A DNA stretch of 64,000 nt. Source: Hydrogenophilales bacterium (GTDB taxonomy: Bacteria; Pseudomonadota; Gammaproteobacteria; Burkholderiales; Eutrophovitaceae). The stretch spans positions 11,089 through 75,088 of the forward strand of contig CACOJS010000007.1 of the NCBI GenBank assembly GCA_902627495.1, read 5' to 3'. This document shows positions 1 through 64,000 of the stretch, one piece after another. A model generated the notes under the pieces. That model worked only from the letters and a program-made list of their open reading frames with translations, was not told where the DNA came from and made no database searches. Each line of letters opens with the position of its first letter. Position 1 is the first letter of the stretch. Made by a program: the position numbers and the translations under genes.

Positions 1-672
1 AATAGTGATAAAATTATTCACCTTGCATTGGGCACTACCATTACTTCTATAATTTTCACCTCCATTTCAAGCGTCAAGGCACATCATTCCCGTGGAGTAG
101 TAAGGTGGGATATTTTTCGGAAGGGCACACCCAGTTTAATCTTAGGAACTTTGTTGGGCACTTTTGTTGCGGATATTTTGAATTCCATATCTCTAGCAAT
201 TTTTTTTGTGGCTTTTGTGTATCTAACCTCGATACAACTTTTTTTTGATTCAAAAAAAACCATCAGAAGAAACCTCCCTGGAATTACTGGTATATGTATT
301 ACTGGATTTTTCATAGGTGCAATTTCCAGCCTTGTGGGGGCAGGAGGAGGGGTATTGTCAATCCCTCTGATGGTGCTATGTGGCATCCCAATCATCCAAG
401 CAGTCGGCACATCAGCAGCTCTCGGATTCCCCATCGCACTAGCCGGGAGTGCTGGCTATCTTTACCACGGACTTGGGGAGCCTTTACTACCACCTTTGTC
501 GGTAGGTTATATCTATATTCCTGCTCTAATTGGCATAACAATTGGAACATTCTTTACCGTTCCAATTGGTGCTAGTATGGCTCACCGTATGCCAGCTAAT
601 TATTTAAAAAAAATATTTGCAATTTTGCTTTTTTTTCTAGCTACCAGAATGGCTTGGGAGTTTTTATCGTAA
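1..672 (+). CDS. TSUP (TauE/SafE) family membrane transporter, 5' truncated by window
   Basis: Frame is open from base 1 (NSDKIIHLALGTT...). Hydrophobic protein with GAISSLVGAGGG and AVGTSAALGFPIALAG motifs typical of the TauE/SafE family. Confidence 0.85.
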   Translation, partial: NSDKIIHLALGTTITSIIFTSISSVKAHHSRGVVRWDIFRKGTPSLILGTLLGTFVADILNSISLAIFFVAFVYLTSIQLFFDSKKTIRRNLPGITGICITGFFIGAISSLVGAGGGVLSIPLMVLCGIPIIQAVGTSAALGFPIALAGSAGYLYHGLGEPLLPPLSVGYIYIPALIGITIGTFFTVPIGASMAHRMPANYLKKIFAILLFFLATRMAWEFLS

Positions 673-691
673 ACAAACCTTTATTAAGCCT

Positions 692-2227
692 CTAATTCTT
701 TGTTTGCTTATTTTCTTTAAAAGCAACTATCTCTGGAATACTATTTAATTTTTCCCTTATAAGGTTTTTTTGTACCTTGCCCATCGCATTTTTTGGTAGT
801 TTTTCTACCTCATAAATTAATTTTGGAACTTTATAATTTGCCAAGTTCTTTGCAAGATTTTCCAAAATTTGTTGCTCATTTGGCTTTTCGCCTTGTTTCC
901 CAACAATAATTGCAATAGCTACCTCTCCAAAATCATGATGGGGTACGCCAACTACAGCAACTTCTTCTATTTGGGGAAATTTTTCCAATAACTGCTCTAT
1001 CTCTTTCGGGTAAACATTGTATCCCCCTGAAATTATCATATCTTTTGATCTACCAACGATCGAGAGATAACCCTTCGGGTTTATAAAACCAAGGTCTCCA
1101 GTTTTGAACCATCCATCTTTGGAAAAATCTGTTTGTAATTTTTCAGGCATACGCCAATAGCCGGAAAAAAGGCTAGGACCCGTAATTTGAATACTACCTA
1201 TTTCGCCAAGCTCCAATGGTTTGTCGAGATCGCCTACTATACGTAGTTTATAAGATTTTAAGGGGAAACCGACTGTTCCCTCCAGACGATCACCATCTAA
1301 AGGGTTTGATGTAATAATGCCGGCCTCTGACATTCCATATCTCTCAAGAATTCTATGACCGGTAAGCTTTAAAAAAGCCCCAGCGGTTTCAACTGTTAGT
1401 GGTGCCGACCCTGAAATAAATAATCTGATATTTCTACATTGATCTACGTTTAAAGTTTTTTCTCTTAGCATTCGCTGGTAGTAAGTTGGTACTCCCATAA
1501 AAACGGTGGCCTCAGACAATTTTTTTACAACATGTTTAGCTTCAAATTTGTCATGCCATAAGATTTTAGCTCCCGCGATTAATGATGTGTGAAGAGCGAC
1601 AAAAAGACCATGAATGTGAAAAATCGGCAGAGCATGTAAAAGTGTATCCTTGTCTGAAAACTGCCATAGCTCTACAAGTAACGACGCATTTTCCGCCAAA
1701 TTACCGTGAGTCAACATGGCCCCCTTGGAGCGGCCGGTAGTTCCAGATGTATAGATCAGTGCAGCAACGTCGTTTTTTTTTCTGGTTACTATGTTGCAGT
1801 CGGGTAATACGTTTGTTTTATTGTTTTCAATATCCTCGAGCACTACTAGGGATAAATCACCTATTTCCTTAACTAGTTTTTCCAACATGTCATGCGAATT
1901 TACATCACAAACAACAATTTTAGGCTCTGAGTTTGACATAAAATAGAGGACCTCACTACCGCTATAAGCTGTATTCAAAGGGGCATAGACAATCCCCGCT
2001 TTAAGACAAGCTAGATATAGAGCTACTGCCTCTGGGCTCTTACCAACTTGAACAAGAAGTCTATCACCGGGAATTAAACCATAAGATACCAATTGTGTAG
2101 CATATGACGACACCTTATGAGACAAATCCTCATAAGTTAATACCTTCTTGGCCGACTCAATTGCCACTTGTTTAGGATACCGCAACATATTATTATGAAT
2201 TAGTTGGTAAAAGTTATGATTTTTCAT
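692..2227 (-). CDS. matB: Malonyl-CoA synthetase (malonate/methylmalonate-CoA ligase)
   Basis: ANL-family P-loop YTSGTTGRSKG plus MatB-type HALPIFHIHGLFVA, ERYGMSE and PKNAMGKVQK. Confidence 0.85.
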   Translation of the reverse strand: MKNHNFYQLIHNNMLRYPKQVAIESAKKVLTYEDLSHKVSSYATQLVSYGLIPGDRLLVQVGKSPEAVALYLACLKAGIVYAPLNTAYSGSEVLYFMSNSEPKIVVCDVNSHDMLEKLVKEIGDLSLVVLEDIENNKTNVLPDCNIVTRKKNDVAALIYTSGTTGRSKGAMLTHGNLAENASLLVELWQFSDKDTLLHALPIFHIHGLFVALHTSLIAGAKILWHDKFEAKHVVKKLSEATVFMGVPTYYQRMLREKTLNVDQCRNIRLFISGSAPLTVETAGAFLKLTGHRILERYGMSEAGIITSNPLDGDRLEGTVGFPLKSYKLRIVGDLDKPLELGEIGSIQITGPSLFSGYWRMPEKLQTDFSKDGWFKTGDLGFINPKGYLSIVGRSKDMIISGGYNVYPKEIEQLLEKFPQIEEVAVVGVPHHDFGEVAIAIIVGKQGEKPNEQQILENLAKNLANYKVPKLIYEVEKLPKNAMGKVQKNLIREKLNSIPEIVAFKENKQTKN

Positions 2228-3390
2228 GAGTTTAATATTTCATCTACTACTCTACTTTTTAGCAGATCAGTCGAACCGCCCCCCTCAAAAACTTTTTTAT
2301 CTGCTCCTAAAATTTCACCAACAACTGTTTTCGGTAAAAGAGTAATTTTTGAATTTTTCTTTGCTTTCACTACACTTGCCACCGAGCATAACGCCACATA
2401 TATACCACCACCAGCAAGCCCATCAATAATAACTTCTACGGATATATCCCTCGATTTGGCATCCGCTATACACAGGCCAACATGAGATAAAAAATCAGAC
2501 AAAACTAGTTTTTCTTCGGATAGTGTCATGATATGACTTGGTGAATTTAACGTAATTGATAAATTACCTCCATCAGGGAACCTAAGCAAATTATCAGCTA
2601 GAGAATAAGCCTCCCGTACCCCTACTGGATTCCCATCTCCCACCTTTGACTTAGACTTTGGTTCTATCAGTCTTTTTTGTGTTTGTCCCAAGAGCCTATT
2701 GCCTAGAGCAACATGAGACTTTGACAAATCTAATTTCGCGTTATCATTGTTTAGTAAAAAATGGTTTATTTTAGCTTTATAGGCTGAGCACCTGTCATCA
2801 CAAATATCGTGGAACGCACCAGCTTCAAGCCTAGCTACTCCTCCCAAATAATGGGTCGCTACGTTTGGTTTTAATTTGGGATTTATTTTACTATTACCTA
2901 TACCCCTAATAATCTTCGGTCCAGACATTCCATAAGATGCATGACGACTGGCTAAACGATACCCGCAGCTTGCAGCAATCATACTCGCCCCACCAAAACA
3001 ATTTTTGAGAACAATCGCCATCATCGGTTGTCCTTCTAATCTCGCTTTTAATATTTCGGCGAACATTAACCGGAACGCCCCTAGTGCTTTATATCCCTCT
3101 GTTAATCTAGCCCCACCAGAATCTAGTAGCAAAATGATTGGAGTACTGTTATCTCGGCTGCATTTCAGAACTGCCGACAACCTTGTGCTCTCAGCAAAGC
3201 CAAAAGTTCCACCATGAACTTTTCTATCAGTTAAAACGACTTCTGCAGTTTTACCTGCAACCTGACACCTTCCAATATACAAAGCCCCATGTGTTTCAAA
3301 ATACTTTATCTGGCTTCCAAATAACTTCTTAGCTTGTTCAAAACTAGTTAGATCCGAAAACCGGCTAGCGTCTTCTACAGCATGCACCAT
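2224..3390 (-). CDS. Carboxyltransferase-fold decarboxylase, apparent fusion of malonate decarboxylase beta (MdcD-like) and gamma (MdcE-like) subunits
   Basis: N-half has GGTFG, LLLDSGGARLTEG, CFGGASM and GMSGPKII (MdcD-like). C-half has PVGVREAYSLA, SHIMTLSEEKL and GLAGGGIYVAL (MdcE-like). ATGA overlap with matB. Confidence 0.7.
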   Translation of the reverse strand: MVHAVEDASRFSDLTSFEQAKKLFGSQIKYFETHGALYIGRCQVAGKTAEVVLTDRKVHGGTFGFAESTRLSAVLKCSRDNSTPIILLLDSGGARLTEGYKALGAFRLMFAEILKARLEGQPMMAIVLKNCFGGASMIAASCGYRLASRHASYGMSGPKIIRGIGNSKINPKLKPNVATHYLGGVARLEAGAFHDICDDRCSAYKAKINHFLLNNDNAKLDLSKSHVALGNRLLGQTQKRLIEPKSKSKVGDGNPVGVREAYSLADNLLRFPDGGNLSITLNSPSHIMTLSEEKLVLSDFLSHVGLCIADAKSRDISVEVIIDGLAGGGIYVALCSVASVVKAKKNSKITLLPKTVVGEILGADKKVFEGGGSTDLLKSRVVDEILNS

Positions 3391-4505
3391 TGACAGACTA
3401 TATCTTCATACGCAGCGGCGGCAGTTTCAATTGCACCGAGCTCGCAATACTCATCTGTCTGATGAGCCAATTCGGGTTTACCTGGACCCATTATAATAGT
3501 TGGAGGATAACTATAGGCCTCGTTTAATGCTGCTGCATCTGTAAAATATGTCGCCGTTTTTGGATCTGGCTTCTCACCGATGAGTGGAGACATAATTCTA
3601 TAAATTTCCTGTACCCAAGGGTCACTAGGTTCAGTAAATACCGGACCTACATCTAAAATTGTTTCCAATGTAACATCACTGTCAAGCGCATTCTGCAACG
3701 CCTCTTTGATTTTGTCATGAGGCGAGCTCGGAACAGTGCGAATATCTATTCCTATAGCTGTCTCATCTGGCACGGAATTAATGTTTAATCCTCCATTAAT
3801 CGTCCCAACATTCAATGATGCTTGACCCATTAAATGATGGGGGTCATTTTCAAATTTAAATTTTTCTAGTGCCACTAATACTCTGGCAGCTTTATACGCG
3901 GCATTTACTCCTTTTTCTGGCATTGATCCATGGGCCGTTACCCCATGAGTTTTAGCACTTATCCAATAAGCCCCCTTGTGGCCCAACATAGGGTAATTAG
4001 AAGTCGGCTCTCCTACCAAAACCGCACCCACTCGGCCAAGCAAACCTGGAGTGGCCACCAAACCAAAGGCACCTTGACATCCAGTCTCTTCCCCTGCCGT
4101 AAAAACCAACTCTAAACCGGGAGACCTATCGAGTTTTTTACCAAGCCCTGCTATTGCCGCAACAAAGGCGGCTATTCCCGACTTCATATCACTTGTTCCT
4201 CGCCCAAATAATTTTCCCTGATCAGTTTCTCCATCAAAGGGCGGTTTCTCCCATTTTGCAATTCCAAGGGGTACTGTATCTAAGTGACCTGTGAAACAAA
4301 GGGGTAACTTATTTTCCGCCCCACCAATCCTAGCTACAAGATTAGCTCGATTGGAGGCTAACTCATGATACTCCACCACAAATCCCTCTTTTTCCAATAG
4401 TGCTCCCAAGGTTTGTGCACAAGCAGTTTCATTACCCGGTGGATTAATAGTGTTCATCCTGACAATTTGTTTAGTAAGTTCGACTGCTAGATTACTTTTT
4501 CCCAT
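3375..4505 (-). CDS. M20A family metallo-amidohydrolase (ArgE/DapE-like)
   Basis: GHLDTVP, GRGTSDMKSG, GEETG, GEPT and AHQTDEY metal-ligand motifs. Confidence 0.9.
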   Translation of the reverse strand: MGKSNLAVELTKQIVRMNTINPPGNETACAQTLGALLEKEGFVVEYHELASNRANLVARIGGAENKLPLCFTGHLDTVPLGIAKWEKPPFDGETDQGKLFGRGTSDMKSGIAAFVAAIAGLGKKLDRSPGLELVFTAGEETGCQGAFGLVATPGLLGRVGAVLVGEPTSNYPMLGHKGAYWISAKTHGVTAHGSMPEKGVNAAYKAARVLVALEKFKFENDPHHLMGQASLNVGTINGGLNINSVPDETAIGIDIRTVPSSPHDKIKEALQNALDSDVTLETILDVGPVFTEPSDPWVQEIYRIMSPLIGEKPDPKTATYFTDAAALNEAYSYPPTIIMGPGKPELAHQTDEYCELGAIETAAAAYEDIVCQWCML

Positions 4506-4526
4506 ACGCTTTTCCCCAGATTTAAT

Positions 4527-5246
4527 CTATTCTCCCTGTCCAAAATAGGCTGCCTGCATTTGACTATTACTTTTCAACATACTAGACGTGCCGTGTGCTA
4601 CAACCTGTCCTTGAGCGAGAACATACCCATAATCAGATATCTCCAAAGTTTGCTTGACGTTTTGCTCAACTAAAAGGACTGTAATACCTCTCTCTTTAAT
4701 TTTTTGAATTACTTTAAAATTTTCTTTGACAAAAAGAGGAGACAGACCGAGAGACGGCTCATCTATAATCAATAGTTTTGGGGCTCCCATCAAACCCCTG
4801 CCGATAGATAGCATTGCCTGCTCCCCCCCCGACATCGTCCCCGCTAACTGCTGACCTCTGTTTGCTAGTTGAGGAAAAATACTCAAAACGCCTTCCATGC
4901 GATCTTGTGCCTTAGCTTTGCTCTTTTCGAGAATTGCTCCTATCAACAGATTTTCTCTCACTGTTAATTTAGGAAAGACTTTTCTCCCTTCAGGTATTGT
5001 TGAAACGCCCTGCCTTACTATATTATGGGTTTCTATGTTAGTTATTTCTTTTGTTTGATAAAAAACCTGTCCCTTTCTAGCTGGCGTTAAGCCTAACAAG
5101 ACACGAATTAAGGTTGATTTACCAGCCCCATTTGCACCTAGTAGACAAGTTATTTTACCTGGCTGAACTTTAAGAGATACCCCTGTTAACACATCCGCCT
5201 CATCATATCCAGCATAAATATTCTGAGTTTCTAGCATACTTTCCAT
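4527..5246 (-). CDS. livF: LIV/HAAT-family ABC transporter ATP-binding protein
   Basis: Walker A GANGAGKST, MSGGEQAML, DEPSLGLSP, LLVEQN. Confidence 0.9.
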   Translation of the reverse strand: MESMLETQNIYAGYDEADVLTGVSLKVQPGKITCLLGANGAGKSTLIRVLLGLTPARKGQVFYQTKEITNIETHNIVRQGVSTIPEGRKVFPKLTVRENLLIGAILEKSKAKAQDRMEGVLSIFPQLANRGQQLAGTMSGGEQAMLSIGRGLMGAPKLLIIDEPSLGLSPLFVKENFKVIQKIKERGITVLLVEQNVKQTLEISDYGYVLAQGQVVAHGTSSMLKSNSQMQAAYFGQGE

Positions 5247-5248
5247 GC

Positions 5249-6025
5249 TTAATCTTCTCCTAAATAAGCTGCCCTAACATCTTTATTCGTCGATACATCC
5301 CTGTAATCACCCTCTGCTATTTTTTTTCCGTAGCTCAAAACTATACATCTATCCGTGACTCTCTCAATAACGTTCATTTCATGCTCTATTAAAATTACTC
5401 CCAATTTTGGTGTTTTAATTTTTATTTCCATAAGGTCGGTCATAAAATCACGCGTCTCTTCATGAGTCATACCGGCAGAAGGCTCATCAAGTAATAAAAC
5501 GCTCGGCTTACTTATTAAAGCCCTACACACCTCTATGCGTCTTCTATCTATCATGGAAAGCTTTCCAATGGGTTGATAAATGTTATCGATTAATTTCGGG
5601 TTGAAAAATGCTAGAATTTCTTCTGCCTGCTCCAGTCGATTTTTTATATCTGCTCTTAAATTGCTGCGACGAAATACATTAAAATAGATCGAGGTATTAA
5701 GGTGCATCGCGTCACCAATAACCAAGTTGTCAAAAACTGACAAGCCAATGGCTAACCTCAGACGCTGAAAAGTTCTTGTAATTCCATTTCTGTAAATATT
5801 TTGGGGACTTGAATGTGTTATTTCTTTGTTTCTAAGCAATACTGATCCACTATTTTTCTTATAAAGACCGGTTATAGCATTGAAACAAGTGGTTTTCCCA
5901 GAGCCATTTGGCCCTATAAGACCAAGTAAGTCCCCTTCGCCAAGTTTGAAATCCAGGTTAGACAGAGCCGTTAGACCCCCAAATCTAACCGTCAGCCCCT
6001 CTACTTGTAATAAACTAGTTTTCAA
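5249..6025 (-). CDS. livG: LIV/HAAT-family ABC transporter ATP-binding protein
   Basis: RFGGLTAL, GPNGSGKTT, RTFQ, LLLDEPSAG, IEHEM and C-terminal VRAAYLG. Confidence 0.9.
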   Translation of the reverse strand: MKTSLLQVEGLTVRFGGLTALSNLDFKLGEGDLLGLIGPNGSGKTTCFNAITGLYKKNSGSVLLRNKEITHSSPQNIYRNGITRTFQRLRLAIGLSVFDNLVIGDAMHLNTSIYFNVFRRSNLRADIKNRLEQAEEILAFFNPKLIDNIYQPIGKLSMIDRRRIEVCRALISKPSVLLLDEPSAGMTHEETRDFMTDLMEIKIKTPKLGVILIEHEMNVIERVTDRCIVLSYGKKIAEGDYRDVSTNKDVRAAYLGED

Positions 6026-7178
6026 GCTTTCTCTCGCGCCCCCAAGTTCGGTAGAAGCTCCTTAAGCCTCTTTTTAACAAGCCCTCTGGCCTGTAGACCA
6101 GGACTAATATCACAAGAATCGAAAAAAGCAGAAACCTGTATTCCTGAATAAACTGCAGTTTTTCGGGTAATACTATTATCAAAAAAGATGCAGGAATTAC
6201 TCCAAGTGGATTACCAATACCACCCAAGATCACTATCGAAATTAAAATTAGAGAATCGGCAAAGGTAAAATTGGTCGGGGCTATATGGCCCAGCATCTGG
6301 GCATATAAACCACCAGCAAGCCCAATGAAAAAATTACCTAACGTGAAAGCAAGAATCTTCCAAGCAGCTATGTTGATCCCAAAGCAAGAGGCCACGGTCT
6401 CATCCAATCGTACAGCATCTAGATGCAAACCTAACCAAGATTTCTCTATAAGTCGAGTTATAATGAATACAACTAGCATGAGCAATAGTGCTGCTATAAC
6501 ATAACTCAGGTAGAAAGAACTACCTAGTAACGGCTCGTTGAAATCCAACCCAAAAAATTTAAAACTGGCTATCTTAAGCCCCTGGGGCCCACCCAAGGTA
6601 TCATTTATCTCTAAAAACGTTTTAAATAACAGAGCAAATGCAATCGTAACCAAGGCCGCATAATGTCCACGAGTTCTCAACACTGGCAATATAAGCAGAG
6701 AGCCTATTATTGCCGCCATTAAACCACCGAGTAAAATTACCAGGACATTCGGTATCGATTGGTTGGTTAAAACAGCAACTGTATATCCTCCAACTCCCAA
6801 AAATGCAGCTCCGGCAAAATTAGTCAATCCGGTATATCCCAGTTGCAGGGTGAGCCCTAAACAAGCTGTGGCGTAAATTGCAACTGATGCGATCATAAAC
6901 AATGCGAAATGCTCATGCCGGCAAAAGACTATTGCAATAATCACCGGCGACACAATAGTTAAATAAAAAACACAAGGATGTTCTCGATAAACCTGATCAA
7001 TTTTGTGTGGGATTCCTCGACCCTTTGCAATGAAAAATCCAAGTATCCCTAGCCCTATAATAGCCCCCAATAGCATCTCTTTTTCTACTATTAAAAAAGC
7101 TACAACTAAAATTGTTGTTATTGTGCTAGTTAAAAGTATTTCACAATACGTTACTAGGTATTTATCTTGCTTTTTCAT
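6015..7178 (-). CDS. livM: LIV/HAAT-family ABC transporter permease
   Basis: LGYTGLTNFAGAAFLGVGGY, LRTRGHYAALVTIAF, VILGGIG, RPEGLL. Confidence 0.9.
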   Translation of the reverse strand: MKKQDKYLVTYCEILLTSTITTILVVAFLIVEKEMLLGAIIGLGILGFFIAKGRGIPHKIDQVYREHPCVFYLTIVSPVIIAIVFCRHEHFALFMIASVAIYATACLGLTLQLGYTGLTNFAGAAFLGVGGYTVAVLTNQSIPNVLVILLGGLMAAIIGSLLILPVLRTRGHYAALVTIAFALLFKTFLEINDTLGGPQGLKIASFKFFGLDFNEPLLGSSFYLSYVIAALLLMLVVFIITRLIEKSWLGLHLDAVRLDETVASCFGINIAAWKILAFTLGNFFIGLAGGLYAQMLGHIAPTNFTFADSLILISIVILGGIGNPLGVIPASFLIIVLPEKLQFIQEYRFLLFSILVILVLVYRPEGLLKRGLRSFYRTWGRERKLEN

Positions 7179-8092
7179 ACTCGGTCCGAGTTAATCTCAG
7201 ATAATAGGCCTGTTGGTCGCCAGGCCATAATCATGATAATTACCACAAACGCGAATACATCTTTATAAGCAGGCACCGAAAACCAAATAGCACCGATGGT
7301 TTGTAAAAACGCAAATAAAAAACCTCCTATTATTGCACCAAGAAGGCTTCCTAGCCCTCCTACTACAGCTGCACTAAAGCCAATCACGCCTAAAAACAAT
7401 CCTCGGTCGAAAATTATTTCATGATAATAAAGTCCGTTCGCAACACCTGCCAACGCAGCCAACCCAGATCCTAAGGCGAACGTGCCCAAAACAATTCGCT
7501 TAAAATTTATTCCCATAAGGCGGGCTGTTTCCGGATCTTGTGCTACTGCCCTAATAGATAAGCCTAGTCTGGTTTTTCTTATTGCTAGATTTAAAATTAA
7601 TATTGCCAACAATCCACCAACAATTATTATTGCCGTATCTTGCCGTATTTCCATGGTCCCTATAATCCAAGAATTTTCAGGAAGGAGCCTCGGAAAAGGT
7701 TTTGGGTTGGATCCATTGGGATAAAACAATCTCACAGCCTCCCTTATAGCCAAACCCAGCATTAAAGTTATCAACAAAGTATTTAGAGGAGGTGCCCCTC
7801 TAAGAGGCAAGACTAAGTGTTGAGCAATTAAAGTTCCTAGAGTTGCCATTATTGAGATGGCGAAGAGCAGTGATATACATAAGTTGAGCCAAGTCGGAAA
7901 TTCTCCTAGCTGACTTAAAAAAAGAGATGCTATTAAAGCGGCAAAACTACCTGCCATTAAAACATCACCGTGGGAAAATTTTATTACGTTTAAAACACCA
8001 AAAAACAACGTGAACCCCACTGCTACCATTGCATAAATTACACCTAACACCAGACCATTAATTATGTGTTGATCCAATAAACTAAAGTCCAT
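7175..8092 (-). CDS. livH: LIV/HAAT-family ABC transporter permease
   Basis: NGLVLGVIYAMVAVGFTLFFGVLNVIKFSHGD, RAVAQDPETARLMGIN, AAVVGGLGS. Confidence 0.9.
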   Translation of the reverse strand: MDFSLLDQHIINGLVLGVIYAMVAVGFTLFFGVLNVIKFSHGDVLMAGSFAALIASLFLSQLGEFPTWLNLCISLLFAISIMATLGTLIAQHLVLPLRGAPPLNTLLITLMLGLAIREAVRLFYPNGSNPKPFPRLLPENSWIIGTMEIRQDTAIIIVGGLLAILILNLAIRKTRLGLSIRAVAQDPETARLMGINFKRIVLGTFALGSGLAALAGVANGLYYHEIIFDRGLFLGVIGFSAAVVGGLGSLLGAIIGGFLFAFLQTIGAIWFSVPAYKDVFAFVVIIMIMAWRPTGLLSEINSDRV

Positions 8093-8127
8093 TAATGGTT
8101 CCCTTGGTTAAATAGTAATCTTAATCT

Positions 8128-9279
8128 TCAACGTGAGAGTTGGCGTTGGCCAGATTGGTAATCACTTGCTTCCCAAATTACCCACTTACCATCTTGAACC
8201 ACAAACTTAGTTATCAACGGAACCATATTCTGTCCATTATCATCGAAACTTATCTTACCAATTACGGAATTATGGTCCTTAATCTGATTTAAAAATTTTG
8301 TAATTTTTTTTCTATCAGGTCCAACTGCCTCTACTGCTCGAATAATTAGGTTTGCAGCAGCAAAGGCAAAGGGACCATAAGCCTCGGGCGGAGATGAATA
8401 TTCCATTTCTTTATATTTAGTCAGAAACATTTTACCTCCTGGCAATCTCTCCGCCGAATCGCCCTCTCTAAACGCTAAAGTGCCTTCCGACAGGTTTCCG
8501 GTCCCCTCAATGTAAGCATCTGAAATAATTCCCGAAGTCCCCTGAAAAAGGGCCGGTATATTTAACCGATCCATTTGTGTTCTCACTCGAACTCCTATTG
8601 GTGTTATCCCTCCAAAATAAAGAACTTCGGGTTTGAGTGCCTTGATTTTTGTAAGTTCAGCATTAAAATCTTGTTGGTCAGCTGTTACCCCAAACCGCCC
8701 CAACACCTTCCCACCATACTTTTCTATACTTTCCGTAAAATACTTGTCGTGTCCTTTTCCATAATCAGTAGTATCATGAATGATGGCCCAGTTTCTATAT
8801 CCCTGATCAATCATAAAGCGTGCAGCGACATCATTTTGATTAATCATTGTTCCGTTTACCCGATGGATTTCGGGATAGTCATTTCCGTACGTAATTTCTG
8901 GTAAGACAGCCCCCCAGACTATCATTGGCAAGGCAAACTTATGGAACACATCAACGGTACCAACAGCTACTGCGGAGCAATAATGAGCTACAGCTCCAAA
9001 TATCTTGGAGTCTGCCGCTGCCTTTGTGGCAACTTGGATACCTATGTTAGGTTTACACTCATCGTCAAGAACAACTAGTTCATATTGATATTTTTTCGAT
9101 GTGTCGGCGTTGGCCAGTTTTATTGCTAGATCGGCTGAGTTTCTGCCCCCTATCCCGTTTGCAGATACCCCACCTGTTAACGGACCTATAAATGCTATTT
9201 TAACAAGATCTGTTTCATTTGAAGAACATCCAAATAAAAACACCCCCAGCGACAGCATAATCAATAGAATACGATTCAT
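8128..9279 (-). CDS. LivK/LivJ-like substrate-binding protein, predicted lipoprotein
   Basis: VKIAFIGPLTG, DDECKP and GAVAHYCS periplasmic-binding type 1 motifs. Likely start is ATG at 9279 (MNRILL...LFGC lipobox); the ORF track starts at 9297. Confidence 0.85.
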   Translation of the reverse strand: MNRILLIMLSLGVFLFGCSSNETDLVKIAFIGPLTGGVSANGIGGRNSADLAIKLANADTSKKYQYELVVLDDECKPNIGIQVATKAAADSKIFGAVAHYCSAVAVGTVDVFHKFALPMIVWGAVLPEITYGNDYPEIHRVNGTMINQNDVAARFMIDQGYRNWAIIHDTTDYGKGHDKYFTESIEKYGGKVLGRFGVTADQQDFNAELTKIKALKPEVLYFGGITPIGVRVRTQMDRLNIPALFQGTSGIISDAYIEGTGNLSEGTLAFREGDSAERLPGGKMFLTKYKEMEYSSPPEAYGPFAFAAANLIIRAVEAVGPDRKKITKFLNQIKDHNSVIGKISFDDNGQNMVPLITKFVVQDGKWVIWEASDYQSGQRQLSR

Positions 9280-9322
9280 GAGTGCCCCCATTCCCATCCG
9301 ATGTTAGAACTTAATTCATTTT

Positions 9323-9351
9323 AGCGTAGAGCTACTCGGCCTGAATGTCAA
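9323..9351 (-). promoter_or_regulatory. Putative sigma70 promoter of the ABC/M20/mdcDE/matB operon
   Basis: Minus strand reads TTGACA-17 bp-TACGCT upstream of the binding-protein gene. Confidence 0.55.
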
Positions 9352-9411
9352 TGATAGACTGTGGGTCTTTGTTTTTTCTCAAGATTATCGCGAAGAGTAT
9401 CTAGCAAAGCT

Positions 9412-9430
9412 TAGTGGCCAATAACCACTA
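9412..9430 (-). terminator. Possible weak terminator after atpC
   Basis: TAGTGG/CCACTA inverted repeat just downstream of the atpC stop; the U-tail is poor. Confidence 0.35.
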
Positions 9431-9443
9431 CCGATATTAATTT

Positions 9444-9860
9444 CTATTTACCTTCGCGCCTTATCATTGCCAACTGGGCCTTCAACATTGCAAGTTCCGC
9501 TTCAACTGAGGCTATTTCCTGCTTGCTTGCAGCCTTTTCTAGCGCCTCTTCTGCTTTTTTTCTCGCCTCTACTGCTCTTTCCTCATCCAAGTCCTCAGCC
9601 CTGATGGCAGTATCCGCCAGAACCGTGACTATCGAGGGCTGAACCTCCAATATACCCCCAGCCACAAAAATGTGATCTTCCTTTTCTACATCTGGAACTT
9701 TTATACGGACAGGACCCGCTTTAATACTAGTAATAAGAGGGGCATGCTTTGGGTAAATTCCTAAGTCACCCGATTCCCCAGGCAATACAACAAATTCTGC
9801 TTTACCCGAAAAAATTTCTTCCTCTGCACTAACCACATCTATCTGTATTGTATCGTTCAT
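9444..9860 (-). CDS. atpC: F1 ATP synthase epsilon subunit
   Basis: [32 protein letters not shown]; last gene of the atp operon. Confidence 0.97.
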
Positions 9861-9921
9861 GTTTTTTTTAGTCTAATAACGCACCTAATAGTATGAGAAC
9901 ACTCAAGGTCAACCCAAGAGA

Positions 9922-11349
<1,428 letters not shown>

Positions 11350-11376
11350 TTAATTTTTAATTTTTTAATATCGACC

Positions 11377-12240
11377 CTATACTGCAGCCGCGCCTCCGAC
11401 TATCTCAGATAATTCTTGTGTTATGGCCGCTTGCCTAGACTTATTGTAGACTAGAGTTAGTTCATCAATAAGGGAAGCTGCATTGTCAGAGGCCGACTTC
11501 ATTGCTACCATTCTTGCAGACTGCTCAGATGCCATGTTTTCCGCTACTGATTGAAAAATTAGAGTCTCTATATACCTCTTAAGTGCCATATTTAATATCG
11601 CTTCCGCATCAGGCTCATAAATGTAATCCCATGACCCCTCTGGGGCACCCAAATGATCACCGGATAAAGGTAATAGCTGTTCTTGAAGTGGCTCCTGCTT
11701 CATAGTATTCAAAAATCTCGTATAGAACAAATCAACCCTATCAAACTTGTCTTCGTTGTAACCATCCAACATTATTTTAACGGCCCCGATCAAGTCATCA
11801 AGTTTTGGTGAATCTCCCAGTGGAGTTACGTGGGAGACAACATTTGCTCCAAGCCTTTGCATAGCAGCTAGTCCCTTGCCACCGATGCAACAAACATCGA
11901 CCTCTTCACCATCATCTTTAAGTTTCTTAAAGTGTGCGAGTGCAGCTCTAAGTAGGTTTGAATTCATGGCCCCACAAAGGCCTTTGTCAGTTGTGACTAT
12001 AATCATTCCCGCTCTCTTAACGGTGTCGCGCTCCACTAGGAATGGATGCCTATACTCTGGATTTGCGTGAGATATATGGGCGGCTAATGTTCGCATTTTT
12101 TCCGCATAGGGTCTGGCAGCCCGCATCCTTTCCTGTGCTTTACGCATTTTGGAAGCCGCGACCATTTCCATAGCCTTAGTTATCTTCCGAGTGTTTTGCA
12201 CACTCTTTATCTTTGTTCTTATTTCCTTTGTACCCGCCAT
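11377..12240 (-). CDS. atpG: F1 ATP synthase gamma subunit
   Basis: [35 protein letters not shown]. Confidence 0.99.
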
Positions 12241-12259
12241 ATTTTAAATACCCAGATAT

Positions 12260-13807
12260 TTAATAAGTACCGTTTTTCTTCCAATCTTGAATTGCCTTTG
12301 ACAACGTCTGTTCATCATCAGCTGATAAATTCTTCGACTTATCTAGACGCTGTATCAATTCTTGATGATGACTGCTGAGATAGTCTTTCATCGACTTTTC
12401 GGCCGGCAAAGCTTTTTCCACTTCAATATCGTCAAAAAAGTCATTATTAACAGCAAACAGAGTTAAAGCCATTTCCCAAACCTCCATTGGTGCATACTGC
12501 ACTTGCTTCATTAACTCGGTCACTAGTCGTCCCCTTTCTAATTGCTTTCTAGTAGCCTCATCAAGATCCGACGCAAATTGAGCAAATGCCGCCAACTCTC
12601 TGTATTGGGCTAATGCTAGACGAACTCCACCTCCAGTATCTTTTCTTTTCATAACCTTAGTTTGAGCAGCCCCACCAACTCTTGAAACCGAGACCCCAGC
12701 ATTAATAGCAGGTCGGATACCAGAATTGAAGAGGTCTGTTTCTAGAAAGATTTGTCCGTCTGTAATTGATATGACATTCGTAGGCACGAAAGCCGACACG
12801 TCACCAGCCTGGGTTTCAATTATCGGTAAAGCAGTCAAAGATCCTGTTTTTCCCTTAACTTTGCCATCGGTATGTTTTTCAACCCAAGCCTCAGACACTC
12901 TAGCCGCCCTCTCGAGCAACCTGGAGTGTAAGTAAAAAACATCGCCGGGATAAGCCTCTCTTCCTGGAGGGCGCCTAAGTAATAACGAAATTTGGCGATA
13001 AGCCCAGGCCTGCTTAGTTAAATCATCATAGATGATTAGAGCGTCTTGCCCGTTATCCCTAAAATACTCTCCCATAGTGCACCCAGAATATGCCGCTATA
13101 TACTGCATGGCTGCTGACTCAGACGCAGTAGCTGCAACTACTATGGTATACTCCATCGCCCCATGTTCCTCTAACTTCCGCACTACATTAGCAACCGTTG
13201 ATGCCTTTTGTCCTATCGCCACATAAACACAGAACAAATCTTTTCCCTTTTGATTTATGATAGTATCCACCGCAACCGCTGTTTTACCTGTCTGTCTATC
13301 ACCAATTATTAATTCTCTTTGTCCCCTCCCAATAGGAACCATCGAGTCAATAGCCTTAAGCCCCGTTTGAACAGGCTCAGATACTGATTTTCTCCATATC
13401 ACCCCTGGAGCAACTTTCTCAATCGGATCAGAAGTTAAACTCTCAACAGGCCCTTTACCATCAATAGGATTACCCAACGCATCAACCACTCGACCAACCA
13501 GGGCTGGGCCAGTCGGCACCTCTAAAATTCTACCTGTGCTTTTAACAACATCACCTTCAGTTACATGAACATAGTCTCCCAGAACAACCGCCCCTACTGA
13601 GTCCCTTTCTAAATTTAAAGCTAGCCCAATAGTGCCATTGGGGAACTCCAGCATCTCACCCTGCATCACATCCGATAACCCGTGAACACGACATATCCCA
13701 TCTGTTACAGAAACTACAGTCCCCTGGGTTTTCGCATCGGTATCTTCCGCAAAGTTTTCTATTTTTTTCTTAATAAGCTCACTAATTTCCGATGGATTCA
13801 ACTGCAT
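12260..13807 (-). CDS. atpA: F1 ATP synthase alpha subunit
   Basis: [31 protein letters not shown]. Confidence 0.99.
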
Positions 13808-13820
13808 TCCTTATTTGCTC

Positions 13821-14357
13821 CTATTTTGAAAGACTAGAACTCATGTCTTTTAATTTTCCGCTAATTGACATATCCCAAACTTTGTCCCCAACTTCTACTT
13901 TAACCCCACCAATTAGCCCTTTATCTATTTCAACTAGTGGGGTTATTTTTTTATTGATACTTTTAGAAAATATACCCACTAATTTATCCAAATCGATTTT
14001 CTCTAATTGATAAGCAGATTTTATTTTCACATCAACAGAACCCTTTTCAGCTGCTTTAAGAGTCTCATAAAGCGTCCTTATTACTGGTAAAAGTGATAGT
14101 CGATTATTTTTGATCAATACACGCATAAAATTATGGGACCACTCACTTGTGATTCCGTCCATAACCTGTAGAAACGCTGACTCTATCTCTTGGTTAGTTG
14201 TTTGTGGTTGACCGATGAAATTTTTCATTTGACTATCTTCAAAAATACCAACCATAGTCATCAACTCTTCTGACATCTGATCAAATTTGTTTTTCGATTT
14301 AGCAAGCCCAAACATAGCCTCTGCATAAGGCCTCGCAATCGTCACCACTTCAGCCAC
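13821..14357 (-). CDS. atpH: F1 ATP synthase delta subunit
   Basis: TIARPYAEAMF and LIGGVKVEVGD; operon position. Confidence 0.95.
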   Translation of the reverse strand: MAEVVTIARPYAEAMFGLAKSKNKFDQMSEELMTMVGIFEDSQMKNFIGQPQTTNQEIESAFLQVMDGITSEWSHNFMRVLIKNNRLSLLPVIRTLYETLKAAEKGSVDVKIKSAYQLEKIDLDKLVGIFSKSINKKITPLVEIDKGLIGGVKVEVGDKVWDMSISGKLKDMSSSLSK

Positions 14358-14359
14358 AA

Positions 14360-14833
14360 TTAACCAAACTCCTTTTCCAAGTCCTGTAGTAACTTCTTAT
14401 GAACCGCGTGATCAACTTCTTTCCTCAATATTTTTTCCGCACCCGCAACCGCCAACATAGACAATTGAGACCGCAACTCCTCTTTAGCACGAGTGATTTC
14501 CTGCTCGATATCGCCTTTGGCCGCCTCAACAATTCTCTCAGCCTCCAGCTGGGCCTTTTCTTTAGCTTGCTCTAAAACTTCTACCCCTCTTTTTTCGGCT
14601 TGAACAACAATTTCGGCTGCATTTGATTTAGCGTCTGAAATTACAACCTCAGATTGTTTGGCGGCTTGTTCTAACTCTTTTCTTCCCTTCTCCGCTGCTG
14701 CCAATCCGTCAGCAATTTCCGCCTGACGATCTTGCATAGCTTTTTGGAGAGGTGGCCAAATATACTTCATGGTTATCCAAATAAAGAAAGCAAACCAAAT
14801 GACATGTCCCAAGAGTGTAGCGTTAATATCCAC
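14360..14833 (-). CDS. atpF: Fo ATP synthase subunit b
   Basis: INATLLG...MKYIWPPL N-terminal TM followed by coiled coil. Confidence 0.95.
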   Translation of the reverse strand: MDINATLLGHVIWFAFFIWITMKYIWPPLQKAMQDRQAEIADGLAAAEKGRKELEQAAKQSEVVISDAKSNAAEIVVQAEKRGVEVLEQAKEKAQLEAERIVEAAKGDIEQEITRAKEELRSQLSMLAVAGAEKILRKEVDHAVHKKLLQDLEKEFG

Positions 14834-14864
14834 TGTTAATTTCTCCCTAAAGAACTGACTTTAA

Positions 14865-15155
<291 letters not shown>

Positions 15156-15193
15156 TTAAAAATCATTATCAAACCAAATAAAGCTTTCTACAA

Positions 15194-16385
<1,192 letters not shown>

Positions 16386-16400
16386 AAAAACTCCTGAGGC

Positions 16401-16429
16401 ATTCTATTTATGTGACCCTTTGATGTCAA
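16401..16429 (-). promoter_or_regulatory. Sigma70 promoter of atp operon
   Basis: Minus strand reads TTGACA-17 bp-TAGAAT just upstream of the atpI SD. Confidence 0.75.
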
Positions 16430-16463
16430 CGCCTAGCAATTAAAAAGACTCTTAAAGCCAAAG

Positions 16464-17315
16464 TCATTGCTTTAACTTCGACAATAAATGATCCAATTGA
16501 TCAAGGTTACCATAATGAATGATTAATTTACCCACTCCACTCTTTTTGTGCTGTATCTCAACAGTAGCACCCAATACTGACCCAATTTCCTCCTCCAACC
16601 TTTTTATGTCTCTTGATTTAGTAACCGGCAATTTACCGGACTTAAGCTTTGTTTCAACTCCACTATTAACTAACTGTTCTGTCTCTCGAACCGATAACCT
16701 CAAGCTAACTACCCTCCTGGCAATTTCGAGCTGAGACGACTTCTCTAATGAGAGCAATGCCCTAGCATGCCCCATATCGATAGAACCATCCTTGAGTAAC
16801 TTTTGAACCTCCTTATCCAAGAGGAGTAACCTCAATAAATTGGAAATAGCACTTCGAGATTTGCCTAATGATTTAGCTATAAGCTCATGTGTCAACCCAA
16901 ACTCTTTTACTAAGCGATTAACCCCTGCGGCTTCCTCAAGAGGGTTCAGATCTTCCCGCTGGATATTCTCGATAAGAGCCATGGACATCGCCGATTGATC
17001 AGGTACATCCCGAACTATAACAGGTACGCTCTCCAGCCCCGCAATCTGAGCAGCTCGCCACCGCCGCTCCCCTGCTATTATTTCGTATTTTTTCGAACCG
17101 ACAGACCGAACCAAAATAGGCTGAATTAATCCTTGTGATTTGATTGAGCTCGCCAAAGACTTTATAGCTTCATCACTTATAAATGTTCTGGGCTGATAGC
17201 TGCCTGGCTTAATAGAAGTCACTGGCAACTCAAATGGCTTTTCCGTTTCAGTAGCTTTTTCCTCCTGGGCCAGCAGAGCATCTAGGCCTCGCCCCAATCC
17301 TTTTATTTTTGCCAT
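16464..17315 (-). CDS. parB: Chromosome partitioning protein ParB
   Basis: GLGRGLDALL, IIAGERRWRAA, ALIENIQREDLNPLEEA, HTH KSRSAISNLLRLL. Confidence 0.97.
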   Translation of the reverse strand: MAKIKGLGRGLDALLAQEEKATETEKPFELPVTSIKPGSYQPRTFISDEAIKSLASSIKSQGLIQPILVRSVGSKKYEIIAGERRWRAAQIAGLESVPVIVRDVPDQSAMSMALIENIQREDLNPLEEAAGVNRLVKEFGLTHELIAKSLGKSRSAISNLLRLLLLDKEVQKLLKDGSIDMGHARALLSLEKSSQLEIARRVVSLRLSVRETEQLVNSGVETKLKSGKLPVTKSRDIKRLEEEIGSVLGATVEIQHKKSGVGKLIIHYGNLDQLDHLLSKLKQ

Positions 17316-17327
17316 TAATTTTCCTGT

Positions 17328-18092
17328 CTAGCTGTTGTGACCCATAACCTCTCGTGCAAGATCTAAATATGCCAAAGCCCCCCTAGAAGTCGCATCAAAA
17401 TTCACAACTGGATGCCCGTGGCTTGGAGCCTCAGCAACCCTTACATTACGGGGTATAACTGTTCTATAGACTTTATCCCCAAAATGATCTTCAAGGTCAT
17501 CCGAAACTTGGCGCGTTAACGAGTTTCTGGGGTCATACATGGTTCGTAATAAACCCTCAATTTGAAGGGTTTCATTCAATTTAATTCTTATCCGCTTTAT
17601 AGTTTCCACAAGATCCCTTAATCCTTCTAAAGCATAGTATTCACATTGCATCGGTATCATTACCGCACTAGCCGCTGTGAACGCATTAACCGTCAACAAA
17701 CTCAGTGCAGGAGGACAATCTATTAACACATAGTCATATTGATCCTGAACTTGTGATAATGCCTTTTTTAATCTTGTTTCTCTGCCTTTAATATCCACCA
17801 ACTCTACCTCACCACCAGCCAAGTGACGATTAGCTGGAAGCACATCATAACCTCCTTCACTGCTTTTTTTTAAAGCCGACCTTATACTACTTTGTCCCAA
17901 CAAAACTTGATAGATCGTTGGGGTAACATTGTGTTTATCGAGACCACTTCCGGTAGTTGCATTTCCTTGTGGGTCTAGATCTATAAGTAAAACTCGCCTT
18001 CCAGCTAAACTTAAACTTGCCGCCAAGTTAATCGCTGTGGTAGTTTTCCCAACACCACCTTTCTGATTTGCAATTGCCAAAATTTTCGACAC
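17328..18092 (-). CDS. parA: Chromosome partitioning ATPase ParA
   Basis: Deviant Walker A NQKGGVGKTT, DLDPQGNAT, AEAPSHG. Confidence 0.97.
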   Translation of the reverse strand: MSKILAIANQKGGVGKTTTAINLAASLSLAGRRVLLIDLDPQGNATTGSGLDKHNVTPTIYQVLLGQSSIRSALKKSSEGGYDVLPANRHLAGGEVELVDIKGRETRLKKALSQVQDQYDYVLIDCPPALSLLTVNAFTAASAVMIPMQCEYYALEGLRDLVETIKRIRIKLNETLQIEGLLRTMYDPRNSLTRQVSDDLEDHFGDKVYRTVIPRNVRVAEAPSHGHPVVNFDATSRGALAYLDLAREVMGHNS

Positions 18093-18094
18093 TT

Positions 18095-18739
18095 TTACAA
18101 CTCCTCCTTCTCGAGAATTGGTGCCATAAATACAACATTTCTCTTTTGTAGAACGAATGGTATGCCAAGAGGAATAATTTCCTTAACAGAGTTAGCTGGT
18201 AGAGAATCCATTTCTATTTTATTTAACTGACCCTTCATCGCCACTAAGAAACCTTCTTCTTTGCATAGATGGCTTGTCTTTTTTAAAAAAATATCAAGAC
18301 TCGAAAATGCTCGCGATACCACACAGGAAAACCGAGTGGTTGGGTAGAAATCTTCTACCCTACTTAAAACAACTTCTAAATTCGACAAACCCAGATTCGT
18401 CGATACTTCCTGCAAAAATGCGTACTTTTTTTGATTACTATCTAAAAGTGTGATTTTCTTCTGGGGATTTGTAATTGCCAACACTATGCCTGGGAACCCT
18501 GCCCCTGACCCGACATCAACCAGCGAGGATCCTGATATGTATTTCTGAAGAGCCAAACAATCAAGAAAATGGTGAGTCCACCAGCGAGCAGTATTTTTTA
18601 TTCCCGTTAAATTATAAATTTTATTCCACTTGTCCAAAAGATGAAAATAACGTCTAAATAAAATTAACTTCCTTCTCTCAATGGGCAAATCGAGGGTTTC
18701 TGCTCCTTTTAAAAACTCTTGTTCCCCTAGTGAGGCCAA
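18095..18739 (-). CDS. rsmG: 16S rRNA m7G527 methyltransferase
   Basis: KWNKIYNLTG, DVGSGAGFPG, SRAF; lies between mnmG and parA. Confidence 0.95.
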   Translation of the reverse strand: MASLGEQEFLKGAETLDLPIERRKLILFRRYFHLLDKWNKIYNLTGIKNTARWWTHHFLDCLALQKYISGSSLVDVGSGAGFPGIVLAITNPQKKITLLDSNQKKYAFLQEVSTNLGLSNLEVVLSRVEDFYPTTRFSCVVSRAFSSLDIFLKKTSHLCKEEGFLVAMKGQLNKIEMDSLPANSVKEIIPLGIPFVLQKRNVVFMAPILEKEEL

Positions 18740-18748
18740 TTGGTATCC

Positions 18749-20638
18749 TTAAGGTGTTTTATGAAAAGTGTGCATTCTTATGCGCTTCATGTGAACAGAA
18801 AGCAAAGCTACAGCTGCTGGCGTTATTCCCGGTATTCTTGAAGCTTGACCCATCGTAGTAGGCTTTCGTTTGGTCAAGATCTGCCTAGCCTCGGTGGACA
18901 ATCCGCTAACCTGTCCATAATCTAGGTTTTTGGGAAGCTTCAAGGTGTCAAAACCCATCTGCCGACTTACTTCTTTTTGTTGGCGATTGATATAGCCTTC
19001 GTACTTTATCTGGACCTCTATCTGAAACTTTACCGACTCCTCAAGATTATCGTTTTGGAAGTTAGTTGATTCTAACAAATCATCAAATTTAAAGCCCGGG
19101 CGTTTCAACAAGTCTGAAGCTTTGAATTTGGTTTGTTTTTTTGTGCTAAATATCTGTTTTATATGATTTTTATTTGGCTCAACGGCATTTGAAGATCTGA
19201 CTAATTTAAGTCCTCTATCTATAGCCTCTCTCTTTTCGCAAAACTTAACCCATCGTGCATCTGCAATCAACCCTAACTCACGACCAACCGGAGTCATCCT
19301 TAGATCGGCGTTATCTTCTCTCAAACTAAGCCTATACTCTGCCCGACTGGTAAACATTCGATAAGGCTCTAACACCCCTTTTGTAACAAGGTCATCTATC
19401 ATTACCCCAATATATGAAGAACTACGATGTGGAACCCATGGCTCCAGACACCTAGTTTGGCGGGATGCATTAATGCCTGCAATTAGCCCTTGTGCAGCTG
19501 CTTCTTCGTAGCCGGTTGTCCCATTAATCTGGCCAGCTAAAAAAAGTCCTCCTAATAATTTTGTCTCTAATGATAGCTTGAGGGACCTAGGATCAAAATA
19601 ATCATATTCTATGGCATAACCAGGCCTTAAGACCGAGCATTTTTCTAGACCTTTTATAGATTTAATAAATTCCAACTGCACCTCGAACGGCAGGCTCGTC
19701 GAAATGCCATTGGGATAAATCTCGTTTGTGGTTAGGCCCTCTGGTTCCAAAAACACCTGATGACTCTGCTTATCCGAAAAACGAGTGACCTTATCCTCTA
19801 TCGATGGACAATACCTGGGTCCTTTACCTTCGATAGCCCCTGAGAACATTGGAGATTGATGAAGATTGTCTTTAATTAACTGATGAGTCTGTAGATTGGT
19901 ATGGGTAATCCAACAACATTTTTGCGAAGGATGGCTGGATCTACTCCCTATGAATGAGAATACCGGCCTTGGATCGTCACCTGGTTGAGTTTCAAGTCGC
20001 CCGAAATCAATGGTGTTTCCGTCCAATCTTGGTGGCGTGCCAGTTTTTAGACGTCCCACTGGAAGAGACAAATCTCTTAAATTGTCGGATAGGAAAGTTG
20101 ATGCTGGGTCGCCAGCACGGCCTGCACTATAAGAACGGTCACCAATATGAATCTGTCCCGCCAGAAAGGTTCCAGCTGTTAAAACAACAGATCTGCTCCC
20201 AACAAAAATTCCGGTTTCAGTAACTATTCCTACGACCTGGTTATTTTGAGTTTTTATCTCCTTAACTCCTTGCTGCAGGAGTGACAAGTTCTTTTGTGCT
20301 TCGAGAACTGACCGAATTGCTTGCTTATAAAGCAGTCGGTCTGCTTGAACCCTGGTGGCTCGAACAGCAGGCCCTTTACTGCGATTTAAAACGCGAAACT
20401 GAATTCCTGATAAATCTGCCGCATGAGCCATCACGCCCCCTAATGCATCTATTTCCTTTACGAGGTGACTTTTTCCTAAACCTCCGATAGAAGGGTTGCA
20501 TGACATTTGACCAAGGGTATCAAGGTTGTGAGTGATTAGCATAGTGCTACTTCCGGACCGAGCAGAAGCCAACGCTGCCTCGGTTCCAGCATGACCACCA
20601 CCCACAACTATTACATCAAAACTATTAGGGTATTTCAT
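18749..20638 (-). CDS. mnmG: tRNA uridine-5-carboxymethylaminomethyl modification enzyme MnmG/GidA
   Basis: [48 protein letters not shown]. Likely ATG at 20638; the ORF track starts at 20668. Confidence 0.98.
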
Positions 20639-20676
20639 ATTAATAACTTTAAACTTTACAAACACCAAGGTTTGTG

Positions 20677-20692
20677 TGTTTCACGTGAAACA
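20677..20692. promoter_or_regulatory. parS: parS centromere site
   Basis: Perfect 16-bp palindrome TGTTTCACGTGAAACA matching the widespread parS consensus, upstream of mnmG-rsmG-parAB. Confidence 0.92.
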
Positions 20693-20708
20693 TCGCGTTA
20701 TAACCATT

Positions 20709-22046
20709 TTACTTACCAACACAAAATTTAGCGAATATTTCTCCTAAAATATCGTCTGGACAGACCTCTCCTGTTACCAGACCCAGGCTGCTGTTCGCTA
20801 ACCTGAGCTCTTCAGCTAAAAGCTCCATATGGTCTACAACACTGAGGCTTTGCTTAGTATGTTTCAAGCATTGCTTAATAGCCGAAATCTGTCGACCGCT
20901 TGCCATAAAAGTAGTGTCTTCAATTTCCCCGCTCCCAATGGATTCAAAGATAGCCCGTTTTAGCAAGTCTATATCTTTATCATCCCTAGCTGACATTGAT
21001 ACGAACAACCCATCACCTTCCTCCCAAGTTCTTGGTTTTTCGCTTCTAAGATCTGATTTATTAATTATTTCTATGAGCTTTACCTCTGAACCAAGCTGCT
21101 CATGGAGCTCCTCACTGACTCTGTTAGGTTTTGGGTGCTCTTTGACATGCAAAACAACATTTGCTGTCTTCAGCTCTTTTTTTGTTCTCTCAATGCCCAG
21201 GTGTTCGATAGGGTCTTTACTATTTCTAATCCCAGCTGTATCTATGAGCTGTACTGGAAGGCCTTCTATTTCCAACTGTCCCACCAAGTAGTCTCTTGTG
21301 GTCCCTGGTATATCGGTTACCAGTGCCCTTTCATTCTTCAGAAGTCTGTTAAAAATAGTAGACTTTCCTACATTCGGTTCCCCAAAAATTACCACTTTTA
21401 TTCCTTGTTGCAAGAGTAATCCGTTTTCAACATTTGTAACCAAGTTGTCTAATAGAAGGTTAATTTCTCTCAGTTTCTGCAGGAAATAAATACTTGGAAG
21501 GTCAGAAATTTCCTCGTCGGAAAAATCAATTTGTGCTTCAACCTGTGCTCTAAGATCAATCAGATGATTTGCTATCTGACTAACTTGTTTTGACGACTCA
21601 CCTTGCATTGACCGATTAGCACTCCGAACAGCCTTGGCAGTGGTGGCGTTAATTAACTGGGCGACATTTTCCGCCTGAATTAAATCCATTTTCCCATTTA
21701 AAAAGGCTCTCTTGGTAAATTCACCAGCCTCAGCGGGCCGGGCTCCCAATTCAACACATCTGTCAAACAAAAGTCTTTGGACAACTAAACCACCGTGTCC
21801 TTGAAGTTCCAAAACATCCTCCCCAGTGTATGAATTGGGCTTGGTAAAAAGAATTGAAACCCCCGAATCAATCACCTGGTTGGTAGCATCATAAAACTTT
21901 GAAACAGTAGCTTGGCGTGGACTAAGGAGCCTCTGGCAAATTGTGGTACTGATCTCTTTGGCTGATGGACCAGACACCCTTAATACCCCTATTCCAGCTT
22001 TTCCTATAGCCGTTGCTGAGGCTACAATAGTATCATTTGGATACAT
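20709..22046 (-). CDS. mnmE: tRNA modification GTPase MnmE/TrmE
   Basis: DTIVASAT, SYTGEDVLELQGHGG, GEPNVGKS, DTAGIR and C-terminal FCVGK. Confidence 0.98.
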   Translation of the reverse strand: MYPNDTIVASATAIGKAGIGVLRVSGPSAKEISTTICQRLLSPRQATVSKFYDATNQVIDSGVSILFTKPNSYTGEDVLELQGHGGLVVQRLLFDRCVELGARPAEAGEFTKRAFLNGKMDLIQAENVAQLINATTAKAVRSANRSMQGESSKQVSQIANHLIDLRAQVEAQIDFSDEEISDLPSIYFLQKLREINLLLDNLVTNVENGLLLQQGIKVVIFGEPNVGKSTIFNRLLKNERALVTDIPGTTRDYLVGQLEIEGLPVQLIDTAGIRNSKDPIEHLGIERTKKELKTANVVLHVKEHPKPNRVSEELHEQLGSEVKLIEIINKSDLRSEKPRTWEEGDGLFVSMSARDDKDIDLLKRAIFESIGSGEIEDTTFMASGRQISAIKQCLKHTKQSLSVVDHMELLAEELRLANSSLGLVTGEVCPDDILGEIFAKFCVGK

Positions 22047-23703
22047 TTAGGTTTGTCTTACCCTCTATCACGCTTGTTATCCTCCATTGCTGTGCTATAG
22101 ATAAAATATTATTCGCAAGCCAGTAAAGCACCAACCCTGATGGAAAGAAGAAGAAGAAAACACTAAAAATTATCGGCATTATTTTCATGATTTTTGCTTG
22201 CACGGGATCCGGAGGAGTTGGGTTTAACCGTGTTTGTATTATCATGCTTAAGCCCATCAATAACGGTAGTACATAAAAGGGATCTTTAGCTGATAAATCA
22301 TCTATCCAAAGCATAAAAGGAGCATATCTCAGCTCCACACTTGCCAGCAATACCCAATATAGTGAAATAAAAACAGGTATTTGAACCAATATTGGGAGAC
22401 AGCCTCCCAAAGGGTTTATCTGCTCTGTTTTATACAAAGACATCATTTCTTGTTGCATTCGTTGTTTATCGTCCCCATAAAGTTCTTTCAATTTTTGTAG
22501 CTTTGGGGCAACTACCCTCATCCTAGCCATCGATCTGTAGCTGGCTGCAGACAATGGATAAAATAGCAATTTGATCAAAATAGTTAAAACAACTATGGAC
22601 CAACCCCAATTTCCAACGTAAGAATTAATCCATTTTAGCAATTTAAACAAGGGAGCAGCTATTATGTGGAGCCAACCATAATCCACAGTCAGGTTGAGCC
22701 CATTTGAAAGTTTCGATAAGTTGTCTTGATCTTGAGGCCCTACGTATAATCGATTGTTTACCTTGGCTTGAGATAACACCTCAACAACGGGAACAGGGAG
22801 TATTACCCCAACCGAAAACAAGCCTGATTTTGACATTTTGGTAAAGTACTCCCTAGAATCCCCATTGGTGGGTAACCAAGCCCCTAAGAAATAATGTTGA
22901 ATTATTGCTATCCACCCATCCTTTGCTTTCTGAGGATATTTTATTGATCCTTTTTCAATATCAGAGAAATCTACCTTCCTATACTTTGATTCTTCTGTGA
23001 ACACCGCGGCCCCCGTGTAGGTCGGCAACATTTTTGAGGTTCCAGTTGGATTACTATCATCTCTCACTAATTGATAATAAGCATGTGCTTGCAAAGCTTC
23101 TGATCGCCTATTTATAATTTCCGTTGTAATATCAATTACATAGGAATTTCTTTGGAATCTATAAACATGGAAAACTGTCACCCCATCCTTCTCATCCTTG
23201 AACCTAACTTGTATCTCATCTTCGCCGTCAACCAGCAAATATTCCGAGTGTTCCGTACTAAAACTATTTTTATGGTTGGGCAAGTCCTTACCAATTAATC
23301 CTATCTGAGCTGTGTAGAAACGATTGGCAGTTTTCTCAAAAATCACAAAGTTTTCATTTTTTTTCTGTTTCGATGGATGGTCTAAAAGCTCAACTCGCTC
23401 AATTTCCGGCCCAATCGTATTGAAAGTAACCAATAAAACATCCGTTTTCACTGTTATTTTTTTTCCTTTGTCCTGAGAATTTACCGACAATTGAGGTAGA
23501 ACAGACTCTTCCTCAAGAGCCTCAGGTTCCAAAGGTACAGTTACCTTAGGTATATCATCTTCCTCTGTCTGGTCCGTAATAGTGGCTAACCCCTGATTGG
23601 TTACCTCTGGCCTGTCGTTACCATGCTCACTCATCCAAGCTTCAACCAATAAAAACGAGGAAACTGCCAAGATTAAGGCGGCAAACACTCTCATACTATC
23701 CAT
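22033..23703 (-). CDS. yidC: Membrane protein insertase YidC
   Basis: VDYGWL, GNWGWSIVVLT, NPLGGCLPILVQIP, GLVLYW. Confidence 0.97.
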   Translation of the reverse strand: MDSMRVFAALILAVSSFLLVEAWMSEHGNDRPEVTNQGLATITDQTEEDDIPKVTVPLEPEALEEESVLPQLSVNSQDKGKKITVKTDVLLVTFNTIGPEIERVELLDHPSKQKKNENFVIFEKTANRFYTAQIGLIGKDLPNHKNSFSTEHSEYLLVDGEDEIQVRFKDEKDGVTVFHVYRFQRNSYVIDITTEIINRRSEALQAHAYYQLVRDDSNPTGTSKMLPTYTGAAVFTEESKYRKVDFSDIEKGSIKYPQKAKDGWIAIIQHYFLGAWLPTNGDSREYFTKMSKSGLFSVGVILPVPVVEVLSQAKVNNRLYVGPQDQDNLSKLSNGLNLTVDYGWLHIIAAPLFKLLKWINSYVGNWGWSIVVLTILIKLLFYPLSAASYRSMARMRVVAPKLQKLKELYGDDKQRMQQEMMSLYKTEQINPLGGCLPILVQIPVFISLYWVLLASVELRYAPFMLWIDDLSAKDPFYVLPLLMGLSMIIQTRLNPTPPDPVQAKIMKIMPIIFSVFFFFFPSGLVLYWLANNILSIAQQWRITSVIEGKTNLNVSK

Positions 23704-23835
23704 AATAAATATATCCTTGTATCATTTCCCCTTATGCGAGACCCTTCCATTACTACCCACCAAAAAAAGATGGGTGGTTTTTTTTAATGCTTTAAATCAA
23801 CATTATAGAGCCTCTTTATTTCCTTGTTATGCCGC

Positions 23836-24054
23836 CTAGTCTCGGGGCATATCAATACCCCCTTGATGCCACGGATGGCATTTAACCAACCGTTTAAAAC
23901 CTAGGGACACCCCGGTAACAACTCCCTTACTTTTTACACTATCCAACATATATTGCGAGCAGGTTGGATAAAATCGACAACGCCTTCCCATCAACGGTGA
24001 AATTGCCAATTGGTAAAACCTCAAGAAAATGATTATAAGACTCTTCAAACTCAA
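23836..24054 (-). CDS. yidD: Membrane protein insertion efficiency factor YidD
   Basis: YQLAISP, CRFYPTCSQY, KCHPWHQGG. Confidence 0.95.
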   Translation of the reverse strand: MSLKSLIIIFLRFYQLAISPLMGRRCRFYPTCSQYMLDSVKSKGVVTGVSLGFKRLVKCHPWHQGGIDMPRD

Positions 24055-24374
24055 AACTCTCGTAACAACCTCAAAAGCTGCCGGACAAAAACTTTGTGGT
24101 TAGCCTTAGGAACCAAACTTCTTACCCTTACAACAATATCCAAATTTCCTTTATTCCCAATTTCTTTCCGAATAGTTTCCCGGATAACCCGTCGTATTCG
24201 ATTTCTATCGACGGCTCGCGGACATACTCTATTAGGTATAACAACTCCTAGCCTCACAGCCCGACTCTCGAGAAAATTCTTCCGGGCAAGAATCACCACC
24301 CCACCACTCCCAGACATAAAAGGAAATCTTCCCCTATAATTAGCTTTTCCTGCTAATCCAAGTGGCTTCATCAC
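24051..24374 (-). CDS. rnpA: Ribonuclease P protein component
   Basis: RLGVVI and RNR motif AVDRNRIRRVIRE, DIVV; lies between rpmH and yidD. Confidence 0.88.
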   Translation of the reverse strand: MMKPLGLAGKANYRGRFPFMSGSGGVVILARKNFLESRAVRLGVVIPNRVCPRAVDRNRIRRVIRETIRKEIGNKGNLDIVVRVRSLVPKANHKVFVRQLLRLLREF

Positions 24375-24397
24375 TGTGGCCAGAATAGCTGGTACCT

Positions 24398-24532
24398 TTA
24401 GACGCTCACCCTCGTTCTGCCTTTGGCCCTCCTAGCATTGACAATTAATCTTCCACTTTTAGTTTTCATCCGGGCCCGAAAACCATGCGTCCTTGCCCTG
24501 CGAACCTTAGACGGTTGATAAGTTCTCTTCAT
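24398..24532 (-). CDS. rpmH: 50S ribosomal protein L34 (not in ORF track, 44 aa)
   Basis: Manual translation gives [44 protein letters not shown]. Confidence 0.97.
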
Positions 24533-24634
24533 TTTAATTTATATATTCCATAGTACTAAAACCGCATAATGGTACACCCCTAAACCTAATTTTTGTTAAT
24601 TTCAGAAAATTTTTTTTATTTTTGCCAGATCTTC

Positions 24635-24704
24635 TGTGGATAACTTTGCCGGTCACTGTTAGAATCTACCATGGGGGTTTGGTTAGCCAACGCCTTTATC
24701 CACC
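24635..24704. promoter_or_regulatory. DnaA boxes in rpmH-dnaA intergenic region
   Basis: Perfect TGTGGATAA at 24635-24643 and TTATCCACC (1 mismatch) at 24696-24704. Confidence 0.8.
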
Positions 24705-24719
24705 TCATTATCAGGAGTA

Positions 24720-26054
24720 ATGATGATCGACTTTTGGGGCAAGTGCCTGATCCATCTAGAAAAAGTAGTTCCCCAAGAACAATTTCAAACTTGGATTGCT
24801 CCTCTTAAGGTAATTCACAATAATACTAGCTTAGAGATAAAAGCACCCAACCGGTTTGCCCTAGACCTAGTGAAAGAAAAGTATTTAAACGAAATTCATC
24901 GCTTAGGTAAGGAAATCCTGGAAATTGACCTCCAAATCAATTTCGGCTTATCTAAGCAATCCACACCCCAGTCATCTTCACCTGCCGGTAAACAGCTCTC
25001 TAAATCTAAAACTTTAAACAGACCAAACAAAACCGCAAATCGGATTAACCCTTCTTTTACATTTGATTCTTTTGTGACCGGGAAAGCCAATCAACTTGCT
25101 CGAGCTGCTGGCTTACAAGTCGGTGATAACCCAGGTGGCGCCTATAATCCTTTATTCATCTATGGGGGTGTTGGCTTAGGTAAGACCCACCTGCTCCATG
25201 CTGTGGGCAATATGGTTCTCAAAGAATTCCCAAGTGCCAAGGTCCGGTACACCCACGCCGAACAATATGTATCTGATGTTGTTAAAGCATACCAACACAA
25301 AGCATTTGACAGTTTCAAGAAATTTTACCATTCACTTGACTTGTTATTAATAGATGACGTTCAGTTTTTTGGCAATAAAACCAGAACCCAAGAAGAGTTT
25401 TTCTATGCCTACAATGCCCTAATAGAGGAACACAAACAAGTCGTAATTACCTGCGACTCTTATCCCAAAGAAATAACTGGTATTGAAGATCGTCTGATAT
25501 CGCGGTTTGGCTGGGGCCTAACCGTCGCTATCGAACCCCCTGAACTGGAAATGAGGGTAGCTATCCTCCTCAAAAAAGCATCGTCCGAGGATATTACCCT
25601 AAATGAAGATGTTGCCTTTTTTGTAGCCAATCTTATCCAATCTAACGTTAGAGAACTTGAGGGTGCTTTAAAGCGTATAGTTGCTTTTTCTAAGTTCTCT
25701 CGCCGCCCCATATCGGTTCCTGTGGCTAAAGAAGCCCTAAAAGACCTTCTAGCTGTCCAAACTAGACAAACGTCTGTAGACAATATACAAAAAGTAGTAG
25801 CTGATTACTTTAAAATAAAGGTGTCTGATATGTTTTCAAAGAAAAGGTCTCGAGCTGTGGCCCGACCTCGCCAAATAGCTATGGCACTTTCAAAGGAACT
25901 AACAACCAAAAGCCTCCCCGATATAGGTGAATCGTTCGGTGGTAGGGACCACACAACAGTCCTTCATGCCTGCAGGAAAATAACCGATCTTAGGTCTCAT
26001 GATTTGGACATCGCTCGTGCCTACGACGAACTTCTTGTATCCCTTAGAGGTTAA
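24720..26054 (+). CDS. dnaA: Chromosomal replication initiator DnaA
   Basis: [48 protein letters not shown]. Confidence 0.99.
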
Positions 26055-26260
26055 TAGAACAGTGGATAAATCTTTTATTAATTTGTTAGCAAACCATCCT
26101 TCACCGCTATCCGCAAATAATCCACAATTAGTGCACTCACTCCCTTTCTTTTATTTTCACTTTATCATTTCCCTAAATCAATGTAAGCAAACCGTTTTTA
26201 TCGCTTATCCACTGTTTTTCTCCTTACTAATTATTATTATTAATTTATATAAATAAACTT
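26055..26260. other. Probable replication origin oriC (dnaA-dnaN spacer)
   Basis: DnaA boxes AGTGGATAA (26061-69), TAATCCACA (26118-26) and TTATCCACT (26205-13), then TTA/CTA trinucleotide repeats (26224-42) and a 30-bp A/T-only run (26228-57). Predominant gene orientation flips near here. Confidence 0.75.
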
Positions 26261-29783
<3,523 letters not shown>

Positions 29784-29800
29784 ATCAACCTAAAATATCT

Positions 29801-32332
29801 CTATTTCCTTTTAGCCTTTTTTTTGGGGGTCTTTGAGGCTTTGTCTTTAAGAAAGCCGAGAGCGACTTCTAGAGTCACTTCGCTGGGATCGTAACTTTTG
29901 GGGACAGTAGCATTGAGCTTTCCATGTTTTACATAAGGACCAAATCTACCTTTGTGAAGTGACACCGGCCTTTGATCATCGGGGTGCTTCCCAAGATTAG
30001 TACCACCCCGTCCACCGGTGGAGGGTTGAGCCAACAATTCGATGGCTCGTGACAAAGTTATATCATATGGACTTTCTTCTTTTGGTATGGATTTAAAAGA
30101 TCCATCATGCTTTATGTACGGTCCAAACTGACCAATGGCTGCCGATATCGGAGCTTTTGTCTCGGGGTGATGGCCAAGTTCACGAGGCAGGGAAAGTAAT
30201 TTAATTGCTAAATCTAAGGCATCCTGATCGCCAGGGTCAGGAAGGCTCCGGTCTTTTGGCCAAGATGCCCTTTTCGGCTTTTTCTTAACTTTTGAATCAG
30301 GCATGCCCAACTGTACATATGGGCCGTAAGGCCCCCCCATTAATTTTATTTCCAATTTGTGATCCGGGTGTTCCCCCAGGCTAATCGGTTCTTTCAGTAT
30401 TGGTCCAGAGCCAAAGGGGTCAGTAAACTTACATTCTGGATAATTGCTACACCCTACGAACAACCCTCTCGTACTATTTTGTAATAATAACTTTCCTTTG
30501 CACTGGGGACACTTTTCAGTTTCTATTACTTCTACCTGTTCAGAGTTGGCTATTGAAAAGCTTTCCCAATCTCTAATGCTTTCGGTTGAAGCTGGGATAG
30601 GAATGCCCCTTTTGACTAAGTCTTTATCTTTAAGATCAAGAGAGAATTTTTCCCAAAAGTTGGACATTACCTTAGTCCATATTTGTTTTCCATTGGATAT
30701 TTCGTCTAAATCTTCTTCTAATTTAGCCGTAAAATCATATTCGAGATAGTTATCAAAATGAGATATTAAAAACCCGTTTACCAGTCGACCAACGTCGGTT
30801 GGTACGAATCTCTTTTTTTCGAGCTTAGTGTAACCCCTATCTTGAAGAGTAGTAATTATGGTGGCATACGTAGACGGTCTCCCAATGCCAAACTCTTCCA
30901 GCGTTTTGACTAAGCTTGCTTCACCGAATCTTGGGGGTGGTTGTGTAAAGTGTTGATCCCCATAAAATCGAGTCACTTTCACTGTTTGGTTCTCTACAAA
31001 ATTTGGCAGAGAGATTTCCTCTTCATTTTCCTTTTCTTCAGCATAAACCGCAGTGAAACCTTCAAAAACTAGTGTTTGCCCACTAGTACGAAATAAAGTC
31101 TGATTGTCCGGAGCCGCAAAATCAACACTGGTAGTGTTATATATAGCTGATGCCATTTGGCAAGCCACGGTACGTTTCCATATCAGGCTGTAAAGAGCAT
31201 ACTGTTTGGAATCAAGATAATTTTTTAGTGACGTCGGAGATCTTGAGATGAGAGTTGGTCGAACAGCCTCGTGTGCTTCTTGAGCATTTTTAGACTTGCT
31301 TTTATAAATTACTATATCCTTTGGTAGGTAATCCGATGAAAACTGAGATCTCACATGTTGTCGAATATCCTGAATAGCTTCATTAGATAAATTTACAGAG
31401 TCTGTTCGCATGTAAGTTATTAATCCTATAGACTCGTTTTCAATATTTATGCCTTCATACAACTGTTGGGCAACCATCATGGTTTCTCTAGCGGAAAACC
31501 CTAGCCGTCGTATACCCTCCTGTTGGAGGGTGGATGTGATGAAAGGAGCGGGAGGTTTTCTGCTTTTAGGCTTTTTGAGGACCTTAAATACTGTGACGGA
31601 CTCTTTACACTTTTCCTCTATCGAGGAGACAAACTCTTTGTGGGTATTTTCGTCTTTAATATCAAACTGTCCTAATTTCTTTCCCCTATAGGTTGTAAGT
31701 TTGGCTGAAAAAGGTTTTTTATCAATCTCACTGTCGAAATGAAGCGACCAGTACTCTTGTTTAATAAATTTTTCAATATCTTGCTCTCTTTCCACTATCA
31801 ATCGAAGAGCAGGGCTTTGAACCCTCCCGGCTGATAAGTTCCGACCTACCTTTTTCCAAAGTAAAGGGGATAAATTAAATCCTACCAAATGATCAAGTGC
31901 CCGCCTTGCTTGTTGTGCGTGAACCAAATCCATAGAAACTGTTCTTGGGTTAGCCACTGCTTCGGTAACAGCCTTTTTCGTTATTTCATAAAAGACTACT
32001 CTGAATAGCTTAGTTTTATCCAATATTTGCTTCTCTGTGAGTATTTCCGATAGATGCCAAGCGATAGCCTCTCCTTCTCTATCCGGGTCAGTGGCTAGAT
32101 AAACACTTTCCGATTGGGCTGCCGTTTTTATTATGTTATTTAGATGCTTCTCGTTGCGGTCGATTAGAGAATATCGCATGTCGAAATTTACATCTGGATT
32201 AACTGCACCCTCTTTTGCCTCAAGGTCCCTTACATGGCCATAGGAAGCTAGGATCTTAAAGTTTGCTCCTAAAAATTTTTTAAGTGTACTGGCTTTCGAG
32301 GGGGATTCAACAATTAACAAATGATCAGGCAT
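29801..32332 (-). CDS. topA: DNA topoisomerase I (type IA) with one Zn ribbon and C-terminal repeats
   Basis: IVESPSK, ATDPDREGEAI, SAGRVQS, catalytic ITYMRTDS, CPQC...CSNYPEC and GRFGPY-type repeats. Confidence 0.97.
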   Translation of the reverse strand: MPDHLLIVESPSKASTLKKFLGANFKILASYGHVRDLEAKEGAVNPDVNFDMRYSLIDRNEKHLNNIIKTAAQSESVYLATDPDREGEAIAWHLSEILTEKQILDKTKLFRVVFYEITKKAVTEAVANPRTVSMDLVHAQQARRALDHLVGFNLSPLLWKKVGRNLSAGRVQSPALRLIVEREQDIEKFIKQEYWSLHFDSEIDKKPFSAKLTTYRGKKLGQFDIKDENTHKEFVSSIEEKCKESVTVFKVLKKPKSRKPPAPFITSTLQQEGIRRLGFSARETMMVAQQLYEGINIENESIGLITYMRTDSVNLSNEAIQDIRQHVRSQFSSDYLPKDIVIYKSKSKNAQEAHEAVRPTLISRSPTSLKNYLDSKQYALYSLIWKRTVACQMASAIYNTTSVDFAAPDNQTLFRTSGQTLVFEGFTAVYAEEKENEEEISLPNFVENQTVKVTRFYGDQHFTQPPPRFGEASLVKTLEEFGIGRPSTYATIITTLQDRGYTKLEKKRFVPTDVGRLVNGFLISHFDNYLEYDFTAKLEEDLDEISNGKQIWTKVMSNFWEKFSLDLKDKDLVKRGIPIPASTESIRDWESFSIANSEQVEVIETEKCPQCKGKLLLQNSTRGLFVGCSNYPECKFTDPFGSGPILKEPISLGEHPDHKLEIKLMGGPYGPYVQLGMPDSKVKKKPKRASWPKDRSLPDPGDQDALDLAIKLLSLPRELGHHPETKAPISAAIGQFGPYIKHDGSFKSIPKEESPYDITLSRAIELLAQPSTGGRGGTNLGKHPDDQRPVSLHKGRFGPYVKHGKLNATVPKSYDPSEVTLEVALGFLKDKASKTPKKKAKRK

Positions 32333-32575
32333 TAGGTAATTCCCTATCTAGAGATTTTTTCATCACAAACTGGTGGAAGGTGAAAGACGATCAAAATTCT
32401 GAGGTTATACATTAATTTGGATAGTTATCAGGAACTAATGATTGGCTAAGCATCTCCCAAATCCCCCTGTTTCGTCAAGTTAGCCTTAAAAACTTCAGTT
32501 GGGGTCGATAAACAATTTACGACAAGTTTGATATTTTGTTACTCTTAAGGTAATTACCAAATACAAATAGTGACC

Positions 32576-33079
32576 ATGGCTATTCTTCCTATATTAACCT
32601 ATCCTGACCCTAGATTAAAAAAAATCGCCACCCCTATTGTTGTCGTGAATGACGAAATCCGCACTTTTGCCAAAAATATTGCCGAGACAATGTATGCTTC
32701 AAAGGGAATAGGTCTAGCCGCGACTCAAGTTAATGTGCATCAACAACTCATTGTCATAGACGTATCTCCCAACCAAGAACAATTACAAACTTTTATAAAT
32801 CCTCAAATTATTGCCCGAAAGGGGGAGATAGAATTTGAAGAGGGTTGTTTGAGTGTTCCCGAGACGTTAGTGAAAGTAGTTAGATCGGCTGAGATTACAG
32901 TTGAAGCCCTGAATTTAGAAGGAAAAAAAATTTTGAGGAGTGCGGAAGGTTTGGAGGCGGTGTGCTTACAGCATGAAATAGACCATTTAAAGGGAATAGT
33001 TTTTGTGGATTATCTTTCTCGTTTGAAACGAGAACGGGTTGGAAAAAAACTGCTTAAAATGCAAAAAAGTAGTTTGTGA
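32576..33079 (+). CDS. def: Peptide deformylase
   Basis: GIGLAATQ, EGCLS, QHEIDHLKG. ATG at 32576; the ORF track starts at the GTG at 32570. Confidence 0.98.
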   Translation: MAILPILTYPDPRLKKIATPIVVVNDEIRTFAKNIAETMYASKGIGLAATQVNVHQQLIVIDVSPNQEQLQTFINPQIIARKGEIEFEEGCLSVPETLVKVVRSAEITVEALNLEGKKILRSAEGLEAVCLQHEIDHLKGIVFVDYLSRLKRERVGKKLLKMQKSSL

Positions 33080-34035
33080 TGGAACAGCCTAAGAATTTAC
33101 CTCGGATTGTTTTTGCCGGCACTCCAGAATTTGCGGCAACTTCTCTTAGGGAATTACTGTTAGTCGGGTACCCAATAGCATTAGTTCTTACAGTACCAGA
33201 CAAGAGGGCGGGCCGCGGTCTTAAAATAAAACCTAATCCCGTTAAAATATTAGCAGAGCAGAGCCATATCCCCATTTTTCAACCAATAAAACTAGACACC
33301 GATTGTGTAGAAAACACTCTCATCGATGCCGATGCAAAAATTTTAGTTGTAGCGGCTTATGGGAAAATTCTGCCGTCAAGAATACTGAAAATTTTTAAGA
33401 AGGGATGTATAAATGTGCATGCCTCATTGTTGCCGAGATGGAGAGGTGCTGCCCCCATTGAAAGGGCGATTTTAGCGGGTGATAAGGAGACGGGAATTAG
33501 CATTATGCACATGGAAAAAGGGCTTGATACCGGGCCGGTTTATTTGGAGAAGCGCGAGAAAATCCGGCCCGATGATACTGCTGGCTCTCTCGAGCAGCGA
33601 TTAAGGGTTTTAGGAGCTGGAGCATTAGTCCAGTATTTGAATACCACTGTGGTTGCTGGACCGATTAAGCCTACCCCACAGCAGACAGAAAATATTACAT
33701 ACGCCCACAAAATTACCAAACTAGAGTCAAAAATAGAGTGGAAAAACTCAGCCAGTCAGATCAATAAGCTAATAAGAGCATTATCACCAAAAATCGGAGC
33801 GACTACTCTTTTGCAGGGCCGAGTTTTAAAAATTTGGAGGGCTAGTGCACGGGAGGGCCCGCGTTATGATACCCCCGGAACAATAGAAATAGAAAAATCA
33901 GGTTCGGTTTTAGTACATTGTGGATCTGGCCTGCTATCGATTGAGGATCTTCAAATTCAGGGAAAACGTCGAATGAAGGCCGAAAACTTTTTAAAAGGTG
34001 CTGGCAATATACACGGTAAAATAATGGGTAACTAA
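33076..34035 (+). CDS. fmt: Methionyl-tRNA formyltransferase
   Basis: FAGTPEFA, INVHASLLPRWRGAAPI, GLDTG. Confidence 0.98.
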   Translation: MMEQPKNLPRIVFAGTPEFAATSLRELLLVGYPIALVLTVPDKRAGRGLKIKPNPVKILAEQSHIPIFQPIKLDTDCVENTLIDADAKILVVAAYGKILPSRILKIFKKGCINVHASLLPRWRGAAPIERAILAGDKETGISIMHMEKGLDTGPVYLEKREKIRPDDTAGSLEQRLRVLGAGALVQYLNTTVVAGPIKPTPQQTENITYAHKITKLESKIEWKNSASQINKLIRALSPKIGATTLLQGRVLKIWRASAREGPRYDTPGTIEIEKSGSVLVHCGSGLLSIEDLQIQGKRRMKAENFLKGAGNIHGKIMGN

Positions 34036-34116
34036 TGTATCACACTGAAGCTCTGTAGATGTCCAATAATATGAAAGGATAAAAACATTTCTAGAAATAT
34101 AATTTCTCTCCTAGCG

Positions 34117-34638
34117 TTGTTCTTAATATTAGGCAGTGTAAAAGCTCAAGAAATTACTGTTAGAGAGGCTGAGGTAAAAAAAATTAATAGTGATTATTTT
34201 TTATCAGCGTCGTTTGATATTCAATTGTCTGAGGCACTTGAGGTTGCCCTTAGAAAAGGGGTTACTTTAAATTTTGTCCTTGATTTTGAATTGGGTAACC
34301 GAAGGTGGTATAGCTTGTTTCTGTGGAATGTCCCAGTCGTCAAGTATTCGCAGGCGTACGGACTTAGTTTTAACGCGTTGACACGTAACTACCGGTTGAC
34401 CTATGGAGGCTTGCATCAAAGTTTTGAAAACCTAAATGATGCACTAGCAGTTTTAGGAAAAGTAGGGAGACCCAGAGTTATCGGTGAGCACCATTTGAAA
34501 TTAGGACGGAAGTATCTCGCTCAGCTAAGAATGTATTTGGATAAGTCCAGACTTCCCAAGCCTTTTCAAATAGATGCTATTGGCTCCAGTGATTGGTCTC
34601 TTTCTTCAAATTGGTATTTTTGGCAGGTAATCAAGTGA
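34117..34638 (+). CDS. DUF4390-like periplasmic protein (start uncertain)
   Basis: ALRKGVTLNF, LSFNALTRNYRL, LPKPFQIDA...DW; conserved position upstream of the NtrY-like kinase. Confidence 0.8.
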   Translation: MFLILGSVKAQEITVREAEVKKINSDYFLSASFDIQLSEALEVALRKGVTLNFVLDFELGNRRWYSLFLWNVPVVKYSQAYGLSFNALTRNYRLTYGGLHQSFENLNDALAVLGKVGRPRVIGEHHLKLGRKYLAQLRMYLDKSRLPKPFQIDAIGSSDWSLSSNWYFWQVIK

Positions 34639-36803
34639 ATTTGAACCTAAAAAGGGTGCTGCTACTTTTGAGAACCAAAGGTATGCAAGTTCTGGTGATG
34701 ACAGCCCTTTCTTTAGGGGCAGTAATTTTATATTTGCTCTCGAAAGCAAGTTCGAATACCACCCTTTTTGCTAAAGATCTACCTTCATTGTTGGTGTTGG
34801 GGGTTTTTATGGTCATTATTTTACTTCTTTTGGTGGGTTATCAATTACTCCGAATTCGAAGGAGACTTAAGACTCGAGTATTTGGTTCAAAGCTAACCTT
34901 GAAGCTGGTTTTGCTGTTTTCGCTGGTGGCCGTAATGCCGGGAGCACTCATCTATTCTGTATCGGTCCAGTTTCTTGTGGGATCAATTGAATCATGGTTT
35001 GACGTGAGGGTGGACAAAGCACTGGAGGGAGGACTAAGTTTAGGGCGTTTAAACTTGGATGTTGGTTTGTCGGAGTTGCAACGGACAGCAGATACCATGG
35101 CACTAAATTTAATGGAAGAGACCAGGTCAGATCAGGTTTCTTTGGTTCATGAGTTAAGAGAAAAGTCAGGAATCTACGAGGCGGCTGTTATCGCGGCTGA
35201 TGGTGCTATAATCGCTTTTTCCAGTGCTGACCCTGATAGCCTTTTACCTCAGATGCTAGCCCCGTCAGTTTTAAGCAAAGTTAGAATGCAGCAATCGTAC
35301 GCAGTTATTGAACAAACAGGACAGTACAGTCTCCGTTTGAGGGTTGTAGTTCCCCTCAACGATGCAACGGGTGGAATAAAGGTTTTACAGCTCATCCAAC
35401 CAGTTTCTGATAACTTAGCAAGGGATGCTGCCATGGTAGAGCAAACCTATCGCGAGTATCAGAAGCTATCCTTATCACGGGAGGGTTTAAAAAAACTCTA
35501 TACCTTAGCACTTACTTTATCTCTTGGCCTGGCACTTTTGTCAGCCCTTTTACTAGCAGTATTATTTAGTGAAAAGCTATCTTACCCTTTAGGTTTTCTA
35601 GCCGCTGGAACGAAGGCTGTTGCCCAAGGTGATTTTTCAAAAAGATCGCCTGTCCAAGGAGGTGACGAGTTGAGCATGTTGACTAGCTCTTTCAATTCTA
35701 TGACCCAACAGCTTGCTGAGGCAAAGTTGACAGCAGAAACTAATCAAGCAGATTTGGGGGAAGCAAAAGAATACTTGGAGAGTGTTTTGGCCAATTTATC
35801 AGCCGGAGTAATTGCGTTTGATGAAAATTTTAATCCGCGGTCAGCAAACAGAAGTGCTAGTAAAATTTTAGGAGCTAGCTCGATCAATGAAAAAATATTA
35901 GACGCCACAGAGGAGTTAAGTTCTAGTCCATTGTGGTTGGCCCCCGTAGTAGCCGTAGCACGAGAAAATTTTGGAGAATCTGGTCAGGATCCCTGGGAAA
36001 AACAAATCGAACTGGACACAGACAAAGGACAGCAAGTTCTTCTTTTAAGAGGGTCTAGATTGTCATCTGGTGTGGCGACAGGATATGTACTAGTTTTTGA
36101 TGACATTACACATTTGCTCAGAGCTCAAAGAGATGCCGCGTGGAGTGAGGTGGCTAGGCGACTAGCCCATGAGATTAAAAATCCATTGACGCCAATCCAG
36201 CTTTCTGCTGAAAGACTCCAAAGTAGATTGGAGAAAACGGTTGATTCTGGGGCTCGCGAATTCTTGAATCGATCTACTATGACTATTGTTAATCAAGTCT
36301 CGGAATTGAAGGGAATGGTCGATGAATTTAGTCAGTATGCTCGATCACCTTCACCAGTATTTGAGGAGCTAGATCTGCATGGATTAGTTAAAGAAGTGCT
36401 AGATTTATACGATCAAGTTAAGTTGACAATCACCTTAGATCTCTCACAAGAGCCTATTGTGGTAATGGGGGATAAGACGAAACTTAGACAACTCATTCAC
36501 AATTTATTGCAGAATGCTGAGCAAGCTGGAAGAAGTAGTGATACTCCTCAAGTCAGTATTAGCACAAACCTAGAAGAATCCTTAGTAAGTTTAAAATTTC
36601 AGGACAATGGTACAGGCTTTCCACCAGATTTAATTGCTAGAGCATTTGAGCCGTATGTTACCACCAAATCTAAAGGAACCGGTTTGGGACTTGCAATCGT
36701 AAAAAAAATAGTTGAAGAACACAATGGGAAAATAACAATCGAGAATGCTAAGCAGTCGGGTGCAGTAATAAAAATAGTGTTTCCGACAAGATTGAGAACT
36801 TAA
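34635..36803 (+). CDS. NtrY-like PAS/HAMP sensor histidine kinase
   Basis: FGSKLTLKL, SIESWFDVRV, HAMP, AWSEVARRLAHEIKNPLTPIQLSAERL, GTGLGLAIVKKI. Start set at GTG overlapping the DUF4390 stop; the ORF track starts at 34593. Confidence 0.9.
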   Translation: MNLNLKRVLLLLRTKGMQVLVMTALSLGAVILYLLSKASSNTTLFAKDLPSLLVLGVFMVIILLLLVGYQLLRIRRRLKTRVFGSKLTLKLVLLFSLVAVMPGALIYSVSVQFLVGSIESWFDVRVDKALEGGLSLGRLNLDVGLSELQRTADTMALNLMEETRSDQVSLVHELREKSGIYEAAVIAADGAIIAFSSADPDSLLPQMLAPSVLSKVRMQQSYAVIEQTGQYSLRLRVVVPLNDATGGIKVLQLIQPVSDNLARDAAMVEQTYREYQKLSLSREGLKKLYTLALTLSLGLALLSALLLAVLFSEKLSYPLGFLAAGTKAVAQGDFSKRSPVQGGDELSMLTSSFNSMTQQLAEAKLTAETNQADLGEAKEYLESVLANLSAGVIAFDENFNPRSANRSASKILGASSINEKILDATEELSSSPLWLAPVVAVARENFGESGQDPWEKQIELDTDKGQQVLLLRGSRLSSGVATGYVLVFDDITHLLRAQRDAAWSEVARRLAHEIKNPLTPIQLSAERLQSRLEKTVDSGAREFLNRSTMTIVNQVSELKGMVDEFSQYARSPSPVFEELDLHGLVKEVLDLYDQVKLTITLDLSQEPIVVMGDKTKLRQLIHNLLQNAEQAGRSSDTPQVSISTNLEESLVSLKFQDNGTGFPPDLIARAFEPYVTTKSKGTGLGLAIVKKIVEEHNGKITIENAKQSGAVIKIVFPTRLRT

Positions 36804-36820
36804 ACAGAGAAAAATTAAGA

Positions 36821-38077
36821 ATGAAGCAAGTATTAGTTGTAGATGATGAGGGTGGAATAAGAGAGTTACTCTACGAAATTTTATCAGAGGAGGGTTACAA
36901 AGTAACCTTAGCCACTAATGCTGAAGAGGCTCGTGATATAAGAAAAAAAACCCGGCCTGATCTAGTTCTTCTTGACATATGGATGCCTGACACTGATGGG
37001 ATAACATTACTTAAGGAGTGGGGTGCTCGTGGTCAATTAACAATGCCCGTGATAATGATGTCGGGTCATGGCACGATTGACACAGCTGTTGAGGCAACTC
37101 GAATCGGAGCTCATGCTTTTCTGGAAAAGCCATTTGCTGTTAGAAAACTTTTATCTCGTGTTGCAACTGCGTTGGAAAAATTTAAAAAACCAGTTTCGCA
37201 GAATATTGTTTCATTGGTAGGTGGTTCGAAACTGGCACAAGCTTTCAGGGAACAAGTAGAAAAGATGAAAAGCAGTCGAACATCAGTCTTATTGTTAGCA
37301 GAACCAGGACTGGATGTGGTTGAAATAGCCAAAGAGTTTCACGTGCAGTCTTCGCCTTGGGTTGAGCTGGTAAGCGGGGAATTAGATAGACAGTGGGAAA
37401 AAAGATCACAAGCAATTGTTGAAGGTAGTATCATTTATTTGGATAAAGTTGATCTCTTCAAGCAAAACCAGCAACAGTTGTTAAAAAAATATTTAAAGAA
37501 AATAGATTCTAAAAATTATAGGGTGATAGCATCCGCATCAACGAATCTCACAGATCTTATAGCAGATAGGAATTTTGATTCTGATTTGTATGTATTATTG
37601 GCAGGAGTTCTCTTAGTTCCCCCTGCTTTACGCTCGCGTCCAGAGGACATACCAGAAATAGCAAACCTCATACTGGAACGAGAGGCTGATGCTCGAGATC
37701 TCCGAATAAAAGGCTTTTCCACCGCTGCACTAAATGCACTCAGAAATTATCCGTGGCCAGGTAATATTGCTCAATTGGAAGCAGTCCTAAGGACTAGCGT
37801 TCAATTAGCGTCAGGGGATTTGATTGATCTTGAGGATATTGAAGGAGTAATTACCGAACAAACGAAAATAGTTGGCCACATTCAGACTCCTGTTGCCTTT
37901 GATCTTTCCTTGAGGGAGGCTAAGGATGTATTCGAGAAAATGTATTTCGAGTATCACCTCGTTAATGAAAAAGGTAGTATCAGTAAGGTATCAGAATCGA
38001 CGGGAGTTGAACGCACTCACCTTTACAGAAAATTGAAAAATCTTGGTATCAAGGTGCCTCGCAAAGGAGCAAAATGA
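36821..38077 (+). CDS. NtrX-like response regulator (REC + degenerate AAA+ + Fis HTH)
   Basis: VVDDE, LLDIWMPDTDG, MMSGHGTIDTAVEAT, WPGN, ERTHLYRKLK. Confidence 0.88.
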   Translation: MKQVLVVDDEGGIRELLYEILSEEGYKVTLATNAEEARDIRKKTRPDLVLLDIWMPDTDGITLLKEWGARGQLTMPVIMMSGHGTIDTAVEATRIGAHAFLEKPFAVRKLLSRVATALEKFKKPVSQNIVSLVGGSKLAQAFREQVEKMKSSRTSVLLLAEPGLDVVEIAKEFHVQSSPWVELVSGELDRQWEKRSQAIVEGSIIYLDKVDLFKQNQQQLLKKYLKKIDSKNYRVIASASTNLTDLIADRNFDSDLYVLLAGVLLVPPALRSRPEDIPEIANLILEREADARDLRIKGFSTAALNALRNYPWPGNIAQLEAVLRTSVQLASGDLIDLEDIEGVITEQTKIVGHIQTPVAFDLSLREAKDVFEKMYFEYHLVNEKGSISKVSESTGVERTHLYRKLKNLGIKVPRKGAK

Positions 38078-38117
38078 AGCATCTAAGTTTTTAAACTAGC
38101 ACTTGGACTAATACAAA

Positions 38118-40130
38118 ATGGAAAATAGAAAAGAACTAGCAAATGCAATACGTGCCCTTTCGATGGATGCAGTGGAAAAAGCCCAATCAGGGCACCCCGG
38201 CATGCCCATGGGTATGGCTGAAATTGCAGAATCTTTATGGCGAATGCACCTTCGCCATAACCCCAAAGACCCCAACTGGATAAATCGGGATAGGTTCGTA
38301 ATTTCCAACGGCCATGGGTCTATGTTGCTATATGCAGTTCTTCATCTCACGGGCTATCCATTATCCATAGAAGATTTGAAAAGATTTAGGCAATTGGGCT
38401 CTTCCACCCCCGGGCACCCAGAATTTGGACTCACCACTGGAGTCGAGACCACAACAGGTCCTCTTGGCCAAGGGTTGGCTAATGCAGTAGGTATGGCCAT
38501 AGCTGAAAAGATCCTATCACAACAGTTTAATGAGCCAGGGTTTGATATTTTTAATCATCATACATATGTATTTTTGGGGGATGGATGTTTAATGGAAGGG
38601 GTTTCCCATGAAGCATCATCATTAGCCGGGGTGCTAGGTTTAGGAAAACTAATAGCACTTTATGATGATAACAGCATATCTATTGACTCTGACAAAGGAA
38701 ATATAAAAAACTGGTTTAATGATGATACCCCCGGGAGATTTCAGTCGTATGATTGGCATGTTATTCGGGATGTGGATGGCCATAGCAATGAAGCAGTAGA
38801 CAGGGCCATACTTGACGCAAAGGCAAATCCCAATCAACCTACCATAATATGTTGCAAAACAGTCATAGGAAAAGGTTCTCCGAATAAACAGGGAACGGGG
38901 GGAGTTCACGGTGCCCCACTAGGTCGAGAGGAAATTGATCTTACAAGAAAAAATATCAATTGGAAATATGCACCATTTGAGATTCCAAAAGAGATTTATG
39001 ATTCGTGGAATTGTGCAGACAAAGGAAAAGAATTACAAAACCAATGGATTACAAAGTTTGACGAATATGCTAAGAAATTCCCGGATAAAGCGGCAGAAAT
39101 TAATCGAAGAATAGACAAAAAATTGCCAGATGGTTGGTTGACCTTTAGAAATGAGCTGTTGCAGGGTATCGAGCGAGATCGTCAGGACATTGCCACGAGA
39201 AAAGCATCGCAGCAAATTATAGAGCGTTTTAAGTCTTTTATACCAGAGTTGCTCGGAGGTTCTGCTGATTTGGCAGCCTCTAATTTAACGATGCATTCCT
39301 CAGCTAACCCCTTGACAAAAAGTAAAGGGACCGGCGATTATCTTTTTTATGGTGTTAGAGAGTTTGGCATGGCTGCCATCATGAATGGTATAGAGTTGTA
39401 CGGCGGTTTGATTCCTTTTGGGGGAACTTTTTTGGTATTTTCTGATTATGCCAGAAACTCCCTTAGAATGTCAGCCCTCATGAAATTACGAACAATTTAT
39501 GTATTTACCCACGACTCGGTAGGATTGGGTGAAGACGGCCCCACACATCAGCCTATCGAGCAGGCATCCTCATTGAGGTTGATGCCAAACATGAAGGTTT
39601 GGAGGCCTTGTGATGCATTTGAGACTGCCGTTGCTTGGATTGCTGCCCTTGAAAACCAGGGTGGCCCGACTAGTATATTATTGTCCCGACAAACCTTGCC
39701 ATACCAGGAACGGTCAGGCGTGGATTATGATGATGTTTTTCGAGGGGGGTACACTCTGGTTGATGTGAAATCCCCGGCCGGTATAATTTTAGCTACTGGT
39801 TCAGAGGTTGGTATAGCAGTCAATGCTGCACAAGTATTGAAAGCCAGTGGATATGCGGTGAGAGTCGTTTCTATGCCATGTACAAATGTATTTGATGATC
39901 AGAGTCCAGAATACAAAGAAAAGGTTTTACCAGATGGAATTCCAAGAGTGGCAATTGAGGCAGGTGTAACGGATTTTTGGCGAAAATATGTCGGTTTGAG
40001 AGGACACGTATTAGGAGTAGATATATATGGTGAGTCAGCACCTGGAAAAGAGGTTTTTGAACATTTTGGACTGACGGTGGACAATTTGGTTAAAAAGGCA
40101 AAGACTATTCTAGATAAAAAATATAGTTAA
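38118..40130 (+). CDS. tkt: Transketolase
   Basis: [40 protein letters not shown]. Confidence 0.99.
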
Positions 40131-40141
40131 GGGAAATATCA

Positions 40142-41155
40142 ATGACAATAAGGGTTGCAATAAATGGTTTCGGAAGAATTGGTCGGAATGTTTTAAGAGC
40201 CAGCTTTGAAGGTTCGATGTCGTCAGAGCTGGAAATAGTAGCTATTAATGATTTGGGGGATGCTGCAACAAATGCACATTTAATCAAATATGACACTGCA
40301 CACGGAATTTTCCCAGGAACCATTGAGGTGGGTGATGGTTATTTGACAGTAAATGGTAAAAAAGTCAAAGTCCTGGCCCACAGAGACCCGGCAGATTTGC
40401 CTTGGGAAAGCATGTCAATTGACGTTGTTCTAGAGTGTACCGGGCTGTTTACAGCTCGAAAACGGGCTGCTGCCCATTTGCAGGCTGGTGCCAAAAAAGT
40501 CCTGATATCTGCTCCCGGCGACAAGGATGTTGATGCTACAGTTGTCTTTGGAGTGAACCACAAAACCTTGACTGCATCTCACCAAGTTGTTTCAAATGCG
40601 TCTTGCACTACTAACTGTCTGGCTCCTATCGCTAAAGTGCTACATGAGCAAATAGGTATCGAAAGTGGCCTAATGACAACCATCCACTCTTATACCAATG
40701 ATCAGGTATTGAGCGATGTGTATCACCAAGATCTAAGGCGAGCTAGATCCGCAACAATGTCAATGATACCAACTAAAACAGGGGCAGCGGCAGCAGTAGG
40801 GCTTGTTCTGCCAGAATTGAGCGGAAGATTAGATGGTTTTGCCATTAGGGTTCCGACAATTAATGTGTCAATGGTTGATTTGTCCTTTGTGGCCTCACGT
40901 AGTACGAGTGCGGAGCAGATTGAAGACATAGTTGCAGAAGCAGTTGCTGGTAATCTTAAAAATATTCTGGCAATAAATAGGGCTCCATTGGTTTCGGTGG
41001 ACTTTAATCATAATCCAGCATCCTCAATTTTTGATACTACACTCACTAAGGTATCGGATGGGACCTTAGTCAAGGTGTGTGCTTGGTATGATAATGAGTG
41101 GGGTTTTTCAAACCGCATGCTTGATGTTGCGATGTACCTGGCGTCAATAAAATAA
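40142..41155 (+). CDS. gap: Glyceraldehyde-3-phosphate dehydrogenase
   Basis: [30 protein letters not shown]. Confidence 0.98.
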
Positions 41156-41165
41156 CCAACTGTAA

Positions 41166-42338
41166 ATGCCTGTTCCAAGCATATCTGATTTTTCACTGAC
41201 TAACAGAAGGGTTTTTCTGCGAGCAGATTTTAACGTTCCGATGGACGAAAAGGGAGTGGTCCTTGATTCTAGTCGGGTAGAGGCATCTCTACCTGCTATA
41301 AAATATGCTTTAGAGGACGGGGCGGCTTTAATGGTGACTTCACATCTGGGGCGACCAAAAGAGGGAAAGTGGGAAGCCAAGTTTTCTCTGGAAGGGGTTA
41401 GATTAGAGCTCAGTAAACTTCTTAATCGTCATATTCCCCTTATTAAAAACTGGGTAGACGGGGTAACAGTTAATCGTGGCGAAATAGTCTTACTTGAAAA
41501 CTGTCGATTTAACCAAGGAGAAAAAAGTTGTGATATTAATTTATCAAAAAAAATGTCGGGTTTATGTGACATATTTGTTAATGATGCCTTTGCAACAGCA
41601 CACAGGATGGAAGCAACGACCTACGGTTTGGCTAAATACGCCAATATAGCGTGTGCAGGACCTTTAATGACATCTGAGTTGCGAGCACTCTCTAAGGCAT
41701 TGAGCTCACCAGCCCGTCCTTTGGTTGCCGTCGTGGGAGGATCAAAAATATCCACAAAATTACCAGTTCTTTCCGGATTGGCGGAAAAAGTTGACCACCT
41801 TATAGTTGGCGGTGGAATTGCTAACACTTTTTTACTCTCGCAAGGGTATAATATCGGAGGTTCTTTGGTAGAGAAAGATCTACAGTTTGAAGCCACCCGG
41901 ATCATAGAAAAGATAAAAAACAAGGGAGGATCTTGTCCGTTACCAGACGATATTGTAAGTGGACCAGGCATAGAAGCTGGAGGCGATTGCCAAATAAAAT
42001 CTCTTAAAGATCTTTCCAGTAATGAGATGATACTGGATGTTGGGCCAAATACTATTAATAAATTCTGTGAAATAATAGGTAGTGCTGGCACAGTGGTATG
42101 GAATGGACCTCTGGGGGTATTCGAGATTGACGACTTTTCGCACGGAACAAAGGCCATGGGAAAAGCAATAGAGAAGTCAAATGCGTTTTCGATTGCAGGT
42201 GGTGGAGATACAATTGCTGCCATTAATAAATTCTCTATAATAAATATCGATTACATATCCACGGCTGGTGGTGCGTTCCTAGAGTTTTTAGAGGGCAAGA
42301 CACTTCCGGCGGTAGCAGCATTGGAGAGAAGATTGTAA
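41166..42338 (+). CDS. pgk: Phosphoglycerate kinase
   Basis: RADFNVP, SHLGRP, NDAFATAHR, WNGPLGVFE, GGGDT, STAGGAFLEFLEG. Confidence 0.99.
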   Translation: MPVPSISDFSLTNRRVFLRADFNVPMDEKGVVLDSSRVEASLPAIKYALEDGAALMVTSHLGRPKEGKWEAKFSLEGVRLELSKLLNRHIPLIKNWVDGVTVNRGEIVLLENCRFNQGEKSCDINLSKKMSGLCDIFVNDAFATAHRMEATTYGLAKYANIACAGPLMTSELRALSKALSSPARPLVAVVGGSKISTKLPVLSGLAEKVDHLIVGGGIANTFLLSQGYNIGGSLVEKDLQFEATRIIEKIKNKGGSCPLPDDIVSGPGIEAGGDCQIKSLKDLSSNEMILDVGPNTINKFCEIIGSAGTVVWNGPLGVFEIDDFSHGTKAMGKAIEKSNAFSIAGGGDTIAAINKFSIINIDYISTAGGAFLEFLEGKTLPAVAALERRL

Positions 42339-42459
42339 TAACCTAAGATAATTGCGGGTAAGACTGTTAAATTGCTAATATGTGAAAAGTAAAAATTAGT
42401 CCATATTGGGTTGATTTAAATTTAACCATCAAATTTATTATAAACATAAGGAAAAAATA

Positions 42460-43518
42460 ATGGCGTTGGTTTCTATGAGGCAGGTGTTAGATCATGCTGC
42501 CGAAAATAATTATGGTGTGCCCGCATTTAACGTGAATAATCTTGAGCAGATTCAGGCTATTATGCAGGCTGCCAGCGAGACAAATAGTCCAGTAATTATG
42601 CAAGCCTCAGCGGGTGCTCGAAAATATGCGGGAGAGCCTTTCTTAAGGCATTTAATCTTAGCAGCTGTTGAGATGTTTCCTGATATTCCAGTTGTTATGC
42701 ATCAAGATCATGGGGGCAGTCCTGCCGTTTGCCAGCGGTCAATAAGGTCTGGATTCACAAGTGTAATGATGGATGGCTCCTTACATGAAGATATGAAAAC
42801 ACCGGCTTCTTATGAATACAATGTCAATGTTACTCGTCAAGTGGTAGATATGGCTCATGCCGTTGGAGTATCAGTTGAGGGTGAGTTAGGTTGTCTCGGT
42901 TCGTTGGAAACTATGGAGGCTGGTAAAGAGGATGGTTCAGGTGCGGAAGGAGAGTTAACTCGAGAAATGCTATTGACCGACCCGGGGGAAGCTGAAAATT
43001 TCGTGCGGGAAACACAAGTTGATGCATTAGCTATAGCCATAGGAACTTCACATGGTGCCTATAAGTTTTCGCGTAAACCAACCGGTGACATCTTGGCTAT
43101 GAATCGCATCAAAGAGATACACGAGAGAATTCCTCAAACTCATTTAGTCATGCACGGCTCCTCTAGTGTTCCTCAAGAGTGGCTTCAAATTATCCGGGAA
43201 AATGGTGGTGACCTAAAAGAGACCTACGGGGTTCCCGTTGAAGAAATACAAGAAGGCATTAAACATGGGGTTCGGAAAATAAACATCGATACTGATGTGA
43301 GGTTAGCGATGACAGGTGCAGTACGACGTTATTTTGTTCAAAATAAATCAGAATTTGATCCGAGAAAATATCTAAAAGAAGCAATGGTTGCTGCAAAATC
43401 AATATGCATGGCTCGTTTTGAGGCATTTGGAACCGCGGGGAATGCCGCTAAAATTAAACCAATGGCACTGGACATGTTCGCGTTGCAGTACGAGGTACTT
43501 AGGCAGTCAAACAAATAA
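42460..43518 (+). CDS. fba: Class II fructose-bisphosphate aldolase
   Basis: [43 protein letters not shown]. Confidence 0.98.
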
Positions 43519-43588
43519 AGCATAAATTTCGTAAGTTTGTTCGCGAGCAAATTTCGCTAAGATTAGATTTAATGATTAAGAGGGTATT

Positions 43589-44122
43589 ATGAGGGCAAGG
43601 CACGTGGACTCAGGGACAAAACTGGTGGGCATTGTCATGGGCAGCAAAAGTGATTGGCCAATTATGTCTAAGGCGTGCGAAACACTCAAGAAACTCAAAA
43701 TACCCTTCAAAGCTGAGGTAGTGTCGGCACACAGAACACCTGATAAAATGTTCGAATATGCCAAAGTTGCGGAAAAAAATGGACTGGCGGGAATTATAGC
43801 GGGAGCTGGTGGAGCTGCTCACTTGCCTGGAATGCTAGCTTCAAAAACAACGGTGCCAGTATTTGGTGTGCCAATCACCTCATCAAGCCTTAAAGGGCTC
43901 GATTCTCTTTTGTCTATAGCTCAGATGCCGAAGGGTGTCCCGGTAGCAACGTTTGCAATAGGGGAACCTGGTGCTATAAATGCGGCTTTGTTTGTTGCCG
44001 CTATTATGGCCACAACCGATAAAGATCTCAGCAAAAGATTACTAGCTTTTCGAGCCAAACAAAGTGCCGACGTGGTAGCCATGAAGTTGCCCAGGTCGAT
44101 TTGGCCGCAAAAGAGAGTTTAA
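43589..44122 (+). CDS. purE: N5-CAIR mutase
   Basis: MGSKSD, SAHRTP, AGAGGAAHLPGM, QMPKGVPVAT. Confidence 0.98.
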   Translation: MRARHVDSGTKLVGIVMGSKSDWPIMSKACETLKKLKIPFKAEVVSAHRTPDKMFEYAKVAEKNGLAGIIAGAGGAAHLPGMLASKTTVPVFGVPITSSSLKGLDSLLSIAQMPKGVPVATFAIGEPGAINAALFVAAIMATTDKDLSKRLLAFRAKQSADVVAMKLPRSIWPQKRV

Positions 44123-45261
44123 TGGAGAGAATAGAGCCAAACAGTTGGCTGGGTTTAATGGGTGGCGGTCAACTAGGTAGGATGTTTTCGATTTCGGCAC
44201 AGCAACTCGGCTATAAGGTTATGGTAATTGATCCAAATCAATCAGCCCCAGCTATTAGTGTTGCAAACTTTCATCTATGTTCGGATTACAGTGACAAAAG
44301 TGCTTTAAATCAATTAGCAAAAAGGTGCAAGGCTGTAACTACAGAATTTGAAAATGTTCCCGCTGAGAGCTTAGATTTTCTAAGCAGAGAAGTAATTGTC
44401 TCTCCTAGCTACCAGGCAGTACAGATATGTCAAGATCGGATTTTAGAAAAAAACTTTATAAAAAACAGAGGCTTTAAAACAACACCGTTTAAGGTTATAG
44501 ATTCTTATGATGATTTTCCTGATCAAGATATAGATGGAGGGTTCTTCCCAGGCTTTCTCAAGGTTAGTCGCTTTGGGTATGATGGAAAAGGGCAAGTTAA
44601 GGTCTCTGACGTGGTGGGCTTAAAAAAGGCTTTTGAAAAATTTGGTCGATGTCCATGTGTTTTGGAAAAAGAATTGAAATTAGAAAAAGAGATTTCAGTC
44701 ATTTTGGCTCGTGGCGAAGAGGGAAACGTAGTCATCTACCCAATCGCAGAAAATACCCACAAAAATGGCATCCTGGACTTTAGTGTTATTCCAGCTGATA
44801 TTTCGGCCGAAATTAGTGATGAGGCGAAGCAGATAGCAGTAGACATAGCGAAAAACCTACAATATGTTGGGGTCTTGTGTGTTGAGTTTTTTTTACATAA
44901 ACAACAGGGTCTATTGGTGAATGAGTTAGCCCCTCGTCCGCATAATAGTGGGCACTTTACTCTTAACGCTTGTGTTGTGTCGCAATTTGAACAACAGGTT
45001 AGAACGCTCTGTAAATTGCCGCTTGGGCAGACCACCATAACCAGTCCATCTGCGGTTATGGTCAATTTGCTTGGGCATCTATGGGAAAATGGTGATCCCA
45101 ACTGGTCCGACTTACTGAGTAATGGCAATACCTCGTTGCATCTTTATGGAAAAGAGAAGGCTGTTAAAGGTCGGAAAATGGGTCACTATACTGTTCTAGG
45201 TGGTAGTTCCGGGGTAACTAAAGAATTAGCATTTCGGTTAAAAAAATCGCTGAGTGTTTGA
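44122..45261 (+). CDS. purK: N5-CAIR synthase
   Basis: GGGQLGRM, TTEFENVP, GYDGKGQ, NELAPRPHNSGH, RKMGH. ATG at 44122 overlaps the purE stop. Confidence 0.97.
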   Translation: MERIEPNSWLGLMGGGQLGRMFSISAQQLGYKVMVIDPNQSAPAISVANFHLCSDYSDKSALNQLAKRCKAVTTEFENVPAESLDFLSREVIVSPSYQAVQICQDRILEKNFIKNRGFKTTPFKVIDSYDDFPDQDIDGGFFPGFLKVSRFGYDGKGQVKVSDVVGLKKAFEKFGRCPCVLEKELKLEKEISVILARGEEGNVVIYPIAENTHKNGILDFSVIPADISAEISDEAKQIAVDIAKNLQYVGVLCVEFFLHKQQGLLVNELAPRPHNSGHFTLNACVVSQFEQQVRTLCKLPLGQTTITSPSAVMVNLLGHLWENGDPNWSDLLSNGNTSLHLYGKEKAVKGRKMGHYTVLGGSSGVTKELAFRLKKSLSV

Positions 45262-46159
45262 TGACAAAAGTATTAGTATGAATAAACCAGTTTTTGAAAC
45301 AAACCTAAAGTCACTGCAGTTGTTAAATAGAGGTAAAGTAAGAGACCTTTACTTGATTGATGAAGATCGCTTACTAATTGTTCAAACAGATAGAATCTCT
45401 GCTTTTGATACAGTTTTACCTAGTGCCATTCCTGGTAAGGGTAAGGTTTTAACTGAAATGTCCAAGTATTGGTTCAAAAAGTTTTCAAAACTTGTGCCTA
45501 ATCATTATTTGGAAATAGACCCGTTAATTTTTGTAGAGCAGGAGGAATATCAACAAGTTGAAGGAAGAGCTTTAGTAGTAAAGAAATTAATTCCAATACA
45601 GTTTGAAGCTGTTGTTAGAGGATACCTCGCAGGATCAGGTTGGGAAGAATATCAAACGTCTAAGAGTATTAGTGGTGAATCCATGGAGTCTGGCCTCGAC
45701 ATTGGTGACAAATTACACGAGCCGCTTTTCACTCCATCGACAAAAGCCAATCTTGGTGAGCATGATATAAACATATCCTTTGAGCAAATGGTAGAGGCGA
45801 TCGGTATGGAGACGGCCAATATTATTAAAGACAAGTCGATCCAGCTTTATGAGAATGCCAGCTCTTTTTGTGTTGGGAAGGGATTGATCCTAGCTGATAC
45901 TAAATTTGAATTTGGTCTTGATGATCGGGGTCAAGTATTTCTGATAGACGAAATACTTACACCTGACTCATCACGCTTCTGGTCAGTAGATACTTACGAA
46001 ACGGGCAAGCCACCACTATCTTTCGATAAACAATATGTTCGGGATTGGCTTAATGCTCAAGATTGGGATAAATCTACCGAACCACCGCCGTTGCCAGAAA
46101 ATATAATTATGAAAACACAAAAGAAATATTGTCACGCACTAAAGATAATTTGCGGATAG
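45254..46159 (+). CDS. purC: SAICAR synthase
   Basis: GKVRDLY, TDRISAFD, ADTKFEFG, DEILTPDSSRFW, SFDKQYVRDWL. Confidence 0.98.
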   Translation: MFDDKSISMNKPVFETNLKSLQLLNRGKVRDLYLIDEDRLLIVQTDRISAFDTVLPSAIPGKGKVLTEMSKYWFKKFSKLVPNHYLEIDPLIFVEQEEYQQVEGRALVVKKLIPIQFEAVVRGYLAGSGWEEYQTSKSISGESMESGLDIGDKLHEPLFTPSTKANLGEHDINISFEQMVEAIGMETANIIKDKSIQLYENASSFCVGKGLILADTKFEFGLDDRGQVFLIDEILTPDSSRFWSVDTYETGKPPLSFDKQYVRDWLNAQDWDKSTEPPPLPENIIMKTQKKYCHALKIICG

Positions 46160-46193
46160 TATTGGATTCCTGTTAAAAAAATTTGGACTAAAA

Positions 46194-47207
46194 TTGAAAT
46201 CATTAGAAGATCAAATTCGGGTTGGTATTGATTGTTTAAAGCGGGGAGGTGTTATTGGCTTTCCAACTGAGACTGTATTTGGTCTCGGAGGAGATGCAAC
46301 CAATCCAAATGCCATTGCTCGTATCTATGAGGTAAAATCCCGGCCAAAGGAGCACCCTTTAATACTCCATCTTGGAGGGGTGAGGGACCTTGATAAATGG
46401 GTCCAAAAGGTTCCATTGTCAGCTGAAATTCTTGCGTCAAAGTTCTGGCCAGGGCCCCTAACCTTGATACTGAAAGCGATACCTGACATGGGTGTAGAGT
46501 TTAGGGGGAGGAATAACACAGTAGCTGTGAGGGTTCCAGCTCACCCAGTGGCTCAAGCGTTGATACTAGGATTGGGTAAAGGGGTTGTTGCCCCATCCGC
46601 GAATCGGTTTGGCAGACTATCACCAACATCGGCTCAGCATGTTTCCGAAGAGCTCGGTTCAAAAATAGATATGGTGATAGATGGTGCGACTTGCTCCATA
46701 GGCATCGAATCTACAATTGTTGATCTTACGGAGAAAGTCCCATTAATTTTGAGGCCTGGACATATCGACGAAAAACAAATAAGTGATACACTCGGAGAAG
46801 AAGTCCTAAGTTTAGAATCAAGAAAAAATAAAGCCCCGGGATCACATCCTGTTCATTACGCTCCAAACACCCCTCTGACGGTTGTCTATCGTGACGATAT
46901 GGAAAAGTTTCTTCATAAAGACTCTGGTAACATTTCAGTGGCCGTATTGGGACGATCAAAAAGGCCCTTTTTTTCAGCGGCAGCAGTGTGGCAAGTTGCC
47001 CCATCTGATCCTGTCAATTATGCAAGGAATTTATACGCGTTATTACGTCGTTTAGACCATTCAGGGTGTGATCTAATAGCGGTGGAGGAACCACCTCATA
47101 AAATGAATTGGTTTGCAATTCATGATAGACTAAAAAAAAGCTCTATTCCTAAAATGGCCTTGCCAGAATTTATTAAAAATCAAAGCCGGAAAAAAACTAT
47201 AAAATGA
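46194..47207 (+). CDS. tsaC: Threonylcarbamoyl-AMP synthase, Sua5-type (with C-terminal SUA5 domain)
   Basis: FPTETVFGLG, KSRP..HPLILH, FWPGPLT, APSAN, GIESTIVD, PG...HYAP. Confidence 0.93.
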   Translation: MKSLEDQIRVGIDCLKRGGVIGFPTETVFGLGGDATNPNAIARIYEVKSRPKEHPLILHLGGVRDLDKWVQKVPLSAEILASKFWPGPLTLILKAIPDMGVEFRGRNNTVAVRVPAHPVAQALILGLGKGVVAPSANRFGRLSPTSAQHVSEELGSKIDMVIDGATCSIGIESTIVDLTEKVPLILRPGHIDEKQISDTLGEEVLSLESRKNKAPGSHPVHYAPNTPLTVVYRDDMEKFLHKDSGNISVAVLGRSKRPFFSAAAVWQVAPSDPVNYARNLYALLRRLDHSGCDLIAVEEPPHKMNWFAIHDRLKKSSIPKMALPEFIKNQSRKKTIK

Positions 47208-47683
47208 CTAAACCTGACAAATGGAAGTACGATGGCGTGCGGGTGGTAAGCTCAAAAGAGTTTAATTTTAATACTGCTCAGACGCCAGGTATGACGAGGG
47301 CGGCCGCCATTACTAGTAGTGTCGGTGGAGCTCAGAAAATATGGGCCGGCACAGTAGTAATAGAACCAAACGCTAAAACTGGGGCCCATCATCATGGGCC
47401 CGTGGAAAGTGTTATTTATGTAGTTTCCGGAAAAGCACGTATGCGGTGGGGTGAGAAGTTAGAGTTTGTAGCTGATGCCCATGAGGGCGAATTTATATAT
47501 GTTCCTCCGTACGTACCTCATCAAGAAATAAATGCTTTGGAGAGTCAACCACTATCTTGCGTGCTTTGCCGAAGTGGTGAGGATCCAGTCGTAGTGAATT
47601 TAGACATCCCCGTCGCAGAGGAGCCTGAGCAGGTTTTTTGGATTGATAACATTCACTCGGCACCCCGGGAGGATGGTCAGTAG
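47204..47683 (+). CDS. Cupin-domain protein
   Basis: Cupin motifs GAHHHGPVESVIYVVSG and GEFIYVPPYVPHQEIN. Confidence 0.85.
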   Translation: MTKPDKWKYDGVRVVSSKEFNFNTAQTPGMTRAAAITSSVGGAQKIWAGTVVIEPNAKTGAHHHGPVESVIYVVSGKARMRWGEKLEFVADAHEGEFIYVPPYVPHQEINALESQPLSCVLCRSGEDPVVVNLDIPVAEEPEQVFWIDNIHSAPREDGQ

Positions 47684-47892
47684 CATTTAGACGTTTGGGT
47701 TTTTTTTGGGGTTTAGGGATAACATTTTACAAGCACAATGTTAAACTTATTACGTTGGCTATGCGGATTAATTTAGGAGATGTATTAGCTAAGAATAAAA
47801 ACTCATGTCCAGAGATTCGACACAAGTGCTTTTTTAGAATATTCAAAAACTGCTGAAAAATCAGTTGAAGCGAGGTCTTGATTTCCCCACTC

Positions 47893-49620
47893 TTAGTGAA
47901 TTTCTGGTTCGGGGGTAGGGCCGGCTGGTTCCAGAAAGTCGAAGTCACAACCTTTATTGGCTTGAAGCACATGCTCTGAAAAAATTTTTCCATAGCCCCG
48001 TGAGAATTTGACAGGCTTGGTTTTTTGAGCAGCCTTACGTGAGTTTAGTTCATCCTTGCTTACTTTGACTTCTAGCTTTCGTAAAGGTACGTTCACTTCT
48101 ATAAGGTCGCCTGACCTCACCAATGACAGTGGACCCCCAACCCAAGACTCAGGTGCTACGTGTAATATACAGGTGCCATAGCTTGTGCCACTCATCCTCG
48201 CGTCTGATATTCGCACCATATCACGGACTCCTTGCCTAAGAAGCTTTTTGGGGATTGGTAACATCCCCCACTCCGGCATACCAGGACCACCAACTGGGCC
48301 AGAGTTACGTAGGATTAAAACCGAGTCTGGGTTAACGTCAAGACTCGGATCATCGATTTTTTTTGCCATTTCATTATAGTTATCAAAAACAATTGCTTTA
48401 CCGATATGCTCATGAAATTTTGGATCCGCGGCATTCGCTTTTAAAACCGCACCGTCCGGTGCCAAATTGCCCTTAAGAACAATTAGGCCCCCAGCGGGTT
48501 CTATCGGGTTGTCTGGTGTTTTTATTACCTCATGGTTGAAAATTTTGTATCCCTCAATGTTGTCACCTAACGTTTTTCCGGTACATGTTTTTTCAGCTAA
48601 ATTTAGTAGTCTATGCATTCCCTGAAGTAAGGCTCCCAACCCGCCTGCGTAATAAAAGTCTTCCATAAGGTATTTGCCAGCTGGGCGTAAATTAGCCAAA
48701 TACGGCGTTTCCAAGCCAATTTTTTCAAAATGCTCGAGCTCTAGTTCAATACCAGCTCGTCGGGCTAGTGCAATAACATGTATGAGCCCATTTGTTGATC
48801 CGCCAAGTGCCATAAGTACTTTTATAGCATTTGCTATAGTTTTTTCAGTAATAATATCAGACGGTTTAAGATCTTCGATGACCATATCAACAATCCGTCT
48901 TCCTGAGTAAGTAGCCATTCGGCGATGACCTGAATCGGGAGCGGGAATTGACGAGGCGTTTGTTAAAGAAAACCCCATTACTTCTGCAATGGATGTCATA
49001 GTAGATGCGGTTCCCATGGTCATACAAGTTCCGGGTGATCTGGCAATACCCTCGATCATTTCTTTCCAATCCCTTTTTGAGATATTTCCAGCTCTTAGTT
49101 CATCCCAGTATTTCCAAATATCTGAACCTGACCCCAGAGTTTCCCCCCGCCAATGTCCTCTTAACATAGCCCCAGCAGGAACAAAAATAGTGGGAATGTT
49201 CATACTGATAGCTCCCATAAGCAGGCCAGGTGTGGTTTTATCGCAGCCTCCCATCAGTACGCAGCCATCAATTGGGTAAGACCTAAGGAGCTCCTCAGTC
49301 TCCATCGCCAAAAAGTTTCGATACATCATAGTGGAGGGTTTCTGAAACACCTCTGCCAGTGAAATGGCTGGCATTTCAATCGGGACACCTCCTGCCTGAA
49401 GTATCCCTTTTTTAACGTCTTTCGCCCGCTCTTTCAAGTGTGAATGACAGTGGTTAATTTCGCTCCAAGTGTTGATTATTCCAATTATGGGCTTTTTCTC
49501 AATATCCTCTTCAGTTAGGCCTAGTTGTAATATTCTTGAGATGTGGCCAGACCCTCTGAGAGTGTCGGACGAGAACCACCTTTGACTTCTAAGTTTTATA
49601 AATTTTTTCTTCCTTTGCAT
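47893..49620 (-). CDS. IlvD/Edd-family sugar-acid dehydratase (L-arabinonate dehydratase AraD-like)
   Basis: NTWSEINHCH, GGCDKTTP, GTCMTMGTAST, GGSTN, SDARMSGTSYG and C-terminal PEIH typical of the pentonate dehydratase branch. Confidence 0.85.
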   Translation of the reverse strand: MQRKKKFIKLRSQRWFSSDTLRGSGHISRILQLGLTEEDIEKKPIIGIINTWSEINHCHSHLKERAKDVKKGILQAGGVPIEMPAISLAEVFQKPSTMMYRNFLAMETEELLRSYPIDGCVLMGGCDKTTPGLLMGAISMNIPTIFVPAGAMLRGHWRGETLGSGSDIWKYWDELRAGNISKRDWKEMIEGIARSPGTCMTMGTASTMTSIAEVMGFSLTNASSIPAPDSGHRRMATYSGRRIVDMVIEDLKPSDIITEKTIANAIKVLMALGGSTNGLIHVIALARRAGIELELEHFEKIGLETPYLANLRPAGKYLMEDFYYAGGLGALLQGMHRLLNLAEKTCTGKTLGDNIEGYKIFNHEVIKTPDNPIEPAGGLIVLKGNLAPDGAVLKANAADPKFHEHIGKAIVFDNYNEMAKKIDDPSLDVNPDSVLILRNSGPVGGPGMPEWGMLPIPKKLLRQGVRDMVRISDARMSGTSYGTCILHVAPESWVGGPLSLVRSGDLIEVNVPLRKLEVKVSKDELNSRKAAQKTKPVKFSRGYGKIFSEHVLQANKGCDFDFLEPAGPTPEPEIH

Positions 49621-49645
49621 ATATATCCCTTCATATATATCCCTT
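49618..49645. repeat. Perfect 14-bp tandem duplication of the dehydratase SD+ATG
   Basis: CATATATATCCCTT twice (minus strand AAGGGATATATATG twice). Confidence 0.95.
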
Positions 49646-49866
49646 AATTGACAAATTTCAGAGGTCTACCTACAACATAGGGTTAACATTTTTTTTTTTG
49701 CATAGCCGCGACCCACTATTTTAGGGCATACTTTAAAGGTTATGAAAGCAAAAGGTTAATTATTAGTTTCTGGTGGAATTTTTTTATTGAAAAGATTATA
49801 TGTAGCAGACTATCTTGGCGTATTTAGCTAAGCACAGCAAATTTATGAATTGAGGGGGATCAAAGA

Positions 49867-51189
49867 GTGATAGGCGAAAAAATCGAGGTGAATATTGGAG
49901 GAGGGTTAAACATTAACCTTCCTGAAATGGTACAAATTAGGCAAAAATTTCAAACCACAAAGATTGATAGTGTCACTAAAGCTGTAAAGGACGAATTCTT
50001 GCGCCCAGATATTAAAGCGAAAGTTAAGCCAGGAATGCAAATAGCAGTTGGAGTTGGATCACGAGGGGTGGCAAATATAGCCGAGTGTACAAAGGCTGTG
50101 GTGACAGAATTAAAAAGCCTGGGGGCATCCCCTTTTATATTTCCAGCTATGGGGTCTCATGGCGGGGCGACAGCTGAAGGCCAGCAACAGGTGTTGGAAA
50201 GTTATGGCATCAACGAGTCCCATGTGGGTTGCCCAATTTTATCTGATATGACCGTCGAAAATATTGGGGATCTCGATGGAATGCCGGTCTACGTTGATAA
50301 AAATGCTGCTGGAGCTGATGGAATAGTGCTAATTCCTCGGATCAAACCCCATACCAGCTTTCGAGCACCGATAGAATCAGGGATCGTGAAAATGCTGACT
50401 ATAGGGATGGGAAAAATTGACGGAGCTACTACTCTACATTCTTTCGGTATGGATGTTTTTGGTGAATTGTTACCAAAGACAGCTAGATTTGTAATAGATC
50501 AAAAAAACTTTTTATTTGGTTTGGCAATGCTTGAAAATGCGGCAGATGAAACCGCCTCAGTAGAGGCTGTAACGAGTGAAAACCTATTTGAGCGGGAACC
50601 AAAACTACAAGCTATAGCTAAATCATTGATGCCTAGCCTACAGTTTGATGAGATAGATGTTTTGGTAATAGAAAAGATAGGTAAAAATATCTCAGGTTCA
50701 GGTATGGATCCGAATATTACAGGCCGAAATGGGAGAGGTGTAGAGTGGGATATGCGGCCTCACGTAAAAAAAATTGCTGTTTTAGATTTGACCGCCGAGA
50801 CTCATGGAAATGCCACAGGTATTGGGGGAGCCGATGTAATTACAATGAAATTGTATAACAAACTTGATATCTCTAAGACATATGCAAATATCATCACCTC
50901 AACTTATTTAGATGGTGGTGCTATTCCGATAATAATGAATAATGATGACGATGCAATTCGTTTGGCGGCAAAAACTGTAGTCCGTGTGAAACCTGAGGAA
51001 CTCAAGATAGTCAGGATTGCTAATACGTTGGAAATAGTTGACATAGAGGTCTCGTCACCAATGCTTGACTTTGTTAGGACAAATCCTGACAAGTTTGAAA
51101 TTCAAGGTACTCCCAAACCTTTTAAATATGATAAAAAAGGAAATTTATATCCTATGCTTGGAAAACTACACGAGAATATCACGGCCTAG
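49867..51189 (+). CDS. LarA-superfamily (nickel-pincer cofactor) racemase/epimerase homolog
   Basis: GVGSRG, PAMGSHGG, RIKPHTSF, ESGIVKM and TTLH match by eye the LarA His/His/Lys/His catalytic positions; followed by larC-larE-larB. Confidence 0.8.
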   Translation: MIGEKIEVNIGGGLNINLPEMVQIRQKFQTTKIDSVTKAVKDEFLRPDIKAKVKPGMQIAVGVGSRGVANIAECTKAVVTELKSLGASPFIFPAMGSHGGATAEGQQQVLESYGINESHVGCPILSDMTVENIGDLDGMPVYVDKNAAGADGIVLIPRIKPHTSFRAPIESGIVKMLTIGMGKIDGATTLHSFGMDVFGELLPKTARFVIDQKNFLFGLAMLENAADETASVEAVTSENLFEREPKLQAIAKSLMPSLQFDEIDVLVIEKIGKNISGSGMDPNITGRNGRGVEWDMRPHVKKIAVLDLTAETHGNATGIGGADVITMKLYNKLDISKTYANIITSTYLDGGAIPIIMNNDDDAIRLAAKTVVRVKPEELKIVRIANTLEIVDIEVSSPMLDFVRTNPDKFEIQGTPKPFKYDKKGNLYPMLGKLHENITA

Positions 51190-51205
51190 GTCAGGGCATT
51201 AGGAT

Positions 51206-52417
51206 ATGTGGATACACCTAAACCCTGTGGGAGGAATCGCGGGCGACATGTTTATAGCTGCGGTTTTGGATGCTTTTCCTGAATTAAAAGAGGATCTATT
51301 GGCCACATTTAGTACGTTTCCAATCCCCGATACATTGAATTACCAAGTGAATTCTTTTAGTGATCATGCAATTACAGGCACCAAATTTTTGGTTACTGAG
51401 AGCAAGCAAGGGACAGAATTGGTCAAGCCACCTGGGAGTTATAATGACATTATAAAATATATCGACAACTTACAGATCGATAAGAAGATTTCAGAGATTG
51501 CTAGAGCAATTTTTCTCCTCCTTGCCGAGGCTGAAAGTAATGTCCATAAGATAAAAATTGACAAGTTAAGTTTTCATGAGTTAGGGGAGTGGGATTCCAT
51601 CTTAGACATTATAGGGGCAAGTTTTTTGATCAACGCACTAGACGCAGAATGGTCGGTTGGGGTAATTCCTCTTGGTGGTGGAACGGTATTAACGGAACAT
51701 GGTCAGCTTCCGGTGCCAGCTCCAGCAACCTGCTTTTTGCTGAAAGGTTTCAATATTTATGACGATGGTGTCCCGGGAGAAAGAGTGACCCCGACCGGAG
51801 CAGCTATTTTAAAGTTTTTACGAAAATATCAACCTGTAACTACCAGAAATGGTTATTTGCAGGGATCAGGAGTTGGGTTTGGAACAACGAAATTCAAAAA
51901 GCTAGCTAATATTTTGAGGATTTTAGTCTTTAACGACAAATCATTGGAAAGTTTTTATGACAGAGTTGGTAAGGTAGAGTTCGAAGTAGATGATCAAACC
52001 CCCGAGCATTTATCTCTGGCGATCGATAAAATTAGACAACAGCCAAGTGTACTTGATGTCTTACAGCAGATAGGTGCTGGGAAAAAAAACCGCGTAGTAG
52101 TTACAGTTAAAATTATATGTAGACCAGAAAGCATTGAAGAAGTTATTGAAAAATGTTTCCTCGAGACGAGTACACTTGGGGTCCGTTATGTAATTATGGA
52201 CCGTCGTGTTCTAAATCGACAATTTGAGTCTGTCGATTTAAAAGGAGAAACAATGAGAGTCAAGTTGGTCTCTCGTGGTGGTCAAGTCACAGGTAAAGTG
52301 GAGGCTGATGATTTAAGTTTATTGACTACTGGTCAAAGTGGTCGAGATACTTTAGCTGATGAAGCCGTTTTACTGGCGATTGATAAATGGAAAAATAATA
52401 AAAGAGATTTAAAATGA
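51206..52417 (+). CDS. larC: NPN cofactor nickel insertase LarC
   Basis: GGIAGDM, FHELGEWDSILDI, HGQLPVPAPAT, VTPTGAAIL, EVDDQTPE, KKNR, ETSTLGVR. Confidence 0.92.
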   Translation: MWIHLNPVGGIAGDMFIAAVLDAFPELKEDLLATFSTFPIPDTLNYQVNSFSDHAITGTKFLVTESKQGTELVKPPGSYNDIIKYIDNLQIDKKISEIARAIFLLLAEAESNVHKIKIDKLSFHELGEWDSILDIIGASFLINALDAEWSVGVIPLGGGTVLTEHGQLPVPAPATCFLLKGFNIYDDGVPGERVTPTGAAILKFLRKYQPVTTRNGYLQGSGVGFGTTKFKKLANILRILVFNDKSLESFYDRVGKVEFEVDDQTPEHLSLAIDKIRQQPSVLDVLQQIGAGKKNRVVVTVKIICRPESIEEVIEKCFLETSTLGVRYVIMDRRVLNRQFESVDLKGETMRVKLVSRGGQVTGKVEADDLSLLTTGQSGRDTLADEAVLLAIDKWKNNKRDLK

Positions 52418-53199
52418 AAAATGACCTTTTAGCAAAAATTAAAGGTAAACCTAATATTGCGATTGCTGTTAGTGGAGGCGTGGATAGTCTAACATTGGCA
52501 ACTTATAGTCATCGATTTTTTTGTGGAGAGGTAACCATGTACCATGCACTCTCACCAGCTGTTCCGCCACAGGCTACAGAAAGAGCCATGAGATTGAGTC
52601 AAAAAGAACAGTGGAAGCTAAAAATAATAGATGCTTATGAATTTAAGGATGAAAACTATCTAAATAATCCGATTAACAGATGCTTTTACTGTAAATCTAA
52701 TCTCTATGGCACTATCAGTAAGGCAACCAACCACCAAATTTTTTCTGGAGCAAATACGGATGATCTGAAGGAGTTTCGGCCTGGTCTCACCGCAGCTCAA
52801 AAACATGGGGTTAGACACCCCTTTGTTGAGGCAGGTATGGGAAAAGAGGCTGTTCGAGCTCTTGCTAGGGAATTAGGTTTGGCCGATATTGCAGACATTC
52901 CATCTTCTCCATGTTTATCAAGCAGAGTTGAAACCGGAATTGTTATAGATAGCACAGTCTTGCAATTAATCAACAGAGCAGAGTTAATGATTAATAAGTT
53001 AGTCCAGGCAAAAACAGTAAGATGTAGAGTGCGGTCAGACGGCGTTTATATAGAGTTAGACAGTAACTCTATGGCTAATCTAACAGACGAGCTTAAAGCA
53101 GTACTTTCGGAGCAAACAAAAACCCTTTTTTTAGCATCAGGTTTTAAATATAAGGTTGAGTTTGCTAATTACAAAGTGGGAAGTGCTTTTTTGAATTAA
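52414..53199 (+). CDS. larE: NPN cofactor sulfur transferase LarE
   Basis: PP-loop AVSGGVDS, NRCFYCK, GANTDD..FRPG, SPCLSSR. Confidence 0.92.
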   Translation: MKNDLLAKIKGKPNIAIAVSGGVDSLTLATYSHRFFCGEVTMYHALSPAVPPQATERAMRLSQKEQWKLKIIDAYEFKDENYLNNPINRCFYCKSNLYGTISKATNHQIFSGANTDDLKEFRPGLTAAQKHGVRHPFVEAGMGKEAVRALARELGLADIADIPSSPCLSSRVETGIVIDSTVLQLINRAELMINKLVQAKTVRCRVRSDGVYIELDSNSMANLTDELKAVLSEQTKTLFLASGFKYKVEFANYKVGSAFLN

Positions 53200-53203
53200 A
53201 GGT

Positions 53204-53878
53204 ATGGTATCAAAATCGTTCCAATTAGATGCTGATAGATCATCAAGGACAGGTTTAGATGAGGCAATCTTTTGTGCTCATAAAACCACAAATGACATAG
53301 TAAAGATCATGCAATCTTTACTAGAAAGAAAAACGCGAGCTTTGTTTACGCGCTTGTCACAGGTAAAATTTGAGCAAATTCCTATAAACGTAAGAACGGA
53401 ATTAAACTATGATCCATTCTCATCGACTGCAATACTCGGGACAATGCTTGAGCCGACTAATGAGCCAAATATTGCAATAGTGTCTGCAGGAACCTCTGAT
53501 CTAAACGTTGTAACAGAAGCAGCTAGAACTTTGATTTACTATGGTAAAGGATATGTAGATATAAATGATGTTGGTGTAGCGGGTTTGTGGAGACTGCTGC
53601 AAAGAATTGATGATATAAAAAAAATGGATGTAGTAATTGCAGTAGCAGGAATGGACGCTGCATTACCTACAGTTTTGGGAGGGCTGATACCTTGTCCGAT
53701 TATTGGCGTTCCAACATCAGTGGGGTATGGTGTGGCTGATAGTGGTAGCACAGCTCTCAACTCAATGCTTGCTAGTTGTTCCTCCGGATTATCAGTTGTA
53801 AATATAGATAATGGGTACGGTGCTGCTTGTGCTGCTTTAAGAATTTTACAGATAGCCAAACCAGGATCTGATAGCTAA
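53204..53878 (+). CDS. larB: NPN cofactor carboxylase/hydrolase LarB
   Basis: RTGLDEAIF, AGTSD, DVGVAG, VAGMDAAL, PTSVGYG, VVNIDNGYGAA. Confidence 0.93.
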   Translation: MVSKSFQLDADRSSRTGLDEAIFCAHKTTNDIVKIMQSLLERKTRALFTRLSQVKFEQIPINVRTELNYDPFSSTAILGTMLEPTNEPNIAIVSAGTSDLNVVTEAARTLIYYGKGYVDINDVGVAGLWRLLQRIDDIKKMDVVIAVAGMDAALPTVLGGLIPCPIIGVPTSVGYGVADSGSTALNSMLASCSSGLSVVNIDNGYGAACAALRILQIAKPGSDS

Positions 53879-54009
53879 GACTTCCTCTCAGGCCATAATT
53901 TTCCACATCAGTAAATACTACATCTCAAACTGAGTGGTTTTTCGAATACCTTTACCTTGGATTATTTATTCAAAACTAACCCTGGTTGACCATATGTTAG
54001 CCAATAGTA

Positions 54010-54516
54010 TTATTCTAACTCGACCGAAATAGCGTCAATAGCTGCTTGTGCACAAACCTCATCTTCATCGGAGCTAGCACCACTTACTCCTATCGCTCCT
54101 AGAAGAGTGCCATCTTTAGTTTTGATGGGAAGCCCACCCGCGAAAGCAACTATATCTTTTGAATGAACGAGACCTGGAACACGTCCTGGTTGACCATCTT
54201 TACCATAAACTATTTCTGCAATTAATCTCGTTGGAAAAGGTATTCGAGCCGACGATCGGGCTTTTGCAATAGCTATATCAATACTACCCAAAAAAGCATC
54301 GTTTTGGCGTCGGAAAAGAATCAAGTTGGCCCCGCTGTCGACAATGGCGACATTTATTTTTCTATAACCTACTTTCGCTTGGTTCGCTTCACAGGCATCA
54401 GCCATTTTTTTCGCAAGTGATAAGCTTAGAACAGGTTTGTTTTCCAAGGCATTTGCACTAGTTGTAACTCCAAGTAGAAACATTAACATGGGTAGACAGT
54501 ACAAAGTGTGTCTCAT
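54010..54516 (-). CDS. GlcG/HbpS-family heme-binding protein with signal peptide
   Basis: Signal peptide ...TTSANA/LE, NVAIVDSG, SIDIAIAKA, FAGGLPI, GAIGVSGASSDEDEVCA. Confidence 0.88.
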   Translation of the reverse strand: MRHTLYCLPMLMFLLGVTTSANALENKPVLSLSLAKKMADACEANQAKVGYRKINVAIVDSGANLILFRRQNDAFLGSIDIAIAKARSSARIPFPTRLIAEIVYGKDGQPGRVPGLVHSKDIVAFAGGLPIKTKDGTLLGAIGVSGASSDEDEVCAQAAIDAISVELE

Positions 54517-54566
54517 ATTTTTCTCCTTTATAAAATTTAAGTAAGTTTCTAAACGTTTCTTTCAAA

Positions 54567-55838
54567 TTAATTTTTTACAACCCGGAAACCAGTCATTTGC
54601 CATCGATCTTGGGGATAAAAAAAGTTACGGTAACTTGGTCTAATATGTGATTTTGGAGTGAGGCAAGAGCCCCCCTTTAATACCATTTGGTTGATCATAA
54701 ATTTTCCGTTGTATTCCCCTAAGGCTCCTTCTGGTGGCGAAAAGCCAGGATAGGGTAGGTAGCTACTGTTAGTCCACTCCCATACATTTCCCATAAAATT
54801 AAAATCATTTTTATCTACAGATGGATGAAGTTTTTCAGTCTCTAAAAAATGGTTACCTGACCTAAATTTTTGGCAAACCACCTCTAATTCTATCTCCGTT
54901 GGTAAACGATAACCAGCCCATCGAGCGTAGGCGTCAGCTTCGTAAAAGCTTAAGTGACATACTGGTTCAGCTAGATTCAAACTTTTAACTCCGCCAAGTG
55001 TGAACTGAGACCAATTTTTGTCATCTTTTATCCAGTATAAAGGTGCTTGCCACTCATTATTGTTTTTTATATCCCATCCATCCGACAGCCAAAGCATTGG
55101 ATTTTGATAGCCGTTATCTTCGATAAAATCGACATAGTCTTTATTCGTAACAGTTCTGGAAGCTATCTCATATTTATTCAGAAACACTCTATGGTTTGGG
55201 GTCTCGTTATCAAAAGCAAATAAGCTTTTATGCTCTGCTCCGGCCTCATATATACCACTGCCTATTTCAATCCACTCTTGAGGTCCCCTACTTAAAGTTT
55301 CATCATTTCTTGCGACATGGTAATTTGGTAGTAATGGGTTGTGCCAGAAAAGATGTTTTATGTCAGTTAGAAGTAATTCTTGGTGCTGTTGCTCATGGTT
55401 GATCCCCAGAAGTACCCGTGTGGCGACTTCAGTATGAAGTTTTCTATTGCAACTCTTAAGTAATTTGATAACACCCTTGTTTATGTGATTTCTGTACGCG
55501 TAAACCGTCTCAAGGGAGGGTCTAGTGAGTAAACCTCTGTGTTTCCTGGTGTAGACAGTGCCAGCTGACTTATAGTAAGAATTAAACAAGTGGTTGAAGT
55601 TATCATTAAAGTCAAGATAGTTTTTACAAAAAGCTTTTAGGAGAAATTTTTCAAAAAACCAAGATGTATGTGCTAAGTGCCATTTTGCAGGGCTTGCAAA
55701 GGCGGCACTTTGAGCACAAGCATCTTCTGTAGTTAGGGTAATTGATAATTTGTTGGTCAATTCCCGAGTTGCAATGAAAGTTTTCGCTAATTGAGTTAAA
55801 ATGGGGGTGGTGGATTGTTTTAAAAGAGTCATAAGCAA
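54567..55838 (-). CDS. egtB: Ergothioneine sulfoxide synthase EgtB (NSYY, type II-like)
   Basis: SPAKWHLAHTSWFFE, FNSYY, HEQQHQEL iron ligands; FGE-like C-terminal domain with GNVWEWT and RNFF. Confidence 0.92.
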   Translation of the reverse strand: MLMTLLKQSTTPILTQLAKTFIATRELTNKLSITLTTEDACAQSAAFASPAKWHLAHTSWFFEKFLLKAFCKNYLDFNDNFNHLFNSYYKSAGTVYTRKHRGLLTRPSLETVYAYRNHINKGVIKLLKSCNRKLHTEVATRVLLGINHEQQHQELLLTDIKHLFWHNPLLPNYHVARNDETLSRGPQEWIEIGSGIYEAGAEHKSLFAFDNETPNHRVFLNKYEIASRTVTNKDYVDFIEDNGYQNPMLWLSDGWDIKNNNEWQAPLYWIKDDKNWSQFTLGGVKSLNLAEPVCHLSFYEADAYARWAGYRLPTEIELEVVCQKFRSGNHFLETEKLHPSVDKNDFNFMGNVWEWTNSSYLPYPGFSPPEGALGEYNGKFMINQMVLKGGSCLTPKSHIRPSYRNFFYPQDRWQMTGFRVVKN

Positions 55839-55971
55839 CTTAGTTTTAGATCAAACACCGAATCATAAAGCACGATAATCATATTTTCTACTAATAAAAA
55901 AATTTGTAGGTCTTAGAAGTAGTAGTTATCAAGCACTAATGTAAATTGTAATCAAGCTATATGTTGTTTTT

Positions 55972-56952
55972 ATGGATGATCATCCCTCTCGAAAAAATTT
56001 AAAAATAATAGTAAAACCGTCTCAAATACTCTCAGAACTTAACCAGATAAAAAAAGGTTTGAGAAATAAAACAAAAGAGATAGCACCAAAGTTTTTTTAT
56101 GATGCTAAAGGCAGCGAGTTATTTAATAAAATATGTGAGACTGACGCATATTATCAAACCCGTACAGAAATGAGTCTGCTCCACCGGAGAGCTAACGATA
56201 TTGGAGATCTTCTTGGTGATAACAGGATTATCCTAGAGCCGGGAGCAGGAAATATGCGAAAAGTAAGATCTTTGTTCAAGGCGGTTAAGCCAGAGAGATA
56301 TTTAGGAATAGATATTTCAAAAAAGGAAGTTGTTAAATCAAGTCATGCTTTAGCTATAGATTTCCCCAAAATATTAATCTTTGGAATTGTGGGAGATTTT
56401 TTGCTTATTGATAACGATGAACTTTCGGAGCTGATACCTGATGCGTGTAGTAGGTCCGTTTTTTTCCCAGGATCGACCTTAGGTAACTTCTCCCCTGACC
56501 AAGCTCAAGAGTTTTTGACACAAACGGGCGTGTTTATTGGAAATGGAGGTATCGGTATTTTTGGTCTCGACCTAGTAAAATCACCCAAAATACTCAATAT
56601 GGCTTATAACGATCCCGAAGGCTTTACTAGAGATTTTAATTTGAATTTATTGAGAAGACTCAATAAGGAATTTGGGGCTAACTTTGACTTAGGGGCTTTT
56701 AAGCACGAGGCTATTTATAGAGAGGATAAGGGTCGTATCGAGATGCATTTGGTAAGCTCTAAACGACAAGTTGCAATATTAGGAGGGGAGGTTTTTGAAT
56801 TTTATGAGGGAGAAAAAATTCACACGGAAAACTCTTACAAATACACAAAACAATCTTTCGAAAGCCTTGCCAGAAGTTGCAACTTTAGCCTTAAAGCCTT
56901 TTTCACTGATGATCGTGAATATTTTGGTATAGCGGTAGTAACCTTTCAATAA
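55972..56952 (+). CDS. egtD: L-histidine N-alpha-trimethyltransferase EgtD
   Basis: PKFFYD, YYQTRTE, FPGSTLGNF, AYND..GFT..FNLNLL, RIEMHL, HTENSYKY. Confidence 0.93.
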   Translation: MDDHPSRKNLKIIVKPSQILSELNQIKKGLRNKTKEIAPKFFYDAKGSELFNKICETDAYYQTRTEMSLLHRRANDIGDLLGDNRIILEPGAGNMRKVRSLFKAVKPERYLGIDISKKEVVKSSHALAIDFPKILIFGIVGDFLLIDNDELSELIPDACSRSVFFPGSTLGNFSPDQAQEFLTQTGVFIGNGGIGIFGLDLVKSPKILNMAYNDPEGFTRDFNLNLLRRLNKEFGANFDLGAFKHEAIYREDKGRIEMHLVSSKRQVAILGGEVFEFYEGEKIHTENSYKYTKQSFESLARSCNFSLKAFFTDDREYFGIAVVTFQ

Positions 56953-56977
56953 GAGACCACCAAGAATTTCTGATAGA

Positions 56978-58327
56978 TTACAATACATAGCGAGCAAGGT
57001 CTTCGCTTTCAGACAGGTTCTTTAGCTTCTGGTCAACATAGTTTGAGTCAATAGTGATTGTTTCACCACTTTTGTTTGAAGCTTCAAATGATAATTCTTC
57101 CAAAAGTTTTTCCATAACGGTGTATAGTCGACGTGCCCCTATATTCTCGGTCTTTTCATTTACCTTCCACGCTGTTTCAGCAAGTTTGGTAATTCCATCG
57201 TCTTTGAAGTTCAAAACTAGACCTTCAGTTTGCATTAAAGCCTGATATTGTCGAGTTAAACAAGCGTCAGTAGCTGTAAGTATGGATTTGAAATCGGTAA
57301 CGGACAAACTAGACAATTCAACTCTGATAGGCAGCCTCCCTTGCAATTCGGGGATTAGATCTGATGGTTTGGACAGATGAAATGCCCCGCTGCCAATGAA
57401 CAATATGTGGTCAGTTCTAACAACTCCGTATTTGGTAGTCACAGACGTACCTTCAACTAGGGGAAGTAAGTCTCTTTGTACGCCTTGCCGAGATACCTCC
57501 GGCCCGGTGACTTCCTGTCGATTTGCAATTTTGTCTATTTCATCTACAAAAACAATACCATTTTGCTCAGCATTTTTTAATGCCTGCATTTTTACCTCAT
57601 CATTATTAATGAGCTTGGAAGCCTCCTCATCTATCAGTACTTTTAAAGCATCTTTGATTCTAAGTTTTCTAGTAGTTCGTCTACCTGTATTTCCAAGGTT
57701 TTGGAACATACCTTGAATTTGAGATGTAAGTTCTTCCATACCCGGGGGTGCTAAAATTTCCATGTGTGCACCCACCTGAGGAACATCCAATTCAATTTCT
57801 TTATCATCCAATTCACCTTCCCGAAGCTTCTTCCGAAATTTTTGCCGAGTGACTGATGTCTCCTTAGAATTTTCCGATGCTTCTGGTGTCGTATTTCTAG
57901 GCGGTGGTATGAGTAAATCTAAAATCTTTTCTTCAGCAGCATCCTGTGCTCTATGTTGAACTTTCCGAGTTTCCATTTCTTTGGTATCTTTAACGGCTAC
58001 CTCTACTAAATCTCGGATAATACTCTCGACATCTTTTCCAACATACCCGACTTCCGTGAATTTGGTCGCTTCTACTTTTATAAATGGGGCGTTTGAAAGA
58101 CGGGCTAGCCGTCGGGCAATTTCAGTTTTCCCCACACCTGTGGGCCCTATCATAAGTATGTTTTTTGGAGTTATTTCCTGAGACAGTGGACCAATAATTT
58201 GTTGACGTCTCCACCTATTTCGCAATGCGATGGCCACAGCCTTTTTTGCGGCTTCTTGCCCTACTATATGTTTATTAAGTTCGTGTACTATCTCTTGTGG
58301 AGTCATCGATGACATAGTTTGCACCAT
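56978..58327 (-). CDS. hslU: HslUV protease ATPase subunit
   Basis: [34 protein letters not shown]. Confidence 0.99.
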
Positions 58328-58390
58328 TAGGTCTTGGTTTAGGGAGTTAATTGGATTAGAAACTTCCTTAAAAGTTTTTATAAAAGACGA

Positions 58391-58936
58391 CTATTCGTTT
58401 AGTGTTTCAATAGTATGATTTTGGTTGGTATAAATACAAATGTCCCCTGCTATTTTTAACGATTTACTAACTATTTCTTTGGGTGTAAAACTAGAGTTTT
58501 CCAGGAGGGCCTCAGCAGCAGCTTGTGCATATGAACCCCCACTACCTATCGCAATTAGCCCATTCTCCGGCTCCACAACATCTCCGTTACCAGAAAGTAT
58601 TAGAGAGGTTGAGCAATCAGCTATAGCCAACATGGCCTCGAGTCTTCGAAGCACTCGGTCTGTACGCCAATCCTTTGCCATTTCTACAGCGGATCTCAGG
58701 AGGTTCCCGGAGTGTTTCTCAAGTTTACCCTCGAATCGCTCAAAAAGCGTAAATGCATCTGCTGTAGCCCCAGCAAAACCTGCTAGAATTTTACCTCCAT
58801 AGATAGTTCGTACTTTTTTTGCTGATGCCTTTATAACCACATTGCCTAATGTCACCTGTCCGTCGCCACCAATTGCCACTTTGTCTCCCCTACGAACGGA
58901 AAGAATAGTTGTGCCATGAAAATTTTGCGTAACCAT
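58391..58936 (-). CDS. hslV: HslUV protease peptidase subunit
   Basis: [37 protein letters not shown]. Confidence 0.99.
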
Positions 58937-59074
58937 AACTTTTTTCTACTTTGAATAATGAAGGAATAAGTTTGATATTGATTAAGTTAGTTAGTTTTTT
59001 TAATATTGAGAGAATACACCACCAAACTTTTCCTTTTCAATGAATTTTTATTCCAACGCCAAACAGTACATTCT

Positions 59075-60001
59075 TTATTTGTCATTCTCTGATAATTTGG
59101 ACTTACTGCTTTTAGCTCTTGGGTGTGATGTGTCGTAAACCCTAGCAAGGTGATCCCAATCAAGATGGGAATAAATTTGCGTAGATTTGATGCTCGAATG
59201 TCCTAAAAGTTCCTGAACTGCTCGCAGATCCCCACTCGACTGTAAAATATGGCTGGCGAATGAGTGCCGAAGAACATGGGGTGTAACTGGGATATCGATT
59301 AACTTTTCCTTCGCCAATTTAGATAATCTTCTTTGCACCGTACGTTGGCTAATTTGTTTTCTATGGCTACTGAAAAATAGGAAACCACTATCAGTTCCCC
59401 TCAATTTTTTTCTAACATTTAGCCATTCTTCTATAGCAGACATGGCTTTCTGCCCCACGGGGACGATACGAGTTTTACCTCCTTTTCCTAGAATCCTAAT
59501 AGTTTGATTATGACAATTTAAATCTATTATCTTGCTATTCACTAGTTCAGTTACTCTTAACCCCGAAGAGTACATTAATTCAAACATCGCTTGATCTCTT
59601 ATTCCGAGGGCGTCGGAGGGTGTATCGCTTACTAATGCGACTGCTTGGTCAACAGATAGAGCCGATGGAAGCTTTTTGGCACCTCTTGGTACTTTGATGC
59701 CTAGACAAGGGTTTTTTCCATCAGGGCAAGCGTGAGAAAAAAATCCCCGCCAGGATGAAAGATGCCTTGCGATAGAACTGCTGGATAGACCTTTACTCGA
59801 TAGTTCTTGAACATAAATTCGTATGTCATCCATTTTGATATCGTGGGCACTTTTATCAGGATCAAGCTTATCCAAAAATGATAGGTCACGCTTATAACTT
59901 TTAAGGGTATGGTTAGACAGCCCACGATTATATTTTAAGCTATCCAAGAAAGCTTTGATCTCTAAATTTAAAGGTTTTTTATCTTTCAATTTAGGCGCCA
60001 A
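59075..60001 (-). CDS. xerC: Tyrosine recombinase XerC
   Basis: YSSGLRVTEL, GKGGKTRIVP, HVLRHSFASH, QELLGH, TQIY; dapF-DUF484-xerC context. Confidence 0.92.
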   Translation of the reverse strand: MAPKLKDKKPLNLEIKAFLDSLKYNRGLSNHTLKSYKRDLSFLDKLDPDKSAHDIKMDDIRIYVQELSSKGLSSSSIARHLSSWRGFFSHACPDGKNPCLGIKVPRGAKKLPSALSVDQAVALVSDTPSDALGIRDQAMFELMYSSGLRVTELVNSKIIDLNCHNQTIRILGKGGKTRIVPVGQKAMSAIEEWLNVRKKLRGTDSGFLFFSSHRKQISQRTVQRRLSKLAKEKLIDIPVTPHVLRHSFASHILQSSGDLRAVQELLGHSSIKSTQIYSHLDWDHLARVYDTSHPRAKSSKSKLSENDK

Positions 60002-60651
60002 ATATTGTGAGCCAGCAATTCTACCAGCCTTTGCAAATAAACAGTATCCTTGTTTCTGGTGTAATGGTTTTTATCTGAGTTAAATAGTATAAGGATACCA
60101 ATAGTTTTGGTGGTCCTGATTGGGCAATAAGCATAGGAACCGCCGCCTGGCTCAAATTCAAAAGAACTAGCAATTTGCTTAGATAGTATTTGCGAAAAAT
60201 TGGGTCCAGAAAGTTCCTCCGCAAATGATAGCAAGCTCGGATCATATGAGACCCATTTTTTGGGAATTTTTTTACCAATATTCCAAAGCCGTAAAGCTGA
60301 ATCTTGAACCTTGAACTCTGTAGTTAGTTTTGAATGGAATTTCATGATCAAATTTTCGAGATCTACAGCATTAATTAAATCGATGGTTATGTGGTGAATT
60401 TGGTCAGCAAGCTTATCGTTTTGTTCCGCTATTTCAAGTAAATATTCGAGGGATGTTTCTAATTTATTTTTGTCTTGTTGAATTTTTTTTAGTTGCTTAT
60501 TTTTAATTGGAATCACATTGGTTTTCTGGGCAGATTTAATTTCAAGATACTTTGCTAAGTCGGGATATTTAACGAAGAAGTCTGGATTTTTTCGCAGGTA
60601 GGTCGCAACTTCCTCAGGCCTGAGAACCTCCGATCCCTCGGGTTTACTCAT
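59986..60651 (-). CDS. DUF484 (YigA-like) protein
   Basis: EVATYLRKNPDFF N-terminus, coiled coil with AEQND; lies between dapF and xerC. Confidence 0.82.
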   Translation of the reverse strand: MSKPEGSEVLRPEEVATYLRKNPDFFVKYPDLAKYLEIKSAQKTNVIPIKNKQLKKIQQDKNKLETSLEYLLEIAEQNDKLADQIHHITIDLINAVDLENLIMKFHSKLTTEFKVQDSALRLWNIGKKIPKKWVSYDPSLLSFAEELSGPNFSQILSKQIASSFEFEPGGGSYAYCPIRTTKTIGILILFNSDKNHYTRNKDTVYLQRLVELLAHNIWRLN

Positions 60652-61481
60652 ATTACAATCTCGCCTTCAAAAACTTGCCTTGCCGGCCCAGTTAATACTA
60701 GGTTGTTATTGACACCCTCCCACTCAACAGTCAGCTCTCCCCCTCTGGTTGTAACTTTAACAGGACTTTTAACAATTCCCCATGAAATAGCGATCGATGC
60801 TGCAGCACACGCTCCCGACCCGCAAGAAAGAGTTTCTCCAGCTCCGCGTTCCCAAACCCTTACTGAAATGTGATTGTTCCCTAGTTTTTCCAGATAACCC
60901 GCATTACACCCATCAGGAAAAAAAGGGTGCTCTTCAATTTTAGGGCCCTGAGTCGTAACGGGTGCTTTTGCGACACTTTTCACTAATTGCACAGCATGTG
61001 GATTCCCCATTGACACCGCCCCAACCTCAACTGTCCCACTACCCAGGTTCAATTCATATCGAGATTTTTGGATTTCAGTTTTAATAGGTATTTTGGAGGG
61101 CAAAAAGTTTGGAACTCCCATGTCTACTTTTATTTGATCGGATTTGGCTTGAGCAATTTGCATTATACTATTTCGCGTCTCAACCAATATTTTATTTTTG
61201 CTGGAAAGAGATTGGTTTTGAATAAAGAGGAATAAACATCTAGCTCCATTGCCACATTGTGATACCTCATTTCCGTCAGAGTTATATATGCGATAGAAAA
61301 AATCAATATCCGGGCTTTTTGGGTGCTCCAAAAGTAGTAATTGATCGAACCCAATACCTCTTTTTCTGTTACTAAGATGGGAAATTTGTTTTCTGTTTAA
61401 CTCGATTTTTTGGCGGACTCCGTCAAGAACCACAAAATCATTACCTGCACCGTCCATCTTAGTAAATTTAATTTTTTTCAT
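60648..61481 (-). CDS. dapF: Diaminopimelate epimerase
   Basis: FTKMDGAGNDF, QCGNGARC, SMGNPHAV, ERGAGETLSCGSG. Confidence 0.98.
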   Translation of the reverse strand: MKKIKFTKMDGAGNDFVVLDGVRQKIELNRKQISHLSNRKRGIGFDQLLLLEHPKSPDIDFFYRIYNSDGNEVSQCGNGARCLFLFIQNQSLSSKNKILVETRNSIMQIAQAKSDQIKVDMGVPNFLPSKIPIKTEIQKSRYELNLGSGTVEVGAVSMGNPHAVQLVKSVAKAPVTTQGPKIEEHPFFPDGCNAGYLEKLGNNHISVRVWERGAGETLSCGSGACAAASIAISWGIVKSPVKVTTRGGELTVEWEGVNNNLVLTGPARQVFEGEIVI

Positions 61482-61637
61482 TGAGGCATCACTATTTGAA
61501 AATTATTCAGTCGAGGGCATTCTATTTTACCGTCCGTACTAAGTCGTATGTTCAAATGGATTTTGAATAACATATTAGATGATGGTAAATTGATTAAATC
61601 AAAGAATGTGCCCTCAGTCCCTTATATCGATAATAAC

Positions 61638-61656
61638 ATAGCCCTTACTGGGCTAT
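61638..61656. terminator. Hairpin, possible bidirectional intrinsic terminator
   Basis: ATAGCCC-TTACT-GGGCTAT perfect 7-bp stem with T-rich flanks in both orientations. Confidence 0.55.
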
Positions 61657-61740
61657 ACTTCTTCATGTGTTTTTTTTGACACCGACAATCAAACTAGTCC
61701 AAGTGCCAATACTTTATTCTTGAAAGTAAATCTCGCAAGG

Positions 61741-62613
61741 TTAGTAAAACGGTGGTTCGCCGTCTGGCCTAGTTTTAAACCTCTTGTGCACCCAGTAATA
61801 TTCATCCAAAGAGCCCTCAACCTGTTCCTCTACAAATCTGTTGATTCTCTCGACATCAGAGCGTATGTTGTCAGATGGAAACTTTTTCCAAGCTGGCAGG
61901 AAGGTAACCCTGTAGCCAAACTCACCCTCTTTCTTTTTGATAACAACTGGAACGACTGTTGCTTTTGCAATATTCGCAATTCGGGGAGGGGCGGTTGTTG
62001 TGGCACAATTTACTCCAAAGAAGGGAACAAAAATAGAATCTTGTGGGCCAAAATCCATGTCAGGCAATAAAAACAGTGGGACGCGAGCTTTAAGTGTTCT
62101 GATCACACCTTTCATACTGTCTTGCCGAGAAAATAATTTAGGTTGACTAAAGCGCCCCCTTTTTTTTCTCAAAAATTCATCAAAAACTTTATTTTTCTGG
62201 TGACTGTAGATTACCACTGCGTCTTTTTTCATAGAAATTCGAATACCAAGGATTTCTACAGCGACAAAGTGAGGTGCAAGTACAATTACGGGGCTATTCT
62301 CATCCGCCTTCTCAAAATTTTCCCAGCCCTCTATTTCAGCTAACTCACTTAGTTTTTTTCTTGAACCCCACCAAGCTATGCTGGTATTAGCCAAGGCATA
62401 TCCCAAGGAACAGAAGTGTTTACTGACTAACCTGTCAATTGCTTTCTTCGGAAGATCTGGAAAGCAGGCTGAGAGGTTCTTCTGAACGACACGTTTGCGT
62501 TCAAGAGCAAGGTTACGGAGCGTGAATCCCAGTAGTTTACCTGTTATGCTTAATAATGCCGGAGGAAAAAAATGCATTAACCAAAAGACGAACAGTAGAA
62601 GGCGTGTGATCAT
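61741..62613 (-). CDS. Lipid A late acyltransferase (LpxL/HtrB family)
   Basis: PHFVAVE, LPDMDFG, FVPFFG, YYWVHKRFKTRP. Start set at ATG 62613; the ORF track starts at 62670. Confidence 0.9.
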   Translation of the reverse strand: MITRLLLFVFWLMHFFPPALLSITGKLLGFTLRNLALERKRVVQKNLSACFPDLPKKAIDRLVSKHFCSLGYALANTSIAWWGSRKKLSELAEIEGWENFEKADENSPVIVLAPHFVAVEILGIRISMKKDAVVIYSHQKNKVFDEFLRKKRGRFSQPKLFSRQDSMKGVIRTLKARVPLFLLPDMDFGPQDSIFVPFFGVNCATTTAPPRIANIAKATVVPVVIKKKEGEFGYRVTFLPAWKKFPSDNIRSDVERINRFVEEQVEGSLDEYYWVHKRFKTRPDGEPPFY

Positions 62614-62639
62614 ATTCGGATGCCTAAAGCCTCCATTTT

Positions 62640-63476
62640 CTATGGTCCCTTGTGGCGATTGTAGGCCCAAAGGTACTGATTAGGATGTTTTTGAATAATT
62701 CTCTCAAGTTTTTGGTTTAGAGCAAGAGCATTAAAATTTTCTCTTTCCTCTTTTTTCAGAGGTTCGAAAAAAAGGTCAAATCCTATACGGTTAGAATTTC
62801 TTACACAGTAGGTAAACATCACGTCAGCTTGCGTCCTTTGAGAAAGTGCATGCACTAAGGTCATAGTATACGCCGGACGACCAAAAAAGCTAACCCACTC
62901 GCCCTCTCCTTCTTTTGGTACTTGATCAGGAAGAATTCCTATAGCTTCTCCTTTTTTAAGAGCTTTGTATAATTGCCGAACCCCCCTTAAGTTAGCTGGA
63001 GCCACAGATTCATTATGATTGGTTCTTCCATCGAACATCGGCCTTGCAAGGTAGCTTTTTTTATGAGGACGGTACATAGATGTAATTGGAATGTATCTTC
63101 CTAAGTATTTGGGTATTATTTCGAAAGGCCCAAGGTGTGGAGTGATAAAAATAATTCCCCTTTTTTTTGTCAAAACTTTTTTAAGTTCAGATTCCCCTGA
63201 GATACTAAGAATATATGACAAGACTTCTGTTTTAGGTCTAAACCATATAAATGGTAATTCAAAAATAGCCTTTCCAGTCTCGCTGACATTTGATTTCAGT
63301 ATTTTTTTTAGAGACACTTGGTTACTGCAGACATTGCTCTCGGTAAGGTTTTGTGTAATTTGCTTCGAGTATTTTGATGAAACTATAAAGGCTACCCAAC
63401 TTATTGAAATCCCCAGAAAATGGAGCCAGCCCAGCGGTAAGTTTGCCAATAGTCTAAGAGTCAGCTTCAGTGTCAT
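62640..63476 (-). CDS. Lipid A/lysophospholipid acyltransferase family protein
   Basis: TPHLGPFE, ILPDQVP..GEG, FFGRPAYTMTL, QYLWAYNRHK. Confidence 0.88.
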   Translation of the reverse strand: MTLKLTLRLLANLPLGWLHFLGISISWVAFIVSSKYSKQITQNLTESNVCSNQVSLKKILKSNVSETGKAIFELPFIWFRPKTEVLSYILSISGESELKKVLTKKRGIIFITPHLGPFEIIPKYLGRYIPITSMYRPHKKSYLARPMFDGRTNHNESVAPANLRGVRQLYKALKKGEAIGILPDQVPKEGEGEWVSFFGRPAYTMTLVHALSQRTQADVMFTYCVRNSNRIGFDLFFEPLKKEERENFNALALNQKLERIIQKHPNQYLWAYNRHKGP

Positions 63477-63547
63477 GACATATTGTAGAATATTACAACT
63501 TGTCTTTGTGTTATAATCTTACGAAAATCTCTAATTTTATTAATCCA

Positions 63548-64000
63548 ATGTCAGAATATTTATTTACATCTGAATCAGTATCCGAGGGGCACCCCGATAA
63601 AGTTGCCGATCAAATTTCCGACGCTGTACTTGACGCAGCCATCGCGGGTGATAAGTATTCGAGGGTGGCAGCCGAGACGTTAGTTAATACAGGTTTGGTA
63701 GTGATGGCCGGTGAAATAACCACAAACGCGTCTATCGATTTTCAACAGGTTGCAAGAGATACCATTAAGCAAATTGGATACAACGATACATCGTTTGGAA
63801 TAGATTTCAAGGGATGTGCCGTTTTGGTAGCCTATGACAAACAGAGTCCTGATATAAAAATGGGAGTTGATAGTGCCCATGATGACCCTTTGAATCAAGG
63901 AGCTGGTGACCAAGGGCTTATGTTCGGATACGCTTGCAATGAGACTGAGACCTTCATGCCGCTACCAATTCATCTGTCTCACCGATTAGTTCAAAGACAG
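63548..64000 (+). CDS. metK: S-adenosylmethionine synthetase, 3' truncated (not in ORF track)
   Basis: Manual translation gives [26 protein letters not shown]...QSPDI...[12 protein letters not shown]. Confidence 0.98.

Follow-up and report, generated by a model that had tools for sequence, protein, structure and literature searches.

The window, that is the entire 64,000-nucleotide stretch of DNA that was analysed, comes from an uncultured betaproteobacterium and carries on its minus strand a cluster of eight genes which according to ORF calling spans positions 692-9297 and which lies on the downstream side of atpC, some 15 kb away from dnaA. The cluster encodes a LivJ-type ABC importer, an M20 deacylase of the ArgE/DapE family, MatB, and a 388-residue single-chain protein of MdcD/MdcE-like carboxyltransferase fold, which is called CT throughout (Table 1). 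The original prediction of eight same-strand genes with gaps of no more than 35 bp is borne out by the coordinates and by direct reading of the sequence: the livH/livM and CT/matB junctions are ATGA overlaps, and CT begins with an ATG 16 nt before the M20 gene ends. From the ORF coordinates livG and livM overlap by 11 nt, livG starting with TTG, and the remaining intergenic gaps are 35, 2 and 21 bp, 35 bp being the maximum in the cluster.

Table 1. Genes and putative promoter of the cluster
Feature	Position	Strand	Basis
SBP (binding protein), HAAT/LIV-type importer	8128..9297	-	Peripla_BP_6, 146 bits
LivH/UrtB-like permease	7175..8092	-	BPD_transp_2, 140.8 bits; UrtB 160 and LivH 151 bits, both below cut-off
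LivM-like permease	6015..7178	-	BPD_transp_2; ATGA overlap with livH
LivG-like ATPase	5249..6025	-	ABC_tran and BCA_ABC_TP_C; LivG 215.9 bits, below cut-off
LivF-like ATPase	4527..5246	-	ABC_tran, 108.9 bits; LivF 240 bits, below cut-off
M20A di-metal deacylase, ArgE/DapE family	3375..4505	-	TIGR01910, 232.8 bits (cut-off 217.6)
CT, 388 aa	2224..3390	-	MdcD-like N domain and AccA/MdcE-like C domain
MatB, (methyl)malonyl-CoA synthetase	692..2227	-	NF005702, 673 bits (cut-off 558); ATGA overlap with CT
Putative sigma-70 promoter	9323..9351	-	TTGACA (9351-9346), 17 nt, TACGCT (9328-9323)

The predicted TTGACA-17-TACGCT promoter is present as a sequence, and its -35 element (ATTGACA) does not vary among three genomes of the genus in which the atpC-SBP spacer is otherwise 60% identical. 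Its -10 element is poor, however: TACGCT agrees with TATAAT at only three of six positions, which is why the site is absent from the list of the consensus scanner, and the region is not richer in promoter-like sites than chance predicts (18 seen, 23.9 expected).

The AF2 model of CT (pLDDT 90, pTM 0.91) consists of two crotonase-like domains arranged as in AccD-AccA and aligns over 358 of 388 residues with the fused AccD-AccA chain 9kkm_A (Z 25.6, rmsd 2.7). The N domain resembles MdcD in structure (5vip_B, Z 25.2, rmsd 2.4, 219 residues, 24% identity) as well as in profile (E 2.5e-26), and the CT loops SAGARL, CFGGAS and MSGP align with the oxyanion loops of MdcD, GG(V/A)R and CFGG being aligned. 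An excerpt of PMC5534430 assigns the oxyanion hole of MdcD to Val121 and Gly162 and describes decarboxylation of malonyl-CoA by MdcD-MdcE in vitro; by that description CT has the MdcD-like fold together with the oxyanion-hole loops. The protein had been predicted to be an MdcDE-type decarboxylase, which is correct as regards the fold but not as regards identity with MdcD plus MdcE, since CT is one chain and its scores on the equivalog models are far too low (TIGR03133, 70.0 versus 278; NF005530, 74.2 versus 228; TIGR03134, 42.1 versus 237). Nor is CT the two-subunit enzyme of the Mdc system, as it is a single chain and MdcA and MdcC were not found in the genomes searched, or an MCD/MatA, as it contains no MCD domain (PF05292). 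Judged by these comparisons, CT is a separate, uncharacterised single-chain family.

MdcA and MdcC (PF16957 and PF06857, both of which matched in E. coli as a control) were found neither in assembly G000, which carries the window and is 81.5% complete, nor in any of five relatives at least 90% complete, and MCD was found neither in G000 nor in seven sampled genomes of the family. The system thus appears non-classical, as had been proposed, in that MatA, MdcA and MdcC were not found in the genomes searched. Since no MdcA or MdcC/ACP was found, the thioester would have to come from MatB in the form of a CoA ester. MatB belongs to the malonyl-CoA synthase family by its 673.4 bits on NF005702, and its closest match among solved structures is that of R. 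palustris MatB (4fuq), with 464 bits over residues 14-496; activity towards malonate or methylmalonate is predicted from this membership. Of 77 assessable loci, 70 have the gene next to that of CT. Two predicted fusions of CT with MatB, 939 and 899 aa long, share 47% and 44% identity with the MatB of the window, and among 301 sampled genomes MatB is present in all 41 that have full-length CT as compared to 47 of the other 260. We regard CT and MatB as the firm pair of the cluster. Because of its fold, its conserved oxyanion loops and the obligatory pairing with MatB, CT is predicted to decarboxylate a malonyl-type CoA ester independently of biotin and ACP. In other lineages a canonical MCD (MatA) shares the locus with CT (14 of 37 loci without M20, ten of them in the order CT-matB-MCD on one strand), and 12 of 41 CT-bearing genomes also have an MCD. 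CT and MatA are therefore not equivalent, CT is not simply a substitute for MatA, and it may have a substituted malonyl-CoA as its substrate instead of malonyl-CoA.

M20 has the fold of the DapE/ArgE family and aligns with both enzymes at the metal motifs (H74xD76, D106, E139-E140, E166 and H348), assigned by the DapE metal-ligand numbering, so that both its score on TIGR01910 and its di-metal motifs place it in this subfamily. It differs from the two in scoring far below the equivalog cut-offs of DapE (TIGR01246, 124.3 versus 361.8 bits) and ArgE (TIGR01892, 185.6 versus 297.7 bits). Of the succinate contacts of AbDapE named in an excerpt of PMC10809365 (Arg179, Gly325, His195' and Tyr198'), M20 keeps only the His, with H176 followed by K177 at the position of Arg179, M195 at that of Tyr198', and Gly325 falling outside the alignment. 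The HKG motif of M20 is that of ArgE, so that a dicarboxylic acyl group is not specifically indicated.

The importer shares the five-component HAAT architecture with E. coli LIV-I (LivJ/K-HMGF), and the nearest solved relatives of its SBP are LivK, LivJ, 4n0q and Atu2422. It differs from LIV-I in that none of its components reaches the LIV equivalog cut-off and that the SBP combines conserved pocket changes with a lipoprotein-like signal (LFGC; alternative start at ATG 9279). The SBP is not LivJ/LivK itself (NF011933, 128.4 bits versus a cut-off of 477), nor are all of the contact residues conserved. Among them is the position of LivJ E226, the acidic residue that holds the free alpha-amino group of the ligand: each of the five nearest solved amino-acid binders has E or D there, and the SBP has S255, Ser being found in 33 of 33 sequences compared, the window's own included. 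Loss of the acidic residue fits an N-blocked ligand. Likewise, N47 at the position of LivJ Y18 is Asn in 31 of the 33 sequences. In terms of the 11 LivJ ligand contacts listed in an excerpt of PMC6983066 the SBP differs at six, the changes conserved among orthologs being Y18N, L77Y, T102V, Y202L/I, E226S and F276Y, and it retains S108 and Y179 on the alpha-carboxylate side.

We found no paper describing this cluster. The gene-neighbourhood comparison that had been proposed shows that the block of M20, importer, CT and MatB recurs: the same gene order is present in 14 of 19 relatives' loci and, flanked by atpC and a TauE gene, in 30 of the 80 loci that CT retrieved from the species collection. 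Given this recurrence in relatives, the arrangement is beyond what chance would produce. M20 lies directly upstream of CT in 43 of the 80 CT-centred loci, 30 of which have a LIV-type importer, seven a divergent Dpp-type peptide importer and one none, five being not assessable; livF remnants persist in some of the loci with the swapped transporter. Among the 301 sampled genomes, MatB is present in 35 of 37 that have an M20 ortholog (at least 55% identity) as compared to 53 of 264 others, counts in which, as in the other linkage counts, related genomes are not independent. In family f20, which is included in this genome-level association, M20 ortholog and MatB are both present but unlinked.

Taken together, we tentatively suggest, at a little short of even confidence, that the cluster encodes a pathway in which importer, M20, MatB and CT act in turn on an N-blocked amino acid and feed a malonate-type acid into CoA metabolism. 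The eight genes would be a single operon, driven by a promoter of its own downstream of atpC, in which two modules are joined. In the first, the LivJ-derived importer would take up, and the cytoplasmic M20 deacylase hydrolyse, an N-acylated amino acid or dipeptide-like amide. In the second, MatB would convert the released malonate-type dicarboxylate into its CoA thioester and CT would cleave off the free carboxyl group, needing neither biotin nor the Mdc acyl carrier protein and yielding acetyl-CoA or, if the released acid were methylmalonate, propionyl-CoA. N-malonyl (or N-methylmalonyl) amino acids are the likeliest candidate class of substrates, and the evidence that ties M20 to malonate is suggestive. 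The gene identities, the recurrence of the block and the distinctness of M20 from DapE and ArgE stand as originally predicted, with CT in the place of an MdcDE-type enzyme, and the cluster reads as a variant form of malonate metabolism that involves an enzyme family not yet characterised.

Could single enzymes of this pathway have been misread? M20 might simply be the DapE of the lysine pathway or the ArgE of this genome, which had been named as a finding that would overturn the prediction and which we consider scarcely credible. Canonical DapE was indeed not found in G000 or in G002 (66% complete), and the operon M20 is the best match to the DapE model (123.9 bits). However, true DapE (538-566 bits, cut-off 361.8) is encoded elsewhere in five relatives (G001, of the same genus, G004, G010, G015 and G019), whose operon M20 reaches only 122-131 bits on that model. 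Moreover, G000 and G002 also lack dapD, the direct neighbour of dapE in G010 and G001. This joint absence points to one assembly gap and means that it is the relatives, rather than G000 alone, that bear on the DapE question. As for ArgE, G000 has ArgJ (401.9 bits, cut-off 298), and in five genomes searched no ArgE above cut-off was found. CT, in turn, might catalyse the carboxyltransferase step of a biotin-dependent reaction, passing CO2 from a malonyl-type CoA ester to BCCP or free biotin. Its best fold and profile matches include 12S transcarboxylase (5.9e-30), AccD6, PccB and 9kkm, and the GG loop of its C domain aligns with YGGSY of 12S. Yet biotin-independent MdcD is an equally close match to the N domain, CT at 388 aa falls well short of the 500-550 aa of PccB-type subunits, and the C half of the CT-MatB fusion P0161 (residues 250-352) exceeds the Pfam cut-off for MdcE (37.3 versus 32.7 bits). 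Neither a biotin carrier, a biotin carboxylase nor a membrane decarboxylase subunit is encoded by the eight operon genes or the scanned neighbours. CT might still use the cell's own BCCP, but we hold a biotin-dependent role to be improbable.

Do the genes then serve one pathway? Peripla_BP_6 proteins also bind carboxylates and occur next to CoA ligases, so the importer might bring in malonate or another dicarboxylate directly, with M20 as a passenger. The missing amino-group-binding acid of the SBP would agree with this, as would a variant in genus g5 that joins a benzoate-CoA ligase, the same type of transporter and a CT homolog. Against it, the nearest solved relatives of the SBP are all amino-acid binders, S108 and Y179 are kept, the importer is swapped in seven loci for a Dpp/Opp-type peptide importer, which is unlikely to carry malonate, and M20 is kept in all these variants; we think direct uptake very unlikely. 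A weightier, though still doubtful, alternative is that two functionally independent modules happen to be driven by one common promoter, at a conserved position close to the origin, the importer and M20 scavenging an N-acyl amino acid or dipeptide whose products enter general metabolism, and CT and MatB acting as a housekeeping pair for salvage or detoxification of malonate or methylmalonate. CT-matB indeed occurs without M20 in 37 of 80 loci, and M20 orthologs of 54-56% identity occur in livHMGF-crotonase-M20 (L136) and dppABCDF-M20 with other amidases (L138), MatB being adjacent in neither. Furthermore, the pocket of M20 is ArgE-like and not DapE-like at the succinate-contact positions given in the AbDapE excerpt, and every M20-linked locus occupies one site, from atpC to TauE, so that the linkage of M20 with CT-matB may come from a single ancestral event. 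On the other hand, such independence does not sit well with the 16-nt overlap of M20 stop and CT start, with the M20 match that runs 13 nt past the CT start in four relatives' loci, or with the co-occurrence of MatB and M20 orthologs across genomes. Likewise, the M20-CT-matB trio is kept both through the importer swap and, in L099, through loss of the importer, and in genus g5 M20 and matB are still adjacent, 35 bp apart, at a locus without CT.

The proposed pathway from an N-blocked amino acid to a CoA ester may be set against three known systems. With MdcABCDEGH (PDB 5vip) it shares an MdcD-like N domain of CT in fold, profile and oxyanion loops, and it differs in having one chain for two subunits and in that no MdcA or MdcC/ACP was found. 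With Rhizobium MatABC it shares the MatB ortholog and the logic of malonate to malonyl-CoA to decarboxylation. Different from MatABC, no MCD-family MatA was found in G000 or the seven sampled genomes of the family, and a MatC-type carrier is lacking; the place of MatA is taken by a protein of carboxyltransferase fold, and an amino-acid-type ABC importer and M20 are added. Finally, mammalian mitochondria clear (m)ethylmalonate and malonate by means of ACSF3, MLYCD and ECHDC1, in which a MatB-type synthetase accompanies a decarboxylase for malonyl-CoA and a second, crotonase-fold decarboxylase for substituted malonyl-CoA. By analogy only, as lineage and enzyme families differ, this arrangement would parallel the FAD/FeS-CT-MatB-MCD loci. 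As a separate observation, the sole CT homolog of genus g5 sits in a benzoate (box) cluster, where it is flanked by a binding-protein gene and permease genes.

Eight open reading frames, all on the minus strand, occupy 692-9297 of the window in our ORF call; they are packed in the manner of an operon and their order is conserved. As originally predicted, an ATGA overlap joins livH to livM, and another joins matB to the gene for the single-chain carboxyltransferase-fold protein (CT). CT starts 16 nt inside the gene for the deacylase M20, and the remaining intergenic gaps measure 2-35 bp. By sequence, MatB, M20 and the importer parts are members of the families given in the table, MatB being clearly orthologous to the MatB of R. 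palustris (464 bits); the operon proteins belong to the MatB and ArgE/DapE families and lie outside MdcD, MdcE, MCD (the malonyl-CoA decarboxylase MatA), DapE, ArgE and LIV-I. In a gene-neighbourhood search of the kind proposed with the original prediction, the block of M20, importer, CT and MatB recurs in other genomes, and 14 of 19 loci from relatives keep the full eight-gene order. Partial or interrupted loci are L018, which is without livH and binding-protein matches, L025, which runs off its contig, and L023, in which matB is in two pieces; two or three of the 19, from the genus g5, depart from the window's order.

Features of the operon, of its chromosomal setting and of loci in related genomes
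Feature	Source	Position	Strand	Evidence or content
Promoter candidate TTGACA-17-TACGCT	window	9351-9323		
Binding protein, Peripla_BP_6	window		minus	Pfam/NCBIfam
N-terminus of binding protein	window	9235-9297	minus	lipoprotein-like LFGC box
Two permeases, BPD_transp_2	window		minus	Pfam/NCBIfam
LivG-like and LivF-like ATPases	window		minus	Pfam/NCBIfam
M20 deacylase, ArgE/DapE family	window	3375-4505	minus	TIGR01910 232.8 bits, cut-off 217.6
CT, 388 aa, carboxyl-transferase fold	window	2224-3390	minus	weak match to MdcD and MdcE models
MatB	window	692-2227	minus	NF005702 673 bits, cut-off 558
Origin region	window	14000-32400		yidC-mnmE-mnmG-rsmG-parAB-atp minus; dnaA, dnaN, gyrB plus; then topA-like
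Dpp/Opp-type importer loci at atpC-TauE site	L043, L044, L053, L065; also L041, L050, L055	about 2850-8600 (L065)		
2OG-Fe(II) oxygenase (PF13640), ~200 aa	L065, example	12755-13360	operon strand	between matB and TauE gene
M20-less YdiJ-like/CT/MatB/MCD operon	L130; also L070, L076, L080, L082, L084, L086, L087, L092, L098	5810-13893 (L130)		
atp-LIV-M20-matB-2OG-TauE without CT	L134; L135 (genus g5)	2125-12790; 1814-12500		M20-matB gap 35 bp in L134
Box cluster with CT homolog (~27% identity)	L068 (genus g5); also L101, L103, L107	2135-16110 (L068)		boxB, boxC, regulator, flavodoxin, benzoate-CoA ligase, binding protein, CT, livHMGF-like, 265-aa protein, 3-hydroxybutyrate-dehydrogenase-like SDR
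Dpp-M20 locus with amidases	L138 (genome G227)	1364-14286		amidase, dppABCDF, M20 (55% identity), amidase-signature enzyme, allantoate-amidohydrolase/carbamoylase-type M20, MlrC-like peptidase
ArgJ match with in-frame stops	genome G010, contig C4	517665-518849		

Locus contexts were tabulated by tblastn (MatB ortholog: at least 40% identity) for the best 80 of 139 confirmed stretches, obtained by CT alignment to one-genome-per-species contigs and ranked by likeness to the window's CT. Among these best 80 of 139, a MatB ortholog lies directly 3' of CT in 70 of the 77 loci whose downstream DNA is long enough; of the seven exceptions, four lie in box clusters, two have a truncated matB fragment of low identity at a contig end, and one is a CT-DUF1178 locus. 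In an order-level sample of 301 genomes at least 85% complete, with the source genome included, 41 have a full-length CT, counted from the match table as 260 bits or more across about positions 3-390, and MatB is present in all 41 as against 47 of the 260 others; a tally of 75 of 301 at E up to 1e-25 includes an unpublished genome (G049) whose partial MdcD-like match falls outside the 41. Two proteins, P0130 (939 aa) and P0161 (899 aa), are predicted to join CT and a MatB-type ligase in one chain; they share 47% and 44% identity with the window's MatB and fall in different 50%-identity clusters. They may be either Rosetta-stone evidence of coupling or assembly frame errors at the ATGA overlap. 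We consider it highly probable that CT and MatB are functionally coupled.

The fold of CT is, in a confident predicted structure (pLDDT 90, pTM 0.91), that of a carboxyltransferase. The whole chain superposes on 9kkm_A, an AccD-AccA carboxyltransferase fusion (Z 25.6, rmsd 2.7 over 358 residues), and the N domain on 5vip_B, the MdcD subunit of the malonate decarboxylase from Pseudomonas (Z 25.2, 24% identity), while a 22-sequence CT profile finds 12S transcarboxylase at 5.9e-30 and MdcD at 2.5e-26. The C-terminal 158 aa alone have no match among PDB sequences at E up to 10, and the AccA/MdcE likeness of this part is drawn from the whole-model structural alignment and the Pfam MdcE match present in P0161. 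Where the original prediction spoke of an MdcDE-type decarboxylase, the MdcD-like fold and the alignment of the SAGARL, CFGGAS and MSGP loops with the corresponding MdcD loops uphold the likeness, but CT is a member of neither the MdcD nor the MdcE equivalog. In vitro decarboxylation of malonyl-CoA by MdcD-MdcE is reported in PMC5534430; MdcA and the MdcC carrier protein were not found in the source genome or in any of five relatives that are 90% complete or more. On balance we lean towards CT being a decarboxylase of a malonyl-type CoA ester. Its family is small, with 174 cluster representatives at E up to 1e-30 among 1.84 billion in an exhaustive search, and the relatives carry only the database names 'carboxyl transferase domain-containing', 'enoyl-CoA hydratase' or 'hypothetical'; a word-indexed homolog search gave few close relatives, again with uninformative names.

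CT might have been a general replacement for MatA, in which case the two should be distributed in a complementary manner. They are not: MCD (PF05292), present in 74 of the 301 genomes in an order-wide search (a tally that includes the unpublished G218), also occurs in 12 of the 41 CT genomes, and 14 of the 37 loci that have CT-matB without M20 among the best 80 of 139 hold both genes. In ten of these 14 CT, matB and MCD follow one another on one strand, and in the other four MCD is divergent upstream; DUF1178 is found in 22 of the same 37 loci and a YdiJ-like FAD/Fe-S oxidase in 16. A recurrent M20-less operon consists of the YdiJ-like oxidase, CT, MatB and MCD, followed by DUF1178 or an SBF-family transporter. 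That CT shares loci with MCD suggests that it may prefer methylmalonyl-CoA or other 2-substituted malonyl-CoA esters; since MCD was not found in the seven sampled genomes of the window's family, CT may there serve malonyl-CoA as well.

M20 lies directly 5' of CT in 43 of the best 80 of 139 loci, 30 of them with a LIV-type importer, seven with a divergent Dpp/Opp-type importer, one (L099) with neither and five too short to tell. All M20-type loci in this set with enough flank sit between atpC and a convergent TauE gene, and in many relatives a gene for a 2OG-Fe(II) oxygenase, absent from the window and its nearest relative L030, lies between matB and TauE. A livF fragment remains beside M20 in some of the Dpp-type loci and is the sole remnant in L099, which has no importer; these remnants indicate that the LIV-type importer was replaced or deleted in place. 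Across the order-level sample, 37 of 301 genomes carry an M20 ortholog of 55% identity or more, and MatB is present in 35 of these 37 as against 53 of the 264 others (the unpublished G298 is among the two that lack it); the sampled genomes are related, and the counts overstate independence, the joint loci falling in about five or six families. None of the conclusions hinges on G049, G218 or G298. M20 is also found away from CT or from MatB. In the genus g5 the M20 locus has no CT, and the sole CT homolog resides in an aerobic benzoyl-CoA (box) cluster between binding-protein and permease genes. The M20 tally takes in the family f20 (locus L136), where M20 is found beside livHMGF and a crotonase gene, with MatB on a different contig, and G227, where a dppABCDF-M20 locus lies among other amidases, 110 kb from MatB. 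If the importer-M20 and CT-MatB modules are independent, the finding would amount to a conserved ordinary operon and one uncharacterised enzyme.

The original prediction left room for M20 being simply the DapE or the ArgE of this genome, and it is neither. Canonical DapE, at 538-566 bits (cut-off 361.8), is encoded elsewhere in five relatives (G001, of the same genus, G004, G010, G015 and G019), whose operon M20 scores 122-131 bits on the same model. Neither canonical dapE nor dapD was found in the source genome (1.7 Mb in 34 contigs, 81.5% complete) or in G002 (66% complete). Because dapD is missing too and abuts dapE in G010 and in G001, the latter having both genes split over contig ends, a single unassembled locus is the simplest explanation, and we take the absence to be probably a recurrent assembly gap. 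As to ArgE, the source genome has ArgJ (401.9 bits, cut-off 298), and ArgE above cut-off was found in none of five genomes. The ArgJ match of G010 contains four in-frame stops (one TGA, one TAG, two TAA) and may reflect a pseudogene or faulty assembly. M20 retains the di-metal motifs in alignment, and its HKG motif is that of E. coli ArgE. Among the succinate contacts of AbDapE given in PMC10809365 are Arg179 and Tyr198', which align with H176 (followed by K177) and M195 of M20, and we found no positive sign of second-carboxylate recognition in the M20 pocket.

The binding protein is nearest to LivK, LivJ, Brucella 4n0q and Atu2422, all of them amino-acid binders. At the position of LivJ E226, which presumably holds the alpha-ammonium group of the ligand, the five solved binders have Glu or Asp, and all 33 sequences of the window protein and its 32 orthologs have Ser. 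Y18N, T102V and Y202L/I are conserved as well, the LivJ ligand contacts being those given in PMC6983066. The N-terminus carries the signal MNRILLIMLSLGVFLFGC, and translation may start at the ATG at 9279 rather than at 9297.

We propose that the importer would take up an N-blocked amino acid or a dipeptide-like amide, a suggestion based on the loss of the amino-binding acid and on the interchange of the importer with a peptide importer. M20 would hydrolyse the imported compound, and the acid set free would be malonate or a substituted malonate, to be activated by MatB. This third step is the weakest, because the linkage possibly goes back to one ancestral event and because nothing in the M20 pocket points positively to a second carboxylate. 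CT would then decarboxylate the thioester without biotin or ACP, a step that is likely in kind. For the whole chain, from import to decarboxylation, our doubts slightly outweigh our belief, and we think it rather unlikely that the operon represents a so far undescribed pathway by which bacteria consume N-malonyl or N-methylmalonyl amino acids, with the last step carried out by a new class of single-chain, biotin- and ACP-free malonyl-type-CoA decarboxylases whose pairing with MatB is obligatory and which are in some cases fused to it. In plants, D-amino acids and ACC are known to occur as N-malonyl conjugates.

Such a route would resemble MatAB, but with a catalytic core of the MdcD/E type that acts on CoA esters, and it would be fed by a DapE-like deacylation. 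If it holds, bacteria would have a third means of decarboxylating activated malonate, in addition to MatA/MCD and the Mdc/Mad holoenzymes; a small protein family that has no name would be assigned a role, and N-acylated amino acids would be indicated as a pool from which uncultured Burkholderiales draw carbon or nitrogen. CT-MatB would be a compact two-gene module of possible use in controlling malonyl-CoA or methylmalonyl-CoA in engineered strains. In a search of a limited literature collection, we found no paper that describes the cluster, a single-chain MdcDE-like enzyme encoded next to MatB, or the hydrolysis of N-malonyl amino acids by bacteria.

The operon comes after the atp operon, and its distance of about 15 kb from dnaA-dnaN-gyrB partly accounts for its rigid synteny. 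The whole window has no Rfam match at gathering score. The predicted promoter was located in front of the operon; since its -10 box agrees with the consensus at only three of six positions it is absent from the list of our consensus scanner, by which promoter-like sites in the region do not rise above the level of shuffled sequence. The motif ATTGACA is invariant in three genomes of the genus, within a poorly conserved spacer.

Follow-up and report, generated by a model that had tools for sequence, protein, structure and literature searches.

The window, the whole 64,000-nucleotide stretch of DNA that was analysed, carries on its minus strand a cluster of eight open reading frames (692-9297) that constitutes a real, conserved and undescribed variant of malonate handling. 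The cluster encodes a Liv-type ABC importer, an M20 amidohydrolase, a single-chain carboxyltransferase-fold protein (CT) and a MatB-type synthetase, and its conserved core is M20-(CT)-MatB, not all eight genes. Two systems for the use of malonate are known, matABC and the mdc holoenzyme; no description of the present cluster was found in the literature searched. The arrangement suggests an undescribed route to use or clear a malonyl-bearing compound. In the explanation that we favour, to which we give a probability of about 0.4, a compound of the N-malonyl type would be imported and deacylated by the M20 protein, MatB would ligate the released acid to CoA and CT would decarboxylate the product.

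Layout and conservation of the cluster

Gene families were assigned by Pfam and NCBIfam profile searches, and the identities put forward in an earlier note on this DNA (Liv/HAAT ABC system, M20, MdcDE-type protein and MatB) were borne out at the family level. The same note had described eight same-strand genes with overlaps or gaps of at most 35 bp, in agreement with the ORF coordinates. In transcription order, the first two genes are separated by 35 bp, and the next two junctions are overlaps of 4 nt and 11 nt; gaps of 2 bp and 21 bp follow, then a 16-nt overlap between M20 and CT and a 4-nt overlap between CT and MatB. Both 4-nt overlaps (livH/livM and CT/MatB) read ATGA, an ATG start laid over a TGA stop. 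In the explanation that we favour, the cluster would form one transcription unit built around the conserved trio.

The promoter-like element TTGACA-17 nt-TACGCT reported earlier is present on the minus strand (9323..9351), 26 nt ahead of the start annotated for the binding-protein gene. It was not listed by the consensus scan because its -10 hexamer shares only three of its six bases with TATAAT, and promoter-like sites in positions 1-10000 were not above chance (18 found, against 23.9 +/- 4.6 in shuffles). The same-genus genome G001 has the identical two hexamers, 17 nt apart with a diverged spacer, upstream of its binding-protein gene, and the equivalent site in G002 is TTGACA-17-TAGTCT. The leader upstream of the binding-protein gene gave no Rfam match and no significant fold. 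The window also carries Calvin-cycle-type genes.

The order of the cluster is kept in all 12 family relatives, whose GC content ranges from 40 to 65%. The co-occurrence of the M20 and ABC genes with matB and an MdcDE-like gene, for which the earlier note had proposed a neighbourhood search, was recovered in these relatives and in two further genomes, G422 and G421. Three relatives (G006, G011 and G009) lack CT in the cluster, and there MatB moves up against M20. M20 and CT overlap or abut in G001-G004 and G007 as well. The proteins are unequally conserved. Identity to the relatives is 63-81% for the binding protein (12/12 relatives), 61-76% for M20, 47-56% for MatB and 30-46% for CT where tblastn detected it (25% for G005 and G010, by alignment). 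No protein of the cluster is better conserved than the binding protein, whose alignment of 14 sequences averages 76% identity per column. In every relative the cluster occupies the identical chromosomal slot, between atpC and a reverse-oriented tauE. Common descent, and not independent selection, may therefore explain much of the preserved adjacency, since these kin are not independent of one another.

The importer and the M20 amidohydrolase

The first five genes, on the minus strand like all those described below, encode a substrate-binding protein (8128..9297; Peripla_BP_6, Pfam E 2.9e-42), a LivH/UrtB-like permease (7175..8092; PF02653, BPD_transp_2, E 6e-41), a LivM-like permease (6015..7178; PF02653, E 5.9e-38), a LivG-like ATPase (5249..6025; ABC_tran and BCA_ABC_TP_C) and a LivF-like ATPase (4527..5246; ABC_tran, E 4e-31). 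This is the HAAT/Liv layout of one binding protein, two permeases and two ATPases, and the importer shares both its five-component architecture and its Pfam families with LivJ/K-HMGF. Its proteins score below every NCBIfam equivalog cut-off. The start of the binding protein is probably the ATG at 9279, not 9297, because orthologues begin at MNR. Among solved structures, LivK and LivJ come closest (E about 1e-25 to 1e-27). The glutamate E226 of LivJ, which we take to be a contact for the free amino acid, aligns to a serine. When the LivJ ligand-contact list of PMC6983066 was applied to the alignment, S79 and Y150 were found to be retained, whereas T102 is changed to V, Y202 to I or L and Y18 to N, G or S. 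The LivJ-type contact set for a free alpha-amino acid is thus incomplete in the aligned binding protein, which also differs from LivJ/K in its lipoprotein-type signal with the lipobox LFGC. Situated upstream of the trio in the family, this importer and its lipoprotein would take up the compound, which may be of the N-malonyl type.

The product of the sixth gene (3375..4505; Peptidase_M20 and M20_dimer) is an ArgE/DapE-family zinc amidohydrolase of the M20 type. The protein passes the subfamily model TIGR01910 (ArgE/DapE; 232.8 bits, cut-off 217.6) and shares with DapE and ArgE the fold, the dimerisation domain and every metal and catalytic residue (H74, D106, E139, E140, E166 and H348, invariant in 17 homologues). 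Unlike these enzymes, it falls below both equivalog cut-offs (DapE, TIGR01246 dapE_proteo: 124 bits vs 361.8; ArgE, TIGR01892: 185.6 bits vs 297.7), and two residues that contact succinate in AbDapE are replaced, Arg179 by an invariant His (H176) and Tyr198 by a nearly invariant Met (M195); the partner-chain His195 is retained as H192. A housekeeping ArgE was ruled out by the sub-cut-off score and by the presence of ArgJ in the source genome (401.9 bits, cut-off 298). A housekeeping DapE was ruled out by the score, by the replaced succinate contacts and by the coexistence of a canonical DapE (537-569 bits) with the M20 orthologue in 9 of the 12 relatives, G001 included. The M20 protein is a paralogue; the earlier note's proposal would have been refuted had it simply been the DapE or ArgE of this genome.

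It is very improbable that the M20 protein duplicates or backs up DapE as an N-succinyl-diaminopimelate desuccinylase and lies beside MatB incidentally. Its best solved match, 7uoi (E 8e-44), is deposited as a (probable) DapE, and in genus g5 (G006 and G011, 97-98% complete) DapD is present (493-496 bits), no gene reached the cut-off for canonical DapE or for DapL, and the closest DapE-like gene is the M20 orthologue; both observations would suit such a role. The low DapE score, the substituted succinate contacts and the nine relatives that hold both proteins argue against it. Canonical DapE was likewise not found in the source genome, a third point in favour of that role; however, this assembly is 81.5% complete, it also lacks DapD and every gene neighbouring dapE in G001 and G010, and its dap block is most likely unassembled. 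In the explanation that we favour, the M20 protein would instead remove malonate or a substituted malonate from an N-acylated compound resembling an amino acid.

MatB and the fused MdcD/MdcE-like protein

The last gene (692..2227; AMP-binding) encodes a MatB-type malonyl/methylmalonyl-CoA synthetase. It passes NF005702, 'malonyl-CoA synthase', with 673.4 bits against a curated cut-off of 558, and aligns over its full length with the solved R. palustris MatB, 4fuq (464 bits, residues 14-496). The acid freed by M20 would be its substrate, and MatB would join this dicarboxylate to CoA.

The gene between M20 and MatB (2224..3390), labelled 'mdcDE' in the earlier note, is a single gene encoding one fused chain of 388 aa. 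Its Pfam match to Carboxyl_trans/MdcE is weak; in hhalign comparisons residues 35-235 matched MdcD (99.2%, E 1.2e-19) and residues 243-359 matched MdcE (95.8%, E 8e-9). The AF2 model of CT (pLDDT 87.5, pTM 0.90) retrieved two-domain acyl-CoA carboxyltransferase beta subunits in Foldseek searches (E 4e-18). The motifs DSGGAR and NCFGG are invariant, with D90, S91, G93, A94 and N130-G134 unchanged across 17 sequences. According to PMC5534430, the oxyanion hole of MdcD is formed by the backbone amides of Val121 and Gly162, and MdcD-MdcE decarboxylates malonyl-CoA in vitro; the two positions align to the motifs GGARL and CFGG of CT. The protein scores far below the Mdc equivalog cut-offs (NF005530, 74.2 vs 228; TIGR03133, 70 vs 278; TIGR03134, 42.1 vs 237). 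We propose that CT would decarboxylate malonyl-CoA, or a related malonyl-type thioester, without biotin, yielding acetyl-CoA (or propionyl-CoA if the substrate were methylmalonyl-CoA).

MatA-type decarboxylase (PF05292) gave no match in the cluster or the source genome, nor in 14 control genomes, and the family does turn up in other loci searched. Since it was not found in the source genome and was found in only 1 of the 12 relatives, CT is the sole candidate decarboxylase in the family. The earlier reading of this protein as a decarboxylase agrees with its homology to MdcD and MdcE. Its place in the eight-gene unit is not general, given the 3 of 12 relatives whose clusters lack it. That CT is 'the' malonyl-CoA decarboxylase is made uncertain by 13 loci, detailed below, in which a MatA-type enzyme shares its operon; such a partner would be redundant for a CT that simply decarboxylates malonyl-CoA.

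The rhizobial matABC malonate operon encodes the MatA decarboxylase, the MatB synthetase and the MatC carrier. As judged by family and alignment, MatB of the present cluster would similarly activate malonate to malonyl-CoA, and a candidate decarboxylase gene is adjacent. Unlike matABC, the cluster has CT in the place of a PF05292 MatA and a five-gene Liv-type ABC system instead of a MatC-type carrier, with M20 added. With mdcABCDEGH of Pseudomonas, Acinetobacter and Klebsiella (PMC5534430), it has in common the homology of the two CT halves to MdcD and MdcE and the conserved oxyanion-hole motifs. It differs in that CT is fused, rather than two subunits encoded beside mdcA and mdcC, and in that the thioester would be supplied by MatB and not by an acyl-carrier protein. 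No mdcC, mdcB, mdcG or mdcH was found within the cluster, and MdcA was not found in the source genome (81.5% complete); a classic mdc operon is carried by G018.

Neighbourhoods of the trio and origin of its substrate

Eighty metagenome loci with an M20 homologue were collected, and the 73 with at least 400 nt downstream were counted. CT or MatB lay downstream of the M20 homologue in 43 of the 73. When the loci were split by M20 identity, at a cut of 57% chosen post hoc once the data were in view, CT or MatB followed in 42 of 43 loci at or above the cut and in 1 of 30 below it. A Liv-type ABC system precedes the trio in 22 of 38 informative loci. In 11 loci the trio stands directly after atpC or atpD without an importer, and in four loci and G421 the place of the Liv-type importer is taken by a divergent Dpp-type system. 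The Liv-type importer, which the earlier note counted as part of the operon, is thus one of three or more settings upstream, and what remains together is M20-(CT)-MatB. This adjacency of M20 and MatB, which outlasts the loss of CT and the loss or exchange of the importer, supports the favoured explanation.

Other loci count against it. Most of 51 further loci carry CT-MatB without M20 or an importer: among the 51 M20-free CT loci, MatB is adjacent in 40 and at 1.7 kb in one, nine are cut by the contig end and one has no MatB. A MatA-type decarboxylase is present in 19 of the 51; in 13 of these its gene comes next downstream of MatB in the same orientation. DUF1178 accompanies CT-MatB in 31. 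L138, L139, L159, L160 and L165 are among the loci in which Liv-type ABC genes lie with M20 homologues (50-56% identity) but MatB is absent, and in L136 the M20 homologue adjoins MlrC-like, Dpp ABC and amidase genes. These observations, the unequal conservation of the two halves of the cluster and the position of the entire block between atpC and tauE in every relative are consistent with two functionally separate modules in one inherited slot, in which case the acid released by M20 would not be the substrate of MatB. The ABC importer and M20 would then recover an amino acid by scavenging its N-blocked form or a small compound resembling a peptide, and CT-MatB would perform housekeeping clearance of endogenous malonate and methylmalonate, akin to 'metabolic editing'. 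Such an editing role is attributed in PMC13769450 to the malonyl-CoA synthetase ACSF3 in mammals; as there, a MatB-type synthetase and a decarboxylase could clear malonate, an antimetabolite, although the cluster differs from that mammalian system in being bacterial, in having another decarboxylase fold and in its linkage to a deacylase and an importer. We regard this separation as possible, if somewhat unlikely. It does not readily account for the 42 of 43 loci in which a close M20 homologue is followed by CT or MatB, 11 of them without an adjacent importer, nor for M20 remaining with MatB and not with ABC genes in importer-free loci; the overlap of the M20 stop with the CT start in several genera and the closing up of MatB to M20 after CT loss also speak against it.

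The importer-free trios after atpC or atpD invite another reading, which we consider improbable. Here M20-(CT)-MatB would strip off malonyl groups that reactive malonyl-CoA has placed on the cell's own amino compounds and would feed the malonate back into the CoA pool; the importer would be a later, lineage-specific addition. The site of the cluster in the core origin-proximal region, close to dnaA, gyrB and the atp operon, and its retention in small genomes of 1.4-2.0 Mb would fit such internal repair. However, the Liv-type importer stands directly ahead of the trio in 22 of the 38 informative loci and in all 12 relatives, its binding protein is conserved better than any other protein of the cluster, and malonyl adducts in bacteria would have to be assumed. 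An external N-malonyl compound faces a difficulty of its own: the N-malonyl amino acids known to us are plant conjugates, and we know of no natural source of them in the apparently marine habitat, which counts against the explanation that we favour.

A wider proposal accommodates both origins of the substrate, and we put it forward tentatively, as rather more doubtful than probable. It holds that a betaproteobacterial family that includes small marine genomes may handle N-malonyl (or substituted-malonyl) amino compounds through a pathway not recognised before, composed of a dedicated M20 'demalonylase', MatB and a new family of single-chain, biotin-independent MdcD/E-type acyl-CoA decarboxylases. 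Its substrate would be external where the lipoprotein-anchored importer is present and would otherwise stem from damaged metabolites of the cell itself. If true, this would be a third malonate arrangement, with a fused MdcD/E-like protein and MatB acting on a CoA thioester, and the first deacylase genetically tied to malonyl-CoA formation, and would point to malonyl-conjugated compounds as a class of bacterial nutrients or damage products. Its practical value is limited until the substrate is found. CT is common beside MatB in betaproteobacteria, and an assigned reaction would improve many annotations: its relatives in public databases, if named at all, are called 'hypothetical protein' or 'enoyl-CoA hydratase', with no meaningful annotation. 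A CT paralogue in G006 lies in a separate cluster, together with a different CoA ligase and Liv-type ABC genes, which counts against the favoured explanation.

Gene order and surroundings of the cluster

The cluster at window 692-9297 comprises eight open reading frames, all on the minus strand. Pfam and NCBIfam domains identified a Peripla_BP_6 binding protein (8128-9297, 389 aa), two BPD_transp_2 permeases (7175-8092, 305 aa, and 6015-7178, 387 aa), two ABC ATPases (5249-6025, 258 aa, and 4527-5246, 239 aa), an M20 peptidase-family protein with a dimerisation domain (3375-4505, 376 aa; M20, a predicted zinc amidohydrolase) and the AMP-binding enzyme MatB (692-2227, 511 aa). The remaining frame (2224-3390, 388 aa) gave weak Carboxyl_trans and MdcE matches and encodes a single-chain carboxyltransferase-fold protein (CT). 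Spacing ranges from a 35 bp gap at the widest to a 16-nt overlap at the tightest, and the livH/livM and CT/matB pairs each overlap at an ATGA; the coordinates thus bear out the tight same-strand packing of eight genes described in the earlier note. The atp operon lies upstream on the same strand (atpC at 9444-9860) and a convergent tauE-like gene lies downstream, the window as a whole being an origin region (dnaA, dnaN, gyrB, gidAB, parAB). No RNA dataset was listed as containing the stretch; the DNA datasets listed were marine or freshwater metagenomes, with a small share only.

The same note had placed a TTGACA-17-TACGCT promoter before these genes. Hexamers and spacing are present at 9351-9323, but the -10 element is weak and the site was absent from the list of a consensus scan, in which promoter-like sites of the cluster region were no more frequent than chance. 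The same hexamers and spacing precede the orthologous binding-protein gene of the same-genus genome G001, while the relative G002 has TTGACA-17-TAGTCT. No riboswitch or leader was matched in Rfam at E up to 0.1 over window 1-10000, and the leader RNA fold was not marked (z -0.19). Terminator-like sites were not above chance (11 found vs 7.9 +/- 2.4 in shuffles), with none in the interval separating atpC from the cluster and none following matB.

Occurrence of the cluster genes in other genomes

All 12 compared relatives of the same family (GC 40-65%, 1.4-4.5 Mb) carry the order binding protein-LivHMGF-M20-(CT)-MatB, which directly follows atpAGDC and is followed by a reverse tauE. The proposed association of importer, M20, MatB and an MdcDE-type decarboxylase therefore stood for the first three, which occur together in 12/12 relatives, but CT is inside the cluster in only 9/12: in G006, G011 and G009, M20 is followed directly by MatB. 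A CT-family gene occurs at another site in G006 and G011; in G009 (67% complete) no copy was detected. Compared with the window proteins, those of the relatives were 63-81% (binding protein), 61-76% (M20) and 47-56% (MatB) identical; CT reached 30-46% where detected by tblastn and 25% for G005 and G010 by alignment. The C-terminal CT match contains one in-frame TGA each at G004:C68:62332-62739 and G008:C34:205988-206398, which may mean that CT is disrupted, that the sequence has an error or that the alignment runs past the gene end. Eight genomes from other families of the order gave best M20 matches of at most 32% identity or none. Among 399 other scored genomes of a class-wide sample (G268 was left unscored), two had a homologue of M20 with an E of 1e-60 or less (44-45% identity), and neither homologue adjoins MatB or Liv genes.

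Scanning of genome contigs with CT yielded 51 loci, nearly all from betaproteobacterial MAGs. MatB is next downstream on the same strand in 40 and at 1.7 kb in one more; nine stop at a contig edge, and one has room yet lacks MatB. M20 is also present in only three (L001, L002 and L048); L001 and one of the 12 relatives gave identical statistics and were counted once. A MatA-type decarboxylase occurs in 19/51 loci (13 directly after MatB, 6 upstream on the other strand) and DUF1178 in 31/51; no paper linking DUF1178 with malonate was found in open-access PMC and bioRxiv. An operon-like CT-MatB-MatA(MCD)-DUF1178 row was seen in L005, L007, L009, L011, L012, L015-L017, L024, L028, L029, L042 and L049, from Usitatibacteraceae-type and other betaproteobacterial MAGs, with the exception that L024 has no MatB step and MCD follows CT.

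The metagenome scan with the M20 alignment was analyzed for the best 80 of at least 568 relatives, to which all the following counts apply. Sequence of 400 nt or more downstream of M20 was available in 73 loci, and CT or MatB lies there in 43: in 42 of the 43 at 57% identity or more vs 1 of the 30 below, a split set post hoc from a listing already inspected. At 57% identity or more, 38 loci had at least 700 nt upstream: Liv-type ABC genes preceded M20 in 22, atpC or atpD directly in 11, a divergent Dpp-type binding protein in 4 and none of these in 2. These counts total 39 because locus L098 is in both the Dpp and the Liv counts, a partial livF lying between its Dpp gene and M20. This LivF-like stretch (L098, 1-2426; 61% identity over ~160 aa) could be the remnant of a replaced Liv-type importer. 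Locus L118 has the complete order atpA...atpC-M20-CT-MatB-tauE (reverse), and genome G421 has the Dpp form, with its MatB at the start of a separate contig. Below 57% identity, several loci combine Liv-type ABC genes and M20 without MatB, and one M20 homologue is found among MlrC-like, Dpp and amidase genes. Judged from gene order, M20-(CT)-MatB is what stays together, and the importer can be exchanged.

A different arrangement was seen in L090 (G006:C6:59000-75000), within the stretch ~2700-13500. A CT-family paralogue of 422 aa there has a Peripla_BP_6 binding protein on one side and LivHMGF-like genes on the other. Genes for a regulator with HTH and shikimate-kinase-like parts, a flavodoxin and a 541-aa AMP-ligase come before this group, and an alpha/beta hydrolase and an SDR come after it. 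By its predicted gene content L090 combines a CoA ligase, CT and a Liv-type ABC system in a second design.

Predicted functions of the encoded proteins

M20 passed the broad ArgE/DapE subfamily model only (232.8 vs 217.6) and scored below the DapE (124 vs 361.8) and ArgE (185.6 vs 297.7) models; its metal and catalytic residues are all invariant in 17 homologues. The earlier note had asked whether M20 is simply this genome's DapE or ArgE, and three results indicate that it is not. A canonical DapE above cut-off accompanies the M20 orthologue in 9/12 relatives, including G001. At the positions of Arg179 and Tyr198, the residues reported to contact succinate in AbDapE (available text of PMC10809365), M20 has a His that is invariant and a Met that is almost so. 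Finally, the source genome encodes ArgJ (401.9 vs 298), which makes ArgE dispensable. The source assembly (G000, 81.5% complete) yielded no canonical DapE and has dapF at window 60648-61481; since DapD and all dapE neighbours of G001 and G010 are missing too, this absence likely reflects an assembly gap, the dap region being probably unassembled. That M20 is a DapE isozyme would agree with the genus g5 genomes G006 and G011 (97-98% complete), which have DapD (493-496 bits) and in which neither a canonical DapE nor a DapL passed its cut-off. Among their genes the cluster's M20 orthologue (loci L070 and L075, where CT is missing) comes closest to DapE, and it may serve there as DapE by paralogous replacement; overall, we consider a DapE isozyme very improbable.

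MatB scored 673 bits against NF005702 (cut-off 558) and aligned over its full length to the solved R. palustris MatB with 464 bits, a solid identity at the family level. Oxalyl conjugates were dropped, as the score to oxalyl-CoA synthetase was 231 bits. By hhalign, residues 35-235 of CT match the MdcD encoded in a classic mdc operon (99.2%, E 1.2e-19), and MdcE is matched by residues 243-359 (95.8%, E 8e-9). A confident AF2 model (pLDDT 87.5, pTM 0.90) matched two-domain acyl-CoA carboxyltransferase beta subunits in a fold search, confirming two carboxyltransferase domains; the TM was only ~0.45 because the domain packing is unlike that of hexameric beta subunits. CT keeps the motifs around Val121 and Gly162, whose amides are those of the MdcD oxyanion hole, and MdcD-MdcE is described as decarboxylating malonyl-CoA weakly in vitro (hole residues and activity from the available text of PMC5534430).

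The transporter is Liv/HAAT-like, yet under every equivalog cut-off. Its binding protein is the best-conserved protein of the cluster (mean column identity 76%, 14 sequences, GC 40-65%), and a lipobox (L-F-G-C) occurs in it, as in most orthologues whose N-terminus is complete (alignment A3). LivJ E226, which we take to be a ligand contact, aligns to a serine. Two contacts in the LivJ list of PMC6983066 also differ (T102 to V, Y202 to I/L). Urea or amide transport was dropped, the binding protein having no UrtA-type match, as was ureidomalonate or barbiturate catabolism, the cluster having no barbiturase or amidase.

Interpretation of the cluster and other genes of the window

With matABC the cluster has MatB in common but lacks MatA and MatC; with the mdc holoenzyme it shares the MdcD/E fold but lacks MdcA or an acyl-carrier context, and its CT is a fused chain far under the MdcD and MdcE equivalog cut-offs. 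By gene content it thus misses defining features of both. MdcA and MatA were not found in the source genome (81.5% complete), and MatA is present in one of 12 relatives. Full-text searches of open-access PMC and bioRxiv found no description of an M20 + MatB + MdcDE-like cluster, nor a paper on a bacterial N-malonyl amino acid hydrolase in the same collections.

In the simplest chemistry, that of the earlier note, M20 would hydrolyse an N-malonyl-type amide, and the freed malonate would be activated, then decarboxylated. A clearing pair beside the hydrolase would be explicable, as malonate freed in the cell would be an antimetabolite (so termed in the available text of PMC13769450), and the persistence of M20-(CT)-MatB supports a functional tie between deacylase and malonyl-CoA formation. 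We give this coupled deacylation and activation a tentative probability of about 0.4. Against it, the identical slot in all relatives suggests that adjacency is largely inherited, and CT occurs elsewhere in operons with a canonical malonyl-CoA decarboxylase; its substrate may be methylmalonyl-CoA or another carboxy-acyl-CoA. The importer/M20 and CT/MatB halves also differ in evolutionary rate and each occurs alone, which would suit two separate modules, an explanation that the persistence of the unit leaves doubtful though still worth weighing. A role in internal repair seems rather unlikely.

Elsewhere in the window, a 261-aa frame without a Pfam match at 1e-8 lies between genes for a LarC-like nickel-insertion protein (PF01969) and for an AIR-carboxylase-like (LarB-type) protein (51206-53878), a row that looks like lactate-racemase cofactor maturation genes. 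A 440-aa frame at 49867-51189 had no Pfam match. Divergent genes for an FGE-sulfatase-domain (EgtB-like) protein and a histidine-specific methyltransferase (EgtD-like) at 54567-56952 suggest ergothioneine synthesis. Transketolase, GAPDH, phosphoglycerate kinase and class II FBP aldolase are encoded in a row at 38118-43518, an arrangement typical of Calvin-cycle (cbb) sets that hints at an autotrophic lifestyle.
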